A stretch of DNA of 62,499 bases, the filler included. It is 7 parts of 7 records of this genome, joined end to end, with 100 filler letters (N's around TTAATTAATTAA, not from the genome) between each part and the next. Parts side by side here need not be neighbours in the genome. Positions count along the whole stretch, not along the records: positions 41,524 to 49,387 come from SRR7504441_26; 6 more parts are not named here. One strand, given 5' to 3'. The position numbers and the translations under genes were made by a program. Below are positions 1 through 62,499 of this stretch, piece after piece. The notes under the pieces were generated by a model that saw nothing but the letters and a program-made list of their open reading frames with translations, made no database searches and was not told the origin of the DNA. Numbering within the stretch: the stretch's first letter is position 1; every line of letters starts with the position of its first letter.

Positions 1-155
1 CGTACACAATGATCGTTCACTAATCGTTCACGCACAAATGCATTAAGAGCCCGCTCGAACGCGCACGCCACAATGAAACTAATAAAATTATGTAGCGTCT
101 TTGTAATAATGCCCAAGGTCTACCCAAAGTCCGTCCTATCAAAATGTTCATGCCC

Positions 156-3100
156 TCAAGCAGAGCATTGCCGATTCAGTTCATCCTCGCACAACAAGAG
201 CCGCACAACCAACTGGAAAGGCTCGTGCCACGAGGGCCCCATGAGTGCGGCTACTTGCTGCGTGATCACGTCCTCGTCATCTAGCTCTGACATCCCCTCG
301 AGAACTCGGTACACCTGCAACCTGGGTGAGCCTCCTCGCTTAGCGGCCAGCCACCTGCAGAAATAGACTTTCCCCGTACTTTTGCTCTAAATACATCCGC
401 AGAGACTCAATCTGGTAGCAAAGCGAGTCCTGGCTGCCAACATTCGGCAACACCAGCGTCTTGCCATCAGAAATCAGTCTACCAAGCCCCATGTCTGGAT
501 CTGCCTCGACGGGAGCGTTAACCTCCTCATGCGGGGCGTCGGGGATCGATACAATGTCAACCTCGTCTTCTGCAGCCGCGCCGTTCTCCTCCATGGGGTC
601 CTCAAGACACTCGTGCATCGACTGCATCAAATTGACCAAGTTGTCCGCTTCCTCCTCAAACTGGGCCTCAGTCATGGTGCTATCCTCATCTGCCAAGTGC
701 ATCTCCTGTTGGGCTTCGACGAACTCGCGCTCGACACTGAACTCGACAGGCTCAGCAACTGGCCGAGGCGCCGGCGGCGGAGGCGCCACAGCAGCGGTCG
801 AGAACTCCTCTTCGGCTGCAGCTGTCTCATGCCGCCTTTTGGGACTTGAGTCGAGCACCAGCTCGAACTCCACTTGGTTCACGGGAGGCCTGACATTTTG
901 TTCGATCGGAGCTTGATCCGCTCGCTTATCAAGCACCAGCTCGAAATCAAACCCGGACGGGTCATTTATCTGGCGCTTCGCTTGCTCCATTCTCTCGTGC
1001 ATAGCCTTGCGCTGCTCCTCCCTCTTTTGCCTGCGAGCATCGAGCTCCGGATTGGACGCCACTGGCTGCGGTTCTTCCCTCTGGACCTTCTTGGCCACCT
1101 GATCTGCTTTCTGCTGCTTTGCTGCTGCTTTGTGCGCGTCGATCATTTCTTTCACGCTGGATTCTCTTCGGTTTGCCGCACGCAGCGCCACAAGCCGTTC
1201 TCGATGCTCTTTCTCTTCTTTCAGCTTCTGCTGCTTCTTGTCCTCTTGCTTCTTCTTGAATTCTGCTTTCTTCCGTGCATGATCCTCCATCATTTGCATC
1301 TCTAGCAGCTCCTTTTGCGCCCGCTCGGCAGCCCGCTGCTCGTACCGATCCATCTGCTTGCCTGCTTGGTTTGGACGACGCGCACCATTCCCTTTCCGGT
1401 GTCCGTTTCGGGGCGATGCTCGAGGCGAATTTCGAGGCGAGTACCGGGGCGATCGGTCTGCTTGCATTGCAGCGTCATTGGCGGCCTTGATGCCTTCAAT
1501 GTCAAGGATCAACTGCTTATCTTTCGGCGAGCGAGCCCCCAGGTTGCGCTGGACCTGCTGCACTACTTGTTCCATCTTGGCCTGAGCCGCCTGCCTCTCA
1601 GCAGTCTCCCGTGCAATGCCCAGAGGGCTGAGTGGCTCGGGCAAGTCTTGATCCATGGCATCACGTGCTTGCTGGAATTTCTTAAGACGATTCAGCATTG
1701 TCATTTCAGCCTCGTTGGCTCGCTCGGCAGTGCCTCCGTCGTCGTCAGTTTCGTTCTCTCTATTGAGCTGGAATGCCTGCAGTCGGTGCACCATCGACTG
1801 CGCTTGAGTATCGACGACCAACCCTTTCTTTGTCTCAGCCGCTGGGCCCAGCCCGTCCGTGTCCTCAGTGGGTTGTGAGGCCCTATCCTTGAACTCTTGA
1901 AGCCTGCGCATCATGGTGGCTTCGGCGTGCTCTTGCTTCTCCTCTGGTGTAGCCGCATCCAGCTTCTGTGTCTCACACAGGGGGCTTGCGCTCGCCTGGG
2001 CCGGTGCCACTTCAGCAGTACAACTATTCCACGCATCACTCCCTCCCGCCGCCGCCTGCTGCGCCTGCCTGGCCGCTTCAGCTGCCTGCTGTTCTGCCAG
2101 CTGCCGGGCCACTCGGGCGGCTTCGGCTTCGGCGGCTTGCCGCTTGCGAGCCCCAGCCTGCCTCCGAGCCTCGATGTCCGCCTGCACCGCAGCTCTTCGC
2201 CGTTCGTCATCCGCCCGCCGCTTCCGGGCGTTCTCTTCTCTCTTAGCCTCGTCCTGCCTCTTCCTCATGGCCGCTTCCTCCGACTTCCGCCGCTCCTGCT
2301 CCTCCTTCTGCTTGCGTTGCTTGGCCTCACGTTTAAGTCTCTGCTCCCGCATTGCCTTCACTCGTTCGTCCCTCGCCTGCTTCTCCAGCGCCTCTCTGAG
2401 CGCCTTCTCCTCGGCCTCCGCCTTTTTTCTGGCCCGGTGCTCCTGCTCCTTCTTTTGCCTAGCTATCTTCTCCTTTTCGTACTTCATCTTTGCTGCAGCT
2501 TCGCGACGCATCTTATCCTCTCTTTCTCTCTTTGCTCGCTCTTCCGATGCCTTCTGTAACCGCTGTTGCTGCTGTTGCTGCTGCTCCCGCCTCTGCCGGT
2601 CCCTGGCCATCATCTCCTCGTGGTCTTTGTTCCGCTGGTTGGCGTCATTTGCTCCTCCTACACGAAACACGCTCGGGTCCTGCTGGCCATTCGCTGACAA
2701 ATCGGTCGTAGCGTTCTGCCCGCCCCGGCCCTCCGCCTCCTCTCGCCGCCTGTGCGCCTCCTTGAGCCTCTTCAGGATCTCTGCTGGTCGCTCCTTCTTA
2801 AAGTGATCTACCTGGATCGCTGGGCTCGGTCTGTGCAGCATCGTATGAGCGAACTCGTCAACCCGAATGGTCTGTGAGAGGAATTTGGAGATCCTCTCCC
2901 TCACAAAGCTCTTCTTGAGGATTTGGCCCACCGTCGGCCGCCGGCGAGGGTCCTTTGAGAGCATCAGAGCCACCAGATCCCGCACATCCTTGCTGTACTT
3001 GGATGCGATCGGTGGGTAGATACCACGCAGGATCTTCACAACCAGCCCTCGCATGTTGTTCCCCTCGAACGCGTGCCTCAGCGTGAGCAGCTCATACAGC

Positions 3101-4044
3101 AGGCAGCCCATCGCCCAGATATCACTGACCACACCCTCAGAGCAGGCCAGCCGCTCCCGACACCTCTTCTGATCGTAAGGCTTTTCCTGGCAGATTTCAG
3201 GCGACAGATAATATGGGGTGCCTGTGCCCGGGTGAGCCCAGACAGGCCACGCGCTGCCGACCAATGGCTGTCTTTGCGAGCTCGCCAGTGTTCGACAGCA
3301 CTTTGCTGATTCCAAAGTCGCCCACCCGAACGAGCCTGCACTCTCGACTCAGCGGCACGGGGCACGGCCGGCGCACTTTTTATTTCCAGTCAGAAATATG
3401 TTCTGGGTCTGCGGCAGACACACGGCTCGCGCGGGCCGGGCTGGGCCGAGTCACCTTGAGGTCTCTGTGCAGAATCTTACGGTCGTGAATGTGCTTTATC
3501 GCCAGGCAGATCTGCACAAACCAGTCCAGCACCTGCTCCGAGCCTCGCGCCGGCCCCCGCCGGAGCCCGGACCGTCTCCTCGCTGAAGGTGCTGCGCTTC
3601 GACTTCATCTGCTTGACTGTATCGTGCAGGTCGCCTGCCTGACGCTCAGCGGCAGCCCGGCGCCCACGGCCCGGACCGCCCTCGGCGAAGTCCATCAGAA
3701 TGCAGAGCCAGCCCTTTTCGAGGAACGATTCGCGGTAGGTGACGATGCACGGGTGCTTGGTCAGCACCGATAGCACCGAGATCTCGTTCATGGCCTCCTT
3801 GATCTCCTTGGGCTGTCAGAGCGCCGCCCGCGGTCAGCCCCAACCCCCCGGGGCGCGGCCCACCTTCATCCGGGAGACATTCACCTTCTTCAAGCAGTAC
3901 TGCCGCGTGTCCCGCTGCCCCCAGATCCCCGCTCAGCCGGGGGCTGGCCACCGGGCGGCCGGGGCGTCGAACCTTATCTTTGACGAGCCACGCCTCGCCG
4001 AAGCCGCCCCGCCCGAGCAGCTTCACCTCCCGGTACTTGTCCAT
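156..4044 (-). CDS. NEK1: NIMA-related Ser/Thr kinase, NEK1-like (kinase, long charged coiled coil, NEK1-type C-terminal domain); about 8 short introns
   Basis: Spliced N-terminus reads [21 protein letters not shown]...[11 protein letters not shown]...MDFAEGGDL...[19 protein letters not shown]...[10 protein letters not shown]...[28 protein letters not shown]-terminal [24 protein letters not shown] motif. Stop TGA at 156-158. Confidence 0.9.
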
Positions 4045-4300
4045 CGCTCACGACCAGTCCCGGAGCCCGCTGCCGCACGCCGCTGCCGCCTGCCAAGGCT
4101 GCCTTCCCGCGTCGACTCCGCCCGACACCCTGAGGCACTGCACAGCCAATCGAAGCTTGAAGCTTGTCCGTTAACTTGAAATCGTTGAAGTCTGACCGTC
4201 TGAGCGCTGAGCACGCTATGAGCACGCGCTGAGCTAGTACATGTAAAAGGCTTCAGTTTATCTGGCGTTAATCATTTATCTGGCACTAATCTGGCATTAA

Positions 4301-6124
4301 TTAATAATCATAATCATCATAGTCATACTCAAGTATCGGTTTTTTCAGGGCATACTCAAGTACAGGTTTTTTCGGGGGGTGAGGTTGAACCTGAGTGGGG
4401 TCATCAAAAACAGAGTCATCCCACATGCCCGGATCTTGTCTTGCCGAGGGTATTACACAACGTACAGCAGCAGCTGCTGCATTCACATGCGGAGGATACC
4501 GACCCCAGTATCCATCTGGGTTTGCAGCTTTGAACACATCCATGAAGATCTGTTTTGCACCCTCGATCTTCCAGCCTTCAACCTCATTTGCGTCTTGGCA
4601 TCGGGCAAGTCGTTCATTGTATTGCTGCAAGCTACAGCTTCCTAGATTGCGTGGTACTCGTAGGTCACTGATCTTGTGCACAGCCAAGATAGCTTCTTTT
4701 GGAATATGTCTGCTAACAACGACGACACGGTGGGCGCAGGCAAAGTGATGGGTTTGTGAATTGGTTGAGTAGTGCGATGGCATGAGAGCTTTGAACTTGG
4801 CTGAGTCAGACACATCATTGATGTTTTCCAGGGGAATTTTAGAGTGATCGATCTGTACAACAATCTGCAGAGATCGCGAGTTGAGTGCCGCTGCATAATA
4901 CATGGCTGTCTCTGCGTCTAGCGATGTGTGTATGAATTGGCTTGGCCGAGATCCGTCTGCGATTGATGTGTACAAGCTTACGTTGGCTGTCACATCAGCA
5001 GGAAAGAGGCCGTTCTCATAGGACTCGCCAGCACGCAGCCCCCGCCACAGGAACTGTGTTTCGGTCAGTGCGTGGAGCTCGACCCTCTTGTGACGCAACT
5101 CTGCCTGCTGATCTCGAATTGAGTTGCCCAGCGCATCAACAGCATTAGACACCGCGCCAATGCGGCGCGTATCCCGTCGCTCTGCGCGTTCACGCTGTGC
5201 TCGCTGTACAGCACGGCGTCGCCTCTCAGCCGCCTCCGCCTCCTTCCGTTCCTTGTCTTCCTTCTCCCTTCGCTCTGCCTCAAGCCGCTCCTGTTCTACG
5301 CGTAGAACAAGCTTACGCAATTCTATCGCGGCCTCCTTCTCCTGCTGTTCACGCTTTCTGTCAGCATCATAAGCCCGAATGCTAGCTGCTCGAGCCTGAC
5401 TGCGCTGCTTATGGTCACGATAGAATTGCGTAAGCTTCGACTTGAGCTCGCTAGCAATTCCGGTGCTGCACTGAAATCGCTCTGGGCGTATAACAATCCA
5501 AGAACCATCGCCCGCTACTGCCACGTCTAACACCGGATCCTTGCCACCACTTTTCAGTTCGTTGCCAAAGTGCTCGCCAACAGCTTTCCATTCAGTACCC
5601 TCCGAATCTGCTATGAAGTACCCACCATCAGGCAGAAGCCGAATGCATTTGATTGTCCCTTTGTTCTCGTGAATCCGATCAACCCTTTCCCTCAAATCAT
5701 CATCGACGTTCCAGGAAAGCCAGTATCCGTTGGTGCCTTGCACCAGTGCACACCTGTCTTCGTCACCAAAGCTGACTTGGACTCGATGTTGACTTCTAGT
5801 CCGCTCCTTTATGTTGTCTGTTGCGCCCGTGCCACCCCACCAAGCGTGACACCCGGTACCATCGCGCTTTTTACCTCTCACATACCATTCGCCATTGGGC
5901 CCGTGGGCGACATCGGTAATGTACCTTCCCTTTGCATAGCAGTTATTGAGCTGCGACGCCAGCTGGCTCGGCAGGCTTCCGGGACCAGTGGTCCAGTCAT
6001 TTGACTGCCAATCAGTGGTGCCATCTGATTCGTCGAAGAAGTACAGATAGTCGTCTCCGGTACCACCTAAGATTACCTTCAGCCGGCTCCCAGCGCTGCC
6101 CGTCAATGGTGCAGGCCTCGACAT
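4301..6124 (-). CDS. Intronless protein: N-terminal beta-rich repeat domain, coiled coil, C-terminal ADP-ribosyltransferase-like fold
   Basis: Open frame from ATG 6124, the first ATG in the ORF. Motifs FLWRGL..GL, SQFIHTS...A..YA, IVVQID and VVVVSRHIPKEAI follow ART-fold strand order. Confidence 0.65.
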   Translation of the reverse strand: MSRPAPLTGSAGSRLKVILGGTGDDYLYFFDESDGTTDWQSNDWTTGPGSLPSQLASQLNNCYAKGRYITDVAHGPNGEWYVRGKKRDGTGCHAWWGGTGATDNIKERTRSQHRVQVSFGDEDRCALVQGTNGYWLSWNVDDDLRERVDRIHENKGTIKCIRLLPDGGYFIADSEGTEWKAVGEHFGNELKSGGKDPVLDVAVAGDGSWIVIRPERFQCSTGIASELKSKLTQFYRDHKQRSQARAASIRAYDADRKREQQEKEAAIELRKLVLRVEQERLEAERREKEDKERKEAEAAERRRRAVQRAQRERAERRDTRRIGAVSNAVDALGNSIRDQQAELRHKRVELHALTETQFLWRGLRAGESYENGLFPADVTANVSLYTSIADGSRPSQFIHTSLDAETAMYYAAALNSRSLQIVVQIDHSKIPLENINDVSDSAKFKALMPSHYSTNSQTHHFACAHRVVVVSRHIPKEAILAVHKISDLRVPRNLGSCSLQQYNERLARCQDANEVEGWKIEGAKQIFMDVFKAANPDGYWGRYPPHVNAAAAAVRCVIPSARQDPGMWDDSVFDDPTQVQPHPPKKPVLEYALKKPILEYDYDDYDY

Positions 6125-6282
6125 GTAGCTGACCACCTGTCTCTCGAGACCTGCTGACCTATCTCTCTTCCCCGGACTGTGCCACCAGAACCTGCCGAAC
6201 CTGCCACACACTTCCGTTGCCACTGCCGTTGCAGCACCACCAAGCGCTGGTTGAACGACGCAGGTAGCCAGCACCACCACAC

Positions 6283-7109
6283 ATGGCCAGAGGCAGCCTC
6301 AGCGCAAAGTTTGCGACCATCGTCAACCAGGGCGGCCGGGGCGGTCGAGGCGGCCGAGGCCGTGGCCGCGGTCGAGGCCGGGGCCGGGGCGGCCGGGGCC
6401 GGGGCGGCGTCAAGACAGTCCAAACGGTGCAGCGGCTGGATGGCAACGCTGACCAGGCAGCCCGCAGGTGGTGGTGGCCAAGGCGCGCCGCCAGGGCCAG
6501 ACCCAAGTGTCCCGGAAGCAATCCAGGTCCCCCCAGCCCAGTCGACAGCCCGCTCATCGCCCGCGCAGGGCCAATCTGCTCGCCGCCAAGCGGAACCGCG
6601 CCGCCACGCAAGTGGCAGGCAAGGGTCGGGGCCGAGGCCGCGGCCGCGGGAGAGGACGGTGTGCGCCAGTCCAGATGAGGACGCTCAGCCGGCTGGGGCA
6701 GGGGACGCGGGGCTAGCAGAGGCCGCGGCAAAGGCAAGGGCGGGCGCGGACGTGAGTAGCCACCACAGACTGACTTAGCCGGCCGCTAGCGGGCGCTTGT
6801 GTCGCGTGCGCGGTTCGATCGTCGGTCTGACCCCGAGTTTGCTGCAGGCGGCCGCGGCAAGGGCAAGGGCGGCAAGGGCGAGTCACCCAACCCGGAGGCC
6901 ATGGACGACGACTTGGACGAGTACATGGGGCGCGACGTGGCCGCCGCCAAGGCGGTGCGCTGGCCACCCAGCGGCCGACGGCTGACCGGGCGCAGGAGCG
7001 GAAAATCGCCTCGCTCGATGATGACCTGGATGCTTACATGGCCGCAGACAAGGCTGACGAGGCTGTAGCGGAGCCGGAAGCTGTGGCTGAGCCTGAGGCC
7101 GCCCTGTGA
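6283..7109 (+). CDS. RGG-rich protein with C-terminal FoP/CHTOP-type duplicated LDxDLDxYM motifs (mRNA export adaptor-like); 5 introns
   Basis: N-terminal SLSAKF, RG/RGG tracts and spliced C-terminus AMDDDLDEYMG...SLDDDLDAYMAA. Stop TGA at 7107-7109. Confidence 0.8.
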
Positions 7110-7568
7110 GACTTAGAGTAGCTAGGGCCGAGCGCGCCAGTTCTGGAAGCGGATTCGCAGCCTGCTGTGACCAGCGGAGGAGCTGCTGATGAGGCAGCAA
7201 TGAACTGGGGCCAGCCATCTTAGACAATCCAATGCTGCACCTCTGTGGGAGCAAGCAACCTATCAATTCAAACCTATACTGCGTACGATGGTATCTCATC
7301 ATCATCCTATTGTCCTCTGGTCTAACTCCCCCAGCTCAACTCAGCTTCTGGGTCTTCTAAAATTTTGAGCCGCCCTCTAGAGAAAGTCTTAACTCTTAGC
7401 TTGGCACGTCTCCTACGTACTAGTTATATAATCTAGCCTCACTCTAATTTAAAATTAAATCCAGTTGACCTCCCAACCGCATTTATGGTACCTACCTGCA
7501 TCGACTAATCGACTATATATATCTAGAACATAAACGTCTACTCCCAACAGCTAGCAAGTTTACTTGCA

Positions 7569-9111
7569 TCAAGCAAACATGCCCCGAGCAGCCAACACTG
7601 TCGCCCAACCGCCAAACACTACCGAGACCAGCAAGACCCCGCCCTGCGGCCAGCGCGCGTCAGTGCGGAACATTCCGAGACGCACCAGGAACACCTGCTT
7701 AGCTAGGCTGAGCTTGGCCCAGCCGCCCTTGTGCGAAATATGCATCTGCCAATCGCACCATCAGCCGCGCACCGGCCACCCGGCCGCACCAGCACAGGCA
7801 CCACGATCCCGCTCCCTGTCATCGCGATCCCACCTGGCCAGTTGCCTTTAAATACATGGCGGGCTGGTGTCGTCTCTTGCCTACGAGCGCGAGGATGTCT
7901 GCCATGTCTGGGATGGCCACTGCGACGGTGACCACCAGCACCACAATCGCCAGCCTCGAAGTGATCTTGTAGTCTGGCACGATCGAGTCGCAGTACTGGG
8001 CTACGGGGAGCATCTGAAGCCACAATCAGCCCGACCGAAACAGTTAGTCGCCTGAATTGGAAACGTGAAGAGGACCGCAAAGGCTTGAATCGACCTGACC
8101 AAGTCACACAGCAGGCTGTTGCTCAGATTGTCCGTTACAGGAGCCTCCACCGCATCTCCCCAGGCCAAGTACCCTGCCCACCCGCTCCGGCCGCCGGCAC
8201 CAGACAGCGTGCCTGCAAGACCCGCCATGACGTATAGCCCAGCAGCGGTGGTCACAGCCCCCACAAAGCACACCGGCGCCTCGCTCGGACGCTCCATTGT
8301 CTGGACTATTGGAATGAAACAGAATATGCCTGCCCACGCCGGCTAGGCCCGTAACTTACACCCTGCGTGCACCTTCCATCGAGAAAAACGTGATACCAAA
8401 GCACTCAGGAAAGGCCAGGAAGCCAGCCAGCCCCGGCTCGGTGCTGTGCGCCGGGCCTTCCTTGCTGATCCTCTCGGTGGAGTATCCGACCACGAATGCG
8501 ATCACTAGTAGCACACAGGCCACTCCCACAGCCGACCACTGCTTCAACTTGTCCAGCGAGCGCAGCTGGCACAGCCCGGCCACCACCGGCAGGAAGATCA
8601 GCCCCCCGGCCCAGCGAGGTATCGCCGGGGCCAGCGCGTGCACGTAGTCGGCTAGGTAGACCACAAACGCTACCCCGACCCCTAGCTGCGAGAGCAGCAT
8701 CATAGCTAGCACCAGGTCCCGGCCCGCTCTGCCCAGGGTGATTCCGGCAAGCTCCTGTAGCGAGAGCCTCTCGGGATCCAACGGTTCCTCCGGCCGACTG
8801 GTCAGCTCTAAGTACAGGTCGGTCACTAGCGTTAGCCCATAAATTGTGAGCCACCCAACGAAAACGGCGGTGAGCACACCCCCAGTCACCCCAGCCGCGC
8901 TGAACGCCTTGGGCATGCTCATCCAGCCGCACCCGATCATCGACTTGATCATGAGCACGTACGCCATCCAAAGCCCCAGCCGGCTGCCCGCCGGCCCACC
9001 GGAGGCGGCTGGCAGCTCGTCGGTGTACCCCTGGTCCGCCCGCTTGGTCACCAGTGGGGTGTCCTCGTGCGGAGCGCCGGAGCTCGAGCGGCCCGGCGGG
9101 TCCCCCGACAT
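7569..9111 (-). CDS. Amino acid transporter, AAAP/Aa_trans (SLC36/SLC38-like); 6 introns, 3 with GC donors
   Basis: Motifs MIKSMIGCGWMSMPKAFSAAG, LCQLRSLDKL, FGITFFSMEGI, GYLAWG, FTFPIQM and VAIPD, plus multiple TM segments. Confidence 0.9.
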
Positions 9112-9232
9112 TAGCACTCTCTGCGTTGCCACCTTGCCTGGCGCCGGTGGGCCCTACCGGTAGCTCAAACGTCAACGTCCGTTGCTCGAAGGGCGGACGG
9201 GCGGCGCTACTGACTGTAAGTACTGTCGAAGG

Positions 9233-12200
9233 ATGGAGGTCAGCGAGGTTCTGGCGGCGACGCTGAGCCCGAACAAGGAGACCCGGGTTGCAGCCGAGCA
9301 GCAGCTCAAGAGCCTCGGCGAGACACCCGGTTTCGGTGTGGGGCTCTTCCAGGTTGTGGCCTCGAACCACTTTGGGATCGCCCCGCGGCACGCCGCCGCG
9401 ATCTACTTGAAGCACTTTGTGGACAAATCTTGGAGCAGCCACTTCACCGAGCCGGAGCGCGCGCTGGTCAGCCCGCCCAGCTGCCCGGCCGCAGCTCGGA
9501 TCGCAGGTCCGCCAAAATATTGTGGACGCGGCGGCGGCGGTTGAGGTGCCGTCGATCCGGACCCAGCTGGCGCTCACCATGCAGCGGATCGCCACGGTGC
9601 CAGCCCGGCCGGGTGGCGGGCATGTCGGGCAGGACGAATTCCCTGCGGTGTGGCCGGTTTTGATCGGCTCAATCACCGGGCACCTGGAGAGTCAGCAGCC
9701 GAGCCGGGTTAGCGCGGCTGTCTACCTGTTCGAGGCGCTGGCTGGCCTGTCCGGTGGCTGAGGGCGCGGTCAGGGTCTCTCCAAGATCACCCGGCTGCAA
9801 CATGGGCCGTACAATACCCGTGCAAGCACCCAGGCGCAGGTGTGGGCTGGCGGGGATGCGGGCTGACGGGGGCTGCAGAGCGCACAGGAGGTTGAGAGGC
9901 GGCAAGTACTGGACCAAGTGGTGGCCCGGGTGGCGCCTACCCTGCTCGGGCTACTCACCAACCTGCTGGCCTCCCCGGACTGGACCGAATCGTCCGGAGT
10001 GATCGCTAAGCTCTTAGCCAAAGTTCACTGGAACCTGATGCACACAGGGCCGCAACCGCCCAGCTGCCTCGCAGAGCCGGCTGCATTCAACGGGTGGCTC
10101 TCCAAGCTGGTCGAGCTGTACCTGCTCCCAGTCCCTAGCGAGCCCCTCGGGCTCGGCCCGGACGAGCCGCTCAACAAGTCCGCTTGGTGGAAAGCCAAGA
10201 AGTGGGTCTCTCACTCGATGATTCGGTTCCTGCAGCAGTACAACCCAGAGGAGTCAAACCAGCTGCTGACGGTCGGACACGTGGTCGGGATGACCCAGGC
10301 GGCGCTGGGCGTGATCCAGCAGTGGTGTGGGAATGCTCCGGTGTCCGACCGAGTGCTCAACACGACCCTCATGTTCTTGAGCACTTCAGTCCAGTTCTCG
10401 TGCAGCTACCAGATCTACAAGGACCACGTGCCCCAGCTGCTCACCAACGTGGTGCACCCACTTCTCTGCTTCTCGGCCGAACATGAGAAGATGTGGAGAG
10501 AGGACCCAGACGAGTATGTCAGGGTCTCTCTCGACATCATGGCCGAGCTGCACTCGCCCTCCAGCGCGGCGCTCCAGTTCTTTCAGGTGCTGCTGAATGA
10601 GCGCGGCAAGCACACGCTGCCGGTGGCGATTCAGATGCTCCAGGTGCTGCTGTCTGATCCATCACAGACGGCCTCGCAGCAGTATGGGACTCTAGGACTC
10701 GTGGTAGGCCTCAAGAGGAAGCTGCTGGGTAAGAATAAGCAGCTTCGGCAGCAAGCGAGCGAACTGCTCACTCACCACGTGATTCCAAAGCTGGGTGCAC
10801 CCGATGGGTTCATCCGCGCGCGCGCATGCATCGTGTGCTCAGACTATGTCCACGCAGTGCCAGCCGGGGCACCGTTTGAACAAATGCTGGTGGGGGTGAC
10901 CTCGTGCCTGAGTGACAAGGAGCCGCCAGTCAGAGTGAACGCGGCCACAGCGGTCGGCTCGCTGGTTGAGAGCTCTCAGGCGGCTGCACAGCTCAAGCCG
11001 CACCTTGGGACGCTGCTAGAAGTGCTGTGCAAAATGATCCACGACACTGGTAATGAGGAGGTGCCGGGCCGCCCCACTGCCGCTCACAGCGGCCAGGTGA
11101 TCACAACGCTTGGCGCGATTGTCGATGAAATGCCTGACGAGATCAGCCCTTATGCGGTTTGGGGCTGCAAGTGTGGCCGGCTCACTTGAGGGGGCAGGTG
11201 CAGCTCTGTCAGCTGTTCACCCAGGCCTTCCTTAGAATACTCAAGGCCGACAGCGACGATGAGGAGGACTACGAGGACGAGGGCTCTCTTGCGGCTGTCG
11301 GGTGCATCGCGGGGATTAATTCGATCCTGCACGTGATGAAGCCAGAGGTATCCGCAGAGCAGATCCCGCAGATGGAGCCCATGCTACTCGGACTGGTCAA
11401 CACGCTGCTGGCTGAAGAAAGTCTGGACTTCCTGGACGAGGCGCCAGCCGGCTGGTGGCAGGCTGACCAGTCGGGCAGATGCTAGAGATCATCATGGAGA
11501 TTGCTTCGAAGACGCCGGTGATCGGGGACGAGCTCTGGCGGCTATTCCTCCACATGGCTAAGATGCACAACGAGTCGGCCTGTGACTACCTGTCCAACTT
11601 CGTCCAGGCACTTTAGCATGCTGCCAACACTGACTGTATCCAGGCGATGGCCCCATTTGTGTCACGGATGCCTGCTGTGGCGTGCCAGCATCAGTACCAG
11701 CAGGCGGTTTTCTCAATGGTAGCGCTGTGCAGGGCACTAGGCTTACTCGATTGCTCAGGTGCAGCACACATTTGCCAACCAAGGCAGTTCCATATCTGAA
11801 CTATTTCTGGCTGCGCGATGGGCTGGGTTCAACTTGCAGCACCTGAAGGACGTGTGCAGAGAGCCTGGGCTAGTGCAGCAGTATCTGTCGCTGGCTGGTG
11901 CCCTGGCCTCCCTGGACTGGGGCTGACCAGACGGCAGTGACGATGCTCGACCAAACCATGAACAGCAGGGCCGAGCAGGACGAGGAGGACGGGGCTGAAT
12001 CCGAGATGGTTGAGCGCACGCTGCTTGTGTTGATTGCGGATGTGCTGATCTTTGAGCCACGGGCATCGTTGGGTGTGCTCGATGCGAATGGATGGACAGC
12101 CCAGGTGCTTGAGGTGCTCTGGAGCCGGATGGAGGGGTTTGGCGGCGAGGAGGAGCCCGAGGGGACGGAGCGCCGCCGCACAATACTGGTGAGTCCGCAT

Positions 12201-12598
12201 TGGGCCAGGCTAAGCGGGCGCTGCAGGTGGCGCTGGCTCAGCTGCTGTTACTTGGGCATGAGCTTGCCCCGAGCGTGCAAGTGGCTGTCCCCAAGATGGT
12301 CGAGGCAATTCGCTGGCTGAAAGGGACAATCAAGTCGGCGGAGCAGCTCGGTGGGCAGGATAACGACGAGGATGAGGACGAAGAGGAGGAGGACCTCGAT
12401 GACGATGCTGATGGCGGTGAGGAGGAGGAGGAGGAGGGAGATGCTGACGGTGATAGAATTAAGCACTTCCGCGAGTATGAAGAGATTGATCTCGAGAGGT
12501 TCATGGACGACGACGAGCCGATAGAGTTGCCGATCAACAAACTCGATCTGGACCAAATGCTAGCCCAAGTCTCCGCTCTGTATGGGCATAGCCCGTAG
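9233..12598 (+). CDS. Importin-beta family HEAT-repeat protein, importin-7/8-like; about 10 short introns
   Basis: IBN_N-like start (LAATLSPNKETRVAAEQQLK...RHAAAIYLKHFVDKSW), WWKAKKW, WREDPDEYVR, FIRARAC, PVRVNAA and an acidic C-terminal tract. Confidence 0.88.
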
Positions 12599-12789
12599 TA
12601 GTCCTTGTCTTTCAGTATTTCATCAGTTCAGTGGCGTCAGTTCGACGTGGCCAATTCATTATTATTGATCATAATTAATGTGAATACAACATGGAGCTCC
12701 AAAATCATGAAACCTTTGGTCAGGAGCCTTATTACTAACGTTAGTCAATAGTACGAGCGTACACAATGTCATGATCATGATTGTAATAC

Positions 12790-12889
12790 NNNNNNNNNNN
12801 NNNNNNNNNNNNNNNNNNNNNNNNNNNNNNNNNTTAATTAATTAANNNNNNNNNNNNNNNNNNNNNNNNNNNNNNNNNNNNNNNNNNNN
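12790..12889. other. Artificial contig linker
   Basis: N44-TTAATTAATTAA-N44, which places stops in all six frames. Confidence 0.99.
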
Positions 12890-13163
12890 GGCCCGGTGCC
12901 GGGCGGCACGGGCGTGCCGGGGGCTGCGGGAGGGGTCAGTAGAATTCATTTGTAGATACACCACGCCGGCGTGGTCCGAGCTCTGACCAAGGACTACTCC
13001 ATCCTCATCATCACTCACTGCGGCGCTGCGGGGGAAGAACTAGGGGAAGAACCGTCCCCGTTGGCGTTCTGATAACAGATTGATTAGGTATTCTTTGAAA
13101 TATACAATTGCGTGTTCTGTAATCACAATCCATCTACCGTACTATACAATACTGTATCTCTAT

Positions 13164-15453
13164 CTAGCTCATCGCATTGCTATAGGCCAGCAAATGGCTT
13201 GAGCTCACTTTCACAGTCAGTTTGCTTTTGGTCACCCAGCCAGCAACTGATGCTCGAACATCGTCTTGCAGCTTCGCTCTAAGCACACACGGCCCTTTCG
13301 AAGGCAACTGCGACGAATATGGCACCTGTATACACCAGCTCGCCTACAATGAAACCTAAATGAAACCAAGATCACCTGATCTTTGTTCATTCTGAGTCGC
13401 AAAAGGCTGCCCGGCTCTTTCGTAGCATGCAGTTTGACCTGCGAAATAGCAGCCTGAACAGACACGCCAAAGGTAACCGAACCTGACACAGCAGTTGCTT
13501 GAACGCGGCGGGCTCAAGCTTGATCAGTCTCCCTGGCTTCCAATGGTCTGCCAGCACACCCGAGCACGCGGCAGCCGTCGGCACTAGCTTGCCTGCCTCG
13601 CCTACTGGCAGTTAGCAGAGCAGTGCACGGATCTAGGCATGCCTTGCTCGAAGAGGACCGCTCCCGCGTGTACGATGTTCAGCAGCGGGCGCTCATCTTC
13701 GAAGCCATGCGCATGCACGGCAGGAGGCAGCCACAGTATTCGGTTCATCGCTGAGGACCGTGCCAGCATCGCGCCTTGCCAACACAGCGTCAGCGCCTCT
13801 CACCCCCGGCCTGGTCACCTTTCATGCCGCGCATACTCTTGATGCTCAGTCCGCTCGCCTGCCCAACACGTTCGCCCAGCCGCTGCTGACCCGAACCTTC
13901 GCCGCAGCGCGGGCCGAAGGACCTGCGCCATGCCAGCAACTGAGCTTGCTACGGGTGCGATGCGCAGCTCTGTCGGCCGTAGCCACGGAGGCAGAGCGGA
14001 CAGCAGGCCCCGGGATGGCGGCTCTCTTCCTGAGGAGCGCAACAAAGAAGCCGCCGGTGCCCGAAAGGTGAGGGTACAGCCGCATGCACTTGCTCAAACC
14101 CGCCGGGTGCTCCGGAGGCCATAAACTCTCACAGAACGCGTGACGCTCCTCCGGCGGCACAGCTTGAAGCGAGTCGAACTGCCGGAACTGGTCGTCCAGG
14201 ACAGCCCAGTGTGACAACCCACTGGCTCTCAGCAGCCCCGGCAGCCTTTGGCGGGTGTCGACTAGCTCCAAAGCTCCGCCACACCTTTCTAGCAGCGCGG
14301 CTACCACAGCCTCGTCTTCACTGCAACAGGCCTGGCTCAGCTGCGGCGTCGGATTTGGTGGGACTAGTGGCCACCCTTCTAGTATTGGTTTCTAGCATTA
14401 CTAGTAGTACTGCTTACATTGGGTTGAACGAGCAAGTGGAGTAAACCATCAAGCCTCCCGTCTTAAGGAGAGCAGCTGCCCTCATTGCGATCTGCAACTG
14501 GATATGATGCAGCTTGACGCCAAACTGCCACCCGCTCAGACCAGCGCCGACCAACGCGCACCATTGGATGCCATGTCTTCCACACTTTTGGATCTTTCCT
14601 TAGCGTGCCATCGCCAGAACACGGCACGTCGCATACAATCTTATCATAACAGCCCTCGGGGTACCGTGCCGCGCCCTCCGGCGCCGAGTGCACCACATTC
14701 GGGAGCCTGTGCGCGCTGTGGCAGCACACCAGCGCGTTGGCGGCGGCCGGGCCTAGCTTCTGCAGCCGTGCAGCCAGCATGCAGCACCGCCGCCTGTCCA
14801 AGTCATTTGCAACCTGTCCCCACTCCCGCCCGGCCCACGGAGCCCGCACCACCAGGCCGGTCCTGGCCGTGGGCTGACTGGCCATTGTGTCCAGCAGCTG
14901 CAGCGTCTTGGACCCCGGCGCCGCGCACATATCGGCGACAGCGTCGGTCGGCTGCACATCCAGCAACAGCGCCGGCACCATGCTCGCTAGCTCCTGGCGG
15001 GCCACGCGCCCGGCGGCCGCCTGCTGCCCGAGCCACCGATTAGCCGCCCGGAGCACCGGACCCCCGTGCCGGTCGGCCAGCTGGTTCCGGTCGCAGCCCA
15101 GCTCCCAAGCCCCGCCCCAGCCCACTGGCCGCGGCGGGTCGAGCCCGGCTTCCGCCCAAGCCCAGGCCGGGGGCAGCTCGGCCGCGGGGTCAGGCGGCGG
15201 GACTCCGGACGACTGGTTGAGCCGGAAGGTTACTGGGAGCGGCCACCGGAGCGCGGCCAGGCAGAGAGACCACTCGTCCCAGGGCAGCACAGGCTGCAGC
15301 GCGTAGTACCTGGGCCGGCCTGTGAGCCCACACCGGCCTGGGGACCGACCGCTCGAAGTCTGAGGCCGGCCGGTGGGGCGTGCTCGCGGGACCCGGGTCC
15401 AGTCGCCGGCGCTTGGCCCGAGTGAGGCTGCGAGACCGAGCTCTCTTCCCCAT
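13164..15453 (-). CDS. RsmB/NOP2/NSUN family RNA m5C methyltransferase (NSUN2/Trm4-like); several introns
   Basis: Motifs RQELASMVPALLLDVQP..VADMCAAPGSKTLQL, ANDLD, DKIVCDVPCSGDGTLRK, MVYSTCSFNP-EDEAVV and RLYPH..TGGFFVALL. Confidence 0.9.
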
Positions 15454-15671
15454 GTCCGGCACGGCAACCCGGCTGGTTGGGTGGAAAAGCAACGGCACGG
15501 GAGCGGCGTAGCAGCGGCGAAGTACACACGAGGCTAGGCAAGGTGAGCATGTCCGCCCAGCCACGGATACATCGGAATAATACTACGCGGCTTCATTTAA
15601 TTCGGAGTCAGACGAATCAGTTGCTGTTGTCATCCTCCGCAAAGTGCCGGCTATACAGGTAGCATCGTTGT

Positions 15672-18600
15672 CTACCGTACAGCCAGCTCCTCGGTCGGTT
15701 TGTCTCGTAGCTGCAGCATCATAGGTTCCAGCATAGCATTGAATGCGTCGTCTGCGCACATAACCTCGCTTTCTTCGTGATAATCTCGGCGATGCATATC
15801 ATCATACATCGCCACAGCCTGCAACACAATTTCGATGAAGCCACATTTCAGCCAAGGAATTGGCTATGGCGATCCCTTATATACTATCAAGTACATACCC
15901 AAGTGAAGAACTCGTCCCTAGTTGCGGCATCCTGCTCCCCAAACAATTCTAGATGGCAATCCTCCATGCAGCTCTCGAGATATTCAGTCATCTCCTCTTC
16001 CTCAAAGTCCTCTGGACAATCCCTCCGCATCTCAGTTTCAAGCGTTTTCTGTACTGCCAGTCAGCCTTGCTATGGAGTTAGTTCGGATACCACAATCAGG
16101 TCCACAAACTTCTCGACTCCAAACGATCCATCGCCCTCTGTGTCAAGTAGTTCAAACACCTTGAGCGCCAACTCCCGCTGGTCTGCCAGCAAGCACAATC
16201 ACACAGGGGCCCCTGCGTAGGCAAGGTGGTCGCCTTCGGGCAGTCGCTCCGAGTCGTCTGCTAACCATTCATTGCCTTGTTTCCGTGCCTGTGTCGCGCT
16301 TTCTTCGTTGTCGTCCAGGAAAAGCACGGATACCTTCACTGCTCTCTTCCGAAGAGCGCGCAAGGAGCTTCTGAGTTCAGACATTGACTGGTCCGGGCAC
16401 TGGTCGTTTGCGAACCTAACAACACCCAAGGCCTTCTCTGTGTTCCACACTTCGCCATCAAATGCGTGTGGTCCATGGAATAACTGGTACGCCCAGTCGC
16501 GCGAGCAATGGCCATACTGGAATGTCAGGTTCAAGTGTTGGAGATGTTCAAGTGACTCTAGCCATTCTCCTAGCTTGTCTAACTCCACTAGCGGGCACTG
16601 AGCAAATGTCAGCCCAACCTCTCGCAGGGAACGACTTTCTTGCAGTCTGCTTGTCAGCTTGAGCAGGTCCAAATCAGGAATTTCCTGATCAGCTACAGGC
16701 CGGCCTTCGGAATTGCGTATAGGTTCCATCGGCACGATCTTTAGAGCAATACTTTTCAGTGCTGTCAGCTGCTTTAACAGCTGGCCCAAATGTTGGCATG
16801 AATTGTCGTAATTTGTCCAATGCAGACAGAGCTGCTCTAGACTAGGCAAAGGTTGCATTGGTACCGGAATCGCGACGTTGCAATCGCAACCCGTAGGCAG
16901 TATGTCTTGCTGGTTGTCGATAGAACTTGCAGTATATCTACCAACATCATACAGGCGCAGTTCAAGCTGCCGCAGCCCCCCCAAAGCCTCGAGCGTTGCT
17001 CGCAGGGGTCCCAAATCCTTCAGATCGCTGCAAACACTGAAGTCGAGCTTCAAACTTGACAACTCTTGTAGGTGCTGGAGCGATGAACACAGCGGAGAGA
17101 TGTCAGATAGGCCGGGCTGATAACCAGTTTCGTTACCATCCTCATCAAAAGTTTCGCTTCCACCGCAGCCAGCAAAGCTCAGCCTCAGATGTTCTAGTTC
17201 TGTGAGCGCTTGGAGGGACTGGCCAAGTGTTGACAGGTCTGTCAACGGGCTGTTATCCAGGACTAGTTCGAGATGCTGCAGCTGCGTCAGTTCTGCCAGC
17301 GAGCCGAGGAACTTGTCCGGATTCCAAGACGGAGGATAGGATGGGAATTTCAAGCTGAGATTAAGATACCGAAGCTTCGTTTGTGAGCGCAGCCCAGCAG
17401 CCAGCCCTCCGATGTCTTGTGGGTATAACTTGTCATCAAATATCCCTGACAAGTCGAGCTCAAGATGCTCCAATCCTGTCCAATCCTGTACCAAGGTGGT
17501 CAGTGGTGATAACCGTCCCTCGGGTGGCGCGTCTCGCAGCGGCGCACCAAGAGGCACTTCCGTAAACCCCCTGAACATCAGTGTCAGGCGCTTCAATGTC
17601 GTCGATCGGTGCTTCTCGAGTGCCGAGCAAATATCAGCCAAGCTTCGCAGTTTAGACAAGCCAGATTGCGAGAAGTTGAGCTCAAGAGCAGCACGCGTTT
17701 CCTCTATTGGCAACAACTCCAAGATTTCCTGCAGCCCCAACCTTTTATCAGCATGCTGCGCGCATGTTAAGAAAACTGTGTCACCACTCCCCAGCTGCGA
17801 TATGAGCCGCACTTCAAATCGACCCTCATAGCTGCGTCCAAGCACATGGTGTGCAGCAGCCGATCGACCTGCAGGCAGGTGCATTCACTGTGACAGCACT
17901 CGACGCCACACAACTTGCCTCGTCGTATTTCGGATGTTCTTCAAATGGTTCAGCAGCATCAAGCTCTGACACATCCACTCCGCAAATTGAATTGAGGATT
18001 CGCCGTCGATCCTGTTCCCAAGAGGCTTGCCCGTCGGTAACGCTTCCACCAGCTCCGTGCAGGAGGAGCTCCACGTTGAATCCTCCTTCGCTTTCCAAGC
18101 CTTGCGCCACCACTTGCGGCTCATGAAGTGCTGTCACATCTCCGGTTTGCTGACCCAATTCATCCATCAATACTTTCTCGTGGTGCTGCCCTGCAATCGA
18201 CGCCATCCCATAATGTCCCATGGCAAAATCAAACTTGAGCCTTCGTTGTCCCGATGAATCTTTCGCCAACATACACATAGCCATCTCGAAGCTGCAGGGC
18301 ACATACATCTTAGAGCCGAGGCTTTACTTGGCACGGACCAGCACCAAATGCGTGTGAAAGGCGTCGCACGGTTGTCCAGCACCAGCAGCACCCCTGGAAT
18401 TCAAAAAGTATCTCTAAGGCGACACACATGCACTGCAGGCCATACCTTCGCATGTGAGCAGAGCCTTCGCAAAGGAAGTCTGGGTAGGATCGATGCTGAT
18501 GTCGCCCCCTAGCTGATGTTGATTGTTGGCATCTGCAATACAGCAGCACTCAGGGTTAAATCCGGCAGCAGCACTCACATGCACAGATCCAGTAAGCAGT

Positions 18601-20894
18601 GGTGGCGCGCTGCGAATCCCCGTGGAGTGCTCGAGTCTGTGCCTGTTCCTCCAGCGCTGCGATGAAGGCAAACACAGGTTCGCCCCACCTTGGCCCACAG
18701 TCTCAAGCACATGCCGGACTGTCTCGTACCAGTGGGAACAAAACCAGTTTGGTTGCTGGACGAGTGGATCCGCATTGCAAACCAACTCAACATAGCTACA
18801 CTGAAAGCCTTCTGTACTCGGCCTGATGATCCAGGAGTCGACCTGACAACACCAAGCTAATTGGTGCTTGCGGGGCTCGATGGGCCACCTGGTAGAGATT
18901 TATTGTATGGCAATTCAAGCGCTGACCGGATGTACCTGAGTACTTGGCTGGCGCTAGGTCGGTCCAGCCCTCCAGCCACCCCATATGCGAACTATTCCTC
19001 TTGATGAACTTACGAAGCTGGTTCAACTGCGGCATTGTAATACCTCGGTTCGCAGCACCTTCGATCCACGTACAATCTGTACCCAACGCAGAGAATTCGA
19101 GATCTTGCGGCTGAATGGGAGCCACAGGGCCACAAAAGCCGCAAAAGGCCAGGAATTCCTGCGGGCTGCGAAACGGCTGCCTGTCATTGACCATGAGCTT
19201 GCCCAATTGTGCGCATCCTGTGAAATTGATTTTGAGACTGGTCAACTGTGCCATTGCAGCTACAGCCGCCGCTAGAGCGGGGACAGAGACGGCCAGGAGA
19301 CGAATGCATGCACTGAAATTGAGATCGAGCAGCCAGACATTTTCTAACAGTCCCAGAACTTGCGTTAGTGGCGTGATGTCTGACAGCGCAGTACAGGCCA
19401 AGAACTTGATTGAAAGTGAGTTCAAACTACCTGCGAGCGCTTTGAGTGATGCCCCCAGCATAGCTGTATCAGACAGCATGTAGTCATTCGCAAAGCTGAG
19501 CTTTAGAATTCTGAGGTTGCAATACTGCAGTGACGACAACAACAGCTCCTGTGAAGCCGTGATCCCTCTGATACCCAGCAGCTGCTGGTCAGTTGGTTCG
19601 TGGCATTCTTTGCCGGGCTCGACTGCGCCAAGGGGTGCACCCACACCAGCCAGCTTGAGAGTCAGATTATCCAACGCCTTGAGCTGGGACAGAGACTTCC
19701 CGAAGACTTCCAGGTCCACCAGTGCTCCGCAGGACCTCACATCAACTGTGAGAGACGCCAGAGACTCGAACAAGGGCAGTGCCGCCCCTAGCATGGCGAT
19801 GTCCGTGAGCACAGAGCAGCCTCCAAATATGACCTGAAGATGCCGAAGATTTGGAAGCTCTTCAAGTTGATCCCATTCCATATAACTTGAGTACTGCGTA
19901 TTCGTACGAAGGAGCTGCAGCAGATCGAACACAGCCTCTGGGCTGCGACCGGCCTTGCCGAAGTTGACCTCCAGTGCTTCGTACCCAGTTCTATCCAGCT
20001 TGGAGGGGAATTCTACCATTGAACGGTCAAACTTGAGCCGCAGGCCGTCTCCCTCACGGTCCCATGGGCACATTTCGATCTCGAATCGGTGTGATCCATC
20101 TGAATCGCAGCTTCCATCAGAATTATAGCCGTCTGATGGGCTCTCATCGGCTCGACCAGCTCGATCAGCGTCCGGCCAGCTGAACGGGGTGGCCTTGATC
20201 ACCTCCGAGAGCTCCTCCTCCTCTTCCGGGTGCCAGCTGCACAGCTCTTCCTCCTGCTCCGGGCTAGAGTCTGAAAGCTCCTCCTCCGACCGCGCTTCCT
20301 CTGCAGAGTCACAGTCAGCGGAAGGGGCGCAAACACAAGCAACTGGCTCCGGACCACAAGCCCAGTGCTGGCTCCGGATCCCAAGCAACTGGCGCACTAG
20401 CTCCAGCGTCGCCTCCTGCCGCTCCCTGAGCGCCTCGCCGGCGTCCTCTGGCGCTTCGGCTGGCTGGTCGAGCAGCCGGAGCATCAACGGCCCCAGCGGC
20501 TCACACCCGGCCATCCCGAACCTGCACCGCCGCTCAGCCGCACCCCACTGAGATCGGTTACCGATCCCAGAAGCCCCCGCGCACCACCACCCGAACAAAG
20601 TCGCTGAAACTCATGCTCTGATCCCCGAAGGCCGCCACCAGCCGGCCCGCCGCCCGGCGCACATTCGGATCCCTACCCACCCCGGGGATAGCCTCTGTGA
20701 AGACTCGGACCAGGCCCTCGAGATCTGCCTCGCCGCTCGCCGCCGCGGGCCGACTGCACGTCACCGAGTCTGGCGTCGATGGCCCAGTAACACTCCAGCG
20801 AGGCGAGCGCCGCGCAGGCTGCCGGCTCCGACTCGCCGGCTCGGAGGAGCGCGATCCACCGCGCAGCTTGAGGCTCGGTCGCAGCTGCAGCCAT
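15672..20894 (-). CDS. LRR - HET/TIR-like domain - LRR - EF-hand protein; about 12 introns
   Basis: Two LRR blocks (LxxLxLxFxxCxxLxD). The spliced central domain reads WFCSHWWGEP...YWICAYANNQH...SFAKAL...VLLVLD..ATPFTRIWCCFE. C-terminal EF-hand-like FELLDTEGDGSFGVEKF. Confidence 0.75.
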
Positions 20895-21151
20895 GGCGAC
20901 GCAGATCTGCAAATGCACAGCGCGTCTGTCTCATCCGGTCATCCCGAATGACCCCAGTCTGCCTCTCTGTCTGTCTGTACTATAGCTTCTAACGGAAGCG
21001 GCTCACACGTCGTACCTCCCAGTGAGCCCAGGGATCATCGCCAATCCGGGGGTCATTTTCGAAGGTGTCCAGGAGCAGACTGGACTAGCTGAAACAGTAC
21101 AATACCAGTAGTTTAAAACCCCCAAGCCTAAACGCAGCATGCTTAATTAAA

Positions 21152-21949
21152 TCAATCGAACTTGCTCGGAAACATGAACGGGGCCAGCTCGACCCTCGCC
21201 TTGTCCAGCAGGAAGGCCGCCGCAATCTGCCGGAACAGCCTCCAGGGCACCCCGGAGTACATACCCCTCAGCCCGCGCTCGCGCCAGATGGCGGCTGCAG
21301 TCTCCGAAGTCGACTTGTATTGCACTCTTTCGATGTCGCCCTGCATGCAGGTCTTGATGGTGTCAAATGGGTGGCTCAGGTAGCACCCAAAGAACCCTGC
21401 AGCGATGGCCGCCGGCACCCGGGCGCCGTCCTCGCTCATGCCGTACGATTCGACGAACCCCTCCCTCACAGCAGGGGCAACCCCTAGATACCCCGCGCAG
21501 TACACGCCCTCGCGCATGGCTGTCATGAACGTACCCCTAAACAGCGTGCTCGGGCCGGCCGCGATCAGGCTGCCCATGGTGCCCGGCATCGAGCCGCCTT
21601 TCCGTTGCTGCTGGATCATCACAAGCTCCAGCGGCGAGCACACCACGGCCGAGGTGAACCCAGCCGCGAACCCAGCGGCCAACTGCTCGTGCGGGGCGAG
21701 TGGCCGGAGCTTGCCCCCGGTGATGGCCTTTTTGACGTAGCCGTTGGCGAAGAACTGGAAGCCTGTGGCTACGCCCATGTTGCTCACATTAGCCAGGTAG
21801 CCCCGGTAGAGCGTGGCCGGGTTGATGGTCCAGGGTAGGCCCTGCTGGGCCGCGTTCTTCCAGTAGTTGGCCGACTGCAGCAGCGACACCTCGATCACCC
21901 CCGCCGCCACCCCGAGCAGCGTGTTCTCCACCTCAGTCAGGTTCTGCAT
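21152..21949 (-). CDS. Mitochondrial carrier protein (SLC25 family), intronless
   Basis: Carrier signatures SPLELVMIQQQ and HPFDTIKTCMQ, plus LYRGY / LFRG / MYSG repeats. Confidence 0.93.
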   Translation of the reverse strand: MQNLTEVENTLLGVAAGVIEVSLLQSANYWKNAAQQGLPWTINPATLYRGYLANVSNMGVATGFQFFANGYVKKAITGGKLRPLAPHEQLAAGFAAGFTSAVVCSPLELVMIQQQRKGGSMPGTMGSLIAAGPSTLFRGTFMTAMREGVYCAGYLGVAPAVREGFVESYGMSEDGARVPAAIAAGFFGCYLSHPFDTIKTCMQGDIERVQYKSTSETAAAIWRERGLRGMYSGVPWRLFRQIAAAFLLDKARVELAPFMFPSKFD

Positions 21950-22009
21950 GACTCCTCCCACGACGCTGCGAGCTCACCGGCCGCGGCCGGAAAAAAAGCC
22001 AGCTGCAAC

Positions 22010-24513
22010 ATGAGAGGCTGGTCGCTCGGGCTGTGCTGCCTTGCCTGGTCCGCGGCGGCGGCGGTCGACCGGAGGGCTGTGGTGGCGCGTTACACAGTCC
22101 GGCTCGCGGGGATCGGCGCAGCGGCTGGCAGCGGCCCAGGAGCGGCTCCGCTCACACTGACGGTGGGGAACGGATGCCTGGGCTTCAACGCCGACGTCAC
22201 CGGGCTGCAGTCGCTCAACAGCACGTACAAGACCTTCCCGCTCACCACGCTCAGTGACTGGGGCTGGCACTCGGCGCCACCCCCGGACCCCAGCCCGTTC
22301 GATACGTTCAAATACACCCAGTTTGGTACCACCAATGGCCCCGTCCCGTATCCGCTGGACAGCAGCGGGGCCAACATGTGGCTGAGGGAGAACCCTCACC
22401 GGCTCGACCTGATCCAGGTGGCGCTCCGGCTGGCGCACGCACCGCACACCCCGCTGTTGCCAACCGACCTTGCCGCTGGGGCTGGGGCGGGCCAATCGCT
22501 CGATCCTTACACAGGCCGGATCTACTCGAGCTTCGTGCTGCGCGACACAGCCGTGAGCACGCAGACCACAGTCATGATGGACGCGGACGTGATCGCGTGG
22601 CGGCTCCAGAGCCGGCTGATCGGCCGTGCTGCTGCTGGTATCTGGATGGCTTTCCCGTACGGCTCAGGAGAGTCAAACGGCCCCGGTCATGACTGGCTCA
22701 AGGACTCGGCACACAGCACCTCGGTGGTCCGATCCGGGTCCGATTTTGTGCTGCTGCGGCGTACGCTTGATCGAGATGCTAACGAGGTGCTGTGCCGGTG
22801 GAGCGACGGTCGGCTCAGCTTTGACCGCACGGGGCCGCACTCCTTCTTTTTATACTATGCAAACGGCACTAATCAGGCTGCGGACACTGTTGAGCTGTCC
22901 TGCCTGGTCGCCCCACCCAATGCCCAGTACCCAGTCGGGGCTTCGGCCGAGTGGTTGCAGCGCAAGAGCCAACTAACACGCGGCTACCTCAGCCTCCTGC
23001 AGCCACTGCCACTGTTCGACAGTGCAGCTGCAAATGCGGCAGAAGGCTGGGCTGGCTTTTGGAACTCGGGTGCTTTCGTGGACCTGGCGGGGCGTACGGA
23101 CGATCCTCGGGCACGCGAACTTGAGCGGCGAGCGATCCTCAGTCAGTTTTTGACCCGATCTCAGTCGGCGTGCTCGACTCCTCCGCAAGAGACAGGGTAT
23201 ACGCTCAACAGCTGGTATGGCAAGCACCATCACGAGATGCGCTGGTGGCACCAGGCTCACTTTGCGCTCTGGCAGCGGCCGGAGCTGCTCCAGCGCTCTG
23301 ATGACTGGTTCGTCGCCATGCTAGAGGTGCCCGCCATGCCCAAACCCGGTCATGACCCAGTCGTGCTGGCAGAATGCGTCCGCATACGCGGATTTCCAAG
23401 GCTACAGAGGCGCAAGGTGGCCCAAAATGGTCGGCCCCGCAACAACGGCTATTAGCAACCCTCCAATGGCGCCAGGCTTCTCAGCTCCCGCCGTCGGCCC
23501 TGAGCAACGCTCCTCGCCACCGTACTCGAACAGTAGTTGGCCACTGCTTTATTGGACTGGGCCTAGTGGCACGGGGCCGATGCTGATCTGGCAGCAACCG
23601 CACATCATTTGGATGTCAGAACTGCAGCGGCTACACGCTCCGACGCCAGCCGCTGCCGCCGAGGTGGAGGCTCGCATGTCGGCCGTTGTTGAAGCTACTG
23701 CTGACTTCATGAGTGATTACGCCTCGGTGCCGCCTGTCCAAGCGAACCAGTCTGAGCTATGGCTTGGGCCGCCTGTGGATGGCGGTGAAGAGGGCAACCC
23801 GCCAGCACAGACCTGGAACCCAACGTTTGAGCTGACTTACTGGAGGCTTGGGCTCAAGATTGCGACCGAGTGGAGGGCAAGGGCTGGGCTGGATCCCAAG
23901 CCGGAGTACGCTGACGTGCTTGCCAGGCTGGCGAAGCCGACTGTGCTGCCCCTGAAGAAGGACGGCTTGACCGCCTATGGTATCAACGCCAACTGTGACG
24001 GGTTTCCTACCATGGAAGGCAATGGTAAGCACAAGTGCAGCGGTGCGTATCAGTCGCACCCTCTGATGCTAGGGGCACTCGGGATGATCAACGGGGCGGC
24101 TGTGGACCCCGCAATCGACAGAGCGATCATGAACACAACGGTTCAGATAAGCATCGACGGCTGGCAGTGGGAGAGCACATGGGGGTGGGACTATCCGCTC
24201 TGGGCCTTTGCAATGATGAGATTAGGTGCTCCCATTGCTGTTAGCGCCTTGCCGTGACTATCGCTGTGCAGGCTGGAATAGCGAAGCGGTGGTCGATATG
24301 CTGCTGCGTAACGAGACCAAGAACTATTACTTTGCCAACGGGCACGACTACGAGACCCCGAGCTTGCCTTGCTACCTGCCCGGGAATGGCGGTCTGCTCT
24401 CGGCCATAGCGATGATGGCTGGCGGCTTCTTGGATGGCCGCGGAGAGCACAAGCCTGTAGGTTTCCCTAGTTCGTGGAATGCCCAAGTCGAAGGCTTCAA
24501 GCCGTATCCTTGA
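22010..24513 (+). CDS. Secreted six-hairpin (alpha/alpha)6 glycosidase-like protein; 2 introns (23327-23372, ~24225-24271)
   Basis: Signal peptide, then VGNG..GFNADVTGLQS, WLRENPHRLDL, ELERRAILSQF, PPQETG..NSWYGKHHHEM.WWH, GARWPKM, WQQPH, NPTFELTYW, WGWDYP and YLPGNGGLL. Confidence 0.8.
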
Positions 24514-24616
24514 TATCATTGATCGTCAGATTATATAGAGCTCTATAAAGTATCGGCCGCCCATGAATTAATAAGGATACGGCTTGCACCGGCTAGGGGG
24601 GTTTAGTCTCGCCTCG

Positions 24617-24716
24617 NNNNNNNNNNNNNNNNNNNNNNNNNNNNNNNNNNNNNNNNNNNNTTAATTAATTAANNNNNNNNNNNNNNNNNNNNNNNNNNNN
24701 NNNNNNNNNNNNNNNN
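24617..24716. other. Artificial contig linker
   Basis: N44-TTAATTAATTAA-N44. Confidence 0.99.
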
Positions 24717-25379
24717 GAGGCTGGGCAGAGCGAGGTGCCTGCCGCGCAAGAGCTCCACAACACTACCGTCGGAGCTCCGCCCGAGGCCAGGGACGCAGCA
24801 AGGGTGCTGGCGCTGCCGCCCGGTGTGGCTGTCGCGTGCATGGTACACGCCGCCGACTGCCCAGGCGAGCTCCCCGCCCCCGGCCAGGCTCCGCCTGGAG
24901 TGGCGGTGGTGCATCGCATATCGCTGGTGCACCCGTTCTGGGCATCGCTCTCGCATCAGGAAGAGATCTGGCGGATGCTGGCGTTCCAGCGCTGGCCCGG
25001 GATTACCCCGACGCTTGCCCTGGCCGACTGGCGCCGCTTCTTCATCCGCCGGTACCGCGTGCTGCGGGAGCACCCCATGGGGTTCCCATACCCAACCGGT
25101 GAGGTCCCTCCGATTGAGAATTGCGGCCTGGCGAGGCTGGCGCCCGTCGAGGACCCCGATTGGGAGTTCAAGTGCCCGGTGGCGCTCAGCCTGTTGCAAC
25201 GGACCAAGTCGGATACGGTGGATTACTGCGCTGTGTGCAGGAGCCCCGTGTATCTAGTCGAATCACTCGAGGAGCTCCAGGTGGCCACTGAGGAGGGGAA
25301 ATGCGTAGCGCTCGCACCAGGCCTAGTCAGCATCAGGAGAAGGCGTGTAAGGCGCCCAAAGGGCAAAAGACGCCGCTGA
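24717..25379 (+). CDS. 5'-truncated F-box-like protein with C-terminal Cys-rich putative Zn-binding domain and basic NLS-like tail
   Basis: F-box-like LALPP...ISLVHPFWASLSHQEEIWR..W...WRRFF, then FKCP..L.RT...YCAVCRSPVY...E....GKCVA, then RRRRVRRPKGKRRR. Confidence 0.6.
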   Translation, partial: EAGQSEVPAAQELHNTTVGAPPEARDAARVLALPPGVAVACMVHAADCPGELPAPGQAPPGVAVVHRISLVHPFWASLSHQEEIWRMLAFQRWPGITPTLALADWRRFFIRRYRVLREHPMGFPYPTGEVPPIENCGLARLAPVEDPDWEFKCPVALSLLQRTKSDTVDYCAVCRSPVYLVESLEELQVATEEGKCVALAPGLVSIRRRRVRRPKGKRRR

Positions 25380-25652
25380 GATCCGATGATACGTATCAGT
25401 ATGAGTATGTACTCGGATGATATCAATCGAGTGCACTTCGCAGCCACCGGGTCGCAATAGGCGTCCGAGTGTAGCTACACGGTCATTCGAGACAGTCTAA
25501 TAGTACTTAGTCTAGTAGACAATGATTAGTTAGAGGCCGATCAGGCCATCCCGAGTAGCACAGTTCCCATTAATCCAATACAATATCAAATGCACCTCAG
25601 CGCGACGAATCAACGCCGGGCGCCACAGTCGGATCCGCGCGGTGGATGTCAT

Positions 25653-26217
25653 TCAGCTAGACTCCACCTTCTTTGTGGCATCGACCTCGCTGACCGACAG
25701 ACCTTTCCTCACCCCTTGCGCAAACGCTGAACCGACCGAGTACACTTCGCCGGCGGCCTCCCGGCCCATCCCCACCACCCGATCGGTCAGCTCCGGCGCC
25801 TTGGCCTTGCCCACCGCGGTCGCCGCCAGCCCGGTCAGCCCCACCATCAGCGTCTTCTTGAACACAAAGGCCGCCTTGAGCCCGCCCCCCACCAGGGCCG
25901 CCCCTTTCAGCACAGAGTCCGCCGTCTGCTCCTCCACCCCCGCCCGGGCGTACGCCTGCCACACAGCTCTCGCCCGGCCCGGCCCGGCCGCCGCCTGTCG
26001 CTTCACTGCCGCCGCCCTCTCCCCGACCCGGTGCTGCCGGGCAGTCTCACTGATCGCCTTCATCTGAACCCCCAGCCGCCGGCCCAGCGCCTGTCTAGCC
26101 GGTCGGGTGGCCCGCCCGGGAAGGCACCTCGCAGCCCTGCAGTAGCTCGGACCGGGCCGGCCGCGTGCAGAGCTGGCGCCGCAGCGTCATTTGGACGGCT
26201 GTCATCGCCCTGGCCAT
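25653..26217 (-). CDS. Hypothetical protein with mitochondrial presequence-like N-terminus; 1 intron
   Basis: MARAMTAVQMTLRRQLCTR... is joined by a 37-nt GT-AG intron to ORF 25653-26063. Confidence 0.55.
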
Positions 26218-26272
26218 TTCCAAAAAAGAGCTCCCAAATTTTCTGCGACTCGTGAGCCAGCGCCACGTGGCA

Positions 26273-26725
26273 ATGCTGCGGGCCTCTCTGTCACGGGCGC
26301 GTCCACTGCTCCGGGCTGCCGTGTCACGGGCGACATCGCGGGGGCTGTGCAGCGGCGGGCGGCAGTACCTGGCGAGCCACGAGTACATTAGGATGGCCGA
26401 CGGGAAGGTCGGGATCACCGAGTACGCCCAGGACTCGCTCGGGGAGATCGTGTTCATCGACCTGCCGGAAGTGGGCGACGAGTTCGAAGCGGGCGAGCAG
26501 TTCGGCGAGATCGAGTCGCTCAAGGCGGCCTCGGACCTGTTCCTGCCCGTCAAGGGCCGAGTGACCGAGGTGAACGGGGAGCTGAAGGATCGGCCGACGC
26601 TGATCAATGAGGACGCGGCCGGGGCAGGCTGGATGGTCAAGGTGGAGGTGCTCGGGGTGGACGAAGCGCTGCTGCTGGACGACCAGCAGTACGAGCAGGT
26701 CTGCCTCGAGGAGAAGGCCGAGTAG
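26273..26725 (+). CDS. GCSH: Glycine cleavage system H protein (mitochondrial)
   Basis: Arg-rich presequence, then HEYI, VGITEYAQDSLGEIVFIDLP, lipoyl motif GEIESLKAASD, PVKGRVTEVN and GWMVKV. Confidence 0.96.
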   Translation: MLRASLSRARPLLRAAVSRATSRGLCSGGRQYLASHEYIRMADGKVGITEYAQDSLGEIVFIDLPEVGDEFEAGEQFGEIESLKAASDLFLPVKGRVTEVNGELKDRPTLINEDAAGAGWMVKVEVLGVDEALLLDDQQYEQVCLEEKAE

Positions 26726-26871
26726 TAGTGGTGCAGCTATACATTAGGCCGGCTGATTGCAACTGGTACATGATTGTGGTGATCCGCGGGGCATAGTAAG
26801 TAGACTAATAGTAGACTAGCTATAGAATATAGATACTGATCACGTATCGAGTCGGCTCGGCTCTCTACAAG

Positions 26872-29021
26872 TCAGCCCTCTGTCGGCTCCGGAAAGCACG
26901 GTGGACCGTGAAACCCTCGGTACCGTCGATCATACTCAGCAGGGCTCAGGCAGTGCTTCCCGTCGCTAAAATTGCTTTGAAACACCTGCACCCGATCGGC
27001 CCACCCCACCGCACGAGCCACCTGGGCCTGCAGCGCAGCCACCCGCCCGAGCAGCTGGTCAAACAGCTCGGGCTGGTCCCGGCGCAAGTTGACATGCTCA
27101 GTCGGGTCAGCGGTGAGGTTGAACAGACAGCCGTCCGGGCACCCTGGGTTGGTCGCATCGTACAGACTGTTGTTCGGGTGGAGCGGACCGGTCCAATAGC
27201 CCAGGTTTCCCTGCCGAGCCTCATGCGCAGCCCGGCCTGGCGGCACTCGCCTGGTCTCCAAGCACAATCTTCAACTCTCCTGAAATAAGCGCACATGAGC
27301 TGTTCACCTAGCACCGACGTCAATTCTTTTCAGGGGATGGACGGGACCTTTCCATTGACCACACAGCTGGACGTGATGTGCAGCGGAAGTTCCGAGCGAG
27401 GGCCTGACCGTGCTGAGCCTCGGCCACTGGGTGACCCACCTGGCTGCCCGGGCTGTGTGATGGCGGGCCAGACATTCAGCCCATCGACGCCCGGCAGCCC
27501 GGCGGCCTCGGCCGCGTGGTCTGCAGCATCCACCTGGTCCCTGTGAGCCTCGCCTAACGGAGCAGGCTGCCACCCCCGCTAGAGATAGTATAGTGGTGTA
27601 CCAATCGGCCAGAGCTATAAGAGCCTGGCTGGTGGTTCCTCGCGCAGCACTCGGCACAAAACCTCCCGAGACCACCTGAAGCCTTCTCACAGCGCACTGG
27701 AGCGGGCTGGCACAGTGGAGAGCTTGACGCCGCCCTCGAATGAGGTGTGCTTGCCGCCCCTGTGAGCAACAGTCAGCTCGAAGGTCTCAGCAGGGAGAAG
27801 GGGGAGTAGTGAATAGATGAATACCGGAGAGGGAAATTGTTCCCAGCACCCTGCGCGATGTTGATTGCACCTCCGCTGCAGCCAGCGTCAGCAGCGCGCG
27901 TGGCCGGAGCCGTACTTGTCTGCAGCGACAATCACGAGCGCAGAATCCCACAGTCCAGCCCTGTGCAGCGCCTGTGTGACATTGCCCAACGCTTGGTCGA
28001 CCACACTTGTCATCGCGTTAAACGTGTGCCGATCCGATGCAGTCCCGCCCTTCGTGCTGTTCCCGTGCACGCCAACTCCTCGAGCTGCCGTCTCATTGTC
28101 GTAACAATAACACCACGAGTGCCCGGCCGTGCTGGGCCCCTCCGACGGGCAAGCACTGCTCACGCCCACCCCGCTCCGACCATCGGTTGAATTGTAACAG
28201 TACCGAGTAGGCACCTGCAGCGGTGCGTGCGTGTTCGGCCAGGCTAAATATAGAAAGAGCCCCTCCGGCCGGCCGGCGTGTGCTTCGATTATCTTGACAG
28301 CCTCGTCCGCAAACAGCTCGCTCGAGTAAGTGCCGTTCCTGCACTCAATCATCGGGGCCCGACACCGGCGACGCACCGGCCCCAGGCAGGCGCTGCGTCG
28401 GCCCACAGATCGACCCGGCTGCCATACCCGGAGTCGGGCACCTGCTGGGTGAAATGGTTCTCAGCTCCCTTCAGGTATACCAACGATCGGCCTACCCACA
28501 GGCCTGAGCCGCCCTACTGAGAGCTGCCGCCGGCACCGAACCCTCTCGCCATCGGCAGCTGGGCCGGGCTGCGGGCCCCGGCGTGCCACTTGCCCACGGC
28601 CGCAGTGGCCCAGCCGGCGCGCTGGAGCTTGGCCGGGAGGAGAGTCATCCGTTGATCCGCACCGCCCAGGCTGGCAACGTCTTGTGGCTGGCCCTGGTTC
28701 ACCCGCATAGGCAGCCGGCCCGAGCTGCCCACACAGTCAGTCCAAGCCCCTCCCGGGAGGGGAGCACAGGAAGGATGAGCGGGAGGGCGAGCAGAACTGG
28801 AAACCGTAGTGCCGGGCGAGCAGCACCCCGCCTGCCGCCAGCCGGTCGAGCTCGGGAGTGCGCATCTCCGGGTCGCGCCAGCCCACGTTGTGCCAGCCCC
28901 AGTCGTCGATGAACGAGAACACCACCACCTTGGGCCCACCGCCCGCCGCCCCGAGCGCACCGAGCAGCACGACGAGTGCGACGCATCTCGGCACTGCTGC
29001 AGCGACGCATCTCGGCACCAT
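26872..29021 (-). CDS. Secreted arylsulfatase B-like sulfatase (S1 family); multiple introns
   Basis: Signal peptide, FIDDWGWHNVGW, TPELDRLA..G, FGly motif FCSPSRSSFLSGR, VGKWH, FLYLAWPNTHAPLQVP and CLFNLTADPTEH. Confidence 0.92.
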
Positions 29022-29059
29022 GCGAGGCTGGCAAAAGTCCGTTAGTTCGGAGGGCCCCA

Positions 29060-30070
29060 ATGCAGCAGAGTGGGGGGGACCCGGAGGCCGAGGTGGAGGA
29101 GCGCGAGGTGGCGGCGGAGGCGTACGACTCGGACGTGGAGCAGGAAGAGCCCGATGACGCCCAAGTCGTCCGCTCCCCGCTGCCCGGCTGATTGGCGGCA
29201 GGAGCTTGCGCAGTTGGAGGCGGCACTGACGGCTATAGAGCAGGAAGACCTATATCAGAACCGGGAGCCCGTGGCCTGGCAGCCGCCGCCGGAGGCGCTG
29301 CCGACTGGGTGCCGGCTGGGGCTGGGCAGACTGACGGCGGGGGAAGGTACGTGGAGCCAGTAACGGACATGATCGACCCGTGCGAGCTGCGGGAGCTGCT
29401 GCAGGCCAAGGTCGCCGGCGGGGGCTGGCCCGGGCGGGAGCAGGTGGGGCAGCGGGCGGTGGCGGTAGTGGATGTGCGCGACGACGACTGGGCCGGTGGG
29501 CACCTGCGCGGGTCCAAGGTGCAGTGCGGGGGCTGGCCGGGCCCAAAGCCGTGGCAGCACTGCCCGAGTGACGAGTTCGAGCAGAGGACACGACCGTTAC
29601 TGAGCGAGGTAACGGACTATCCGTTGGGCCAGCGAGCCCGGGCAGCTCCGGGAGGGTCCGTTGGAACTGGTGGCGTTCCTGTGCATGACCTCTCAGATCC
29701 GGGCCAAGTTGTGTGCTGGGCACGTGAGCGCTCGGCTCGCCTAGGGCTCTGGGCAGCACGGGGGGCAGCTGGCCCAGGCCGGGCAGAGCGACGGGTGGGG
29801 TGCGCACTCAGCCCCCCGGATGTGTGCCCCCTGGGCCTGCCAGGGGCTGAGTGCGGGCCAGTTGCGTGGTTCAGGGCGGGTTTCGGTCCGTGCTGCACTT
29901 TCTTGGCCCGAGCAGCGATTTAATCGAGGATTACGCCTCGGAGCAGTGGGAGGTGGGGCGGAGCGAGGGGCGGGGCTCACGGGGGGCAGCCAAAGCTGGA
30001 CGGTTCGGGCGAGTTATTGTACGCTGGGAGCCAGTCACAAGGGTTTGATGACGATTTCTTTGGGATTTGA
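29060..30070 (+). CDS. Cdc25/Acr2-type rhodanese-fold phosphatase or arsenate reductase; multiple introns
   Basis: Spliced motifs VVDVRDDDWAGGHLRGS, active-site CX5R (FLCMTSQIRA), VVQGGF and LIEDY. Exact exon borders are approximate. Confidence 0.78.
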
Positions 30071-30530
30071 TCATGAGAATCCCAGAGCCCGTCGAATCGA
30101 CTAATTAATCCCTTATACTAGTACTTGTATAAGGCTCTAGGGGCTAGAGTATGCCATGTACAAGTACTTGTAGTAAGTAATGATTGTAGTAAATACTATT
30201 TAATACGAGTACTCTCGAGTGCTTTGATAACGAATGCTAACTGCTTGTACCGGGAGGACTCTCTTCTTCAAACATGGAGGACTGCGCGGGTGGGCTTGGG
30301 AACGATGAACGGAGCTGGTCTGAACAGCGGGGAGGGGAGGGGGGGTGGCACGCGACGATTAGCCCTAGAAACGGGACCTCTCCAGCTCCGGCTGGGAGGG
30401 AGATTGTAGTCTATGCGCTATAGCTAAGAGTGAATATGAACCGTGTCCGGCGAGGTTCGGACCTATACCTGTGTACTTAGCGCGGTTCGCTTTGCCGCCT
30501 GCGCACATTTATAATTCATTTTACTAGTTT

Positions 30531-33500
30531 CTATGCACACTTAGGTCGCTTTCGTGGCCAAAAATTGGCTTCGCTAGGAACAAGGCTCATGACAGCAGGT
30601 ACAAGGATTTTGGTTGAAACGAAACAAGCGAGAAGCACACCAATGCTCATCACAAAGGCCACCTGATTGAGAACAGGTGTGTCACAAAAGAGCAAGGCAG
30701 TGAAGGCTATCAGCATTATAACGCCAGCGACCGCAACAATGTTGCCAGTATGACGCAGTGCGCCGATGACAGCCTGCCGGCCATCAAGCCCATGGTCAAA
30801 GTGCTCAACAACACTTTCTGTGAAAAAGATATCATAGTCCAAACCGAGGCCACAAACCATGTTGAACGAGATTGTGGGCGAGATCCAAAAGAGTGCTCCG
30901 CACGAACGCTTGAAGCCATTTATGCCTGTCCACTCCAGGGCACCATCTTGGTAAACAAACACTGCAAGGCCGAACGTGACGATGAAGATCCAGATCAGGC
31001 AGACAACAGCACGAAGGGGAATAAGGACCGACCGGAACGCCACCATCAGTATGACCCCCACCACACCCAGAGTAGCGCCCATGACTTTGGGCAGAGCATC
31101 AAAGGTGTCATGTGAGGCATCAAGCTGCTCGCCACCCATTCCAGCCAGGTACAAATTGCCAATATCTGGGTTTTTGATCTTGGCGCGCCCCATGGCGTCT
31201 CGCATGGCTTTGATCCACACCTAGCCAATAGGATCAGCACTAAAGAGAGTCATGCATCTACCTGCCCGTCGGAGGAGAATGGATCGAGAGTGAGCTTGAT
31301 CATCACCTGACAAGCAAATCAGAGAAGCATACTGCCCACTGACCTTGGTCGCTGTACGGTCAGTGTTGCCATAAAACGACAGCAGACTATCCCCAATCGA
31401 CGAGACAATAGGCAGTGGCAGCTCGAGGGCCACTGTCAGTTCCCATATGCAAAAGCCACTTTGGATCATCACGCCACTGAAATCAGAGATGCTCATATTG
31501 TACTGAACCCCCTGAGCATGCAATGTGCTTGTGACATCAGACGCAATCTCAGCTAAGGTGGCACAGGTCTCATTCAACCAGAAGGGGTTCTCAAGGGATG
31601 CCCTATCTGGTGGCTCTATCATCAGTGTGTTTGGAAAGATGGTACCTGAACCGAAGTTTGCTTGAAGCTTAAGGAATGCACTTGTGGTGTCATCGCTCCG
31701 TGGGAGCATCGACTGGACGCCTTCAATATAATCCATTGGCTTCATCCCCAGAGGTGTTCCTAGCAATCGCAGTCCAAACGGCACAGCTGTTGCCACAAGA
31801 GCTAGAATAGTGACCAGCCAATGGCGCTGCACCCAGCTGCCTAGCCGCGCCCACAACTTGGCAGCTGGTCTAGGGTGCTCCTCCTCCGACGATTCTACGT
31901 CGTTGGGTTCCAGGTCCGAGGTCAAGCTGCGTGGTGTCCAGGGGACATCATCCTCGGCCTCACACTTGATGCTAGATCGCACAGGAGATCCAACACCTGA
32001 TTGTTCCTTCAAGTCGGCAGAGCCAGTGACACGACATGCAGAGTCATCTGCAGCTATTGGCACGCTAATGGAATCAGACTCTCTGGGCATAACCGAGTCC
32101 CTAGTCTGTTCATCTGGTTTGATAGTTGTAGCATCGCCCTCGTGATCCAGCGGGGAATATGCACATTCTTCAGAACCAATCCCCGCAGCTGCCTCCTGAT
32201 TCTCTTCCAAGCCACCTGCATCTCCCACTCGACTGAAACCTGTCGAGGCATCAATAGTACGCTTGCCGATGCCAATGCTGTTCAGAATGCCAATATCATC
32301 TAAGGTGCAGCCCCATCTACGATTGGAGGCAAAGAATTCAGGCGCACAGAGGAGCACTGCAGGTTGCATCGTGAGCGCAGCCAGCATGGTGAACAGCACA
32401 GAGAACGAAGCACAAACCCCCACAGTGGACAGGGTAGAAGTCGGTATCAGCAGCATTGCCAGAAAGACCATAAAAAGCACACATCCGGATAGCGCTATCG
32501 TGTGTCCAGCTGTCCTGAGAGTGGCCTCGACAGCTGCTGCGGCACTCGGATTGTGACGGGCCTCTTCATTGAATCGCGAAAGCAGGAAGAGTGAATAGTC
32601 AATGCTCAGTGCGAGAACGAGGGCAAGCATGATGGCAGGGGCGAAGGCCGTGACCGAGACAGCGGAGGCGAAGGGATAAGCCACACAGAGAGCCGCTGTC
32701 TGGCCACATCCAATATTGAGGAGCCCAAGCAGCAGCAGTCTCACAGAGCGGAGCATTGCGAAAAGCACCAAGAACAGAAGCGGGGACAGCATCACTGATA
32801 GATCCATGCCAGCATTAACCCCATCCAACACAGTCTGATACACAATGGGCATGGAGATGACGGACAGCTGCATGTCAGGCTCCGAAGCTTCATGTGTAAA
32901 TTGCTTGAGTCTTTTCTGCAGCGAAGCAATCGGAGTGCAATGATCCTCGCCACTGCAACACACAGCATCTCAAATAGGTCTGATGCGAGCTATTGGCACC
33001 GCAACACACAGTCCGAGGTGAGTCGCTGGCCCTTGCAGTCGGTCGCCTGCACCAAAGCGAGCGTGTGCAGCCTGTCGGGAGAGAATATCTGATCTGCAGC
33101 GTATCGCTTGATCAAATCATCAAGTATTTCAGTGACAGATGCATTATCCAGATTGAACGGCAGCACCCACGGCAATTTGATGTCATACTCACTGATGAAT
33201 ACGTATCGGCACTGCTGGCTGTCCAGCTCGCTTCTTGTCATCTCCAAGACACTGTGTGAAATATCAGCTGCTCGATCACTCGGAGGCAGGCTGTGATTCT
33301 TGAACCCGCAGTGGCTCTCCCATGGGCAGCTGACGTTGTTCAGGGTGTGGTGCGAAAACGGGAAATACGGGTAGAATAGGCACAGGCCTGCAAGCCGATC
33401 AGCCAGCCATCGGCCGGAGGTGCACCGCAGGTCTTGTTTTTGAGTGAGGGCAGTGAAGAATTATGCCGCAGCGGGGTGTCGGCGCTGGTCATGACAATCA

Positions 33501-33930
33501 GCTGGATGGGATCTGGCGGGAATCGATAATCATAGGCCGCCCGAGCAATTCCGGAGGCCGAGTTTGGCGGTGGGTCGATCGACAGCGCGAGTAGGCTGGG
33601 GAAGCTGGTGTACAGCGCGGCGCCGATGCAGAACAGCGCGATCCATGGGACCAGCGTGGCCGCTCTCACCTTGTTGCAGGTGGCGAGGCCGTGGACGAAT
33701 TTGGTGAGCAGCGGTCGGGCATTGGCCGCTTGGCTGTGAGCAAGCTGCTCCTCCAGCTGGAGAAGCCGCTCTTCCAAGCCGCTCAGCCGTTCATCACCGG
33801 CTGCGCTGGTGATCGCATCCGAATTTTCCGGCGCGGCTGCGGCCATCTCCGCAGGCGGCACCGCCTCGGCCTGCATAGCTTCCGGCGCGGCTGCTGCCAT
33901 CTCCGCAGGCGGCACGGCCTCGGCCTGCAT
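30531..33930 (-). CDS. MMPL/RND-superfamily membrane transporter; several introns
   Basis: Two RND halves: ALSIDYSLFLLSRFNEE...TLRTAGHTIALSG and GLGLDYDIFF.ESVVE...ALRHTGNIVAVAGVIM.IAF. Confidence 0.88.
33823..33930 (-). repeat. Two-copy 54-bp in-frame tandem repeat (MQAEAVPPAEMAAAAPE) at the MMPL N-terminus
   Basis: Direct repeat visible in both the DNA and the translation. Confidence 0.85.
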
Positions 33931-34053
33931 AGTGTCAGCGTACTGTCAGCGGCGCTGTGTTCGTCCACGTTGCGTGGGAACTTTTAACGGAATTTCGCAG
34001 CTCTCCGCCGTCTCGGAGCTCTCTTCCGGCGCTTCCGGCGCTCATCTCATCTC

Positions 34054-34962
34054 ATGCTCAGCCGGCTCTGCGTCTCGAAGCCGAGGGCCGCGGCTCGGAC
34101 GCTCGCCCCGCCCGCAGTCCGGCGGCTATGCACCGGTCGGCGAGGGGCGCACCCGCTGGTCGGGCTGGCGGCGGGGCTCGGGGCCGGCGGGCTGGGCTCG
34201 CTCTGTGGCGTAGGCGGAGGGCTTTTGCTGCTCGGGGCGTTCAAAAGCTTCTCGCGGCTGTCGATGCACCAGATCACCGCCACCACCATGTGCGCGCTCA
34301 CACTGGGCACCACCGTCGGAGCCGGCACGTACCTATCCGAAGGCACCGCCAACCTGCCGACTGCGGCGGCCGTTCTCTCCACCTCCGCCATCTGCTCCGT
34401 GGCAGGGACCAGGCTGGCCGGGCGCATCCCCGGGGGCACGCTGGGGCAGCTTCTCCGGCCAATAATTGTGCTCTCGGTGCCGGTCGTGTTGTCCAAGACG
34501 CGGCTTGCTAGGGAGTGGCTGCCCCAGCTGTGTACCCAGCCCCAGCCTCGCTCTCTGAAGCATACAGTGCCCCACCATAACATGACGGCCGAAGAAATGA
34601 TCGCAGAGCTGCAGGCAGTGGTGGCCGGCAGTCCCAGCGCCATGGCCGACGCCACCCGCCGGTACATCGCTGTGCACTGGCAGCACATGGCAATTGGGGC
34701 AGTCTCAGGCTTGGCGACCGGGCTGTTGGGGGTGGGCGGCGGGCTGGTGATGATGACGCTGCTCGGCAACAGCATGCCGCAGCACGAGGCGGTGGCCACG
34801 TGTATCGTGGTGATTGTCCCTACAGGCGTGATTACCTCACTGATGAATGCAGCGGCCGGTAGGCTGCACCTCGTAACGGCGGTCGGTGCGGGTCTCGGTA
34901 ACATGGTAGGAATGTACGGCGGCGCAAAATACTTGGCTCCATACGTCGATGAGGACAAGCTT
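34054..34962 (+). CDS. TauE/SafE (TSUP) family sulfite/anion exporter, 3'-truncated, with presequence-like N-terminus
   Basis: Duplicated motifs G..G.LGSLCGVGGG...HQITATT and GLATGLLGVGGG...QHEAVAT. Confidence 0.88.
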
Positions 34963-35062
34963 NNNNNNNNNNNNNNNNNNNNNNNNNNNNNNNNNNNNNN
35001 NNNNNNTTAATTAATTAANNNNNNNNNNNNNNNNNNNNNNNNNNNNNNNNNNNNNNNNNNNN
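34963..35062. other. Artificial contig linker
   Basis: N44-TTAATTAATTAA-N44. Confidence 0.99.
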
Positions 35063-35429
35063 TCAGATGCAAAATGTGGTCGATGGGTTTCAACTCTTGA
35101 AGGATAATAGCACGACACCAAGTCTATAGCCTGTAATTACAACTTAATTAACGAGAACACTAGGAATTATGATACTATATGCAAGTAGAATCACTGATGG
35201 TATTACGAGTACATGTACTCCTACGTAGCATTATACAAGTAACTCATACGTCGAGTATGACAATCACGAGACAGATAGAGATATTGTACGTGCAGCTAGA
35301 TAACGTCGCTAGGCAGAAACCTTATAGGTTTATTACACCACTAGAGAGAGAGAGAGTACTCGTACTGCCAACAATTATAATAGCTAGTACTGCCAACAAC
35401 GGTTAGTACGGTGCGCATGGTCATGAATG

Positions 35430-36041
35430 TCACATCCATTGGGAGAATCTCATGCCTCCACGCACTGGCAAGCTGCACCCAGCCGCCAGCATATCTGCAC
35501 GTGCGCGGCGGGCTTGCTCAGCGAAGTATTCGCTGTTCCGCAGCCACAAGTTTGTGGGCCGCACAGCTGGCACCGGTTCATCGCCCGGCTCGTCACCGGA
35601 CTCCGGATCCGCTGGCTGGTTGAAAACAATCTCCAGCCCGGGTCGCAGCGGCTGGTTGGCTGTATCTTGCATCTGTTGGGTAAACCACACTAGAAATGTC
35701 TCGAATCTGAGCTGACCAGTATGCGCCTCCAGCCTCCATTCTCGCTGCCACCGTCGCGGCAGGCTGTATGCTGAGGCCAGCTCTGCTCCGCACACTGGCG
35801 TCTCCGCCTCGCCTGACCGTCGGTCGAAGGCCGCCCGAGCCGCCCGTAGCGTGAAGGTGCCCAGCGCCGCTCGGTCCCAGCACCGTGGCAAGCCAGCAGC
35901 GTGCCGGCGGCCGTATCGTCGGGCCAGGGCCTCGGCCTCGAGCTGCGCCACCAGCAGCGCGGTGTAACCGACGCCCTGCTTCGGTAGCGCGTCCCACAGG
36001 CCCTGCAGGGCGTCGTCCCAGCTCGCAGGACACCGCCCCAT
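35430..36041 (-). CDS. Hypothetical protein
   Basis: ~203-codon ORF from ATG 36041, divergent from the CocE gene as in the other pairs. No recognisable motif. Confidence 0.5.
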   Translation of the reverse strand: MGRCPASWDDALQGLWDALPKQGVGYTALLVAQLEAEALARRYGRRHAAGLPRCWDRAALGTFTLRAARAAFDRRSGEAETPVCGAELASAYSLPRRWQREWRLEAHTGQLRFETFLVWFTQQMQDTANQPLRPGLEIVFNQPADPESGDEPGDEPVPAVRPTNLWLRNSEYFAEQARRARADMLAAGCSLPVRGGMRFSQWM

Positions 36042-36149
36042 CACCAACCGACCCCTGCGCCTTCCTCCCGTCCGATCGTCAACCCCTGAATCCGTTGCTT
36101 CGAGTTCGCGAGCAAGGCACGGAGGTGCCGCTCTCTTAGAGCGCAGGGG

Positions 36150-38680
36150 ATGGGGGCTTCACACCTGCCCGACCTGCAGGACACCTGGTGGCGGAAGACT
36201 TGGATCAGCTGCGTGCTCATCCTTGCCGCCCCGCTGGTGTTGGTGCTTGCGGTGCTCGCGCTGCCGGTGTATGGCGTGTACCGGCTGGGGAGCTGGCTCT
36301 GCCGCTGCTGCGGCACGTACCAACTGCCGGACAGCTATTGGGATGAGTCGGAGCTGTGCCCGAGCAGCTGCAAGTGCTGCATGATCGGCATGCGCGGGGC
36401 CGAGTACCACAACATCTACCTGGAGGCCTCCGACGGCATGAAGATCGCGATCGACATTTACCTGCCGCCCGCCCACTACCGCGATGGCCGCAAGGTGCCC
36501 ACCGTGCTGCACCAAGCGCGCTACAGTCGGTCCTTCTCCCTTCGGTTCCCGTTCAACCTCCTGGCACCGCACGGCAATTTCTCGATCGTGGCGAATCAGG
36601 TAGCTTTCCGGGCCCGCTGGCTGGCCCGAGTGCTTGTCGGACAGTTCGGACACGACATCGTCACCAACGGCGAGATGGCGTTCGTATCGATGGATATCCG
36701 CGGCACTGGGGCGTCGACCGGCCGGTTTGCTGGACTCTGGAACTCGCTCGAACGGTGTGTGGCTTGACGGCGGGCCAGGCGAGCCTGGGGGGCAGCGACG
36801 ACTCAATCCGAGTGATTGATTGGATCACAGCCCAGCCGTGGTCAGATGGGACTGTGGGGCTGTGGGGACTCTCGTATGATGCCACCGCGGCACTGTACAC
36901 CGTAGCCAAGCAGCACCCGGCAGTCAAATGTGCTGTATGCATGTTCCCTTTCTGGGACTTCTACCGCTCGATTGCCTTCCCCGGAGGGGTGCAGAACCGG
37001 TACTTCATCACTACCTGGCAGGCGGTGAACGACTGCCTGGATTTCCACCGGATCGATCTGATGGGCTCGCTCTTCCCGCAGCTCACCAGTGGGGTGTGCC
37101 CAATAGTTGGCGAGGAGCATGTGATCGAGGAGGCCCGCTCACAGCACGTCACCAACTGGGATGCCTCGACCGACGCCAACACAGTCCAAAACTACGACGA
37201 TGTGGGTCAGTACTCAGGCCAGCAGTTTGAGACGATGTCACCATTCACAGTCGCTGACGACCTCCGCGAGTCTAAGGTGCCTCTGTACCTGATAGCGGGC
37301 TGGGCTGATTGCACCGTCTATGACGCCATATCCATGTTCAAAGCCGTTGCTGGCAATGGTGCAGAGCACGAGGTGACGATTGGGCATTGGAGTCACGGTG
37401 GCGTACAGAACTGCACCTTCCGGCTGCCCACAGAGAATGCAGCATTTCCGTTTGAGAGGGATTGCACTCGATTCTTCTGCAAGCACCTTCGGCCTGAGCC
37501 GCAGAGTAGCCCCGAAAGGCCGCCAGGCTGTGTTCTGCGTTGGGCGCGACCAGTCTCCACTGACCTAGATACTCCAGCCGAAGGTTGTGGGTACACTACT
37601 AGTGAAGATGGCTACTGGGCAATTTCCAGTAGTTGGGATTTCCGGCCTGAGCACAAACTTTTCCTGACTAGTGATCGAGGGCTCCAACCTGACTGCCCGG
37701 ACCACCAGGCAATCGTGCAGCACAGTGGAAGTGGAGCGGAGCTTGAGGGCGAAGAGCAAGTGTCACGATGGCAAGCCATGCTAGAGGCGAACAGAAAAAT
37801 CAATTATGATTTAGCCAAGTGCTTTGACGTCAATCCAAGTTTTGAGACTGCCCCAGCCACCGTTCGACAAGAGGTAGTAGGATCTGGAATTGTGGACTTG
37901 TGGATCATCCCTACCACTACTGACATCGATCTGTTTGCATATTTGTGCGTCCGTGTCAAAGGCGACCCTGTTCCTCGATACATGACTGAAGGGGTGCATC
38001 GAGTGTCACATCAAAAGTCAAAGATGGGTGTAAGCACGGATGACTGGCCATACCCTGAGTTGCCTTTCCATTCGTTCCGCTCTGCTGATAGGTCAAAGCT
38101 GTTCCCAGGCGCCATGAAACGTGTACAATTAACTCTGATGCCGGCGTGCTTTGAGATACAGCCTGGTGATTCGCTGGTGCTAATCCTGGCGGCGAGTGAC
38201 AGCAAGCACTTTGATACGGATTCGGATAAAGCTGCTCCATTCGAGATCTATGTTGGGGAGAGTCCCGGAGGGACTTCAACGCCATCCTCTATCACTTTGC
38301 CTATGCAGGAGCCTTCTAAAGGACTAGGTGATGATCAAATCACCGTGGACCTCAACCCTATCCCAATGGATGGCGAAGGCAACAACACAAGCACAGCTGT
38401 CAAGAATGAGAATACGACGGATAGTCTCCGAACACAGGAGAAGATGACCTCAGACGACGCTGAAACGAGCCCAGCCTCGGTGGCTGGCCAAGAAAACGTA
38501 GATTGTATTGTTGAGGACAGCGCTCCAGCTGCGGAGCTCGACTTGGATGATCACGATCATGCCGAGCTCGACTTGGACGATCATGCCGATAACGAGCCTG
38601 AGCCGAGTTCACCCGACCCTGCCAACAATGGAGCGCCGACTGGTGCTGCGGGACATGACGCTGTGTTACCGCCCGTGTGA
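36150..38680 (+). CDS. CocE/NonD (Xaa-Pro dipeptidyl peptidase-like, S15) hydrolase with N-terminal membrane anchor; 2 introns
   Basis: Motifs DGMKIAIDIYLP, DIRGTGASTG, WITAQPWSDGTVGLWGLSYDA (nucleophile), GWAD, IGHWSHG and a PepX_C-like tail. Confidence 0.92.
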
Positions 38681-38945
38681 CCATCCGCTGAACAATCTTT
38701 CTAATCATCTTCCGGACTTATATCGATTGTGTGTACTTGTAACGGCCGCGACTTGGCTGAATTATGATGAATTCCATGATTGTGTACTCGTAATTCCAAA
38801 TGTGGTTGTGCTTTTCTACTCTTTAAAATCTTCTACGTAGATCTTTCTTGCGAATACAGGCCCGAGGACTGGTGTGAGACGCAGATCTTGCCGTTGCAGG
38901 AGGCACAGTCGCACCAAGACACGCTGAGCAGCGGCTGCGGCGGAG

Positions 38946-40525
38946 ATGCCTCGCGCGAGGGAGCCGAGCACCGAGGAGGAGAGCAGCTCGATCGGGCTGT
39001 CCGACGATGACGAGGACTTCTCGAGCGAGCCGATCGAAGATGATGACGACATGGACGCGCTGATGGCGATGGCGGCCGCGGTGCCCACCCAGTACAAGGT
39101 TTTTGTGGAGAAGCCGGGCAAGAGCCTGGGCCTGTCGCTCGGTCCGCACCCTGAGGGCACATATGTCCATTCCAGCAGCAGCAACGAGTCCGCTAAGCAG
39201 GCCGTGGTGGGCAAGATCGCCAGCTCGATCGCCCCTGCAGGCCGGAACCGCGGTAGCCCGGCCTTCAGCGCTGTGCGACCCCCCTGCAGGTCCGGGAATC
39301 AAGCTGTTGGGTAAGGGGCCGGACGAGGTTGCACAGGCTATTGTGAAAACTAAGCCCCCTTACACCCTCTACTTTGACGGTGCCACCCGGCGCCGTAGCG
39401 CAGCACTGACTTGGCGCCCCAGATCCCAGGAGTAAAAAGCAGAAGCAGAAGCAGCAGCAGAAGCCAGCAGAGAACCAGCAGCGTATGCCACCGCGCGAAG
39501 CTCGGCCACAGCAGCCGCCGCAGCCACAGCAGGCGCAGCGGCAGCAGCAGGAGCCGCAGCAGCAGGAGTATAGCCCAACCAGCAGGAGGTTCAATCAGGG
39601 CAGGCGGGGGGGGTCGAGGCAGAGCGAGCCTGCCCCACAGCGGGTGGGCCAGGGGCGGGAGCAGGCGGGGCGGGGGGGGAGCGACCTGGAGAGTGAGGTG
39701 CGGATGCTGCGACAGCGGCTGGCAGCGGCGGAGGCCAAGGAAGCGTCGTACCGGGAGGAGGCCGACGAGGCCCAGCAGGACAAGGTCGACGAGGTGGCCC
39801 GGGTGGCCGAGGAGCTGGCCCGGGTGCAGCGGATGTGGGACGCGGACAAGGCCGGCTGGAGCAAGAAGGAGAAGCAGCTGCAGGAGCAGGCCAAGCGGGG
39901 CGTGGGCTCGGACGCCAAGACGCAGGAGGTGCAGGAGCTGGTCGACATGCTCCAGGCTGAACTAGCTGGCAACGAGAAGGTCAAGGAAGCGCTCAAAGTC
40001 AAGGCTGCCGACGACCTGGCCAAGGAGCAGGCTCGGCTGGCCGCGCTGCGTGCGCAGGACCAGGCGGAGTTTGAGCAAAAGAAGGAAACGCTCGAGGCAG
40101 ATAAGCGCGAGATGCAGTCTGCGCACAAGGCGGAGCTGGTGCAGGCGGAGTACCGGCAGGTGGAGGAGGTGGACAAGGTGGCTCAGATGTGGAGCCGGGA
40201 CAAGCTCAGCTTTGAGAACCAGGAGGCAGCGCTGGAGAGCGCAGTGCGAGAGCTGCAGCAGAAGCTGATCCGGCGGGACGAGACGGTGGAGGATCTGCAG
40301 CAGCAGCTGTTGGTGTGGGAGGAGGACTTTGCTGGCCGGGTGCACGAGCAGCATGCAGTGATCGCAGGGCTGCAGCAGGAGCAGGAGCGGCTGCAGGCGC
40401 ATTGTGATAAGCTGGAGGCATCCAACCAAGAGCTCATTGGGCTCTGGTGGAAGGCTCGCGAAAGCGGAGAGCATGCCGGTGCAATAGGGTCGCCTCTGGG
40501 CGACGAGCATGGCATTGAGGTCTGA
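38946..40525 (+). CDS. PDZ-like domain followed by a long coiled coil; 2 introns
   Basis: VFVEKPGKSLGLSL...EVAQAIVKTKPPYTLYF, then a heptad-rich E/Q/K region. Confidence 0.6.
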
Positions 40526-40820
40526 TGAGACCAATCCCTAGTTGATAATACACGACATTGTACCGTAATGGTCGGTCTTTGACCTGTAGTGCTACGTACT
40601 CGTACAGTACCATGTCATGGCCATAATAAATTGAATCTATGTCGGTTCAATCAGTCGTGTAGTGATGACAATGTGTTGTGTACTGAGATGTTGGCTATAG
40701 TGTACATGTACAATCATACTCGTACTCGTAATTATTTAGTCGGTTAGTACCAGTAACTGTTGTATTGGGGTGAGTTCGCTCGTAACAGCACCACTTTTAA
40801 AGCTCACATCAACGATGCGG

Positions 40821-41375
40821 CTAGCTAAAGTGCTCGACCAGCTGGGCGCGGGCGCGGTGTCTAGCCTGCGGGCCTGGTACTTCCTGCAGCCGGGCCTCGA
40901 ACAGCCTCCGGTCCAGATCCTCCCGCAGCCCGTAGGTGGGCAGCCCGCGCAGCCGCAGCTGGTCGATAGCCTCCGCCATCGGTGGCCGGCTGTCGGGGTC
41001 GACCCAGAAGAGCGGCTGGCTCGGATTGTGCCGTGTGAACAGGCAGAGGCTGCCGTCCGGCCCCGGCGGCGGCTCGGTGCTGAGCTCTGGCGCCAGCCTG
41101 AGCTCTGCTCCCGGTGCGTGCTCCTGCGCAGCTGCCGGGTCCAGTGGAGGATCCGGGACTGGCTGCTCGGCCCAGGCTGGGCCGCTCTTGGACAGCGCTG
41201 GGCTCGGGCGCCAGGCAGACGCCCATGCGGATGGCGCCGGGTGCGCAATCCGGTACTTGGGGATATCGGGCCGGGTGCGCACCGCGCGGGGGGTCGGGAC
41301 CGGACCACGGGCCCCGCGGCCGCCTCGGCCGAGCAGCTGCCGTGGGTAGGGCCGAGGGTGCTCGCTGGGCTGCAT
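40821..41375 (-). CDS. Pro-rich protein with a SAP-like motif
   Basis: QLRLRGLPTYGLREDLDRRL resembles the SAP consensus LxxRGLxxxGxKxxLxxRL. Confidence 0.5.
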   Translation of the reverse strand: MQPSEHPRPYPRQLLGRGGRGARGPVPTPRAVRTRPDIPKYRIAHPAPSAWASAWRPSPALSKSGPAWAEQPVPDPPLDPAAAQEHAPGAELRLAPELSTEPPPGPDGSLCLFTRHNPSQPLFWVDPDSRPPMAEAIDQLRLRGLPTYGLREDLDRRLFEARLQEVPGPQARHRARAQLVEHFS

Positions 41376-41423
41376 CGGCACTGCGACGAAAAGTACACAA
41401 GCCGCAGAACGTCCGTTGCCGCA

Positions 41424-41523
41424 NNNNNNNNNNNNNNNNNNNNNNNNNNNNNNNNNNNNNNNNNNNNTTAATTAATTAANNNNNNNNNNNNNNNNNNNNN
41501 NNNNNNNNNNNNNNNNNNNNNNN
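41424..41523. other. Artificial contig linker
   Basis: N44-TTAATTAATTAA-N44. Confidence 0.99.
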
Positions 41524-41715
41524 GCGTGTGAAGTGACCCTGGACCTGCAGGAGATGCTCGGTGCGCCGGTGGGGGGGTTGGGGCTTAGCGATCGGCCAGA
41601 GGAGGCGATCGAGGAGGCGGACGAGCTCAAGGATGCGAACGACAAGCTGCGAGAGGAGCTAAACAGAATAACAGCTAACAGATACACAGAGTTATATTCC
41701 AGTGCTCAAGGTTGA
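41524..41715 (+). CDS. 3' fragment of a coiled-coil protein
   Basis: EEAIEEADELKDANDKLREELNRIT... ending at TGA. Truncated by the contig edge. Confidence 0.4.
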   Translation, partial: ACEVTLDLQEMLGAPVGGLGLSDRPEEAIEEADELKDANDKLREELNRITANRYTELYSSAQG

Positions 41716-41939
41716 AGTATCTATATGATGGTTGTCCTCTCGGCAGTGGCAGCGCGGCTGGTTGGCGGTGAGCTTGTTGGATCTCGAGGATTCGGCTAGG
41801 CCGGAGATTTGACTGGTGACGAGCAGAGAGGTGGCACAAGCTGTTAGCAAGCCACGTGGTGCAGATCTAATGACAATAAAGTAAATGAGTAAGCTTTTAA
41901 CGAATGTCAGTATTGACTCATGATCAGAGCGCAATCCAC

Positions 41940-42911
41940 CTAATACAAAGAGCAGCTTGGCATTTGCTTCGCCGGCCGCTCTTGCACGTCCTGCTGAATA
42001 TTCTCACACATCACCTTGTAAACGCTCTTGCCCTTGAACCGGCCGCTGTCCGAAGTCTTGAGCGCCGTCGCGTCCCAGAACGATTGGACTATTGGGTAGA
42101 CGAATCGATAGCCTTTGGCCTCTTGGAGCTTCAGGTTGGCGATCCTGTCCACCAGCGCGGCCGCCACCTGATCCGGGCTGCTGCTCTGCGAGAACCGGAT
42201 CATCTCGCCCTTGAAGTCGATGTACAGCAGTCGATCGGTGACCGACTTGTCCTTGGTCAACGAAGACAGCTGCTTCCAGTTCGGTTCGGCCCCAGCTGCG
42301 CCTTCCGCGTCCACCACGGTCCCGAAGTCCGCAATGCTGGCCAGCCCAAGTGCGTTGTGGTAACCGCCCACGTTGTTCACCGCCAGCCGCTGCCAGCCCT
42401 GCCGCCTTAGCGCCTCGAGCACCGAGCGGACGGTGGACTGGTTGTACTCGCTCGCAAAGTTGGCCCAATTATCGAGCCCGAGCATCGTCATCCGAGGCGC
42501 CACCGGCAGCGCGAGCAGCCGCCGGGCTGTCTCGAACAGTGTGCCCTTGCCGTACTCATACAGAGAGAGCCTGGGCATGATCTGGCATCCGTGCGCGCCC
42601 AACGCCGCGCTCTGGTTCAGGAAGGTGCCAACGGTCATCGGCGGCTGGCCCGGGGAGACCGGGACCGGGGCGGACAGGTTGGCGTTCCCGGAGAAGTAGC
42701 GCTCGAGCACGGACGGCTTGATGTCGCTGATCATGCGCAGCACGTCGGTGGCGGTGTGGTTGGGCAGCTGCCAGGCGCTCTGGTTGGTCCACTCGTGCCG
42801 CTCGGGCGTGCTCATCACCCGGATCCGCAGCCACACCGCAGGCGCCCGCCCCGCCGCCCCGACCAGCAGCAGCCCGGCCCACAGCACCCCGGACGCTAGG
42901 CGGCAACCCAT
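41940..42911 (-). CDS. Secreted intronless protein, possible (beta/alpha)8 glycoside-hydrolase-like fold
   Basis: Signal peptide and N-glycosylation sequons (NQS, NHT, NLS). Short hydrophobic strands (IMPRL, MLGLD, LAVN, LLYID, FVYP) alternate with helices. Confidence 0.6.
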   Translation of the reverse strand: MGCRLASGVLWAGLLLVGAAGRAPAVWLRIRVMSTPERHEWTNQSAWQLPNHTATDVLRMISDIKPSVLERYFSGNANLSAPVPVSPGQPPMTVGTFLNQSAALGAHGCQIMPRLSLYEYGKGTLFETARRLLALPVAPRMTMLGLDNWANFASEYNQSTVRSVLEALRRQGWQRLAVNNVGGYHNALGLASIADFGTVVDAEGAAGAEPNWKQLSSLTKDKSVTDRLLYIDFKGEMIRFSQSSSPDQVAAALVDRIANLKLQEAKGYRFVYPIVQSFWDATALKTSDSGRFKGKSVYKVMCENIQQDVQERPAKQMPSCSLY

Positions 42912-43069
42912 GGGTTGACGATTCGTCCGTTTTTTACCGGCGCCTCGCCTGCTGGCTGTGTCCCAGCTCCCGGAGGCCCGGTACTCCCCGCACCGCCAGC
43001 GGGACCCTGTCCGCCCTTAGGACCCTTGGGACCAGCCACCCCAGTCTTTCCAGGGGCGCCCGGTAAGGG

Positions 43070-46000
43070 ATGCGCCAGCTGGCTGCCCGGCCAGCCGCCT
43101 GGCTGGCCGCGGTGGTTGCGTGGGGGTATCCGTGCTCCCAGCAGCCGCCCGCGCCCACACCGTGCTGCCTGCCCCCCGGCAAGTGCACGGGGAGTCCGTG
43201 CGCGGATCGGACTCAGTGCAGGAGCTCTGCCGGCTGGTGCGGCAAGGGCGACCAGTGGTGCAACGCCCGCTCGCAGTGGGCCGAAACCGGCTGCCCGCCG
43301 TACTCGGGCTCGTGCGCCCGGGTGTCCAACGGGTATATGGCCAGACTGGAGCACAGCCAGGTTCCGGATTGGCAGTGCGGCAAAGCCCACGGGAACCGGC
43401 TGTCGACCGCGTGCGGGGCCACACCGCAGGGGGGCTCCGGCTGGTGCTGCAACGCCGAGGGCTGGTGCGGCCAGGGTGAGCGGCATTGCGAGCCCCGGTG
43501 CGACCCAGCCTCGCCCTTCTGCGGCGCGGGCTGGCTCAAGGACTCGAACAACAGCTGGGCCCGGCTGGGCGAGGGGCTGCCCTTGTACTGGCAGGCTTAT
43601 GCGCTGGTGTCTCCGATGGGCAACGCAATCCCGTCCAGCAGGCTTTACACGTTCGGCGGTGCCAACGGCAGTCCGCAGGCCCAGCGGCCTGGGGCCTGTT
43701 CGAATGCTCAGGGGCCCAGGCGGCGTAGGGGTGGCAATCCCTGCTCTGTTGTGCTTGAGACGCGAGACCTTCTGAGCCCCGGACTGAGCTCCCGGACCGC
43801 ATACATTGACCTCAGTTCGGGCCAGCTGGTCGAGCTCAGCGAGACCTATGGGCTGACTGCTCGTTTTGGCGCAGCGATGGCCAGTGTGTCAGGGCTGCTG
43901 CTGCTTTTTGGTGGGGCCACATCGATGTTTTCGTGCTGCTCCAACCTGATGCAACTGGACTTGAGCCGACCCCAGTTCTGGGTGCCTTACAGTGTAGCCG
44001 GGGTGCAGCACGGGTGCGATGCCGGCCCTTCTGCGCCGCCCCGCCGGTATGGGCACACATTGACTGCTGCTGCTGAGTGGCTGGTGCTGTTTGGCGGTTG
44101 CACTAAGCCGGAGATTATAGGGGTTGTGCACAGCGGAGATCATGGGGCGCAAGCACAGGATATTGAGCCTGCGGATGTCCTGGGCGACACGTGGCTACTC
44201 AACACTTTCAATTCTGATTCTGAGTGGATTCAACTCTCGAACGCGGGGAACATTCAGCCGAGATTCTTCCATGCGGCGGCGGCACACGGCAGTCGGGTCT
44301 ATGTCCACGGAGGTCTCTCAGTGTCCGAGAAACAGCCGCGCAAGATCCTTGAGACGCACGCGGAGCTGTATGTACTAGACACACATGACAGTACACAAGG
44401 CTGGCAGTTACTCTCCTCTGTAGCCCAACCCGATATTTTCTTCCGGGATAATTTGAAAAACGGGGAACCGTGTCGAACAAGCGGGATGGGGACCACGTGC
44501 ACCTATGCCCGTGCACCTATACAGCCTGTACCGGTGACCGCGCGATACAGTCACGTGCTTGGAGTGGTGGACAACATGCTAATCCTCTCAGGCGGCGCTG
44601 TGATTCCACCCAACTCAGACTACCCTTGTGGCGATCGGAAGACAGCCAACTGGTACCCACCGCACAATCCAGCCATCAATAGAACAAGCACGACTGGGCT
44701 GCCTGAGAGATTCCATGTGACCAGCTATAACTCGATTCTGAATGATACTTGGAGGTTGGACCTGTCGATCACCGAGACCTCCCAGCAGTGGATCCCGGTG
44801 GTACCAGCGGACTATCGCCTCGGGCTACCAGCAAGGTACGGACACGCAGGAGGGGGCACTTGCGGCCAGTACGTGATTGCCGGAGGCATCGAGAATTTGG
44901 CCAATGACAATGCGGTTTCAGGGGATATGACACACTCAATAGTTATAAACAGCACTCCAAAGCTGCAGAAGAGTGCGTGGCTTCTGAAATGGAGTACGCA
45001 GGCCGGGAATACATTCGAGGCCCACGCTGGAACAGGAGGATGGGGCGGCGATTGTACCTGCCCGGACGGCCAGAAATACCAGGTGGGAGACCGAAACAAT
45101 GCTTGCGGATCTCTGGCCTGCATTGGCGGTCGATCTGGCCAGTGCAATAAGTACGGCGGTGATTGGTCGGGCAACAAAGTCACATGCAGGCCACCGGAAA
45201 TCTACAGAGCGAAGCACGACCAATACTTCGAACACGCCCTTCGGTTTTCCCTCAGCGGTGATAAGATTGTCCTCGCCTCTGGTGAATTCCATTTGGATGC
45301 TGTGGAGATATCAAAAAATATTTCTATAACTGGGAACGGCGAGCAAACAACCCTAGTCGTGTTTGGCCTACGGATAGCCTGTGGGGCTTCGGTCGGCCTC
45401 AGAAACCTGACGATTCTGCAAGGCAGAATGCACAGCTATATGCAAGTGCATTCAGGGACGTTGACTGCGTTCCACGTGACCTTCAGAAACATGCACGCAT
45501 CGCAAGGTGGCGCTATCTCAATTCTTGGGAATGCAGTTTTTGATCGCTGTGCTTTCATCAATGTCTCGGCCAGCCAGGCCGGGGGGGCTCTGTGGCTTGC
45601 ATCTGGTGCTCAGGCAGAACTTCGCAACTCCAACGCCACAACGGTATCTGCCAAAGCAGGGCAGGGTGGGTTTGCGTTTGTGTCGTCTTCCGCCTTGCTC
45701 AGTTTGATTAACTGCTCCATTTCCCACTCCGAGGCTTCTGATGGCGGGGCCATCTTTTCAGAGGGAAATGTCAGCATCGTGAACAGCACACTCGTAAACA
45801 ATCAAGCCCACTTTGGAGCTGCGGTCTACTCGATGGGTCATACTCGTATTGTTGAATCACGGCTCTCCAATAACCAAGCCACGGCGCTTGGTGGCGCTAT
45901 TGCTGTGCTTGGGGGTCGACTGGAGATGCTGTCAAGCCGCGCATCAAATAACCATGCAACATCTGGAGGTGGATTCCTGGCGGTTTTCAGCGATTCAGAC

Positions 46001-49000
46001 GTAAGTGTGACAGCGTGCAACATCTCCTCCAGCTCAGCCGAGTCTGGTGGGGCTATCCTTCTGATGCCGTCTGATCAGCCTGTAATCAACTCAGCGACCG
46101 AATTTGTCTTTAATCTCAAAGGCGCAAATAACAATAGCAAGCTGCAGGTAATCGGCAGTGCAATAGTTGGGAACAAAGCGAGTAGAGGAGGTGCGATGCA
46201 CATCCTATGCTGCACTACAGTAGTGTTGAACTGTACGTTTGAAGCCAACCGTGCCACACAATACGACGGCGGCGCCATTCTAATCGAACCTCAGCTCCTT
46301 TTGCCTGCAAGCGCATCGCTTGAGAAGGTCCACTTCATCGGGAATTCAGCGGCAGGCATGGGTGGAGCGTTGATGGGCAGTTGGGGGTCCATGGCCTCCG
46401 ATAAAGACCTGCTTCTAAACGAAATTCATTGCCTCGACAACAGTGCTCATCATGGTGGCTGCGCGTACCTCAGCAACGCAGCATTGACAGCACGTCGCAT
46501 TGAAATCAGCGGCTGCTGTGCCCAGTCAACAGGACTAGGCAGCGGGGTCTACCTGTATGAAACGACTGGCAACTTAAGTCTCGTCTCGATTTCAAGAGGG
46601 GCCCGGGCCTGTACATCGTGGAGAGGAGGTGGAGTGGCCATCGTCGAGTCGCATGTTGTCATGACAAATCTGTCAGTCACTGGGCTTGTGGCATCAAATG
46701 GGGCTGGAGTCTTCGTGCAAGATAGCCTGTTAACACTGCTTGGTCCAAAGATCGATCGGTGCAATAGCACAGGCAGCGGTGGCGGGCTTCATGTTCTGCG
46801 AAGCCAGGTTATAGTGCAGTCAGGAAACATAATCAGCTGCAAGGCGGCTACAGGGGGAGGCATCTTCATGGCTGGTGGCGACGTAAGAGGGGCAATGGCC
46901 CTGCGGGCATCACAGGCAGTCAGTAATATGCCAGTAGCCGCGCTCATGTCACTGACCAATCTCCAAATGCTCAGCAACTCAGCATTGCAAAATGGCGGTG
47001 GACTAGCTGTCGAGATGTCTGCTGCATCTGCTTTGACAATGTCCATGACAGATGTTCATATTGGATCCTCAATAGCAGCAGCGCAAGGTGGTGGCATCTA
47101 TTTGCTTAGCCCGGATCTTTATCCCGATGCCCTTTGCCCAATGCTTACTTCAGCATCAGTTACCCGTTGCTCTGCCCAAGTAGGAGGCGGAATCTACCTT
47201 GAATCCAACAGTCTATCGACTGATGCGATTCCCTGCTCTACTGTATTCGGAAATAACGCGTCAGCATATGGTCCAAATCTTGCCACTGGCACCGCAGAGC
47301 TGTACTGCCCGTCTTTAAGAGTGGCTGCACCTCCCATGGAGGCCTTTGAGGTGTCAGTTGAGCTTAGGGACGCCTACGGGTCGATAGTAACCACGCAGAG
47401 CAGTGGAAATGTAGAGCTGCAGAGCATACCCAATGCCATGAGACGGAGCGGCGGGGAGATGCTGAACCACACAACATCATTGCTGAAGGGTACTACAGTG
47501 GCTCCAGTGATTGCTGGCCTTGCGCTCTTTTCAGAGCTGAAGTTTCAACAGGTGAATGCAGACCAAGCCAATCATGTATTGAGCTTCCATAGTGGGCTGG
47601 TCCCGCGTAGTGTGGCGTCAGTGACCATTGAAACGAGTGGTTGCGGCGAACAGAAGATGCTCTGTACTTGCGACGACAGTCAATGTCCCTGTGAATTGCA
47701 TCTCGAAGGGTACAGCAGCTGTACACCTACGCCTCCACCACCAAAGGTCTCTATTCTTTGGTATGTATTACCGCCTTCGCTACTTGTGGCCATCGTTGGT
47801 GGAGTTCTAGCTGCTGTGTGGATTTGGAGGTGGTATCGGACCCGGCGAGCGCTGGCAATCCACACGTCTCTAAAGATGAGCTTGCTGGGAGAATCGACGG
47901 ATGAGGACGGCGAGGATCAGGGCACAAGTTTGGATGTAATAGTCAGCGTCTGGTCGCCTCACCGGAAGTTTGCGATGCGTGTGATGGACTACTTGAGTAA
48001 GGCCGGGCTGAGCATTGCTGGGCCAGTCGACGACCTCGTGCCAGATGAAGACTGGGATGCCTGGTGCCGGCCCACCTCACAGCGAGTAACTGAGCCTTGA
48101 GGCCCAGGTGGTGTTTAGCTTGTAAGCGTGCAAGGATATTTCTCCCGATTCTATGCGGCGAATTCCCATTCTCTCACGAGTGTGAGACCGAGCTGACATA
48201 TGCAGAGGACCAAGGGAAGGTGTGCCGCGTGACAGGGCCATCTTGACGGCTGAGTCAGACCATCATTCCCCTGTTGTTCGATTTTGAAGGATTCCGGGCA
48301 GCTTGTCAGGAGGGCCAGGAGACGTCAGGTGGATTGCTCAGGTTTAAGTCTGTCGAGGATAAACTGTCCGCAAGGAGCAGGTCTGAGCCCGCCATGAAAC
48401 CAGCTGACGGTGGCTGTAGGATTCCCAAGCTGGAAGCGATACTTAACCGAAGCAATAGGATCCCCGGTGGCCGAGACTTTCACCGCGAGGAAGGGCTGTT
48501 CGAGGAGGATGCTGAGCAAGTGCTTCTTGCAGTGAAGCGGCAGTTAGATTTCCATCAGCTGGTGCGGAAAATAAGCGACAAAGAGGACGACGAGATGCTG
48601 ACTGGTGTGGCACTGGATGAGATGATCGCAACATATCACTTAGGGCCTGAGTACACAGACTGCGAGGTAGTATTATCCTATCAATCTAAGCAGACGGACT
48701 TCCTATACAAACTCAAGGCCAGCTTGATGGATCATGGGATAGCAGCAGTAGATGGCTCCATGGTGAGTCCTCCTGCCATCTAACCTGTAAGCGCATGTCG
48801 TACAGGTGCCACCAGGTGAAGATTGGCGAAAGGTTTGGTTCCCTGCATGTGAGCGCGCCACTGTGGTGATTGCAATCCTTTCGCAGTCTTTTATGCACTC
48901 AGCAGCCTGTGACATGGAGTTGCAGTTCGCCGCCGACCGGAACAAAGTAATAATTCCCGTGTTTTATCACAGCGCACAGCAAATCGAGGACCACATCGCG

Positions 49001-49225
49001 CAGATCGAGAGCACGGAAGCCCGAGCGGCGATAAAGATGCGGTGGGACACATTTCTAGGGATTCGGAGCACGTGCAAAATCAGGGTGCCCCGGCAGGACG
49101 GTCCAATCACTAATCGGTGCTTCGAGAATTGCTATGATGAGAATATACTTTGCTTACTAGATGCGCTCCGTGAGTGTCTAGCAAATTCGAACAAGCACGT
49201 AGTGCATGTAAAATCGCATGTGTAA
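43070..49225 (+). CDS. Single-pass receptor (~2009 aa): hevein-like x2, Kelch propeller, Cys module, beta-helix (GGA repeats), TM, tandem TIR domains; introns 48064-48107, 48220-48258, 48763-48805
   Basis: CCNAEGWCGQGERHC..CDP...C; six RxGH/FGG Kelch motifs; repeated NxAxxGGAI; TM ILWYVLPPSLLVAIVGGVLAAVWIW. TIR1: DVIVSV...IFLPIL...HECETEL...IIPLLF. TIR2: EVVLSYQ...VVIAILSQSFMHSAACDMEL...IIPVFY. Confidence 0.85.
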
Positions 49226-49387
49226 TTAATGTCTATCATTATACTTTATTTTATGACAGATCGAAGTGGTGATACAGGCAGCTGACAGGCATCTCTGCGC
49301 GGATCAGGCCGTTGCTCGTGGACCCCGGCGGCACGCGGGATAGCTTGTGCGGCATGACGGGCGAGCTCTCCACGTTCCGGGTGGGCA

Positions 49388-49487
49388 NNNNNNNNNNNNN
49401 NNNNNNNNNNNNNNNNNNNNNNNNNNNNNNNTTAATTAATTAANNNNNNNNNNNNNNNNNNNNNNNNNNNNNNNNNNNNNNNNNNNN
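49388..49487. other. Artificial contig linker
   Basis: N44-TTAATTAATTAA-N44. Confidence 0.99.
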
Positions 49488-49723
49488 AGATAAGAAGCGA
49501 TACAATGAGGGTGTCGGTGATTAGTACTTGTTATTATTCTGCATTAGAAATTTCAATAGTACGAGTATTGATTCATGTTCACGATACCGGTCTATTTTTT
49601 TACAAGTTTACGTACAGCATTGACGAGATTCGCAACAACTATCGTACATGTAATCTATAGGTGTCCAGTGTACGCAGTACATAGTAGATAATGATAACGC
49701 TACACGTGCTCTCCATGACGCCC

Positions 49724-52700
49724 TCACACCTCTTCATCACTATCACTTTTATCTGGGACGTCGTGGACAATGTCTGTGGGAACCTCAGCTTCTTCGACTT
49801 CCATGGGTTCATCTGCACGTTCCGGCAATGTGTTGTCACCGTCATCATGCTCAAGCTGGGTTTTTCTAGCTGGCGCATTAACTTCTGCAGGATGCTGCTC
49901 AATCACCATGGACATTCCACCATCCTACCACACAGAGAAATCAGATGGGACCAGATAAGACTCAAAGACACGAGTGAAAAAGCAGCAGCTCCGCAACGAT
50001 CAAGAATCAACTAGTAAATGCCCAAAGTGATCCAAGCCAGTCAAATTCAAGCCAGACAGATTCAGACCTGTGGGTCTGCCAGCGAAGCCATTGCTGTTGA
50101 AAACACCTTCCGCAGCTGCAACGAACTGTTGTATATCTCAGAACCCTGACAAAAATAGGTTATAGCAACAGGCACACAAAAGAAATCGGTGAATTTGCAC
50201 ATGAAGCAGAATTCATACACATACCTCTAAGTTGAAAGACTCAGCATTCTTGAACATCAGCTCCATGTCGGCTTTGAAATCAGATGCATTCTGATATGGC
50301 TTCCTCTTACCTGAAAGAAAAGATCAACAACGCTTATCTCACTGCAAGTGCATCGAAGCCTAGTAGCGCCTACCTTTGAGCCGACTCTCGATTGTTAGCA
50401 GGTCAATTGGATTGCTGATGATTGTATAGTAGTATGGAAGCTCTTTCCGTGTTGGGAGCTTGACGAACAGTTCGCAGACCTGTCCATTTATCACAAGACA
50501 TGTAGCAGCAGTAGATTTCGTGGCCCATCACACAACATTCTCACAGGGTTGGAAGTCAAGTGGCAAGCTACCTGGTCTCCAGCTTCGTCTTTAAGATCGT
50601 ACACTGCTTGATAGGCAGGCATCAGCTTGCTTGCGAGTTGCTGCCATGCTCCATCATCATCGTCTGAGAGGCTTTCATCTTCGTCCCTTCGACGTTTTTT
50701 CCGAACCCTCGCTGAAACAGGCACACACGATCATTGATTGGTCTATATCTCCTGGTGGAATGATTAGGTAGGGACAGATGTACCTGGTCTTTGCTTCTTC
50801 TGCGCTTCTGTGCCATCTGGTGCTCCCTCCCTGCATAGTCTCTCGAATTCGCGTTCGCTCATCTCTGTATATCTCACTTCACTCTTCCTTCGAGCACCAC
50901 GACCCATTTCCAGCAAGTCGTCTTCGGATTCTTCACTTGCCTTACCATCATCATTCTCCAGTTGCATTGTCTGGTACCATTCAGGAGCCTAAAACGAGGA
51001 AGGGCAATATATCAGTCCATCTTGAGTTGGCAAAGGAAAATCACCTCGCCGAGAGCAAACAGAGGTGGTATAGTGTAATTGTACCGCTCATAAGGTTCAG
51101 CGTTCCCTTGATCCATCTTGTCAAATAGCTGCTTCTCATCCTCGTTCCGTGCTAACATGTCATTGATCTGACCGGTAATCAAGGGGCCACACCATTACAT
51201 GCACAATTACCTGCTCATCTGTGGCAACTCCCTCTTCATCATAATCCTCGTTATCCTCCTCAAGTACAGCTCTCAAGGCCTCTTTGCGGTCTTGGTTGGT
51301 CGATTTGTTGTTAAACTTACCTGCTTGGATAACCTTAGCATCAAGCCGTAGCTTTTCTGTAGCTCGGCTAAGGATCTGTTCCTCGACTGCTGAGCAGGTC
51401 ACAAACCTCAGCACACGAACCTACAAAACACAGATGCATTCAGCATGGATAAAGTGCGCTTAGGAAATTCAATCAAATTACCTCTTGTTGCTGTCCGATT
51501 CTGTGTGCACGATCTTGTGCTTGTAAGTCCATTTGAGGATTCCAATCTGAGTCAAAAATGATGACAGTGTCTGCAGACTGGAGGTTGAGTCCAAGACCAC
51601 CAGCCCTAGTCGAAAGAAGAAAGACAAAAATGTCTCGATCCACTAGAAACTGTGCCATGCGTTCCTGTCGGTCATCAGCTTTCGTCGCCCCATCCAGGCG
51701 GACGAAGCGGTAGCCACGGAACCCAAAATAATCCTCAATGACATCCATACACGATGTCATTTGAGAAAACAGAAGTACACGATGACCTGTTCGATGCAAT
51801 TTGGGAAGAATATTATCAAGTACCCGAAATTTCCCGCTTGAACGAACAATATCTTCGTCAATATTCCATTCAGTCAGGAAGAGGTATGGGTGATTGACCA
51901 CCTTTCTCAGCTGCATTAAGGTGTTCATCAAGGAGCGTGAACCTGGCTTACCAGTGGTAGGATCCGCTTCAGTCCTTCCACGTTCCCGGATATCGTGATA
52001 GAACTTTTTCTGCCAACCAGACAGGTCGATCTTGACTATCTTCTCCACTTTCTCAGGGAGCTGACCCATAACTTCAGACTTGAGTCTGCGAAGCAGGAAA
52101 GGCCTCAATACTTGATGGAGACGATTCACAATCAAAATTGTCTCCTCTTCAGTCAGTTCAACTTTTTCTCCTGTATTAGCCAATGGTGCAGCAAACCAAT
52201 TCTCGAAGTTATCAACTGAATTGAAAATTGTTGGCAGTAGAAAGTTGAGCAAAGCCCACAGCTCAGGAATGCCATTTTGCAGAGGTGTGCCAGTCAGGAG
52301 TACGCGATTCTTCGACTGATATTGGGTACCAAGAATTTGAGCCAACTTACAGCTTGAATTCTTCATTCGGTGGCCCTCATCCACAATAATGTACTTCCAT
52401 GAGCGGAACCCCTTGTATGGACGAGTGAGGGCAGTTTTATCCCTCATGGCGTAGTCGTACGTTGTCAGTACAACATTGAAATCACCCTCACCAATATCTT
52501 GTGCCATGAGCCTTTTCCGTTCTCCAGGGGTGCCCTTATACACGACGAGTTTAAGATCTGGGCACCACTTACCAAACTCGTTTGACCAATTGGATACTGT
52601 GGAAAGCGGTACAATAATGAGCCAAGGTCCATGTTCACCCTTTGATTCATAAAGATAAGCAAGCAAGGCGATAGTTTGAATGGTCTTTCCAAGGCCCATT

Positions 52701-54456
52701 TCATCTGCAAGGATTCCGTTTAGATTATTGTTGTGCAGTGAGACTAGCCACTTCAAGCCATGCATCTGGTATTCCTTCAGCTTCCCACCCACAAGCATTT
52801 GAGGCTGCTCCGTAATCTCTTCCATGACACCGTGAGCGAGAGTATAGTATTCATCCTTTCTTTTTCGCAGCTGTGTAAGGGTCTGATCATCTTCACCCTC
52901 TGCCCCTTCCACCTCCTCGTCATCCAGCTCCATGATCTCATCTGCCTCCTCGCCAGCTTTGATAGAGGTTTCTTCGAAGTTCCATGGATCCACAGCTTTG
53001 GGAGCATCCTTCTCAACTTCCCTGTCATCTGGCTCTGGTTGCTTATCTTCTGCCTCTGATGCCACTTCCGATTGTGCAGCAGCAGGCTCAGCGCTGGCAT
53101 CGTTGGCAGCATCACCACCTGGTGCAGCTTCCTCTGCAGTGGCATCACCCTCGCCATCCTTCTTCTTCTTCCTACGTGGGGTGCTTGGCAGGTCCTCACT
53201 AATTTGCTGCTGCTGCTTGTTGATCAGTGCACCAATCTGCTGGAGGTAGCTATCTGTTTGATTGAGCAGCGTCATAAGTCTGTCGTTTTTGCCTGATTTG
53301 AGCAGCCTGAAATATTCTTCCTCATTGTTTTCCTTCAGAGCTTTGAGACGTTCTTTCTCTTGCTTCTCTTTCTCCAGCTTTTCATTCCTCAGCTTCGTAT
53401 TGCGCGCCAGAGCCACCTGAACCATTCAGCTCAGCCCAAAGAATACACAGTGGGACCTGTCGCCAGAGTCTCTGGTCGCGCTGCTTACGTTGCTTGTGAA
53501 ATTCACGGAAGGATTTGGCATGATTTAAGACGTGTCTCAAATACTCCCTGTGAGCCTGACGCTGCTGGGCCAGCCGCTGTCTTTGCTTTGCGCCTGTGGA
53601 GCATCGTCTCAGATGGAACAATTGGTTCAGGCTACCCATTCGAAGCATCTCCTCAGATTCACCGTCGCCAGATGCGAGCATTGTTGGGGTGTAAAATTGG
53701 AGTTGCTGTCGGTTTTCAACTAGCACCGATTGAACCTGCCAGCAACTACCCTCAACCCGCTTTAACACTACTGCACGTACTTTGGGGGTGGCCAATCGGC
53801 GATAAGTCATCTGCGGAGGCCTGACTCCTTCGGAAGCAACCACTTGCTGACGAAGCTGGGGCAGAAGTCAGCGCGGGACCAGCTCGACCGTCACCTGTCG
53901 CTGGAGTTTGCTCAGCCGAAGTTGCTTGAGCTCAATCAAAGCTCTCAGCCGAGACTCGTTAGACAGCGGCCCCCGCAGGTCTGTCCAAGCTATCAGGTGC
54001 ACCTGCAGCTGCCAACACCCACCTGACAACTCCCGCACCCTTTGCTCCACTCTCAAGTCCCCGCTGGGCTGCACCCCCGGCTTCTTGTACAGAGATCTCA
54101 AGCGCGCCTCCGCAGGCTGTTCCACACCCAACAAGTCAGCTGCCGAGTTTTGGCAGGCTGGCGCCTGCTCCAGCTCCGGTTGTCCCCAGCCTGGTGCTAC
54201 GAGATTCCGGTGGTTATACACGTGCTTGTCTTGAAACTCAGCGCCATCGCTAAGGATCGCTTCGGCCTCCGTCTCCTGGAGACAGCGATTAATCCCGCGG
54301 GCTTGGCAGCTATCAGACCGAGATTTCCCCGTTGATCGCGGCCAGAGCTGCGTCGGGGACCGGAAGATTGCGTGCAAGCAGGCGGAAGGCATAGAGCTGC
54401 GCCCGAAGTTGCAATTGCTGCGCATCTGTGAGGGCAGACGGCGGCTTTGTGCTCAT
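49724..54456 (-). CDS. SNF2: SWI/SNF ATPase Snf2/BRM/BRG1 (QLQ, HSA, SNF2 ATPase, SnAC, bromodomain); many introns
   Basis: QLQ motif [22 protein letters not shown] follows the ATG at the contig edge. Then [47 protein letters not shown] and bromodomain LFVKLP...YY.II.NPIDL...NAESFN. Confidence 0.95.
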
Positions 54457-54556
54457 NNNNNNNNNNNNNNNNNNNNNNNNNNNNNNNNNNNNNNNNNNNN
54501 TTAATTAATTAANNNNNNNNNNNNNNNNNNNNNNNNNNNNNNNNNNNNNNNNNNNN
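54457..54556. other. Artificial contig linker
   Basis: N44-TTAATTAATTAA-N44. Confidence 0.99.
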
Positions 54557-55680
54557 TGTGATCGAAGCCGATGCTGGGACGGTTCCGGCTGCCCTGGCCG
54601 CTGCGCGAGCTGCTGCGCGGCAGCATCTGCCCGGCCAGCCCGCTCTCCCGGCTCGGCGGGCACAGCGACGCGCTGTGGGCGATCTGGCAGCGCACTGTCC
54701 ACCGGGACCTGACCCAGCCCCCGATCCGGCTCGGGGTGGCCCCGACGCCCACCCCGTGGTCCGGCCCAACCTCCGCGCGCGGGCAGCTCCCGGTGGCAGA
54801 GCACGGGGCCAACCAGCATGGGAGCAACGTGTACTGCGTGGCCCAGCTGGCCGACGGCAGACTGATCTCCGGCTCGCGGGACCGATCGCTGAGGGTGTGG
54901 GACCAAGTCTCTGGACTGTGCGCGCTCACACTCGAGGGGCACCAGGCTGGGGTAGGCTGCTGCGCCGGGCTGCGTGACGGGCAGGCCGTGAGTGGGTCCG
55001 ACGATCAGTCCATCAAGCTGTGGACTGTGGGCGGCGGTGGGCTGTGCGCGCTCACGCTCTGTGGGCACACTGGGTGGGTATCCTGCTTGCTCGAGCTGCC
55101 GACCGGCCAACTGGCCTCGGGCTCAGGGGATGGATCGATTAGGCTCTGGGGTCTTGACTCCGGCGAGTGCACCAGCGTGCTGCCTTCTGTGGGAAGCTGG
55201 GTGCGTTGCATGGCCCTCTTGTGTACTGGCAGCGCGGCTGAAGGGACGGTTCTGGTGTCTGGCTCGGATGACAAGAAGCTGCGGCTATGGGAGCTGGCCC
55301 GGGGAGCCTGCATGCTCGAATGGGAGGCGCACGATGACGGCAAGGTGAGTTGCGTCTGCGTGCTGGGGCAGCAGCGGATGGCCACCGGGTCGGACGACAA
55401 ATCGGTCCGGGTCTGGCGGCGAGCGGGCGACAGGCTGGAGCTGGAGTACACGCTTCGAGGGCACAGCAGTCATGTGAGCTGCGTGCTGGGGCTGTCGAGT
55501 AAGAGAGTGCTTAGCTGCTCGAGAGACTGTACGGTTCGGGTCTGGATGCTTGGCCGGGTTGCAGAGTGCGTGATGTGTCTGTCTGGATGGCATCGGTACG
55601 GGATCACCTGTGCGGCGTTGCTCGACACCGGACAAGTGGTTACGGGCTCAACTGACAAAACTTGCCTCGTGTGGGGATGA
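54557..55680 (+). CDS. WD40-repeat protein (7 repeats), possibly 5'-truncated
   Basis: Repeated GH...V.C......SGS.D..L..W motifs. Confidence 0.9.
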
Positions 55681-55964
55681 GCTCGAGCGAAATATTCAAA
55701 TTGATCTTGAAACCAAAATTTGCAAGGGTGTCAACCCTTCATTTCAATAACTGTCATGACTGTATACTAATAATTGTATACGTGACAAGTCAGAAATAAG
55801 TTCTAAGAAATATGACATTGTGAGACTAAAAGTTCAAATGTTTAATCTTACATAAGCTTAAATACAATCATGTACCGGTACTGCGTATACTATCTTAATA
55901 CTATCTTGTCATGTGAGTCATCATTGTAAGTCACATACAACACTGGTATCTGATGGCACTGTAT

Positions 55965-58900
55965 TCACACGTGATCATCAACTTGATCAGCGCTTGGTCG
56001 GACCACTTCCGGCTTCTTTTTTACTTTCTTGTACCCGTAATACCCGTCGTTGCACCAGGGCTCACCATCGCCGAATAGGGAGTAGCACCCGCGCCTCCTA
56101 CGCACCTGTACTTGCTCCTTACTCTTATCCTCCTTTTTCTTTGCCTCCAGCTTCCGCTGAGGAGCCGCCTCGGCTTTCCCCGAATTAATTTGGAATAGGT
56201 CCCTGAGATTTTGCTTCTTGGCCAGCACTTCGATCCCAGCTTGCATCGACACGTTTTTGAGTATTCGCAGGTTCCATTCGCGCCAGTGCTCTCTCAGCCC
56301 AAACTGAATGCATGATGTGTCCTGTGTCTTACAAAATAGCTCCCACAGCTCCTGGTGCCCCTCACGGCCATAAAAGCAAGTTGTACCAACTGTCGAGACC
56401 GCTGGGGACAGAGGCACGTCCCCGTCCGTCTCAACATTTGGTCCAAGCTCGTTTTTATTCGCCTTGTCACGCAATGCCTTTTGCCTCTGGCTGCGCATCT
56501 TCCGCTTGAACAGACTCCAGTCCCCGAAGTCGAGTTCACGCCGAGTCAAATTCCAACTCATCAACCAGCTAATGACAAACAGCGCTGATCCGGCCAGATA
56601 GACCGTATCTGAGATATCTGATGCATCGTAACCTTGATCGAACGCCATCGCATTAAAGAATCCATTGGGAGGTTTTTCACGCGGCGACGCGGATAGATAG
56701 AGAAAGAGCATCTCAAGGATATTGTTGAAGAATCTGCCGGCAGCTTAGTCCAGCCGGCAGGGGCTCAAACCTGATACGCATTGGCGGGACATCCTTGAAG
56801 ATTGAGAAGGCACTGCTCTGGTACAAGAAGCGGGTATGCCAGCTACAACACTGCTCCTGGGAGCGATCTAACTTGTCCCTGCAGCGGTCCTTGATCCCTT
56901 GATTCACTTGGATCATCACCCGAGGCTCGTAAACAACCAGGAAATTCACCGGGATATAGGCTAGTAAGAACCAATAACGTTTCTCGGACTTCCACGATTC
57001 CTCTATAGATTCTTTCTCTTCGTCTGTAATCTCTGCGAGCTCGTCTGAAGTCATTTCATGGAGATCGGGCGAGCTTGCATAACTGGATACACGGTCAGAT
57101 CAGATCAAGCGGCACATTACATCGGCACCTGCTTACTTTAGAGTATAACATCCAGGAAACGAAAGTTTGGTGGAGAAACAGCAGAATAATAAAGCATTTG
57201 AACGTGACTGTAAACACAGAAATGGCAATGACACGCGCTGAAACTTCGAGCAGGGTCTGGACGAACACTTCGACCACCTTGAGTGGCGAGTAGTGCTCAA
57301 TGGTCTGAAGCATCCGGAATGTGCCTGTGTCCGCCATGCCATACCCTCGCGAGTGGTTGCCTTGCAGTTTCATACTGGTCAAGGCCGACACAGAACCGAG
57401 CACCGAAAATCCCAAGCTAATACAGATTGTGAGCCGATCTGATTCACTCATCTCGTTGCTCAACGAAGTAGCTAGCACAATATATGCACTGAGCATCATT
57501 TGAGGCATCGACTCAACCACCACCTCAGCTACCTTGAGTCTGTGGTGTGCCCATACTGCGCTGACAGCCACTGGGTATTTGCAATCCTCTGCCCCCAGCA
57601 CCACATTATCTGTAGCATGGCACACAAAGAAGCAGGCAGCGATCAGGGGTCCAAGCCCAAGCATTCCGGCTACGAACGCTAGAAAGCACAGGCAACATTT
57701 TTGTGACCAATTTTGCGACCTTTCAGCACTGTATTCGATTTCTTCCACTTCCTCCAGAACAAACGACTCTCTTGCCCTCACAACAGATTGCCTGCCACCA
57801 GCGGTGGCCTCGCTACTGGACATTTGAGATTCTCTTGCAAAGATTGAAGCCAGCTCGCTAGCACGTTTGAAGGCATTGAATGCAGTGATGCCCGACATCA
57901 CAGCCGAGGTCCCGATGATAGCAGTAGTCATTCCGAACCACCACCAGTCTTCGTCCTTGAAGTACACATATGCAGCTGCAATGTCAGATCCAGTGTCGGC
58001 TAGAGTAATGAAAGCTGTGATAATAGACATGGCCCGGCGGAGCCTGGCCGCACTCCTTTTTGTCAGCTTGGATTCGATGAAATTCAAGTCATTCGCAACC
58101 GCGAGATCCTCGGGCTCCCAGCCGAGCATCTCAAACTTTTCGAGCTTGATCTGCTGGTCCGCCGCCTGCCAGCCTGGTGAGCGCCGATTCCTGTGGGCCT
58201 AACTTGCCTGGTCAAACTCGCCAAGTAAAATTGCAGGCACCAGCGAGGTCGGAATGCAGCAGCAAAAGTACCCGTCAGGCTCTTGCTGGAGATCGCACTC
58301 TATATCCTTTTGGATCTTCTTAAAAGCATCTAGCCGCTTTTGGAACTTGAACTTGTGGATTTCCTTGTAAGTTTCGTTTGCAGAAACCAGTGACTTCTCT
58401 ATTGCCGAGATCCACAACCTGTCTCTCAGTTAGGACGGCAGGTCAAGCTCGGGCAGGTGCCTTTGCTGGTACGAGCTGTGCTCACCCACATGCTCGTGTA
58501 GCATGGCTATCACTCGATCGAATAGCGCCTGGCGGGATTTCTCCTCTCCTGCTTTCTTCCTTTGGCGGTAGAACCAGCCTGTGGACAGCCTGATGAGCTC
58601 TTTCGCAAACTCTTGGTCCTCCAGGTGTCTGACCTGTTCACACACATCCCGTTCGCACTGCTCGATCTTGTCCCTCTCGTCGTTGAGCATCATCTGCTCC
58701 CTGCGGGTGTCCTCGTTCACTTGGAGCTGCAGAATCTGGGCGATGTTCCGCTGAAGCTGCAGTACCTTGCCCGAAGCCAGCTCGAGCATCTGCTCCTTTA
58801 GCTTAATCCGGTGCTCTGGGTCCACGTCATTGACCTCAATCCCACATGCTTCGATCACCGTTTTCGTCTTCTCGAGCGTGAGCGCCAGCTGCAAGTTGCT

Positions 58901-61900
58901 TGTCTGTTTCCAGCACTTAGCCACCTCAGGGATTGTGAGCAGCTTGGGCCACTCCTGGAACTCCGGCCCCCAGTCCCTGAACGCCACGTGGTTCTGTTGG
59001 TTTGTCCGGACTACCTCGATCCAGGCTTTGAACTTCGAAAACCGATTGCACGCTGCGGTGGGTGTGCTTTCGTGATAAATTGCGGCCGACTCGATGAAAA
59101 AATCGGGCTCAGACGCTGCCACTGCTGCCCCAGCCGCAGCGGACGGCCGCATGTATGTAGTCGGGTCGTCGTGGCCTTCAGTGGGCTTGGCGCTCAAATT
59201 TTGCGCTTCGAGGAAAGACGTACAGAGAGTCTCGACCAAGTCAAAGACAGCCAGCTTCTCCTGTTGTTCTAAGGTTGTCGCACGCTGCAAATTTCTCGGT
59301 GACAGATCTAGCCAGCCTGCTGACTCATTCCTACTGTCCTTGATCGTTGTCTTGATTTCAGCGAAATGCGCGAGCATTTGGGGTCCAAGCTCCGTGATGA
59401 AACCCGAGCAAAGCTCAAACTTCCGCAGTACACTTTCGCTGATGGCGTATTTCTCCACCTTGAGGCTCGCTAGCTCCTCCAGCTCGGCAAGCCAGCCAGT
59501 CAGCCGAAGCTGGCGCACCTTGGCTTCATCAGGGTCTGTGGTCCAACCAGGCAGAGTGGAGCACAGGATGCAAAACTCTTCAAAGTCTCTCCGGTGAGAC
59601 GAGCCATCGTAATCGAGCCTCAGTGCTCTGACCAATCTATCGAGCACCCTTGTGTCCCTCGCGAGCTTCAGCTCAAGCTCTTGCTTGTCAATCACCTCTT
59701 GCCCGATCGTGCCCACCCGCTCCAGCCCCTCCACCTGCTCGGACGAGACCCCTTCGATCACGTTCAACTGGTTGAATGAAGCCTCGGCCTTCATCTGCTC
59801 TATCACACTCAGGCCAGGAGGGAACGTGAGCCACAGCTCCGGACGAGTCGAGTCAAACGCGTCATCAGCCTCCAACAGGCTCAGTGTGGCCATTAGAGAC
59901 TCGTCTTGGTTGTTCAGCGCAATCGTCGGACGTGGTGTATCATCGTACGCATCACCCGAGGAGGCACCATTGGGCGAAGTCGCATGGTTGTCCACCAAAT
60001 GAAGTCGGCTGTGCATCTCATGACACAGCCGCCGGCTGCACACCACACCGCGCTGAGCAGCCATCAGATTGCATATCTGGTGCAGCAACCCGACTGTAAG
60101 CGAAGACGGCACTTCCACCGGCATAGTGTCGACGCACAATTCTTCAAACCGCTGCCGCTGGAACCGGAGTGTGAATTTGACCCGGGGTTGGTGGTTGGTC
60201 ATACATGCCAGCACCCGCATCGCGCCGCTCTCTTTGAGCTTGACCAAGTGTCGGACCAACTTATCGCCGGCTGTGATCGCCTCACACATCCTATCGAGCA
60301 GCTTGGGGCTCCGTGTCGCAGTCCAGTTCTCCCTGACTGCTGCCTGCAGGTTGTTTTCTAGCCGTTCTGTCACCCACGGCTGCAGCTCGGCCGAGCCCCC
60401 CACCACGTCAAAGAATTGCCAACAGCGCCCAGCCGTGTGCCCGCAGAAGGCTTGGTAAAGCTCGGTTAGTCCGGCTGGTGCTGCCGGCTCCTGTGCGAGG
60501 TACGTATCATCGCCAAAGCACGGCCCAAACACGCGTTGGCCCTTTTGTTTATCTTGAATGTGATACCGCTCGCACAGCGCATCGATGAACTCAGTGACCT
60601 TACTAGTCTCTGTGATGCCCTCGAGCACGTAGTCGTCTAGCCGCATGCTCTCGGCTTGCTCGGCCCGTTCAGTCAAGAATCGGTTAAACTGCTCTGCAAT
60701 GCACTCGGCGATGTCAATCCTCACTTCCTGCTCCCGCAGGCTCAGCGAGTCGTCCTCCTTGATCAGGTCGAGCAGCACAAATTCGAGCAGTCCTGGGTGG
60801 TTGTGCAGGTCGCCCACTCTTGTCACCCAACCCTCCTCGAGCACTGCTGCAGCCGGCTGCAGCAGCCAGTGCCCAATATTGTGCATCAGCTCTCGATAGT
60901 GCGTGTTGTACCCACGCACGCGGTCGCTGGTGTACAGGCACAGCTGCAGGAAGTCCACCACCTACCTCCCGGCTGGCAGGCGCCGGCGGGGCACGATGCC
61001 TTGGTGTCTCCCGACCAGTTGTTGGCAAGGTAGCAGACCTGCCAAGCCGGTCAGCGCTCCTGCCAACCAACCAGCCACCCGCATCTGCCCTAAGCATATC
61101 GCAAACGATGTGCCGATCACAGCAAACCCGACAACCAGCCACCAGCACATGTCAAATAGCACCTGCGCCCGGCCTGAGCGCTCGTCTGAAGCCGGTCCCG
61201 GCTACCAGCAGCAGACTCTTGATCATCACCCAAAGCAAGAGCAGCAGCGCGAATAACAGCTCGTAAAGGCATATCAGCAGCGCTTCCCCAGGCACCAGGC
61301 AGCACTGCAGCTAGCTCAGCGCCGCCCCCGGCACCAGGCACCATCAGCGCGTCCCGGCAGCAGCCATCTCCGGACCCTGCACGCACCCGCTCTTCATACT
61401 CATCCTCAGTGATCGCTTCCTCCTCCGACAGCGGCAGGATCAGGCAGCCGTGCCCCGGGTGTATCCTCTCGGCCGCCCGCAACAGCCCGGCTACCCGCAC
61501 CGCCTCACCCTGGTAGAAGTTGGCCCACACACGCTCTGTCCAGCTGCCCGCGCCCCGTCGGCCCAGCCCGGCCCGTGGCCAGCCACCCGTGCGGCACCCC
61601 CATCCAGCACACATTACCGGTCGCCCCGAACCTGCCCGGTCGTCCGCGCCCGGCGGCGGGTCGCCCACCCAGCGACGAGTGACTCCGGATACTCTGGCCC
61701 GTCCCCGTAAGTCCGGAGCAGCTCCAGTCCTGAGTAGAATATCGCGTCGGCCGGGGCCCCGGGCCAGCGCTGCTGGGTGCGCTCGGCCTCCTGGTCGAAG
61801 AGCTGCTCGTTCCAGTCGTAGTCGTAATGCTTGTCCACGAATGTGCGGGCAGCTTCGCGCGAGAGCATCCGGGGCTTGCAGCACCAGGGCCCGTGAGCCA

Positions 61901-61985
61901 GACCCCGGATGAGCACGCCGACCGACCGCCAGAGGCAAGGCAGCCAGCCCCGGACCCCGCGAAGCGTCCGAAGCCGCACGCTCAT
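55965..61985 (-). CDS. Very large XK-related (Xkr scramblase-like) membrane protein with an N-terminal hydrophobic hairpin and long helical region; about 9-10 introns
   Basis: XK motifs ADTGSDIAAAYVYF...WWFGMT, AEVVVESMPQMML..Y, ISLGFSV and LLEVSARVIAISVF. Short introns (60962-60999, 58419-58460, 58166-58207) join the upstream ORFs in frame. The first exons are uncertain. Confidence 0.7.
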
Positions 61986-62158
61986 GCTTCAAGGTTCGGG
62001 CCTGTGAGATTGCGACATTGTCTGCTTCATTTTGATTCACAACATGAGATTTGCCGGCACAACAACAACAACGGCACTGCGCCAGTGTCGCTGCGGCAGT
62101 GCTTGCAGAGCCTGGCGGCCCTGCTGGCGGCCCTGTGAGGGCTGCGGGGTGAGGCCGG

Positions 62159-62499
62159 ATGCCCAAGCGCAAGTCCAACCGGAAGCCGAAGAGGCCGGAC
62201 TCGCCCCCGTCCAAGTCCAAGGCGGGCGTCGGTGGCGACTGGCAGCCTGCCGGGGCTGATGCAGGCGGCAGAGCCGGCGGAGGAGGAGGAGGAGCTGATC
62301 GAGGAGGCGGAGCAGGAGGAGCAGGACGGTGCGGGCCGGGCTGCCGGCCAGCAGGTGGCCTGAGTGGGCGGCGCGGTGGCAGAGGAGGAGGAGGGCGAGG
62401 AGGAGGAGGGCGAGGAGGAGGGTGACGAGGAGGAGGGTGACGAGGAGGGCGGCGACGAGGAGGAGGCAGCGGAGGAGGAGGAGGAGGAGGAGGAAGAGG
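62159..62499 (+). CDS. 5' part of a protein with a basic NLS-like start and Glu-rich low-complexity region
   Basis: MPKRKSNRKPKR..., two short introns, then (GAG)n acidic tracts running off the window. Confidence 0.6.

Follow-up and report, generated by a model that had tools for sequence, protein, structure and literature searches.

In the sections of bioRxiv 10.1101/2023.05.19.541320 that concern the motif, the catalytic Glu of TIR domains is borne by the WxxxE of helix C, at whose second position TLRs have a Cys. The fungal HET domain is reported, in parts of two further studies, to be TIR-related and to be found in algae and stramenopiles (PMC4986451; PMC10197012). In the relevant passages of the former, the HET–TIR similarity reported from HHpred and jackhmmer covers ~100 residues in three blocks and ends at helix C, and HET homologues outside fungi are listed from stramenopiles, haptophytes, choanoflagellates, green algae, and bryophytes (Dyrka et al. 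2014, PMC4986451). With regard to microalgae, TIR-domain genes of Gephyrocapsa huxleyi have been linked to virus resistance, and the passages of that article dealing with their architecture state that they have no LRR or NBS partners (PMC12489294).

Here, we analyze a protist or algal gene from a window of 62,499 nucleotides (the whole stretch of DNA examined, filler included, in which 7 parts of 7 records of one genome are joined end to end), whose product carries a conserved and unannotated domain, with a predicted TIR-like fold, flanked by LRRs. This arrangement points to a family in marine microalgae, large and undescribed, whose members may be sensor-effector proteins. The best explanation, to which we would give about even chances, is that the domain is a very divergent TIR-superfamily effector, flanked by LRRs and devoid of an NTPase switch.

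Gene Structure

The gene runs from 20894 to 15672 on the minus strand, with its ATG at 20894 and its TAG stop at 15674-15672. Our working model, model C, keeps an unbroken frame with a single stop at its end, and its introns comprise 11 GT-AG and 1 GC-AG.

15672..20894, minus strand: whole coding region in model C, 13 exons, 4524 nt, 1507 aa plus stop
20894-20765, 20724-20591, 20547-18889, 18842-18730, 18688-18579, minus strand: exons 1-5
18532-18446, 18393-18339, 18291-17919, 17868-17785, 17728-16334, minus strand: exons 6-10
16177-16091, 16048-15899, 15818-15672, minus strand: exons 11-13
20764-20725 (40 nt) and 20590-20548 (43 nt), minus strand: two 5' introns, chosen by frame only
18843..18888, minus strand: intron 3, 46 nt, GTGGCC..TGTCAG, position fixed by homologue P0002
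18689..18729, minus strand: intron 4, 41 nt, GTACGA..GCCAAG
18533..18578, minus strand: intron 5, 46 nt, GTGAGT..TTGCAG
18394..18445, minus strand: intron 6, 52 nt, GTATGG..TTCCAG
18292..18338, minus strand: intron 7, 47 nt, GTCCGT..CTGCAG
17869..17918, minus strand: probable intron 8, 50 nt, GC-AG, GCAAGT..CTGCAG
17729..17784, minus strand: probable intron 9, 56 nt, GTGACA..CTGCAG
16178..16333, minus strand: putative and uncertain intron 10, 156 nt, GTATCC..GACCAG

An earlier note on this DNA, made from the sequence alone, had read five consecutive short introns in the central domain, and these are confirmed as introns 3-7 (46, 41, 46, 52, and 47 nt): all are GT-AG, none has a length that is a multiple of 3, and their excision gives a single frame. 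Once spliced, the domain reads ...NWFCSHWWGEP...YWICAYANNQH...FAKAL...VLLVLDNRATPFTRIWCCFE..., which is identical to the text quoted in that note. The first of these introns was set at 18888-18843 because the closest homologue, P0002, reads ...YSCTSGLRLNARTINLYQVDTWIIRPAT through there; a GT..AG pair at 18935-18889 (47 nt) tried for the same role broke the frame. The splicing was further checked with an HMM built from 74 homologues only, without any window sequence. This HMM finds six coding pieces, collinear (E 1.6e-13, 4.9e-16, 5.8e-10, 5.5e-12, 1.7e-8, and 3.8e-18), and since it recovers all six in order, the exon pieces of the central domain lie beyond chance. For intron 8, model C does better than the GT-AG alternative 17914-17869, with a lower E-value against P0002 (3.1e-20 vs. 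1e-17) and longer alignments.

Two further observations can be made on introns: a rival 40-nt choice is also visible by eye for the second 5' intron, and the transcript of a relative, P0152, departs from the family frame exactly at the position of intron 6. As for the surroundings, the neighbouring genes are housekeeping genes (a mitochondrial carrier and an RsmB/F-type methyltransferase), and within the window we found neither a sign of an immune gene cluster around the gene nor any paralogue of it.

Organization of the Predicted Protein

19945..20894, minus strand: N-terminal region, residues 1 to ~289, two short 5' exons plus an acidic low-complexity stretch
19177..19944, minus strand: LRR array 1, ~residues 290-545, 29-residue Cys-containing repeats, L..L..L.L.F..C..L.D...LG
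17824..19104, minus strand: central conserved domain, ~residues 570-902 (~330 aa), unannotated family, 7 short introns inside
18747..19104, minus strand: family-specific N-terminal subdomain of the central domain, conserved columns RGIT.QL ... W.D ... NLY ... W.I.P.T ... CS.VEL
17824..18746, minus strand: candidate TIR-like alpha/beta core and helical C-terminal extension, residues 674 to ~902
18732..18737, minus strand: Ser677-His678 of WFCSHWWGE, end of predicted strand A
18285..18352, minus strand: R759-I-W761-C762-C-F-E765 (R.WC..E), divided by the 47-nt intron, Glu765 codon at 18287-18285
16454..17728, minus strand: LRR array 2, ~residues 916-1340, repeat type as in array 1, irregular inserts
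16109..16144, minus strand: EF-hand-like loop DTEGDGSFGVEK, residues 1392-1403, non-canonical
15672..16091, minus strand: acidic C-terminal tail exons, introns 16090-16049 (42 nt) and 15898-15819 (80 nt)

The proposed placement of the central domain between two LRR solenoids holds, as both flanks are of one 29-residue LRR type and align to the LRR array of homologue P0003, itself recognized as Pfam LRR_4 (E 1.3e-13). In these phmmer alignments, array 1 matches over residues 316-390 (E 2.5e-12) and 432-539 (E 4.1e-17), and array 2 over residues 988-1173 (E 8.4e-20) and 1269-1318 (E 3.9e-5). Searched with Pfam, array 1 in the window ORF alone yields just LRR_EndoS (E 0.26), and array 2 yields LRR_14 (E 1.8e-4) and LRR_4 (E 0.0074), neither of which reaches its cut-off; the window arrays are also too divergent to match any PDB sequence at E≤0.1. 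The N-terminal region has no domain recognized by Pfam, and the C-terminal tail matches no homologue.

The suggestion of an EF-hand-like loop after the LRRs stands in part. The loop exists, with Lys and not Glu at position 12, and it is degenerate, scoring 15.6 bits with Pfam EF-hand_6 (E 0.013) against a cut-off of 25; moreover, it is joined to the LRR exon solely via the putative 156-nt intron 10, an uncertain junction. If this intron were left unspliced, the protein would stop at TGA 16204-16202, upstream of the EF-hand-like exons; we argue that it is spliced because the frame downstream has no ATG ahead of the loop. Since the EF-hand is degenerate and the exon junction unproven, Ca2+ gating is speculative for this copy.

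The view that the protein has no P-loop or NACHT module, and hence no nucleotide-binding switch, is borne out both by the motif scan, with no Walker A ([AG]xxxxGK[ST]) anywhere in the 1507 residues, and by Pfam, whose NACHT and NB-ARC models match neither the window ORFs nor 69 homologues. Overall, our observations support an LRR-domain-LRR arrangement encoded by one gene, whose product would be a soluble protein of ~1507 residues.

A Family from Protists and Microalgae

The central domain shares 50.6% identity with P0002 across 338 columns (E 2e-113). It belongs to a family of which a read-through query that contains just two exons retrieved at least 193 cluster representatives (E≤1e-3) from 1.84 billion. 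Once spliced, it matches 140 of the 150 listed homologues at E<1e-20. These sequences come from transcriptomes of dinoflagellates and other protists and from metagenomes; protists and microalgae account for nearly all of what is known of the family, and none of the libraries searched gives it a name. Clusters that look alike in the ESM Atlas, by resemblance only, come from diatoms, haptophytes, and green algae.

Across the family rows, Ser677 is conserved in 99% and His678 in 100%, and the R.WC..E motif is retained at R 99%, W 99%, C 97%, and E 97%. Of the 78 columns with ≥75% conservation, the window copy keeps 68, among them S, H, W, W, G, E, W, C, A, Y, A, N, N, Q, D, R, W, C, and E. Two residues of helix A that the family conserves are replaced in this copy (C→A and H→Q), and several conserved ones of the C-terminal extension are lost as well, so that its activity may be different.

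The partners of the domain are repeat or sensor/regulatory modules. Indeed, Pfam detects LRRs in 13/40 members, ubiquitin-like domains in 5/40, and EF-hands in 4/40, together with TPR, HEAT, MIB_HERC2, an acyl-carrier domain, and dynein-stalk-like coiled coils (2/40); true EF-hand pairs occur in 4/40 and 1/29 of the members scanned. LRR repeats of the P0003 type are present in 61 of 144 homologues, and follow the domain in 59 of the 144. The LRR profile of the family matches RNase inhibitor (E 5.4e-17) and FBXL2 (E 1.7e-16), as well as the axonemal LRR proteins DRC5 and radial spoke protein 15.

Proposed Relationship to TIR and HET Domains

To compare folds, we relied on AF2 models of the homologues P0002 and P0112 (~50% and ~40% identical), not of the window protein. 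The former has a mean pLDDT of 85.7, with ten-residue blocks ≥87 (mostly 94-98) over residues 111-410 except for one block at 75; the latter has a mean pLDDT of 88.1 and a pTM of 0.86. Among the top 22 structural matches of P0002, the rows over residues 214-421 are all TIRs bar one deoxyribosyltransferase, few rows extending over the N-terminal subdomain. The Foldseek lists are weak, and TIR entries are numerous in those of both models (RUN1 E 0.01, prob 0.96); TIRs come first for P0002, and magnesium chelatase H chains for P0112. Among viral proteins, a TIR/WD40 protein of Tetraselmis virus 1 ranks best (E 6e-3). On the P0112 model, W-C-x-x-E sits on helix 145-159, which follows strand 130-135, the third strand, such that, by its order along the strands and helices, it appears to correspond to the WxxxE that TIRs bear on helix C.

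Could this likeness come down to a generic three-layer alpha/beta sandwich, adopted by an unrelated enzyme that uses, for instance, its conserved Cys and His? The structural matches align just 128-137 residues over a model range of ~210, and C201, H223, H239, C254, and C302 (P0002 numbering) are near-invariant, residues with no known counterpart in TIR catalysis. However, when 48,161 representatives are searched, TIRs occupy each of the first ten ranks, and the entries that come next are their known structural kin rather than the CheY, flavodoxin, and Rossmann proteins expected from a generic likeness. We regard such a generic likeness to an unrelated enzyme as very unlikely.

None of the sequence methods used connects the family with TIR. 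With the Pfam TIR models (PF01582, PF13676, and kin), there is no match in 40 homologues at E≤0.01, in 29 at E≤10, or, at E≤1, in the 10 exon/ORF translations of the window. PADLOC, which includes Thoeris-type TIR models, gives 0 relevant matches in 29 homologues, NCBIfam yields nothing relevant, and the sole match of a domain-only profile to PDB sequences is by chance (E 1). We also aligned the family core (77 sequences) with 120 TcpC-like TIRs by hhalign, a weak test against one narrow TIR subfamily: P is 0.10-0.14, and the score of 14.9 is equalled by 5 of 20 column-shuffled controls, reversed profiles scoring 13.6-14.6. In this nonsignificant alignment, the path sets WFVSH opposite FFISH and the family Glu opposite TcpC residue 244. 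The TIR-like character proposed in the earlier note is thus supported by the best structural matches and by the position of the Glu in the models, whereas the Pfam TIR models (0/69 homologues) and hhalign (within its shuffled controls) do not recover it. On the models, our verdict is a probable divergent TIR-fold family, whose members may have enzymatic and immune roles.

That note had more specifically read the domain as HET, a membership that we could not demonstrate: Pfam PF06985 matches 0/40 homologues at E≤0.01, 0/29 at E≤10, and no exon piece of the window. A remote member of this TIR-related, fungal-type family, acting as a HET-like cell-death effector, is nonetheless worth considering, as HET domains are marked by three conserved blocks, similar in character and spacing to those of the present family. 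In this regard, S-H-x-W-G, W-x-x-A-x-x-N-N-Q, and R-x-W-x-x-x-E resemble the three HET blocks, and the strongest conservation of the family spans the same extent as the reported HET–TIR similarity. Against this, PF06985 is blind to all 69 homologues, and the ESM Atlas shows no named family near the protein (30/30 nearest clusters lack a Pfam family, the nearest named one being HNOB at 0.76), which leads us to deem HET membership unlikely.

Possible Mode of Action

On the basis of these models, the core of the domain would most likely adopt a TIR-type three-layer alpha/beta fold, in which strand A would bear WF-x-SHWWGE, strand B and the next loop YW-x-CAYANNQ, strand C G-x-L-x-LD, and helix C R-x-W-C-x-x-E. 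If homology to TIR extended to catalysis, the Trp/Glu pair of helix C could be used as in TIR NAD+ nucleosidases, and NAD+ or a related nucleotide would be cleaved or cyclised. The flanking LRR arrays might keep the domain inactive (auto-inhibition) or bind a trigger, Ca2+ might provide an input, and activation could proceed through self-association, with no NTPase switch involved, to serve an immune or cell-death role.

The same architecture could alternatively underlie ordinary signalling linked to Ca2+, ubiquitin, or the cytoskeleton, and not immunity or cell death, the domain being of the TIR/SLOG class and binding or processing nucleotides or nucleosides, or being a pure interaction module. 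The ubiquitin-like, EF-hand, HEAT, acyl-carrier, MIB_HERC2, and dynein-stalk-like partners counted above, the resemblance of the LRR profile to RNase-inhibitor, F-box, and axonemal proteins, and the housekeeping genes around this one would all fit such a role. Yet TIRs outrank other classes in 3/3 VIA structural-match lists, the position of the WxxxE suits TIR, and the many divergent members, recovered in spite of a poor query, together with their repeat-array partners, resemble receptor families; we accordingly give ordinary signalling a low probability.

Going beyond the preferred reading of a divergent TIR-superfamily effector, one may tentatively, and with low expectations, envision a large, unnamed TIR-superfamily enzyme family of marine microalgae and dinoflagellates, of which this gene would be a genomic example. 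Its members would be NTPase-free, single-chain sensor-executors that trigger defence or cell death, with a WxxxE nucleotide-cleaving core under the direct control of LRR, TPR, and HEAT arrays and Ca2+/ubiquitin-like modules. If true, this would be an architecture of algal innate immunity unlike both NLRs and the canonical TIR genes already reported. The hosts are ecologically dominant protists, and the sequences analyzed come from dinoflagellate transcriptomes. Should both the kinship with TIRs and the catalysis be borne out, about two hundred or more divergent members would join the TIR, HET, and STIR effectors, possibly as an intermediate that could shed light on the links between HET, TIR, and related folds. 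Unseen by the domain libraries searched and wired unlike known receptors, the family would then supply candidates for tests of the cell-death and antiviral machinery of bloom-forming algae, of which little is known. Even under a different function, the domain merits a family definition.

Comparison with Known Systems

When set beside enzymatic TIRs (plant RUN1, RPP1, and RPS4; SARM1; bacterial ThsB, AbTir, and TcpC), the modelled core would show the same A-A-B-B-C-C order of strands and helices, a Ser-His that closes strand A like the FISH motif of the TcpC-like consensus (hhalign output), and a W-C-x-x-E on helix C like the TIR WxxxE, as the latter is described in the motif-related sections of bioRxiv 10.1101/2023.05.19.541320. 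However, the family is devoid of detectable sequence or profile similarity to these proteins, and its domain spans ~330 residues, when TIRs have ~140, with a family-specific subdomain at the N-terminus and a long helical extension at the C-terminus. The fusion to LRRs is common to this gene and to plant TIR-NLRs, but here no NB-ARC or NACHT stands between the TIR-like domain and the LRRs, and the domain is internal, with an LRR array on each side. By the same token, the gene lacks the central P-loop NTPase that defines NLR/STAND receptors.

Compared with fungal HET proteins (PF06985), in which fusion to repeat arrays is frequent too, the partners are LRR, EF-hand, and ubiquitin-like modules and not NACHT-WD40. 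The repeats themselves are like those of RNase-inhibitor and F-box/LRR proteins, with ~28-29 residues and a conserved Cys, although the window arrays are too divergent for a PDB sequence match or a Pfam gathering score. As for the TIRs of Gephyrocapsa huxleyi, both groups are microalgal, intracellular, and of TIR fold (a predicted one, from models, in our case) with a conserved Glu; theirs, as far as the passages on these genes go, are proposed for immunity and seen by Pfam TIR models, whereas the present family is unseen by these models and usually fused to LRRs (PMC12489294). Its wiring is unlike that of known receptors, with no nucleotide-binding switch and with LRRs fused directly to the domain, on both sides in this gene.

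Gene structure and splicing

The gene is eukaryotic and nuclear, lies on the minus strand at a local GC content of about 53-64%, and agrees in its start and stop with the coordinates of the earlier note. Two long stop-to-stop open frames rich in the LRR motif L..L..L.L.F..C, at 20610-18799 (604 aa) and 17884-16202 (561 aa), flank a stretch of ~1.2 kb where the reading frame switches every 55-130 nt. The five short introns that had been proposed for the central domain were recovered, as removing five GT-AG introns gives one frame, and so was the proposed spliced string, the product reading ...QQPNWFCSHWWGEPVFAF...TTAYWICAYANNQHQLGGDISIDPTQTSFAKALLTCEGVLLVLDNRATPFTRIWCCFEMAM... The working model (model C) comprises 13 exons, 12 introns, and 1507 residues.

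Main features of model C in and around the central domain
20894, minus strand: ATG
18888-18843, minus strand: GT-AG intron, 46 nt
18729-18689, minus strand: GT-AG intron, 41 nt
18578-18533, minus strand: GT-AG intron, 46 nt
18445-18394, minus strand: GT-AG intron, 52 nt
18338-18292, minus strand: GT-AG intron, 47 nt
17918-17869, minus strand: probable GC-AG intron, 50 nt, donor GCAAGT (the sole non-GT donor of the model)
between introns 17918-17869 and 17784-17729, minus strand: exon of 28 codons
17784-17729, minus strand: probable intron, 56 nt
15674-15672, minus strand: stop

Two other candidates for the first intron were discarded: the frame is lost with 18935-18889 (47 nt), and 18935-18857 (79 nt) is in frame but loses 17 residues conserved in homologues, including the closest one. 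An alternative model with a single GT-AG intron at 17914-17869 (model B) was likewise set aside for its poorer fit to homologues (E 1e-17 vs 3.1e-20 for model C against P0002, the closest homologue of the domain), model C also giving longer homologue alignments. Intron density is uneven along the gene: 7 of the 12 introns (41-56 nt) fall within the 1.28-kb domain-coding part (17729-18888), and the LRR exons 18889-20547 (1659 nt) and 16334-17728 (1395 nt) have none. When the window was searched with the model by tblastn, no second copy of the gene turned up.

Judged from sequence homology, the exon structure of the central domain is established, since alignments of the spliced domain agree with the pieces matched by a profile built from homologues only. 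Our initial query (P0001) was the unchanged one-frame translation of 18854-18447, that is, two true exons with out-of-frame text between them, and its search against 1.84 billion cluster representatives returned 193 proteins at E≤1e-3, mostly with two matched stretches. The spliced domain (215 aa) gave a single continuous alignment to 140 of 150 proteins among the matches listed (E<1e-20, best 2e-67), covering exons absent from that query. The HMM derived from 74 homologues only, for its part, matched all six of the window's coding pieces collinearly (E values of 1.6e-13, 4.9e-16, 5.8e-10, 5.5e-12, 1.7e-8, and 3.8e-18). Word-based homologue searches with longer targets returned nothing at E≤1e-3 for exon 8 or for residues 200-560 of the N-terminal ORF.

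The transcript-derived homologue P0152 tracks the family sequence until ...SSFCRAMQ and then terminates in ...QGCCWCWIHKQLRSHAFGAVLS, an ending much like what the window's next exon gives when read out of frame, QGCCWCWTTVRRLSHAFGAG (as in ORF 18549-18313). The pattern suggests a splice fault that shifted the frame, perhaps through intron retention or a moved splice site, at the site of the window's 52-nt intron (18394-18445), in which case the position of this intron would be common to a related organism.

LRR arrays and overall architecture

The LRR array of P0003, a homologue from the same cluster as P0152, matches Pfam LRR_4 (E 1.3e-13) and aligns both upstream of the central domain, to residues 316-390 (E 2.5e-12) and 432-539 (E 4.1e-17), and downstream of it, to residues 988-1173 (E 8.4e-20) and 1269-1318 (E 3.9e-5). 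The domain thus sits between two LRR solenoids, as the earlier note had placed it, and because the same array aligns to each flank, both consist of one 29-residue, Cys-containing repeat type. Pfam searches of the window's single exons gave weak LRR and EF-hand matches, the former below cut-off, and the window's LRR arrays had no match to PDB sequences at E≤0.1; a family-wide profile matches LRRs of the RNase-inhibitor and F-box types, and a whole-protein profile matches nothing but LRR proteins in the PDB.

To the extent that sequence allows a judgment, the two arrays belong to one gene: a single exon encodes array 1 together with the initial 72 residues of the domain, a P0003-type LRR directly follows the domain in 59 of 144 homologues, and in the P0003/P0152 pair, transcripts of a relative with 41% identity to the window over 422 columns, an LRR precedes the domain. 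An LRR upstream of the domain is rare (2/144 homologues). The claimed lack of a P-loop or NACHT also held, Walker A, NACHT, and NB-ARC all being unmatched in the window protein. The sole strongly hydrophobic stretch of the protein falls within an LRR unit; the protein is likely soluble and probably cytosolic.

The EF-hand-like loop proposed for the C-terminal tail is present (DTEGDGSFGVEK, 16144-16109), with an EF-hand_6 match below cut-off (E 0.013, 15.6 bits vs 25), a Lys at the site where the canonical loop needs Glu, and a putative exon junction before it. The 156-nt intron 16333-16178 that would link the LRR exon to the EF-hand-like exon was picked among frame-keeping candidates; if it is left unspliced, the protein stops at TGA 16204-16202, and splicing is favored because the downstream frame offers no ATG before the loop. 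None of 150 homologues matches this tail, and true EF-hand pairs were found in 4/40 and 1/29 scanned family members. Since such pairs occur in family members, a Ca2+ link may be a theme of the family, yet it is doubtful for the window copy. The second exon (20591-20724), which reads ...AAFGDQSMSFSDFVR, looks like the latter half of an EF-hand loop plus the helix leaving it; Pfam gave no match on this exon.

The gene's neighborhood holds no functional hint. The window is ordinary nuclear DNA, gene-dense with few introns, and a 665-aa open frame at 4301-6298 (minus strand) has a weak, below-cut-off match to DUF7587 (E 7.3e-4).

Neighbors of the gene and long open frames of the window
21152-21973: mitochondrial carrier (neighbor)
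14463-15533: RsmB/F-type methyltransferase (neighbor)
43067-48100, plus strand: Kelch repeats (long open frame)
51473-53425, minus strand: SNF2 helicase (long open frame)
57095-58198, minus strand: XK-related protein (long open frame)
31221-32969, minus strand: MMPL-type transporter (long open frame)
36347-38680, plus strand: S15 X-Pro dipeptidyl peptidase (long open frame)
33988-35010, plus strand: TauE exporter (long open frame)
340-3348, minus strand: protein kinase (long open frame)

An unnamed family with a putative active site

The family consensus reads RGIT.QL ... W.D ... NLY....W.I.PAT....CS.VEL....Q.P.WF.SHWWGE...F..C...H...R.L.....YW.CAYANNQH.L......DP..SSF..A.....G.L..LD..AT.F.R.WC.FE, continuing as ... 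D ... FP ... A.AS...D...ILN.I ... P...H..Y...N..L...FA. Of 78 columns with at least 75% conservation, the final two being doubtfully aligned, the window copy retains 68, and it has also lost several conserved residues in the C-terminal extension. In helix A (~18640-18655, residues ~690-694), it carries Ala for the family Cys (85%) and Gln for the family His (91%), two sites lying four residues apart on one helix; P0002 retains the His, not the Cys. The polar residues S, H, E, N, N, Q, D, R, E, and D are conserved at 82-100%, a level that speaks for a putative active site and against a surface serving only as an adaptor. Partners of ubiquitin-like, HEAT, ACP, and coiled-coil type in the family suggest a non-immune module for nucleotide handling or interaction, a reading that we consider improbable.

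None of Pfam, NCBIfam, PADLOC, and the ESM Atlas has a name for the family: Pfam placed no HET, TIR, or other family over the central domain, whether in 40 homologues scanned at E≤0.01 or in 29, most of them domain-only, scanned at E≤10, PADLOC and NCBIfam returned nothing relevant, and the 30 nearest Atlas clusters are all labeled "hypothetical protein," none with a Pfam family. A domain-only profile matched no PDB sequence beyond one designed protein at E 1, and full-text literature searches turned up no published description of the family, though one may exist. The matches come from EukProt and MMETSP transcriptomes and from Logan and JGI assemblies, two being labeled Gymnodinium smaydae and Polykrikos kofoidii; in the three Atlas clusters shown, the commonest phyla are Bacillariophyta, Haptophyta, and Chlorophyta. 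Among viral contigs, 0 of 29 pattern matches were confirmed as family members. In prokaryote genomes, a single locus (L003) was confirmed; it sits on a 3.4-kb contig from a metagenome bin labeled actinobacterium, where an intronless open frame (144-2645, at least 834 aa) encodes the domain followed by LRR-like repeats; as this architecture is of eukaryotic type, the contig is probably eukaryotic and mis-binned.

Predicted fold of the domain and its possible relation to TIR and HET

Confident AlphaFold2 models of two homologues were obtained from a 137-sequence family alignment. P0002, 50.6% identical to the window domain, reached a mean pLDDT of 85.7, with ten-residue block means ≥87 (mostly 94-98) across residues 111-410 except for one block at 75; P0112, which is nearly domain-only, reached 88.1 with a pTM of 0.86. 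Foldseek searches of the PDB with both models stayed empty at E≤0.001, and the weak matches of each include many TIR entries (RUN1 E 0.01, prob 0.96), which head the list of P0002, magnesium chelatase H chains heading that of P0112. The lower rows of a VIA-align comparison of P0112 with 48,161 representatives hold nucleoside 2-deoxyribosyltransferases, more TIR chains, LOG, DprA, and SEFIR.

Core elements of the P0112 model as assigned by DSSP
66-70: WFVSH, first core strand
96-98: YWV, second core strand
130-135: GIILVL, third core strand
145-159: next helix, with RIWCCFEE at its start

That this likeness of fold arose by chance and masks an unrelated enzyme strikes us as very improbable. At the profile level, hhalign of the family core (77 sequences) against 120 TcpC-like bacterial TIRs was not significant (P 0.10-0.14, score 14.9), 5 of 20 column-shuffled controls reaching 14.9 and reversed profiles 13.6-14.6. 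The path of this alignment, whose score is itself no evidence, is as expected: FFISH lies opposite WFVSH, and TcpC residue 244, taken to be the catalytic Glu of that protein, lies opposite the Glu of the family.

TIR domains bear their WxxxE on the C-helix, and the RIWCCFEE of P0112 occupies the matching helix in its model. According to one study, the Glu of the WxxxE motif is required for NAD+ hydrolysis and the second position of the motif is Cys in TLRs (bioRxiv 10.1101/2023.05.19.541320). The correspondence between the family Glu and the TIR Glu that the earlier note had proposed to check is thus one of topology only, in the P0112 model.

The HET relationship proposed for the domain was not upheld by the Pfam searches of the 40 and 29 homologues, the proposal resting on HET motifs and on PMC4986451. 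There, Dyrka et al. 2014 report that stramenopiles, haptophytes, and green algae have homologues of HET, and that HET and TIR share a similarity in three blocks that ends at helix C (PMC4986451; also PMC10197012); we regard a specific HET relationship as unlikely.

Comparison with known systems

Our preferred reading, to which we give about an even chance, is that the domain may belong to the TIR superfamily as a highly divergent member, in which the helix-C Trp/Glu would act as in TIR nucleosidases and the fused LRR arrays would regulate the domain, an NTPase not being involved. Both the class of fold and the pairing with LRRs are familiar. In its size, its additional subdomains, and its NTPase-less arrangement between LRR arrays, the family matches none of the known systems compared. 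In Gephyrocapsa huxleyi, canonical TIR genes are described in virus resistance, with neither LRR nor NBS partners according to a recent paper (PMC12489294), and the central-domain family would complement these canonical genes.

Follow-up and report, generated by a model that had tools for sequence, protein, structure and literature searches.

Positions 43,070 to 49,225 of the window very probably hold one intron-split nuclear gene of an uncultured marine protist, with the layout of a receptor. By the window we mean the whole stretch of DNA that was analysed (62,499 nt). As the best explanation we propose a single-pass surface receptor that would be clustered by its ligand, with NAD+ processed by the second of its two TIR units (TIR2) and the first (TIR1) serving as its partner. 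We put the probability of this reading as a whole at roughly 0.5.

The ORF reading of the plus strand gave three ORFs at 43070-48100 (1676 aa), 48274-48783 and 48806-49225. The initial annotation had joined these by three GT-AG introns into a protein of ~2009 aa, and its model held with all ORF positions unchanged: the exons 43070-48085, 48127-48219, 48259-48762 and 48806-49225 form one CDS of 6033 nt, which translates into 2010 aa plus stop. Table 1 gives the features along the gene. BLASTP alignments with the homologues P0084, P0094, P0089, P0099 and P0083 showed no gaps across junctions 2 and 3; near junction 1 they had one gap of one residue, a few positions ahead of the junction. In addition we used the HMM of alignment A1, which comprises 18 TIR proteins from other organisms and leaves out the window sequence. 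On the spliced protein it matched two whole TIR units, on the unspliced frames five pieces (profile positions 31-80, 80-120, 148-184, 37-75 and 69-191) ending at the intron borders. The gene model is thus supported by homology: the HMM finds whole units if the introns are removed and intron-bounded fragments if they are not.

Table 1. Features of the predicted receptor gene (positions in the window; aa, residues of the spliced protein)
Feature	Position	Strand	Basis
Start codon and signal-peptide-like N-terminus (aa 1-25)	43070..43144	+	ATG right after an in-frame stop; hydrophobic 10-aa stretch at aa 9-18 (KD 1.94)
N-terminal Cys-rich region, aa 26-165, holding 17 Cys and two hevein-like motifs	43145..43564	+	Cys count; Pfam Chitin_bind_1
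Kelch beta-propeller of six blades as counted by motifs (aa ~166-645)	43565..45004	+	Pfam and xxxGG strands
Six-Cys module, about 57 aa (aa 650-706)	45017..45187	+	Relatives in P0150-P0157
PMP-type right-handed beta-helix stalk (aa ~720-1500)	45227..47569	+	Repeats, homologues
Cys-rich juxtamembrane stretch (aa 1501-1560, 6 Cys)	47570..47749	+	Cys count; weak PF12191
Single transmembrane helix with Arg-rich cytosolic flank (aa ~1561-1592)	47750..47845	+	Hydropathy
TIR unit 1 (aa 1613-1795), diverged, split by introns 1 and 2; Glu codon 48190-48192	47906..48534	+	A1 HMM
Intron 1, 41 nt, GT..AG, phase 0	48086..48126	+	Homology; one-residue insertion relative to homologues
Intron 2, 39 nt, GT..AG, phase 0	48220..48258	+	Homologue alignment ungapped over the junction
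TIR unit 2 (aa 1836-1997), canonical for the family, split by intron 3; Glu codon 48917-48919	48655..49183	+	A1 HMM, TIR_2
Intron 3, 43 nt, GT..AG, phase 0	48763..48805	+	Homologue alignment ungapped over the junction
Stop codon TAA, then AT-rich stretch	49223..49225	+	Sequence

There is a very slim chance that the region is a pseudogene, a misassembly or a pair of genes, in which case the ectodomain gene would end at the stop at 48098-48100 and the TIR exons would be part of something else. Such a reading would fit two observations: the part of TIR1 encoded by the big ORF, its N-terminal half, scores only 1.6 bits by itself, and the contig stems from a fragmented metagenome assembly. However, exon 48127-48219 is without Met and begins in the middle of a domain, the missing first strands and P-x-E-D-W loop of TIR1 are found precisely where the big ORF ends, past the transmembrane helix (TM), and the three in-phase joins make the product colinear with the family profile again. 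Independent metagenome contigs also argue against a false join: they span 47761-48062 and 48141-48326, differing in each case at one position or none, and the excess of synonymous differences extends across the region. These contigs are short, guessed to be DNA and were taken from four runs (X1, X2, X4 and X6); a search of 11 runs, all guessed to be DNA, found part of the stretch in nine. We counted 31 coding differences in the contigs, 22 of them synonymous and 20 at third codon positions. Intron 2 was present unspliced in a DNA contig (X1 record 8), as was intron 3 (X4 record 15), which is what DNA should show.

Two alternative splice choices were tried and rejected. A fourth intron at 49220-49259 (40 nt, GT..AG) would run over the stop and add 27 codons, and has a GC content of 0.23 compared to 0.51-0.64 in the three introns. 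An acceptor for intron 2 at 48288-48289 shifts the frame, which then meets a stop 35 codons on. Scanning the contig for Rfam families and for tandem repeats returned no matches. On the next contig the colinear tblastn pieces of an SNF2 gene are separated by gaps of 58 and 34 nt; short introns are a habit of this genome.

The spliced product is predicted to have type I topology: its start resembles a signal peptide, and the TIRs lie behind a single TM span. The best 19-aa hydropathy value in the whole protein was 2.14 at about aa 1567, with 1.59 for the runner-up, and we found 20 N-glycosylation sequons before the TM and one after it. The juxtamembrane stretch together with the TM gave a weak, sub-threshold match to PF12191, a TNFR-type stalk plus TM (20.5 bits, cut-off 24.9). 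The type I topology with a composite ectodomain and two inner TIRs, proposed in the initial annotation, is supported, and so are its six Kelch blades (by motif count), the Cys module behind them and the GGA(I) stalk.

For the Kelch region we obtained 67.3 bits with PF24681 (cut-off 50) over aa 263-447, 33.5 bits with Kelch_4 (cut-off 21.6) and 32.9 bits with Kelch_3 (cut-off 22). Six xxxGG strands occur at aa 193, 278, 339, 411, 505 and 602, the number of blades being taken from these motifs alone. The model of the Attractin/LZTR1 propeller reached 41 bits, which is below its Pfam cut-off. Eight otherwise unrelated proteins (P0150-P0157) carry the six-Cys module that follows, once or repeatedly, at 55-70% identity. 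The module has 16 invariant columns including five of the six Cys, and the sixth Cys is kept wherever the aligned stretch covers its position. Pfam gave no match for the module, a profile search of the PDB none either, and a region search of the PDB only two matches at chance level. In P0154 the module adjoins a GH16 glycosidase domain, which, like the match of the tip to Chitin_bind_1 (see below), would suit a glycan ligand.

The stalk contains 16 GGA(I)-type motifs (GG[AGF][ILVMAF]), spaced by 25-31 aa or multiples thereof, and 15 N-x-S/T sequons. Chlam_PMP remained sub-threshold on the window protein with 16.2 bits (cut-off 20.6). Two of the homologues match these families far above it: P0002 matches Chlam_PMP with 237.6 bits (E = 2e-74) and P0004 matches Beta_helix with 143 bits (E = 8e-42). 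A search with the 1676-aa ORF yielded 81 homologues, and all Pfam families listed for them are of beta-helix, PMP or adhesin-repeat type; neither Kelch nor TIR is among these families (the matched region was checked for P0002 only). A search with residues 1-720 gave eight matches, each on the Cys module only.

For the N-terminal tip the earlier claims fared less well. Two hevein/CBM18-like Cys motifs had been described, and both are present in the translation, at 43217-43261 (aa 50-64) and 43445-43489 (aa 126-140). However, both stay below the Chitin_bind_1 (PF00187) cut-off of 27.8 bits: motif 2 scored 20.0 bits (E = 8e-4, profile 1-35 of 38), motif 1 scored 11.3 bits (E = 0.42) and the 177-aa tip as a whole 19.4 bits. 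This sub-threshold family is the only Pfam family that matched the tip, and phmmer against the PDB sequences gave no matches. Motif 2 keeps the CC-x5-C-x6-C spacing of the hevein core, minus one upstream Cys; in motif 1 the CC pair is short of its first Cys. Hevein is an eight-Cys knot with Ser and aromatic residues for sugar binding, and only one or two of its three aromatic positions are kept in the tip motifs. Chitin binding by the tip, and with it the proposed clustering on chitin or GlcNAc polymers, is conjecture, and a chitin-like ligand seems doubtful. The likenesses to hevein/CBM18, to Attractin-type Kelch and to the repeats of chlamydial Pmp proteins, which share the GGA(I) motif with the stalk of the window protein, all lie below Pfam cut-offs on that protein.

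An ectodomain of this kind could also belong mainly to an adhesin, i.e. a protein for cell-cell or prey contact whose TIR tail tunes cytoskeletal or mating responses and has no part in immunity. The stalk resembles bacterial PMP or 'outer membrane repeat' proteins of the adhesin type, the potential for N-glycosylation is heavy, and NB-ARC, LRR and Death are absent from the Pfam matches. On the other hand, two TIRs with conserved pocket residues would be a costly tail for a plain adhesin, and membrane proteins with a TIR are virus-induced in the alga Gephyrocapsa huxleyi (Shaler et al. 2025, PMC12489294). We consider the adhesin reading improbable.

Both TIR domains of the initial annotation were recovered. 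The A1 HMM matched TIR1 with 61.3 bits (E = 4e-19, profile 31-184) and TIR2 with 138.2 bits (E = 1.5e-42, profile 37-189). Pfam TIR_2 (PF13676) exceeded its cut-off of 28 on exon 4 alone, with 35.7 bits (E = 1.4e-8), and this exon is without the first third of the domain; for TIR1, Pfam found no TIR when its three exon pieces were scanned one by one. The BLASTP identity of TIR1 to P0084, a family member that itself passes TIR_2 at 49 bits, was 32% over 177 aa, and the core of TIR2 was 52% identical to P0094. Compared to each other the two units share 27% identity and each is nearer to the TIRs of other organisms; the pair is therefore old and differentiated.

Sequence comparison places both TIRs in a protist-specific TIR subfamily, in which the core TIR is followed by a C-terminal extension ending in N-R-x-P. 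Members of the subfamily occur fused to a kinase domain (Pkinase+TIR in P0086, P0131 and P0088, the latter from the Telonema subtile transcriptome), as 5TM+Pkinase+TIRs in P0285 and as TIR+ARM in P0083, P0278 and P0149. The family profile had 59 matches in the PDB. The best of them was Cat1 (48 bits, 1.2e-11), followed by TLR6 (4e-7) and TLR1 (2e-6), with the TIRs of TLR2/15 also among the best; plant TIRs and SARM1 ranked lower (E between 1e-4 and 0.02).

The earlier interpretation is only partly supported, and its description of both TIRs as catalytically intact is premature. The Glu of C-x-x-E-L is indeed found in both, its two codons had been placed correctly, and it is invariant in 18/18 sequences of alignment A2. 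The family motif aligns to the active-site E74 of Cat1, but equally to W-C-H-Y-E-L of TLR1 and TLR6, and because the same motif aligns in these two receptors C-x-x-E-L is not diagnostic of NADase activity. The alphaC Glu is necessary, not sufficient: it occurs in more than 70% of all TIRs, and in the TLR1-type subgroup in more than 90%, without following activity (Toshchakov & Neuwald 2020), and TLR2, IL-1R9 and IL-1R10 carry it and are nevertheless inactive (Hurieva et al. 2026). The Trp four residues upstream, which binds the ligand in SARM1 (Toshchakov & Neuwald 2020), is missing: the position holds Glu in TIR1, Ala in TIR2 and mostly Ala across the family.

The active-site residues of Cat1 include S7, D33, S68 and E74, the last of which is needed for function, and its NADase active site is formed from two TIRs, the second subunit contributing K121 and Y122 (PMC12162218). 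The equivalents of S7, D33, S68 and E74 are retained in TIR2 and in the family consensus; TLR6 has His at the position of D33. In the profile alignment TIR1 has Pro there. PADLOC models of defence TIRs gave no matches for four TIR proteins of the family. Glu-dependent production of cADPR has been reported for protist TIRs, namely choanoflagellate, amoebozoan, cryptophyte and oomycete ones (2026 preprint), and also cADPR production for the TIR of TLR4 (2026 preprint), so that the earlier description of animal TLR TIRs as scaffolds only is dated. Taken together, we rate NAD+ catalysis by at least one of the two TIRs at slightly less than even odds.

The TIRs might instead be pure scaffolds, which recruit soluble kinase-TIRs and ARM-TIRs of the same subfamily without any NAD+ chemistry and would make the protein a protist counterpart of the TLR-MyD88-IRAK chain. 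The fusion of the subfamily to Pkinase and ARM repeats points in this direction, as do the presence of C-x-x-E-L in TLR1 and TLR6 and the absence of the ligand-contacting Trp, and direct kinase-TIR signalling has been proposed for choanoflagellates (Richter et al. 2018). The invariant Glu, the conserved equivalents of S7, D33 and S68 and the activity of several protist TIRs tested elsewhere speak against it, and the roles of enzyme and scaffold are compatible. A scaffold without chemistry is rather unlikely in our view.

For the proposed receptor we envisage the following course. Outside the cell the protein would have a long glycosylated PMP-type stalk carrying the small six-Cys module, a Kelch propeller of six blades and, at the Cys-rich tip, two hevein-like knots. 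Its ligand would be multivalent, most probably a polymer on the surface of prey, a parasite or a virus, and would cluster the receptor. The TIR pairs of neighbouring chains could then meet. The canonical TIR2 may convert NAD+ into a cADPR-type signal or deplete it, while the diverged TIR1 may be a built-in partner that completes or regulates a two-TIR active site. Signalling through clustering of the TIRs is the likely element of this scheme. A bolder version, unlikely when all its parts are taken jointly, is a pattern-recognition pathway in one protein: glycan binding by the tip would cluster the stalks, and a composite TIR1-TIR2 NADase would release a cADPR-type messenger or collapse the NAD+ pool. 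The two units would be a ready-made asymmetric dimer, such that two receptors might suffice for a NADase site. The protein would then represent the membrane-sensor arm of a protist-wide network of TM-TIR, kinase-TIR and ARM-TIR proteins from one subfamily, having evolved in parallel to TLR-MyD88-IRAK.

The protein shares with Toll-like receptors a signal-peptide-like start, a large repeat ectodomain, a Cys-rich juxtamembrane piece, one TM and a cytosolic TIR. However, an LRR ectodomain was not detected (Pfam on the 1676-aa ORF and the pieces), there are two TIRs compared to one, and these come from a separate protist subfamily with a C-terminal extension. LRR-TM-TIR proteins have been found only in choanozoans (Richter et al. 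2018). The layout is thus TLR-like without TLR membership, and the ectodomain is composite and non-LRR. With the NADase TIRs of Cat1, SARM1, plant TNL and TIR-only proteins, ThsB and AbTIR, whose activity requires self-association of the TIRs, it has the Glu in the catalytic column in common; it differs in the missing Trp, the weak matches to SARM1 and plant TIRs and the context of a membrane receptor. Dictyostelium TirE has tandem diverged TIRs as well, but with RCC1 repeats and no ectodomain. TirC of the same genus is a membrane-tethered TIR NADase with an N-terminal helix only and no sensor ectodomain. Choanoflagellate Kinase-TIRs, in which a TIR is fused straight to a kinase as in P0088, P0131 and P0285, are likewise without a sensor ectodomain.

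A close published type is that of the membrane TIR proteins of G. huxleyi, among them cogent1101_i1, whose TM helix links an extracellular region to an intracellular TIR carrying the Glu, and for which a role as a receptor making signalling molecules has been proposed (Shaler et al. 2025, PMC12489294). By the published description alone, both share the extracellular-TM-TIR layout with Glu in a marine protist; the ectodomain of cogent1101_i1 is EGF-like or leucine-binding-like and its TIR is single. The architecture had been presented as undescribed. For the whole no match was found in the searches below, but the extracellular-TM-TIR concept is already known from this alga (Shaler et al. 2025). 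A metagenome scan with the ORF gave 51 pattern matches, none of them confirmed, and a scan with the TIR alignment gave 204 pattern matches and four loci, none with similarity to the ectodomain. NCBIfam had no matches to the ORF. In the literature searched we found no receptor combining hevein, Kelch, PMP and TIR parts. By these searches, which are of limited reach, no other protein appears to have the whole architecture. The receptor type is known from algae, and the twin-TIR Kelch/PMP-type variant appears to be new.

TIR signalling beyond animals, plants and bacteria is only beginning to be charted, with an atlas of eukaryotic TIRs that contains uncharacterised clades restricted to eukaryotes, the first protist TIRs found to be active enzymes and the virus-induced membrane TIR proteins of a bloom-forming alga. 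The gene offers a well-delimited case of two differentiated TIRs joined to a very large ectodomain of lectin-like or adhesin-like kind, and it points to a protist TIR subfamily whose members recur with kinases, ARM repeats and membrane anchors. Should the tail be an enzyme, recognition at the surface would feed straight into NAD+-derived signalling in a marine protist, with a bearing on the ways in which plankton detect prey, parasites and viruses. Should it be a scaffold, adaptor signalling of the TLR kind would have been invented independently. ORF-based gene calling on eukaryotic metagenome contigs leaves such receptors hidden behind introns of 40 nt. As to the wider relationships of the genome, none of the 120 matches listed for the SNF2 ORF on the neighbouring contig exceeded 65% identity, and the top identities were 63-65% (oomycetes, EukProt and other entries).

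The receptor gene is strongly predicted to be a single gene of four exons, with a 6033-nt coding sequence of 2010 codons and three predicted phase-0 GT-AG introns. All ORFs named in the initial annotation are present at their positions, and its proposal that they are spliced into one gene is well supported at the sequence level by two whole TIR units in the spliced product and by ungapped alignments over junctions 2 and 3. A search of exon 4 against 1.84 billion representative proteins gave 65 matches. We built a family HMM on an alignment of 18 shorter proteins among these, leaving out the window sequence. With the spliced product as target the HMM recovers two full units, TIR1 at aa 1613-1795 (61.3 bits) and TIR2 at aa 1836-1997 (138.2 bits); the unspliced frames yield pieces only, and in profile coordinates these pieces meet where the introns lie. 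In BLASTP alignments to five homologues junctions 2 and 3 are crossed gap-free, and the one gap near junction 1, a single residue long, lies a few residues ahead of it. At least three of the homologues aligned over the junctions are transcriptome-derived EukProt entries.

That the ORFs represent two separate genes instead of one spliced receptor gene appears very improbable. The exon at 48127-48219 lacks a start codon and opens in the middle of a domain, and the first strands of TIR1, including the P-x-E-D-W loop of the family, are encoded by the last residues of the large ORF, past the membrane span. Contigs for comparison were taken from four metagenome runs of four studies, all of them DNA; among the 31 coding differences between these and the window, 22 are synonymous and 20 fall at third positions. 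A possible fourth intron at 49220-49259 (40 nt, GT..AG) would run across the stop and add 27 codons. With a GC content of 0.23 this segment differs from the three supported introns, and we therefore take it to be 3' UTR. A contig of metagenome run X1 matches the receptor gene, but past 43060, which lies 10 nt ahead of the ATG, it continues with 164 unlike letters, suggesting that the 5' flank differs in a related strain or paralogue.

Coordinates of the receptor gene features and of neighbouring genes in the window
Feature	Position	Strand	Remarks
Intron 1	48086-48126	+	41 nt, GT-AG, phase 0, predicted
Intron 2	48220-48258	+	39 nt, GT-AG, phase 0, predicted
Intron 3	48763-48805	+	43 nt, GT-AG, phase 0, predicted
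Six-Cys module, ~57 aa	45017-45187 (aa 650-706)	+	shares 55-70% identity with modules of eight otherwise unlike proteins
Head-to-head neighbour ORF, 323 aa	41940-42911	-	158 nt from receptor ATG; signal-peptide-like start
SNF2/Brahma-type ATPase gene	50165-53552	-	colinear tblastn pieces with gaps between them (58 and 34 nt)

The N-terminus of the receptor is signal-peptide-like and is followed by a tip region of 140 aa with 17 Cys, which contains both motifs previously described as hevein/CBM18-like. Chitin_bind_1 is the sole Pfam family matching them. They may fairly be called "hevein-like", but the scores of 20.0 and 11.3 bits lie below the cut-off of 27.8 and do not place the motifs in the family. 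The tip has no match among PDB sequences. The Kelch region passes the Pfam cut-offs and displays six xxxGG strands. The six-Cys module is characterized by a G-G-W-G-G lead-in, a C-T-C-P-D-G core and a V-G-D turn. In other proteins it is sometimes repeated, with up to about seven copies in the database protein P0150, and in another (P0154) it adjoins a GH16 domain. As neither Pfam nor PDB gave a match, we regard the module as a candidate for a new domain family; it may bind carbohydrate. The stalk of ~780 aa carries 16 GGA(I)-type motifs at steps of 25-31 aa and 15 glycosylation sequons, and the 81 relatives from the database search are proteins of PMP or beta-helix type. A Cys-rich juxtamembrane piece then leads to the sole strong hydrophobic span of the whole protein, with 20 sequons ahead of it and one behind.

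TIR1 and TIR2 belong to a subfamily that occurs in unnamed proteins from marine metagenomes and transcriptomes and in a Telonema transcriptome. Its hallmarks are the loop V-P-P-G-x-D-W-R, the helix alphaC motif S-x-A-C-x-x-E and, at the C-terminus, an extension containing P-K-L-E and N-R-x-P, the last of which is found in 21 of the 65 exon 4 matches. In the other large group among these matches the TIRs are N-terminal and in tandem, and many members also have hydrophobic spans. Two members that were scanned (P0085 and P0087) contain a CHASE2 domain after the TIRs, and from this architecture, not from a source name, we take the group to be bacterial. The subfamily itself is modular, with TIR+ARM, Pkinase+TIR, 5TM+Pkinase+TIRs and 1TM+TIR arrangements. 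Related TIRs lie behind hydrophobic spans in P0285 (five spans) and P0289 (three); in the former the Pfam scan places a protein kinase domain ahead of several TIR units, a predicted membrane "kinase-TIR" layout outside choanoflagellates. The two TIRs of the receptor are just 27% identical and each has nearer relatives among the TIRs of other organisms (TIR2 reaches 52% identity there), which indicates that the pair is old and differentiated. By sequence, TIR2 is its canonical member.

Among solved structures the family profile matched the bacterial NADase Cat1 best (1.2e-11), then TLR6, TLR1 and TLR2/15; matches to plant TIRs, SARM1 and MyD88 were weaker. In the alignment with Cat1 the subfamily keeps the equivalents of S7, D33, S68 and E74, which are described as four of the residues lining the Cat1 active site (PMC12162218); in TLR6 a His occupies the D33 position. 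All 18 sequences of a second TIR alignment share the Glu. These observations speak for catalysis. The initial annotation had considered both TIRs catalytically intact. The two TIRs with the conserved Glu stand, but the motif is no proof of NADase activity: C-x-x-E-L also aligns in TLR1 and TLR6, which counts against catalysis. The Glu is reported in >70% of TIRs and >90% of a TLR1-type subgroup without tracking activity (Toshchakov & Neuwald 2020), and TLR2, IL-1R9 and IL-1R10 are listed as inactive despite having it (Hurieva et al. 2026). In SARM1 the ligand is bound by a Trp four residues upstream of the Glu (Toshchakov & Neuwald 2020). Here TIR1 has Glu and TIR2 has Ala, the residue of most subfamily members at this position, which again counts against catalysis. 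Pointing the other way, Glu-dependent cADPR production is reported for the TLR4 TIR and for choanoflagellate, amoebozoan, cryptophyte and oomycete TIRs (Hurieva et al. 2026). None of the PADLOC models matches the subfamily. Overall, we put the chance that at least one TIR of the receptor cleaves NAD+ slightly below even (roughly 0.45), and the functional claims made earlier may be called plausible and unproven.

Most likely the protein is a surface receptor that would be clustered by a multivalent ligand, its signal arising from the proximity of its TIRs. As to this ligand, the hevein-like tip and the module seen next to GH16 give a hint of glycans and no more. NADase TIRs are described as requiring self-association, the Cat1 site being formed by two TIRs (PMC12162218), and the built-in unlike pair of TIR1 and TIR2 could give one asymmetric contact per chain. 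Nearly as good is a scaffold, in which the receptor TIRs would recruit other members of the subfamily, with a kinase-TIR or ARM-TIR layout; similar kinase-TIR signalling has been proposed for choanoflagellates (Richter et al. 2018). Scaffold and enzyme roles are not mutually exclusive.

The architecture had been regarded as undescribed. We found no protein or locus of the same whole architecture in protein and metagenome searches of limited reach, and no description of it in the literature searched. However, the layout of an extracellular region, a TM helix and a TIR with the Glu is already in print for G. huxleyi, also a marine protist, in which a protein of this kind was proposed to act as a receptor (Shaler et al. 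2025). Tandem TIRs in one protist protein (TirE), as in the receptor, and a membrane-tethered protist NADase (TirC) have been described as well (Culbertson et al. 2026). What is new is the joining of a hevein-like tip, Kelch region, six-Cys module and PMP helix to two differentiated TIRs, and the recognition of the modular TIR subfamily. Judged from the sequence, we regard the finding as real and its gene model as well supported.

The seven contigs of the 62.5-kb window are joined by N44-TTAATTAATTAA-N44 linkers at 12790-12889, 24617-24716, 34963-35062, 41424-41523, 49388-49487 and 54457-54556, and genes on either side of a linker are not physically linked. The receptor gene sits on a 7.9-kb contig (41524-49387). 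The DNA is eukaryotic; SNF2 ATPase, protein kinase and similar genes are present on other contigs, and the gaps in the SNF2 gene indicate that introns of ~35-60 nt are typical for the host organism, which supports the short introns predicted in the receptor gene. Among the 120 matches listed for the SNF2 ORF no relative exceeded 65% identity, and the top ones (63-65%) were oomycetes, unnamed EukProt entries and other unnamed entries. Aquatic and marine metagenome runs from six studies contain near-identical DNA, at low depth. The neighbour ORF has no family match in Pfam; its GC content by codon position (0.60/0.50/0.86) follows the pattern of real genes of the window. Along the receptor gene we observed a strong 5'-to-3' composition gradient, with overall GC falling from 0.67 to 0.48 over 2-kb windows and third-position GC of 0.88 in the first 200 codons and ~0.46-0.66 thereafter.
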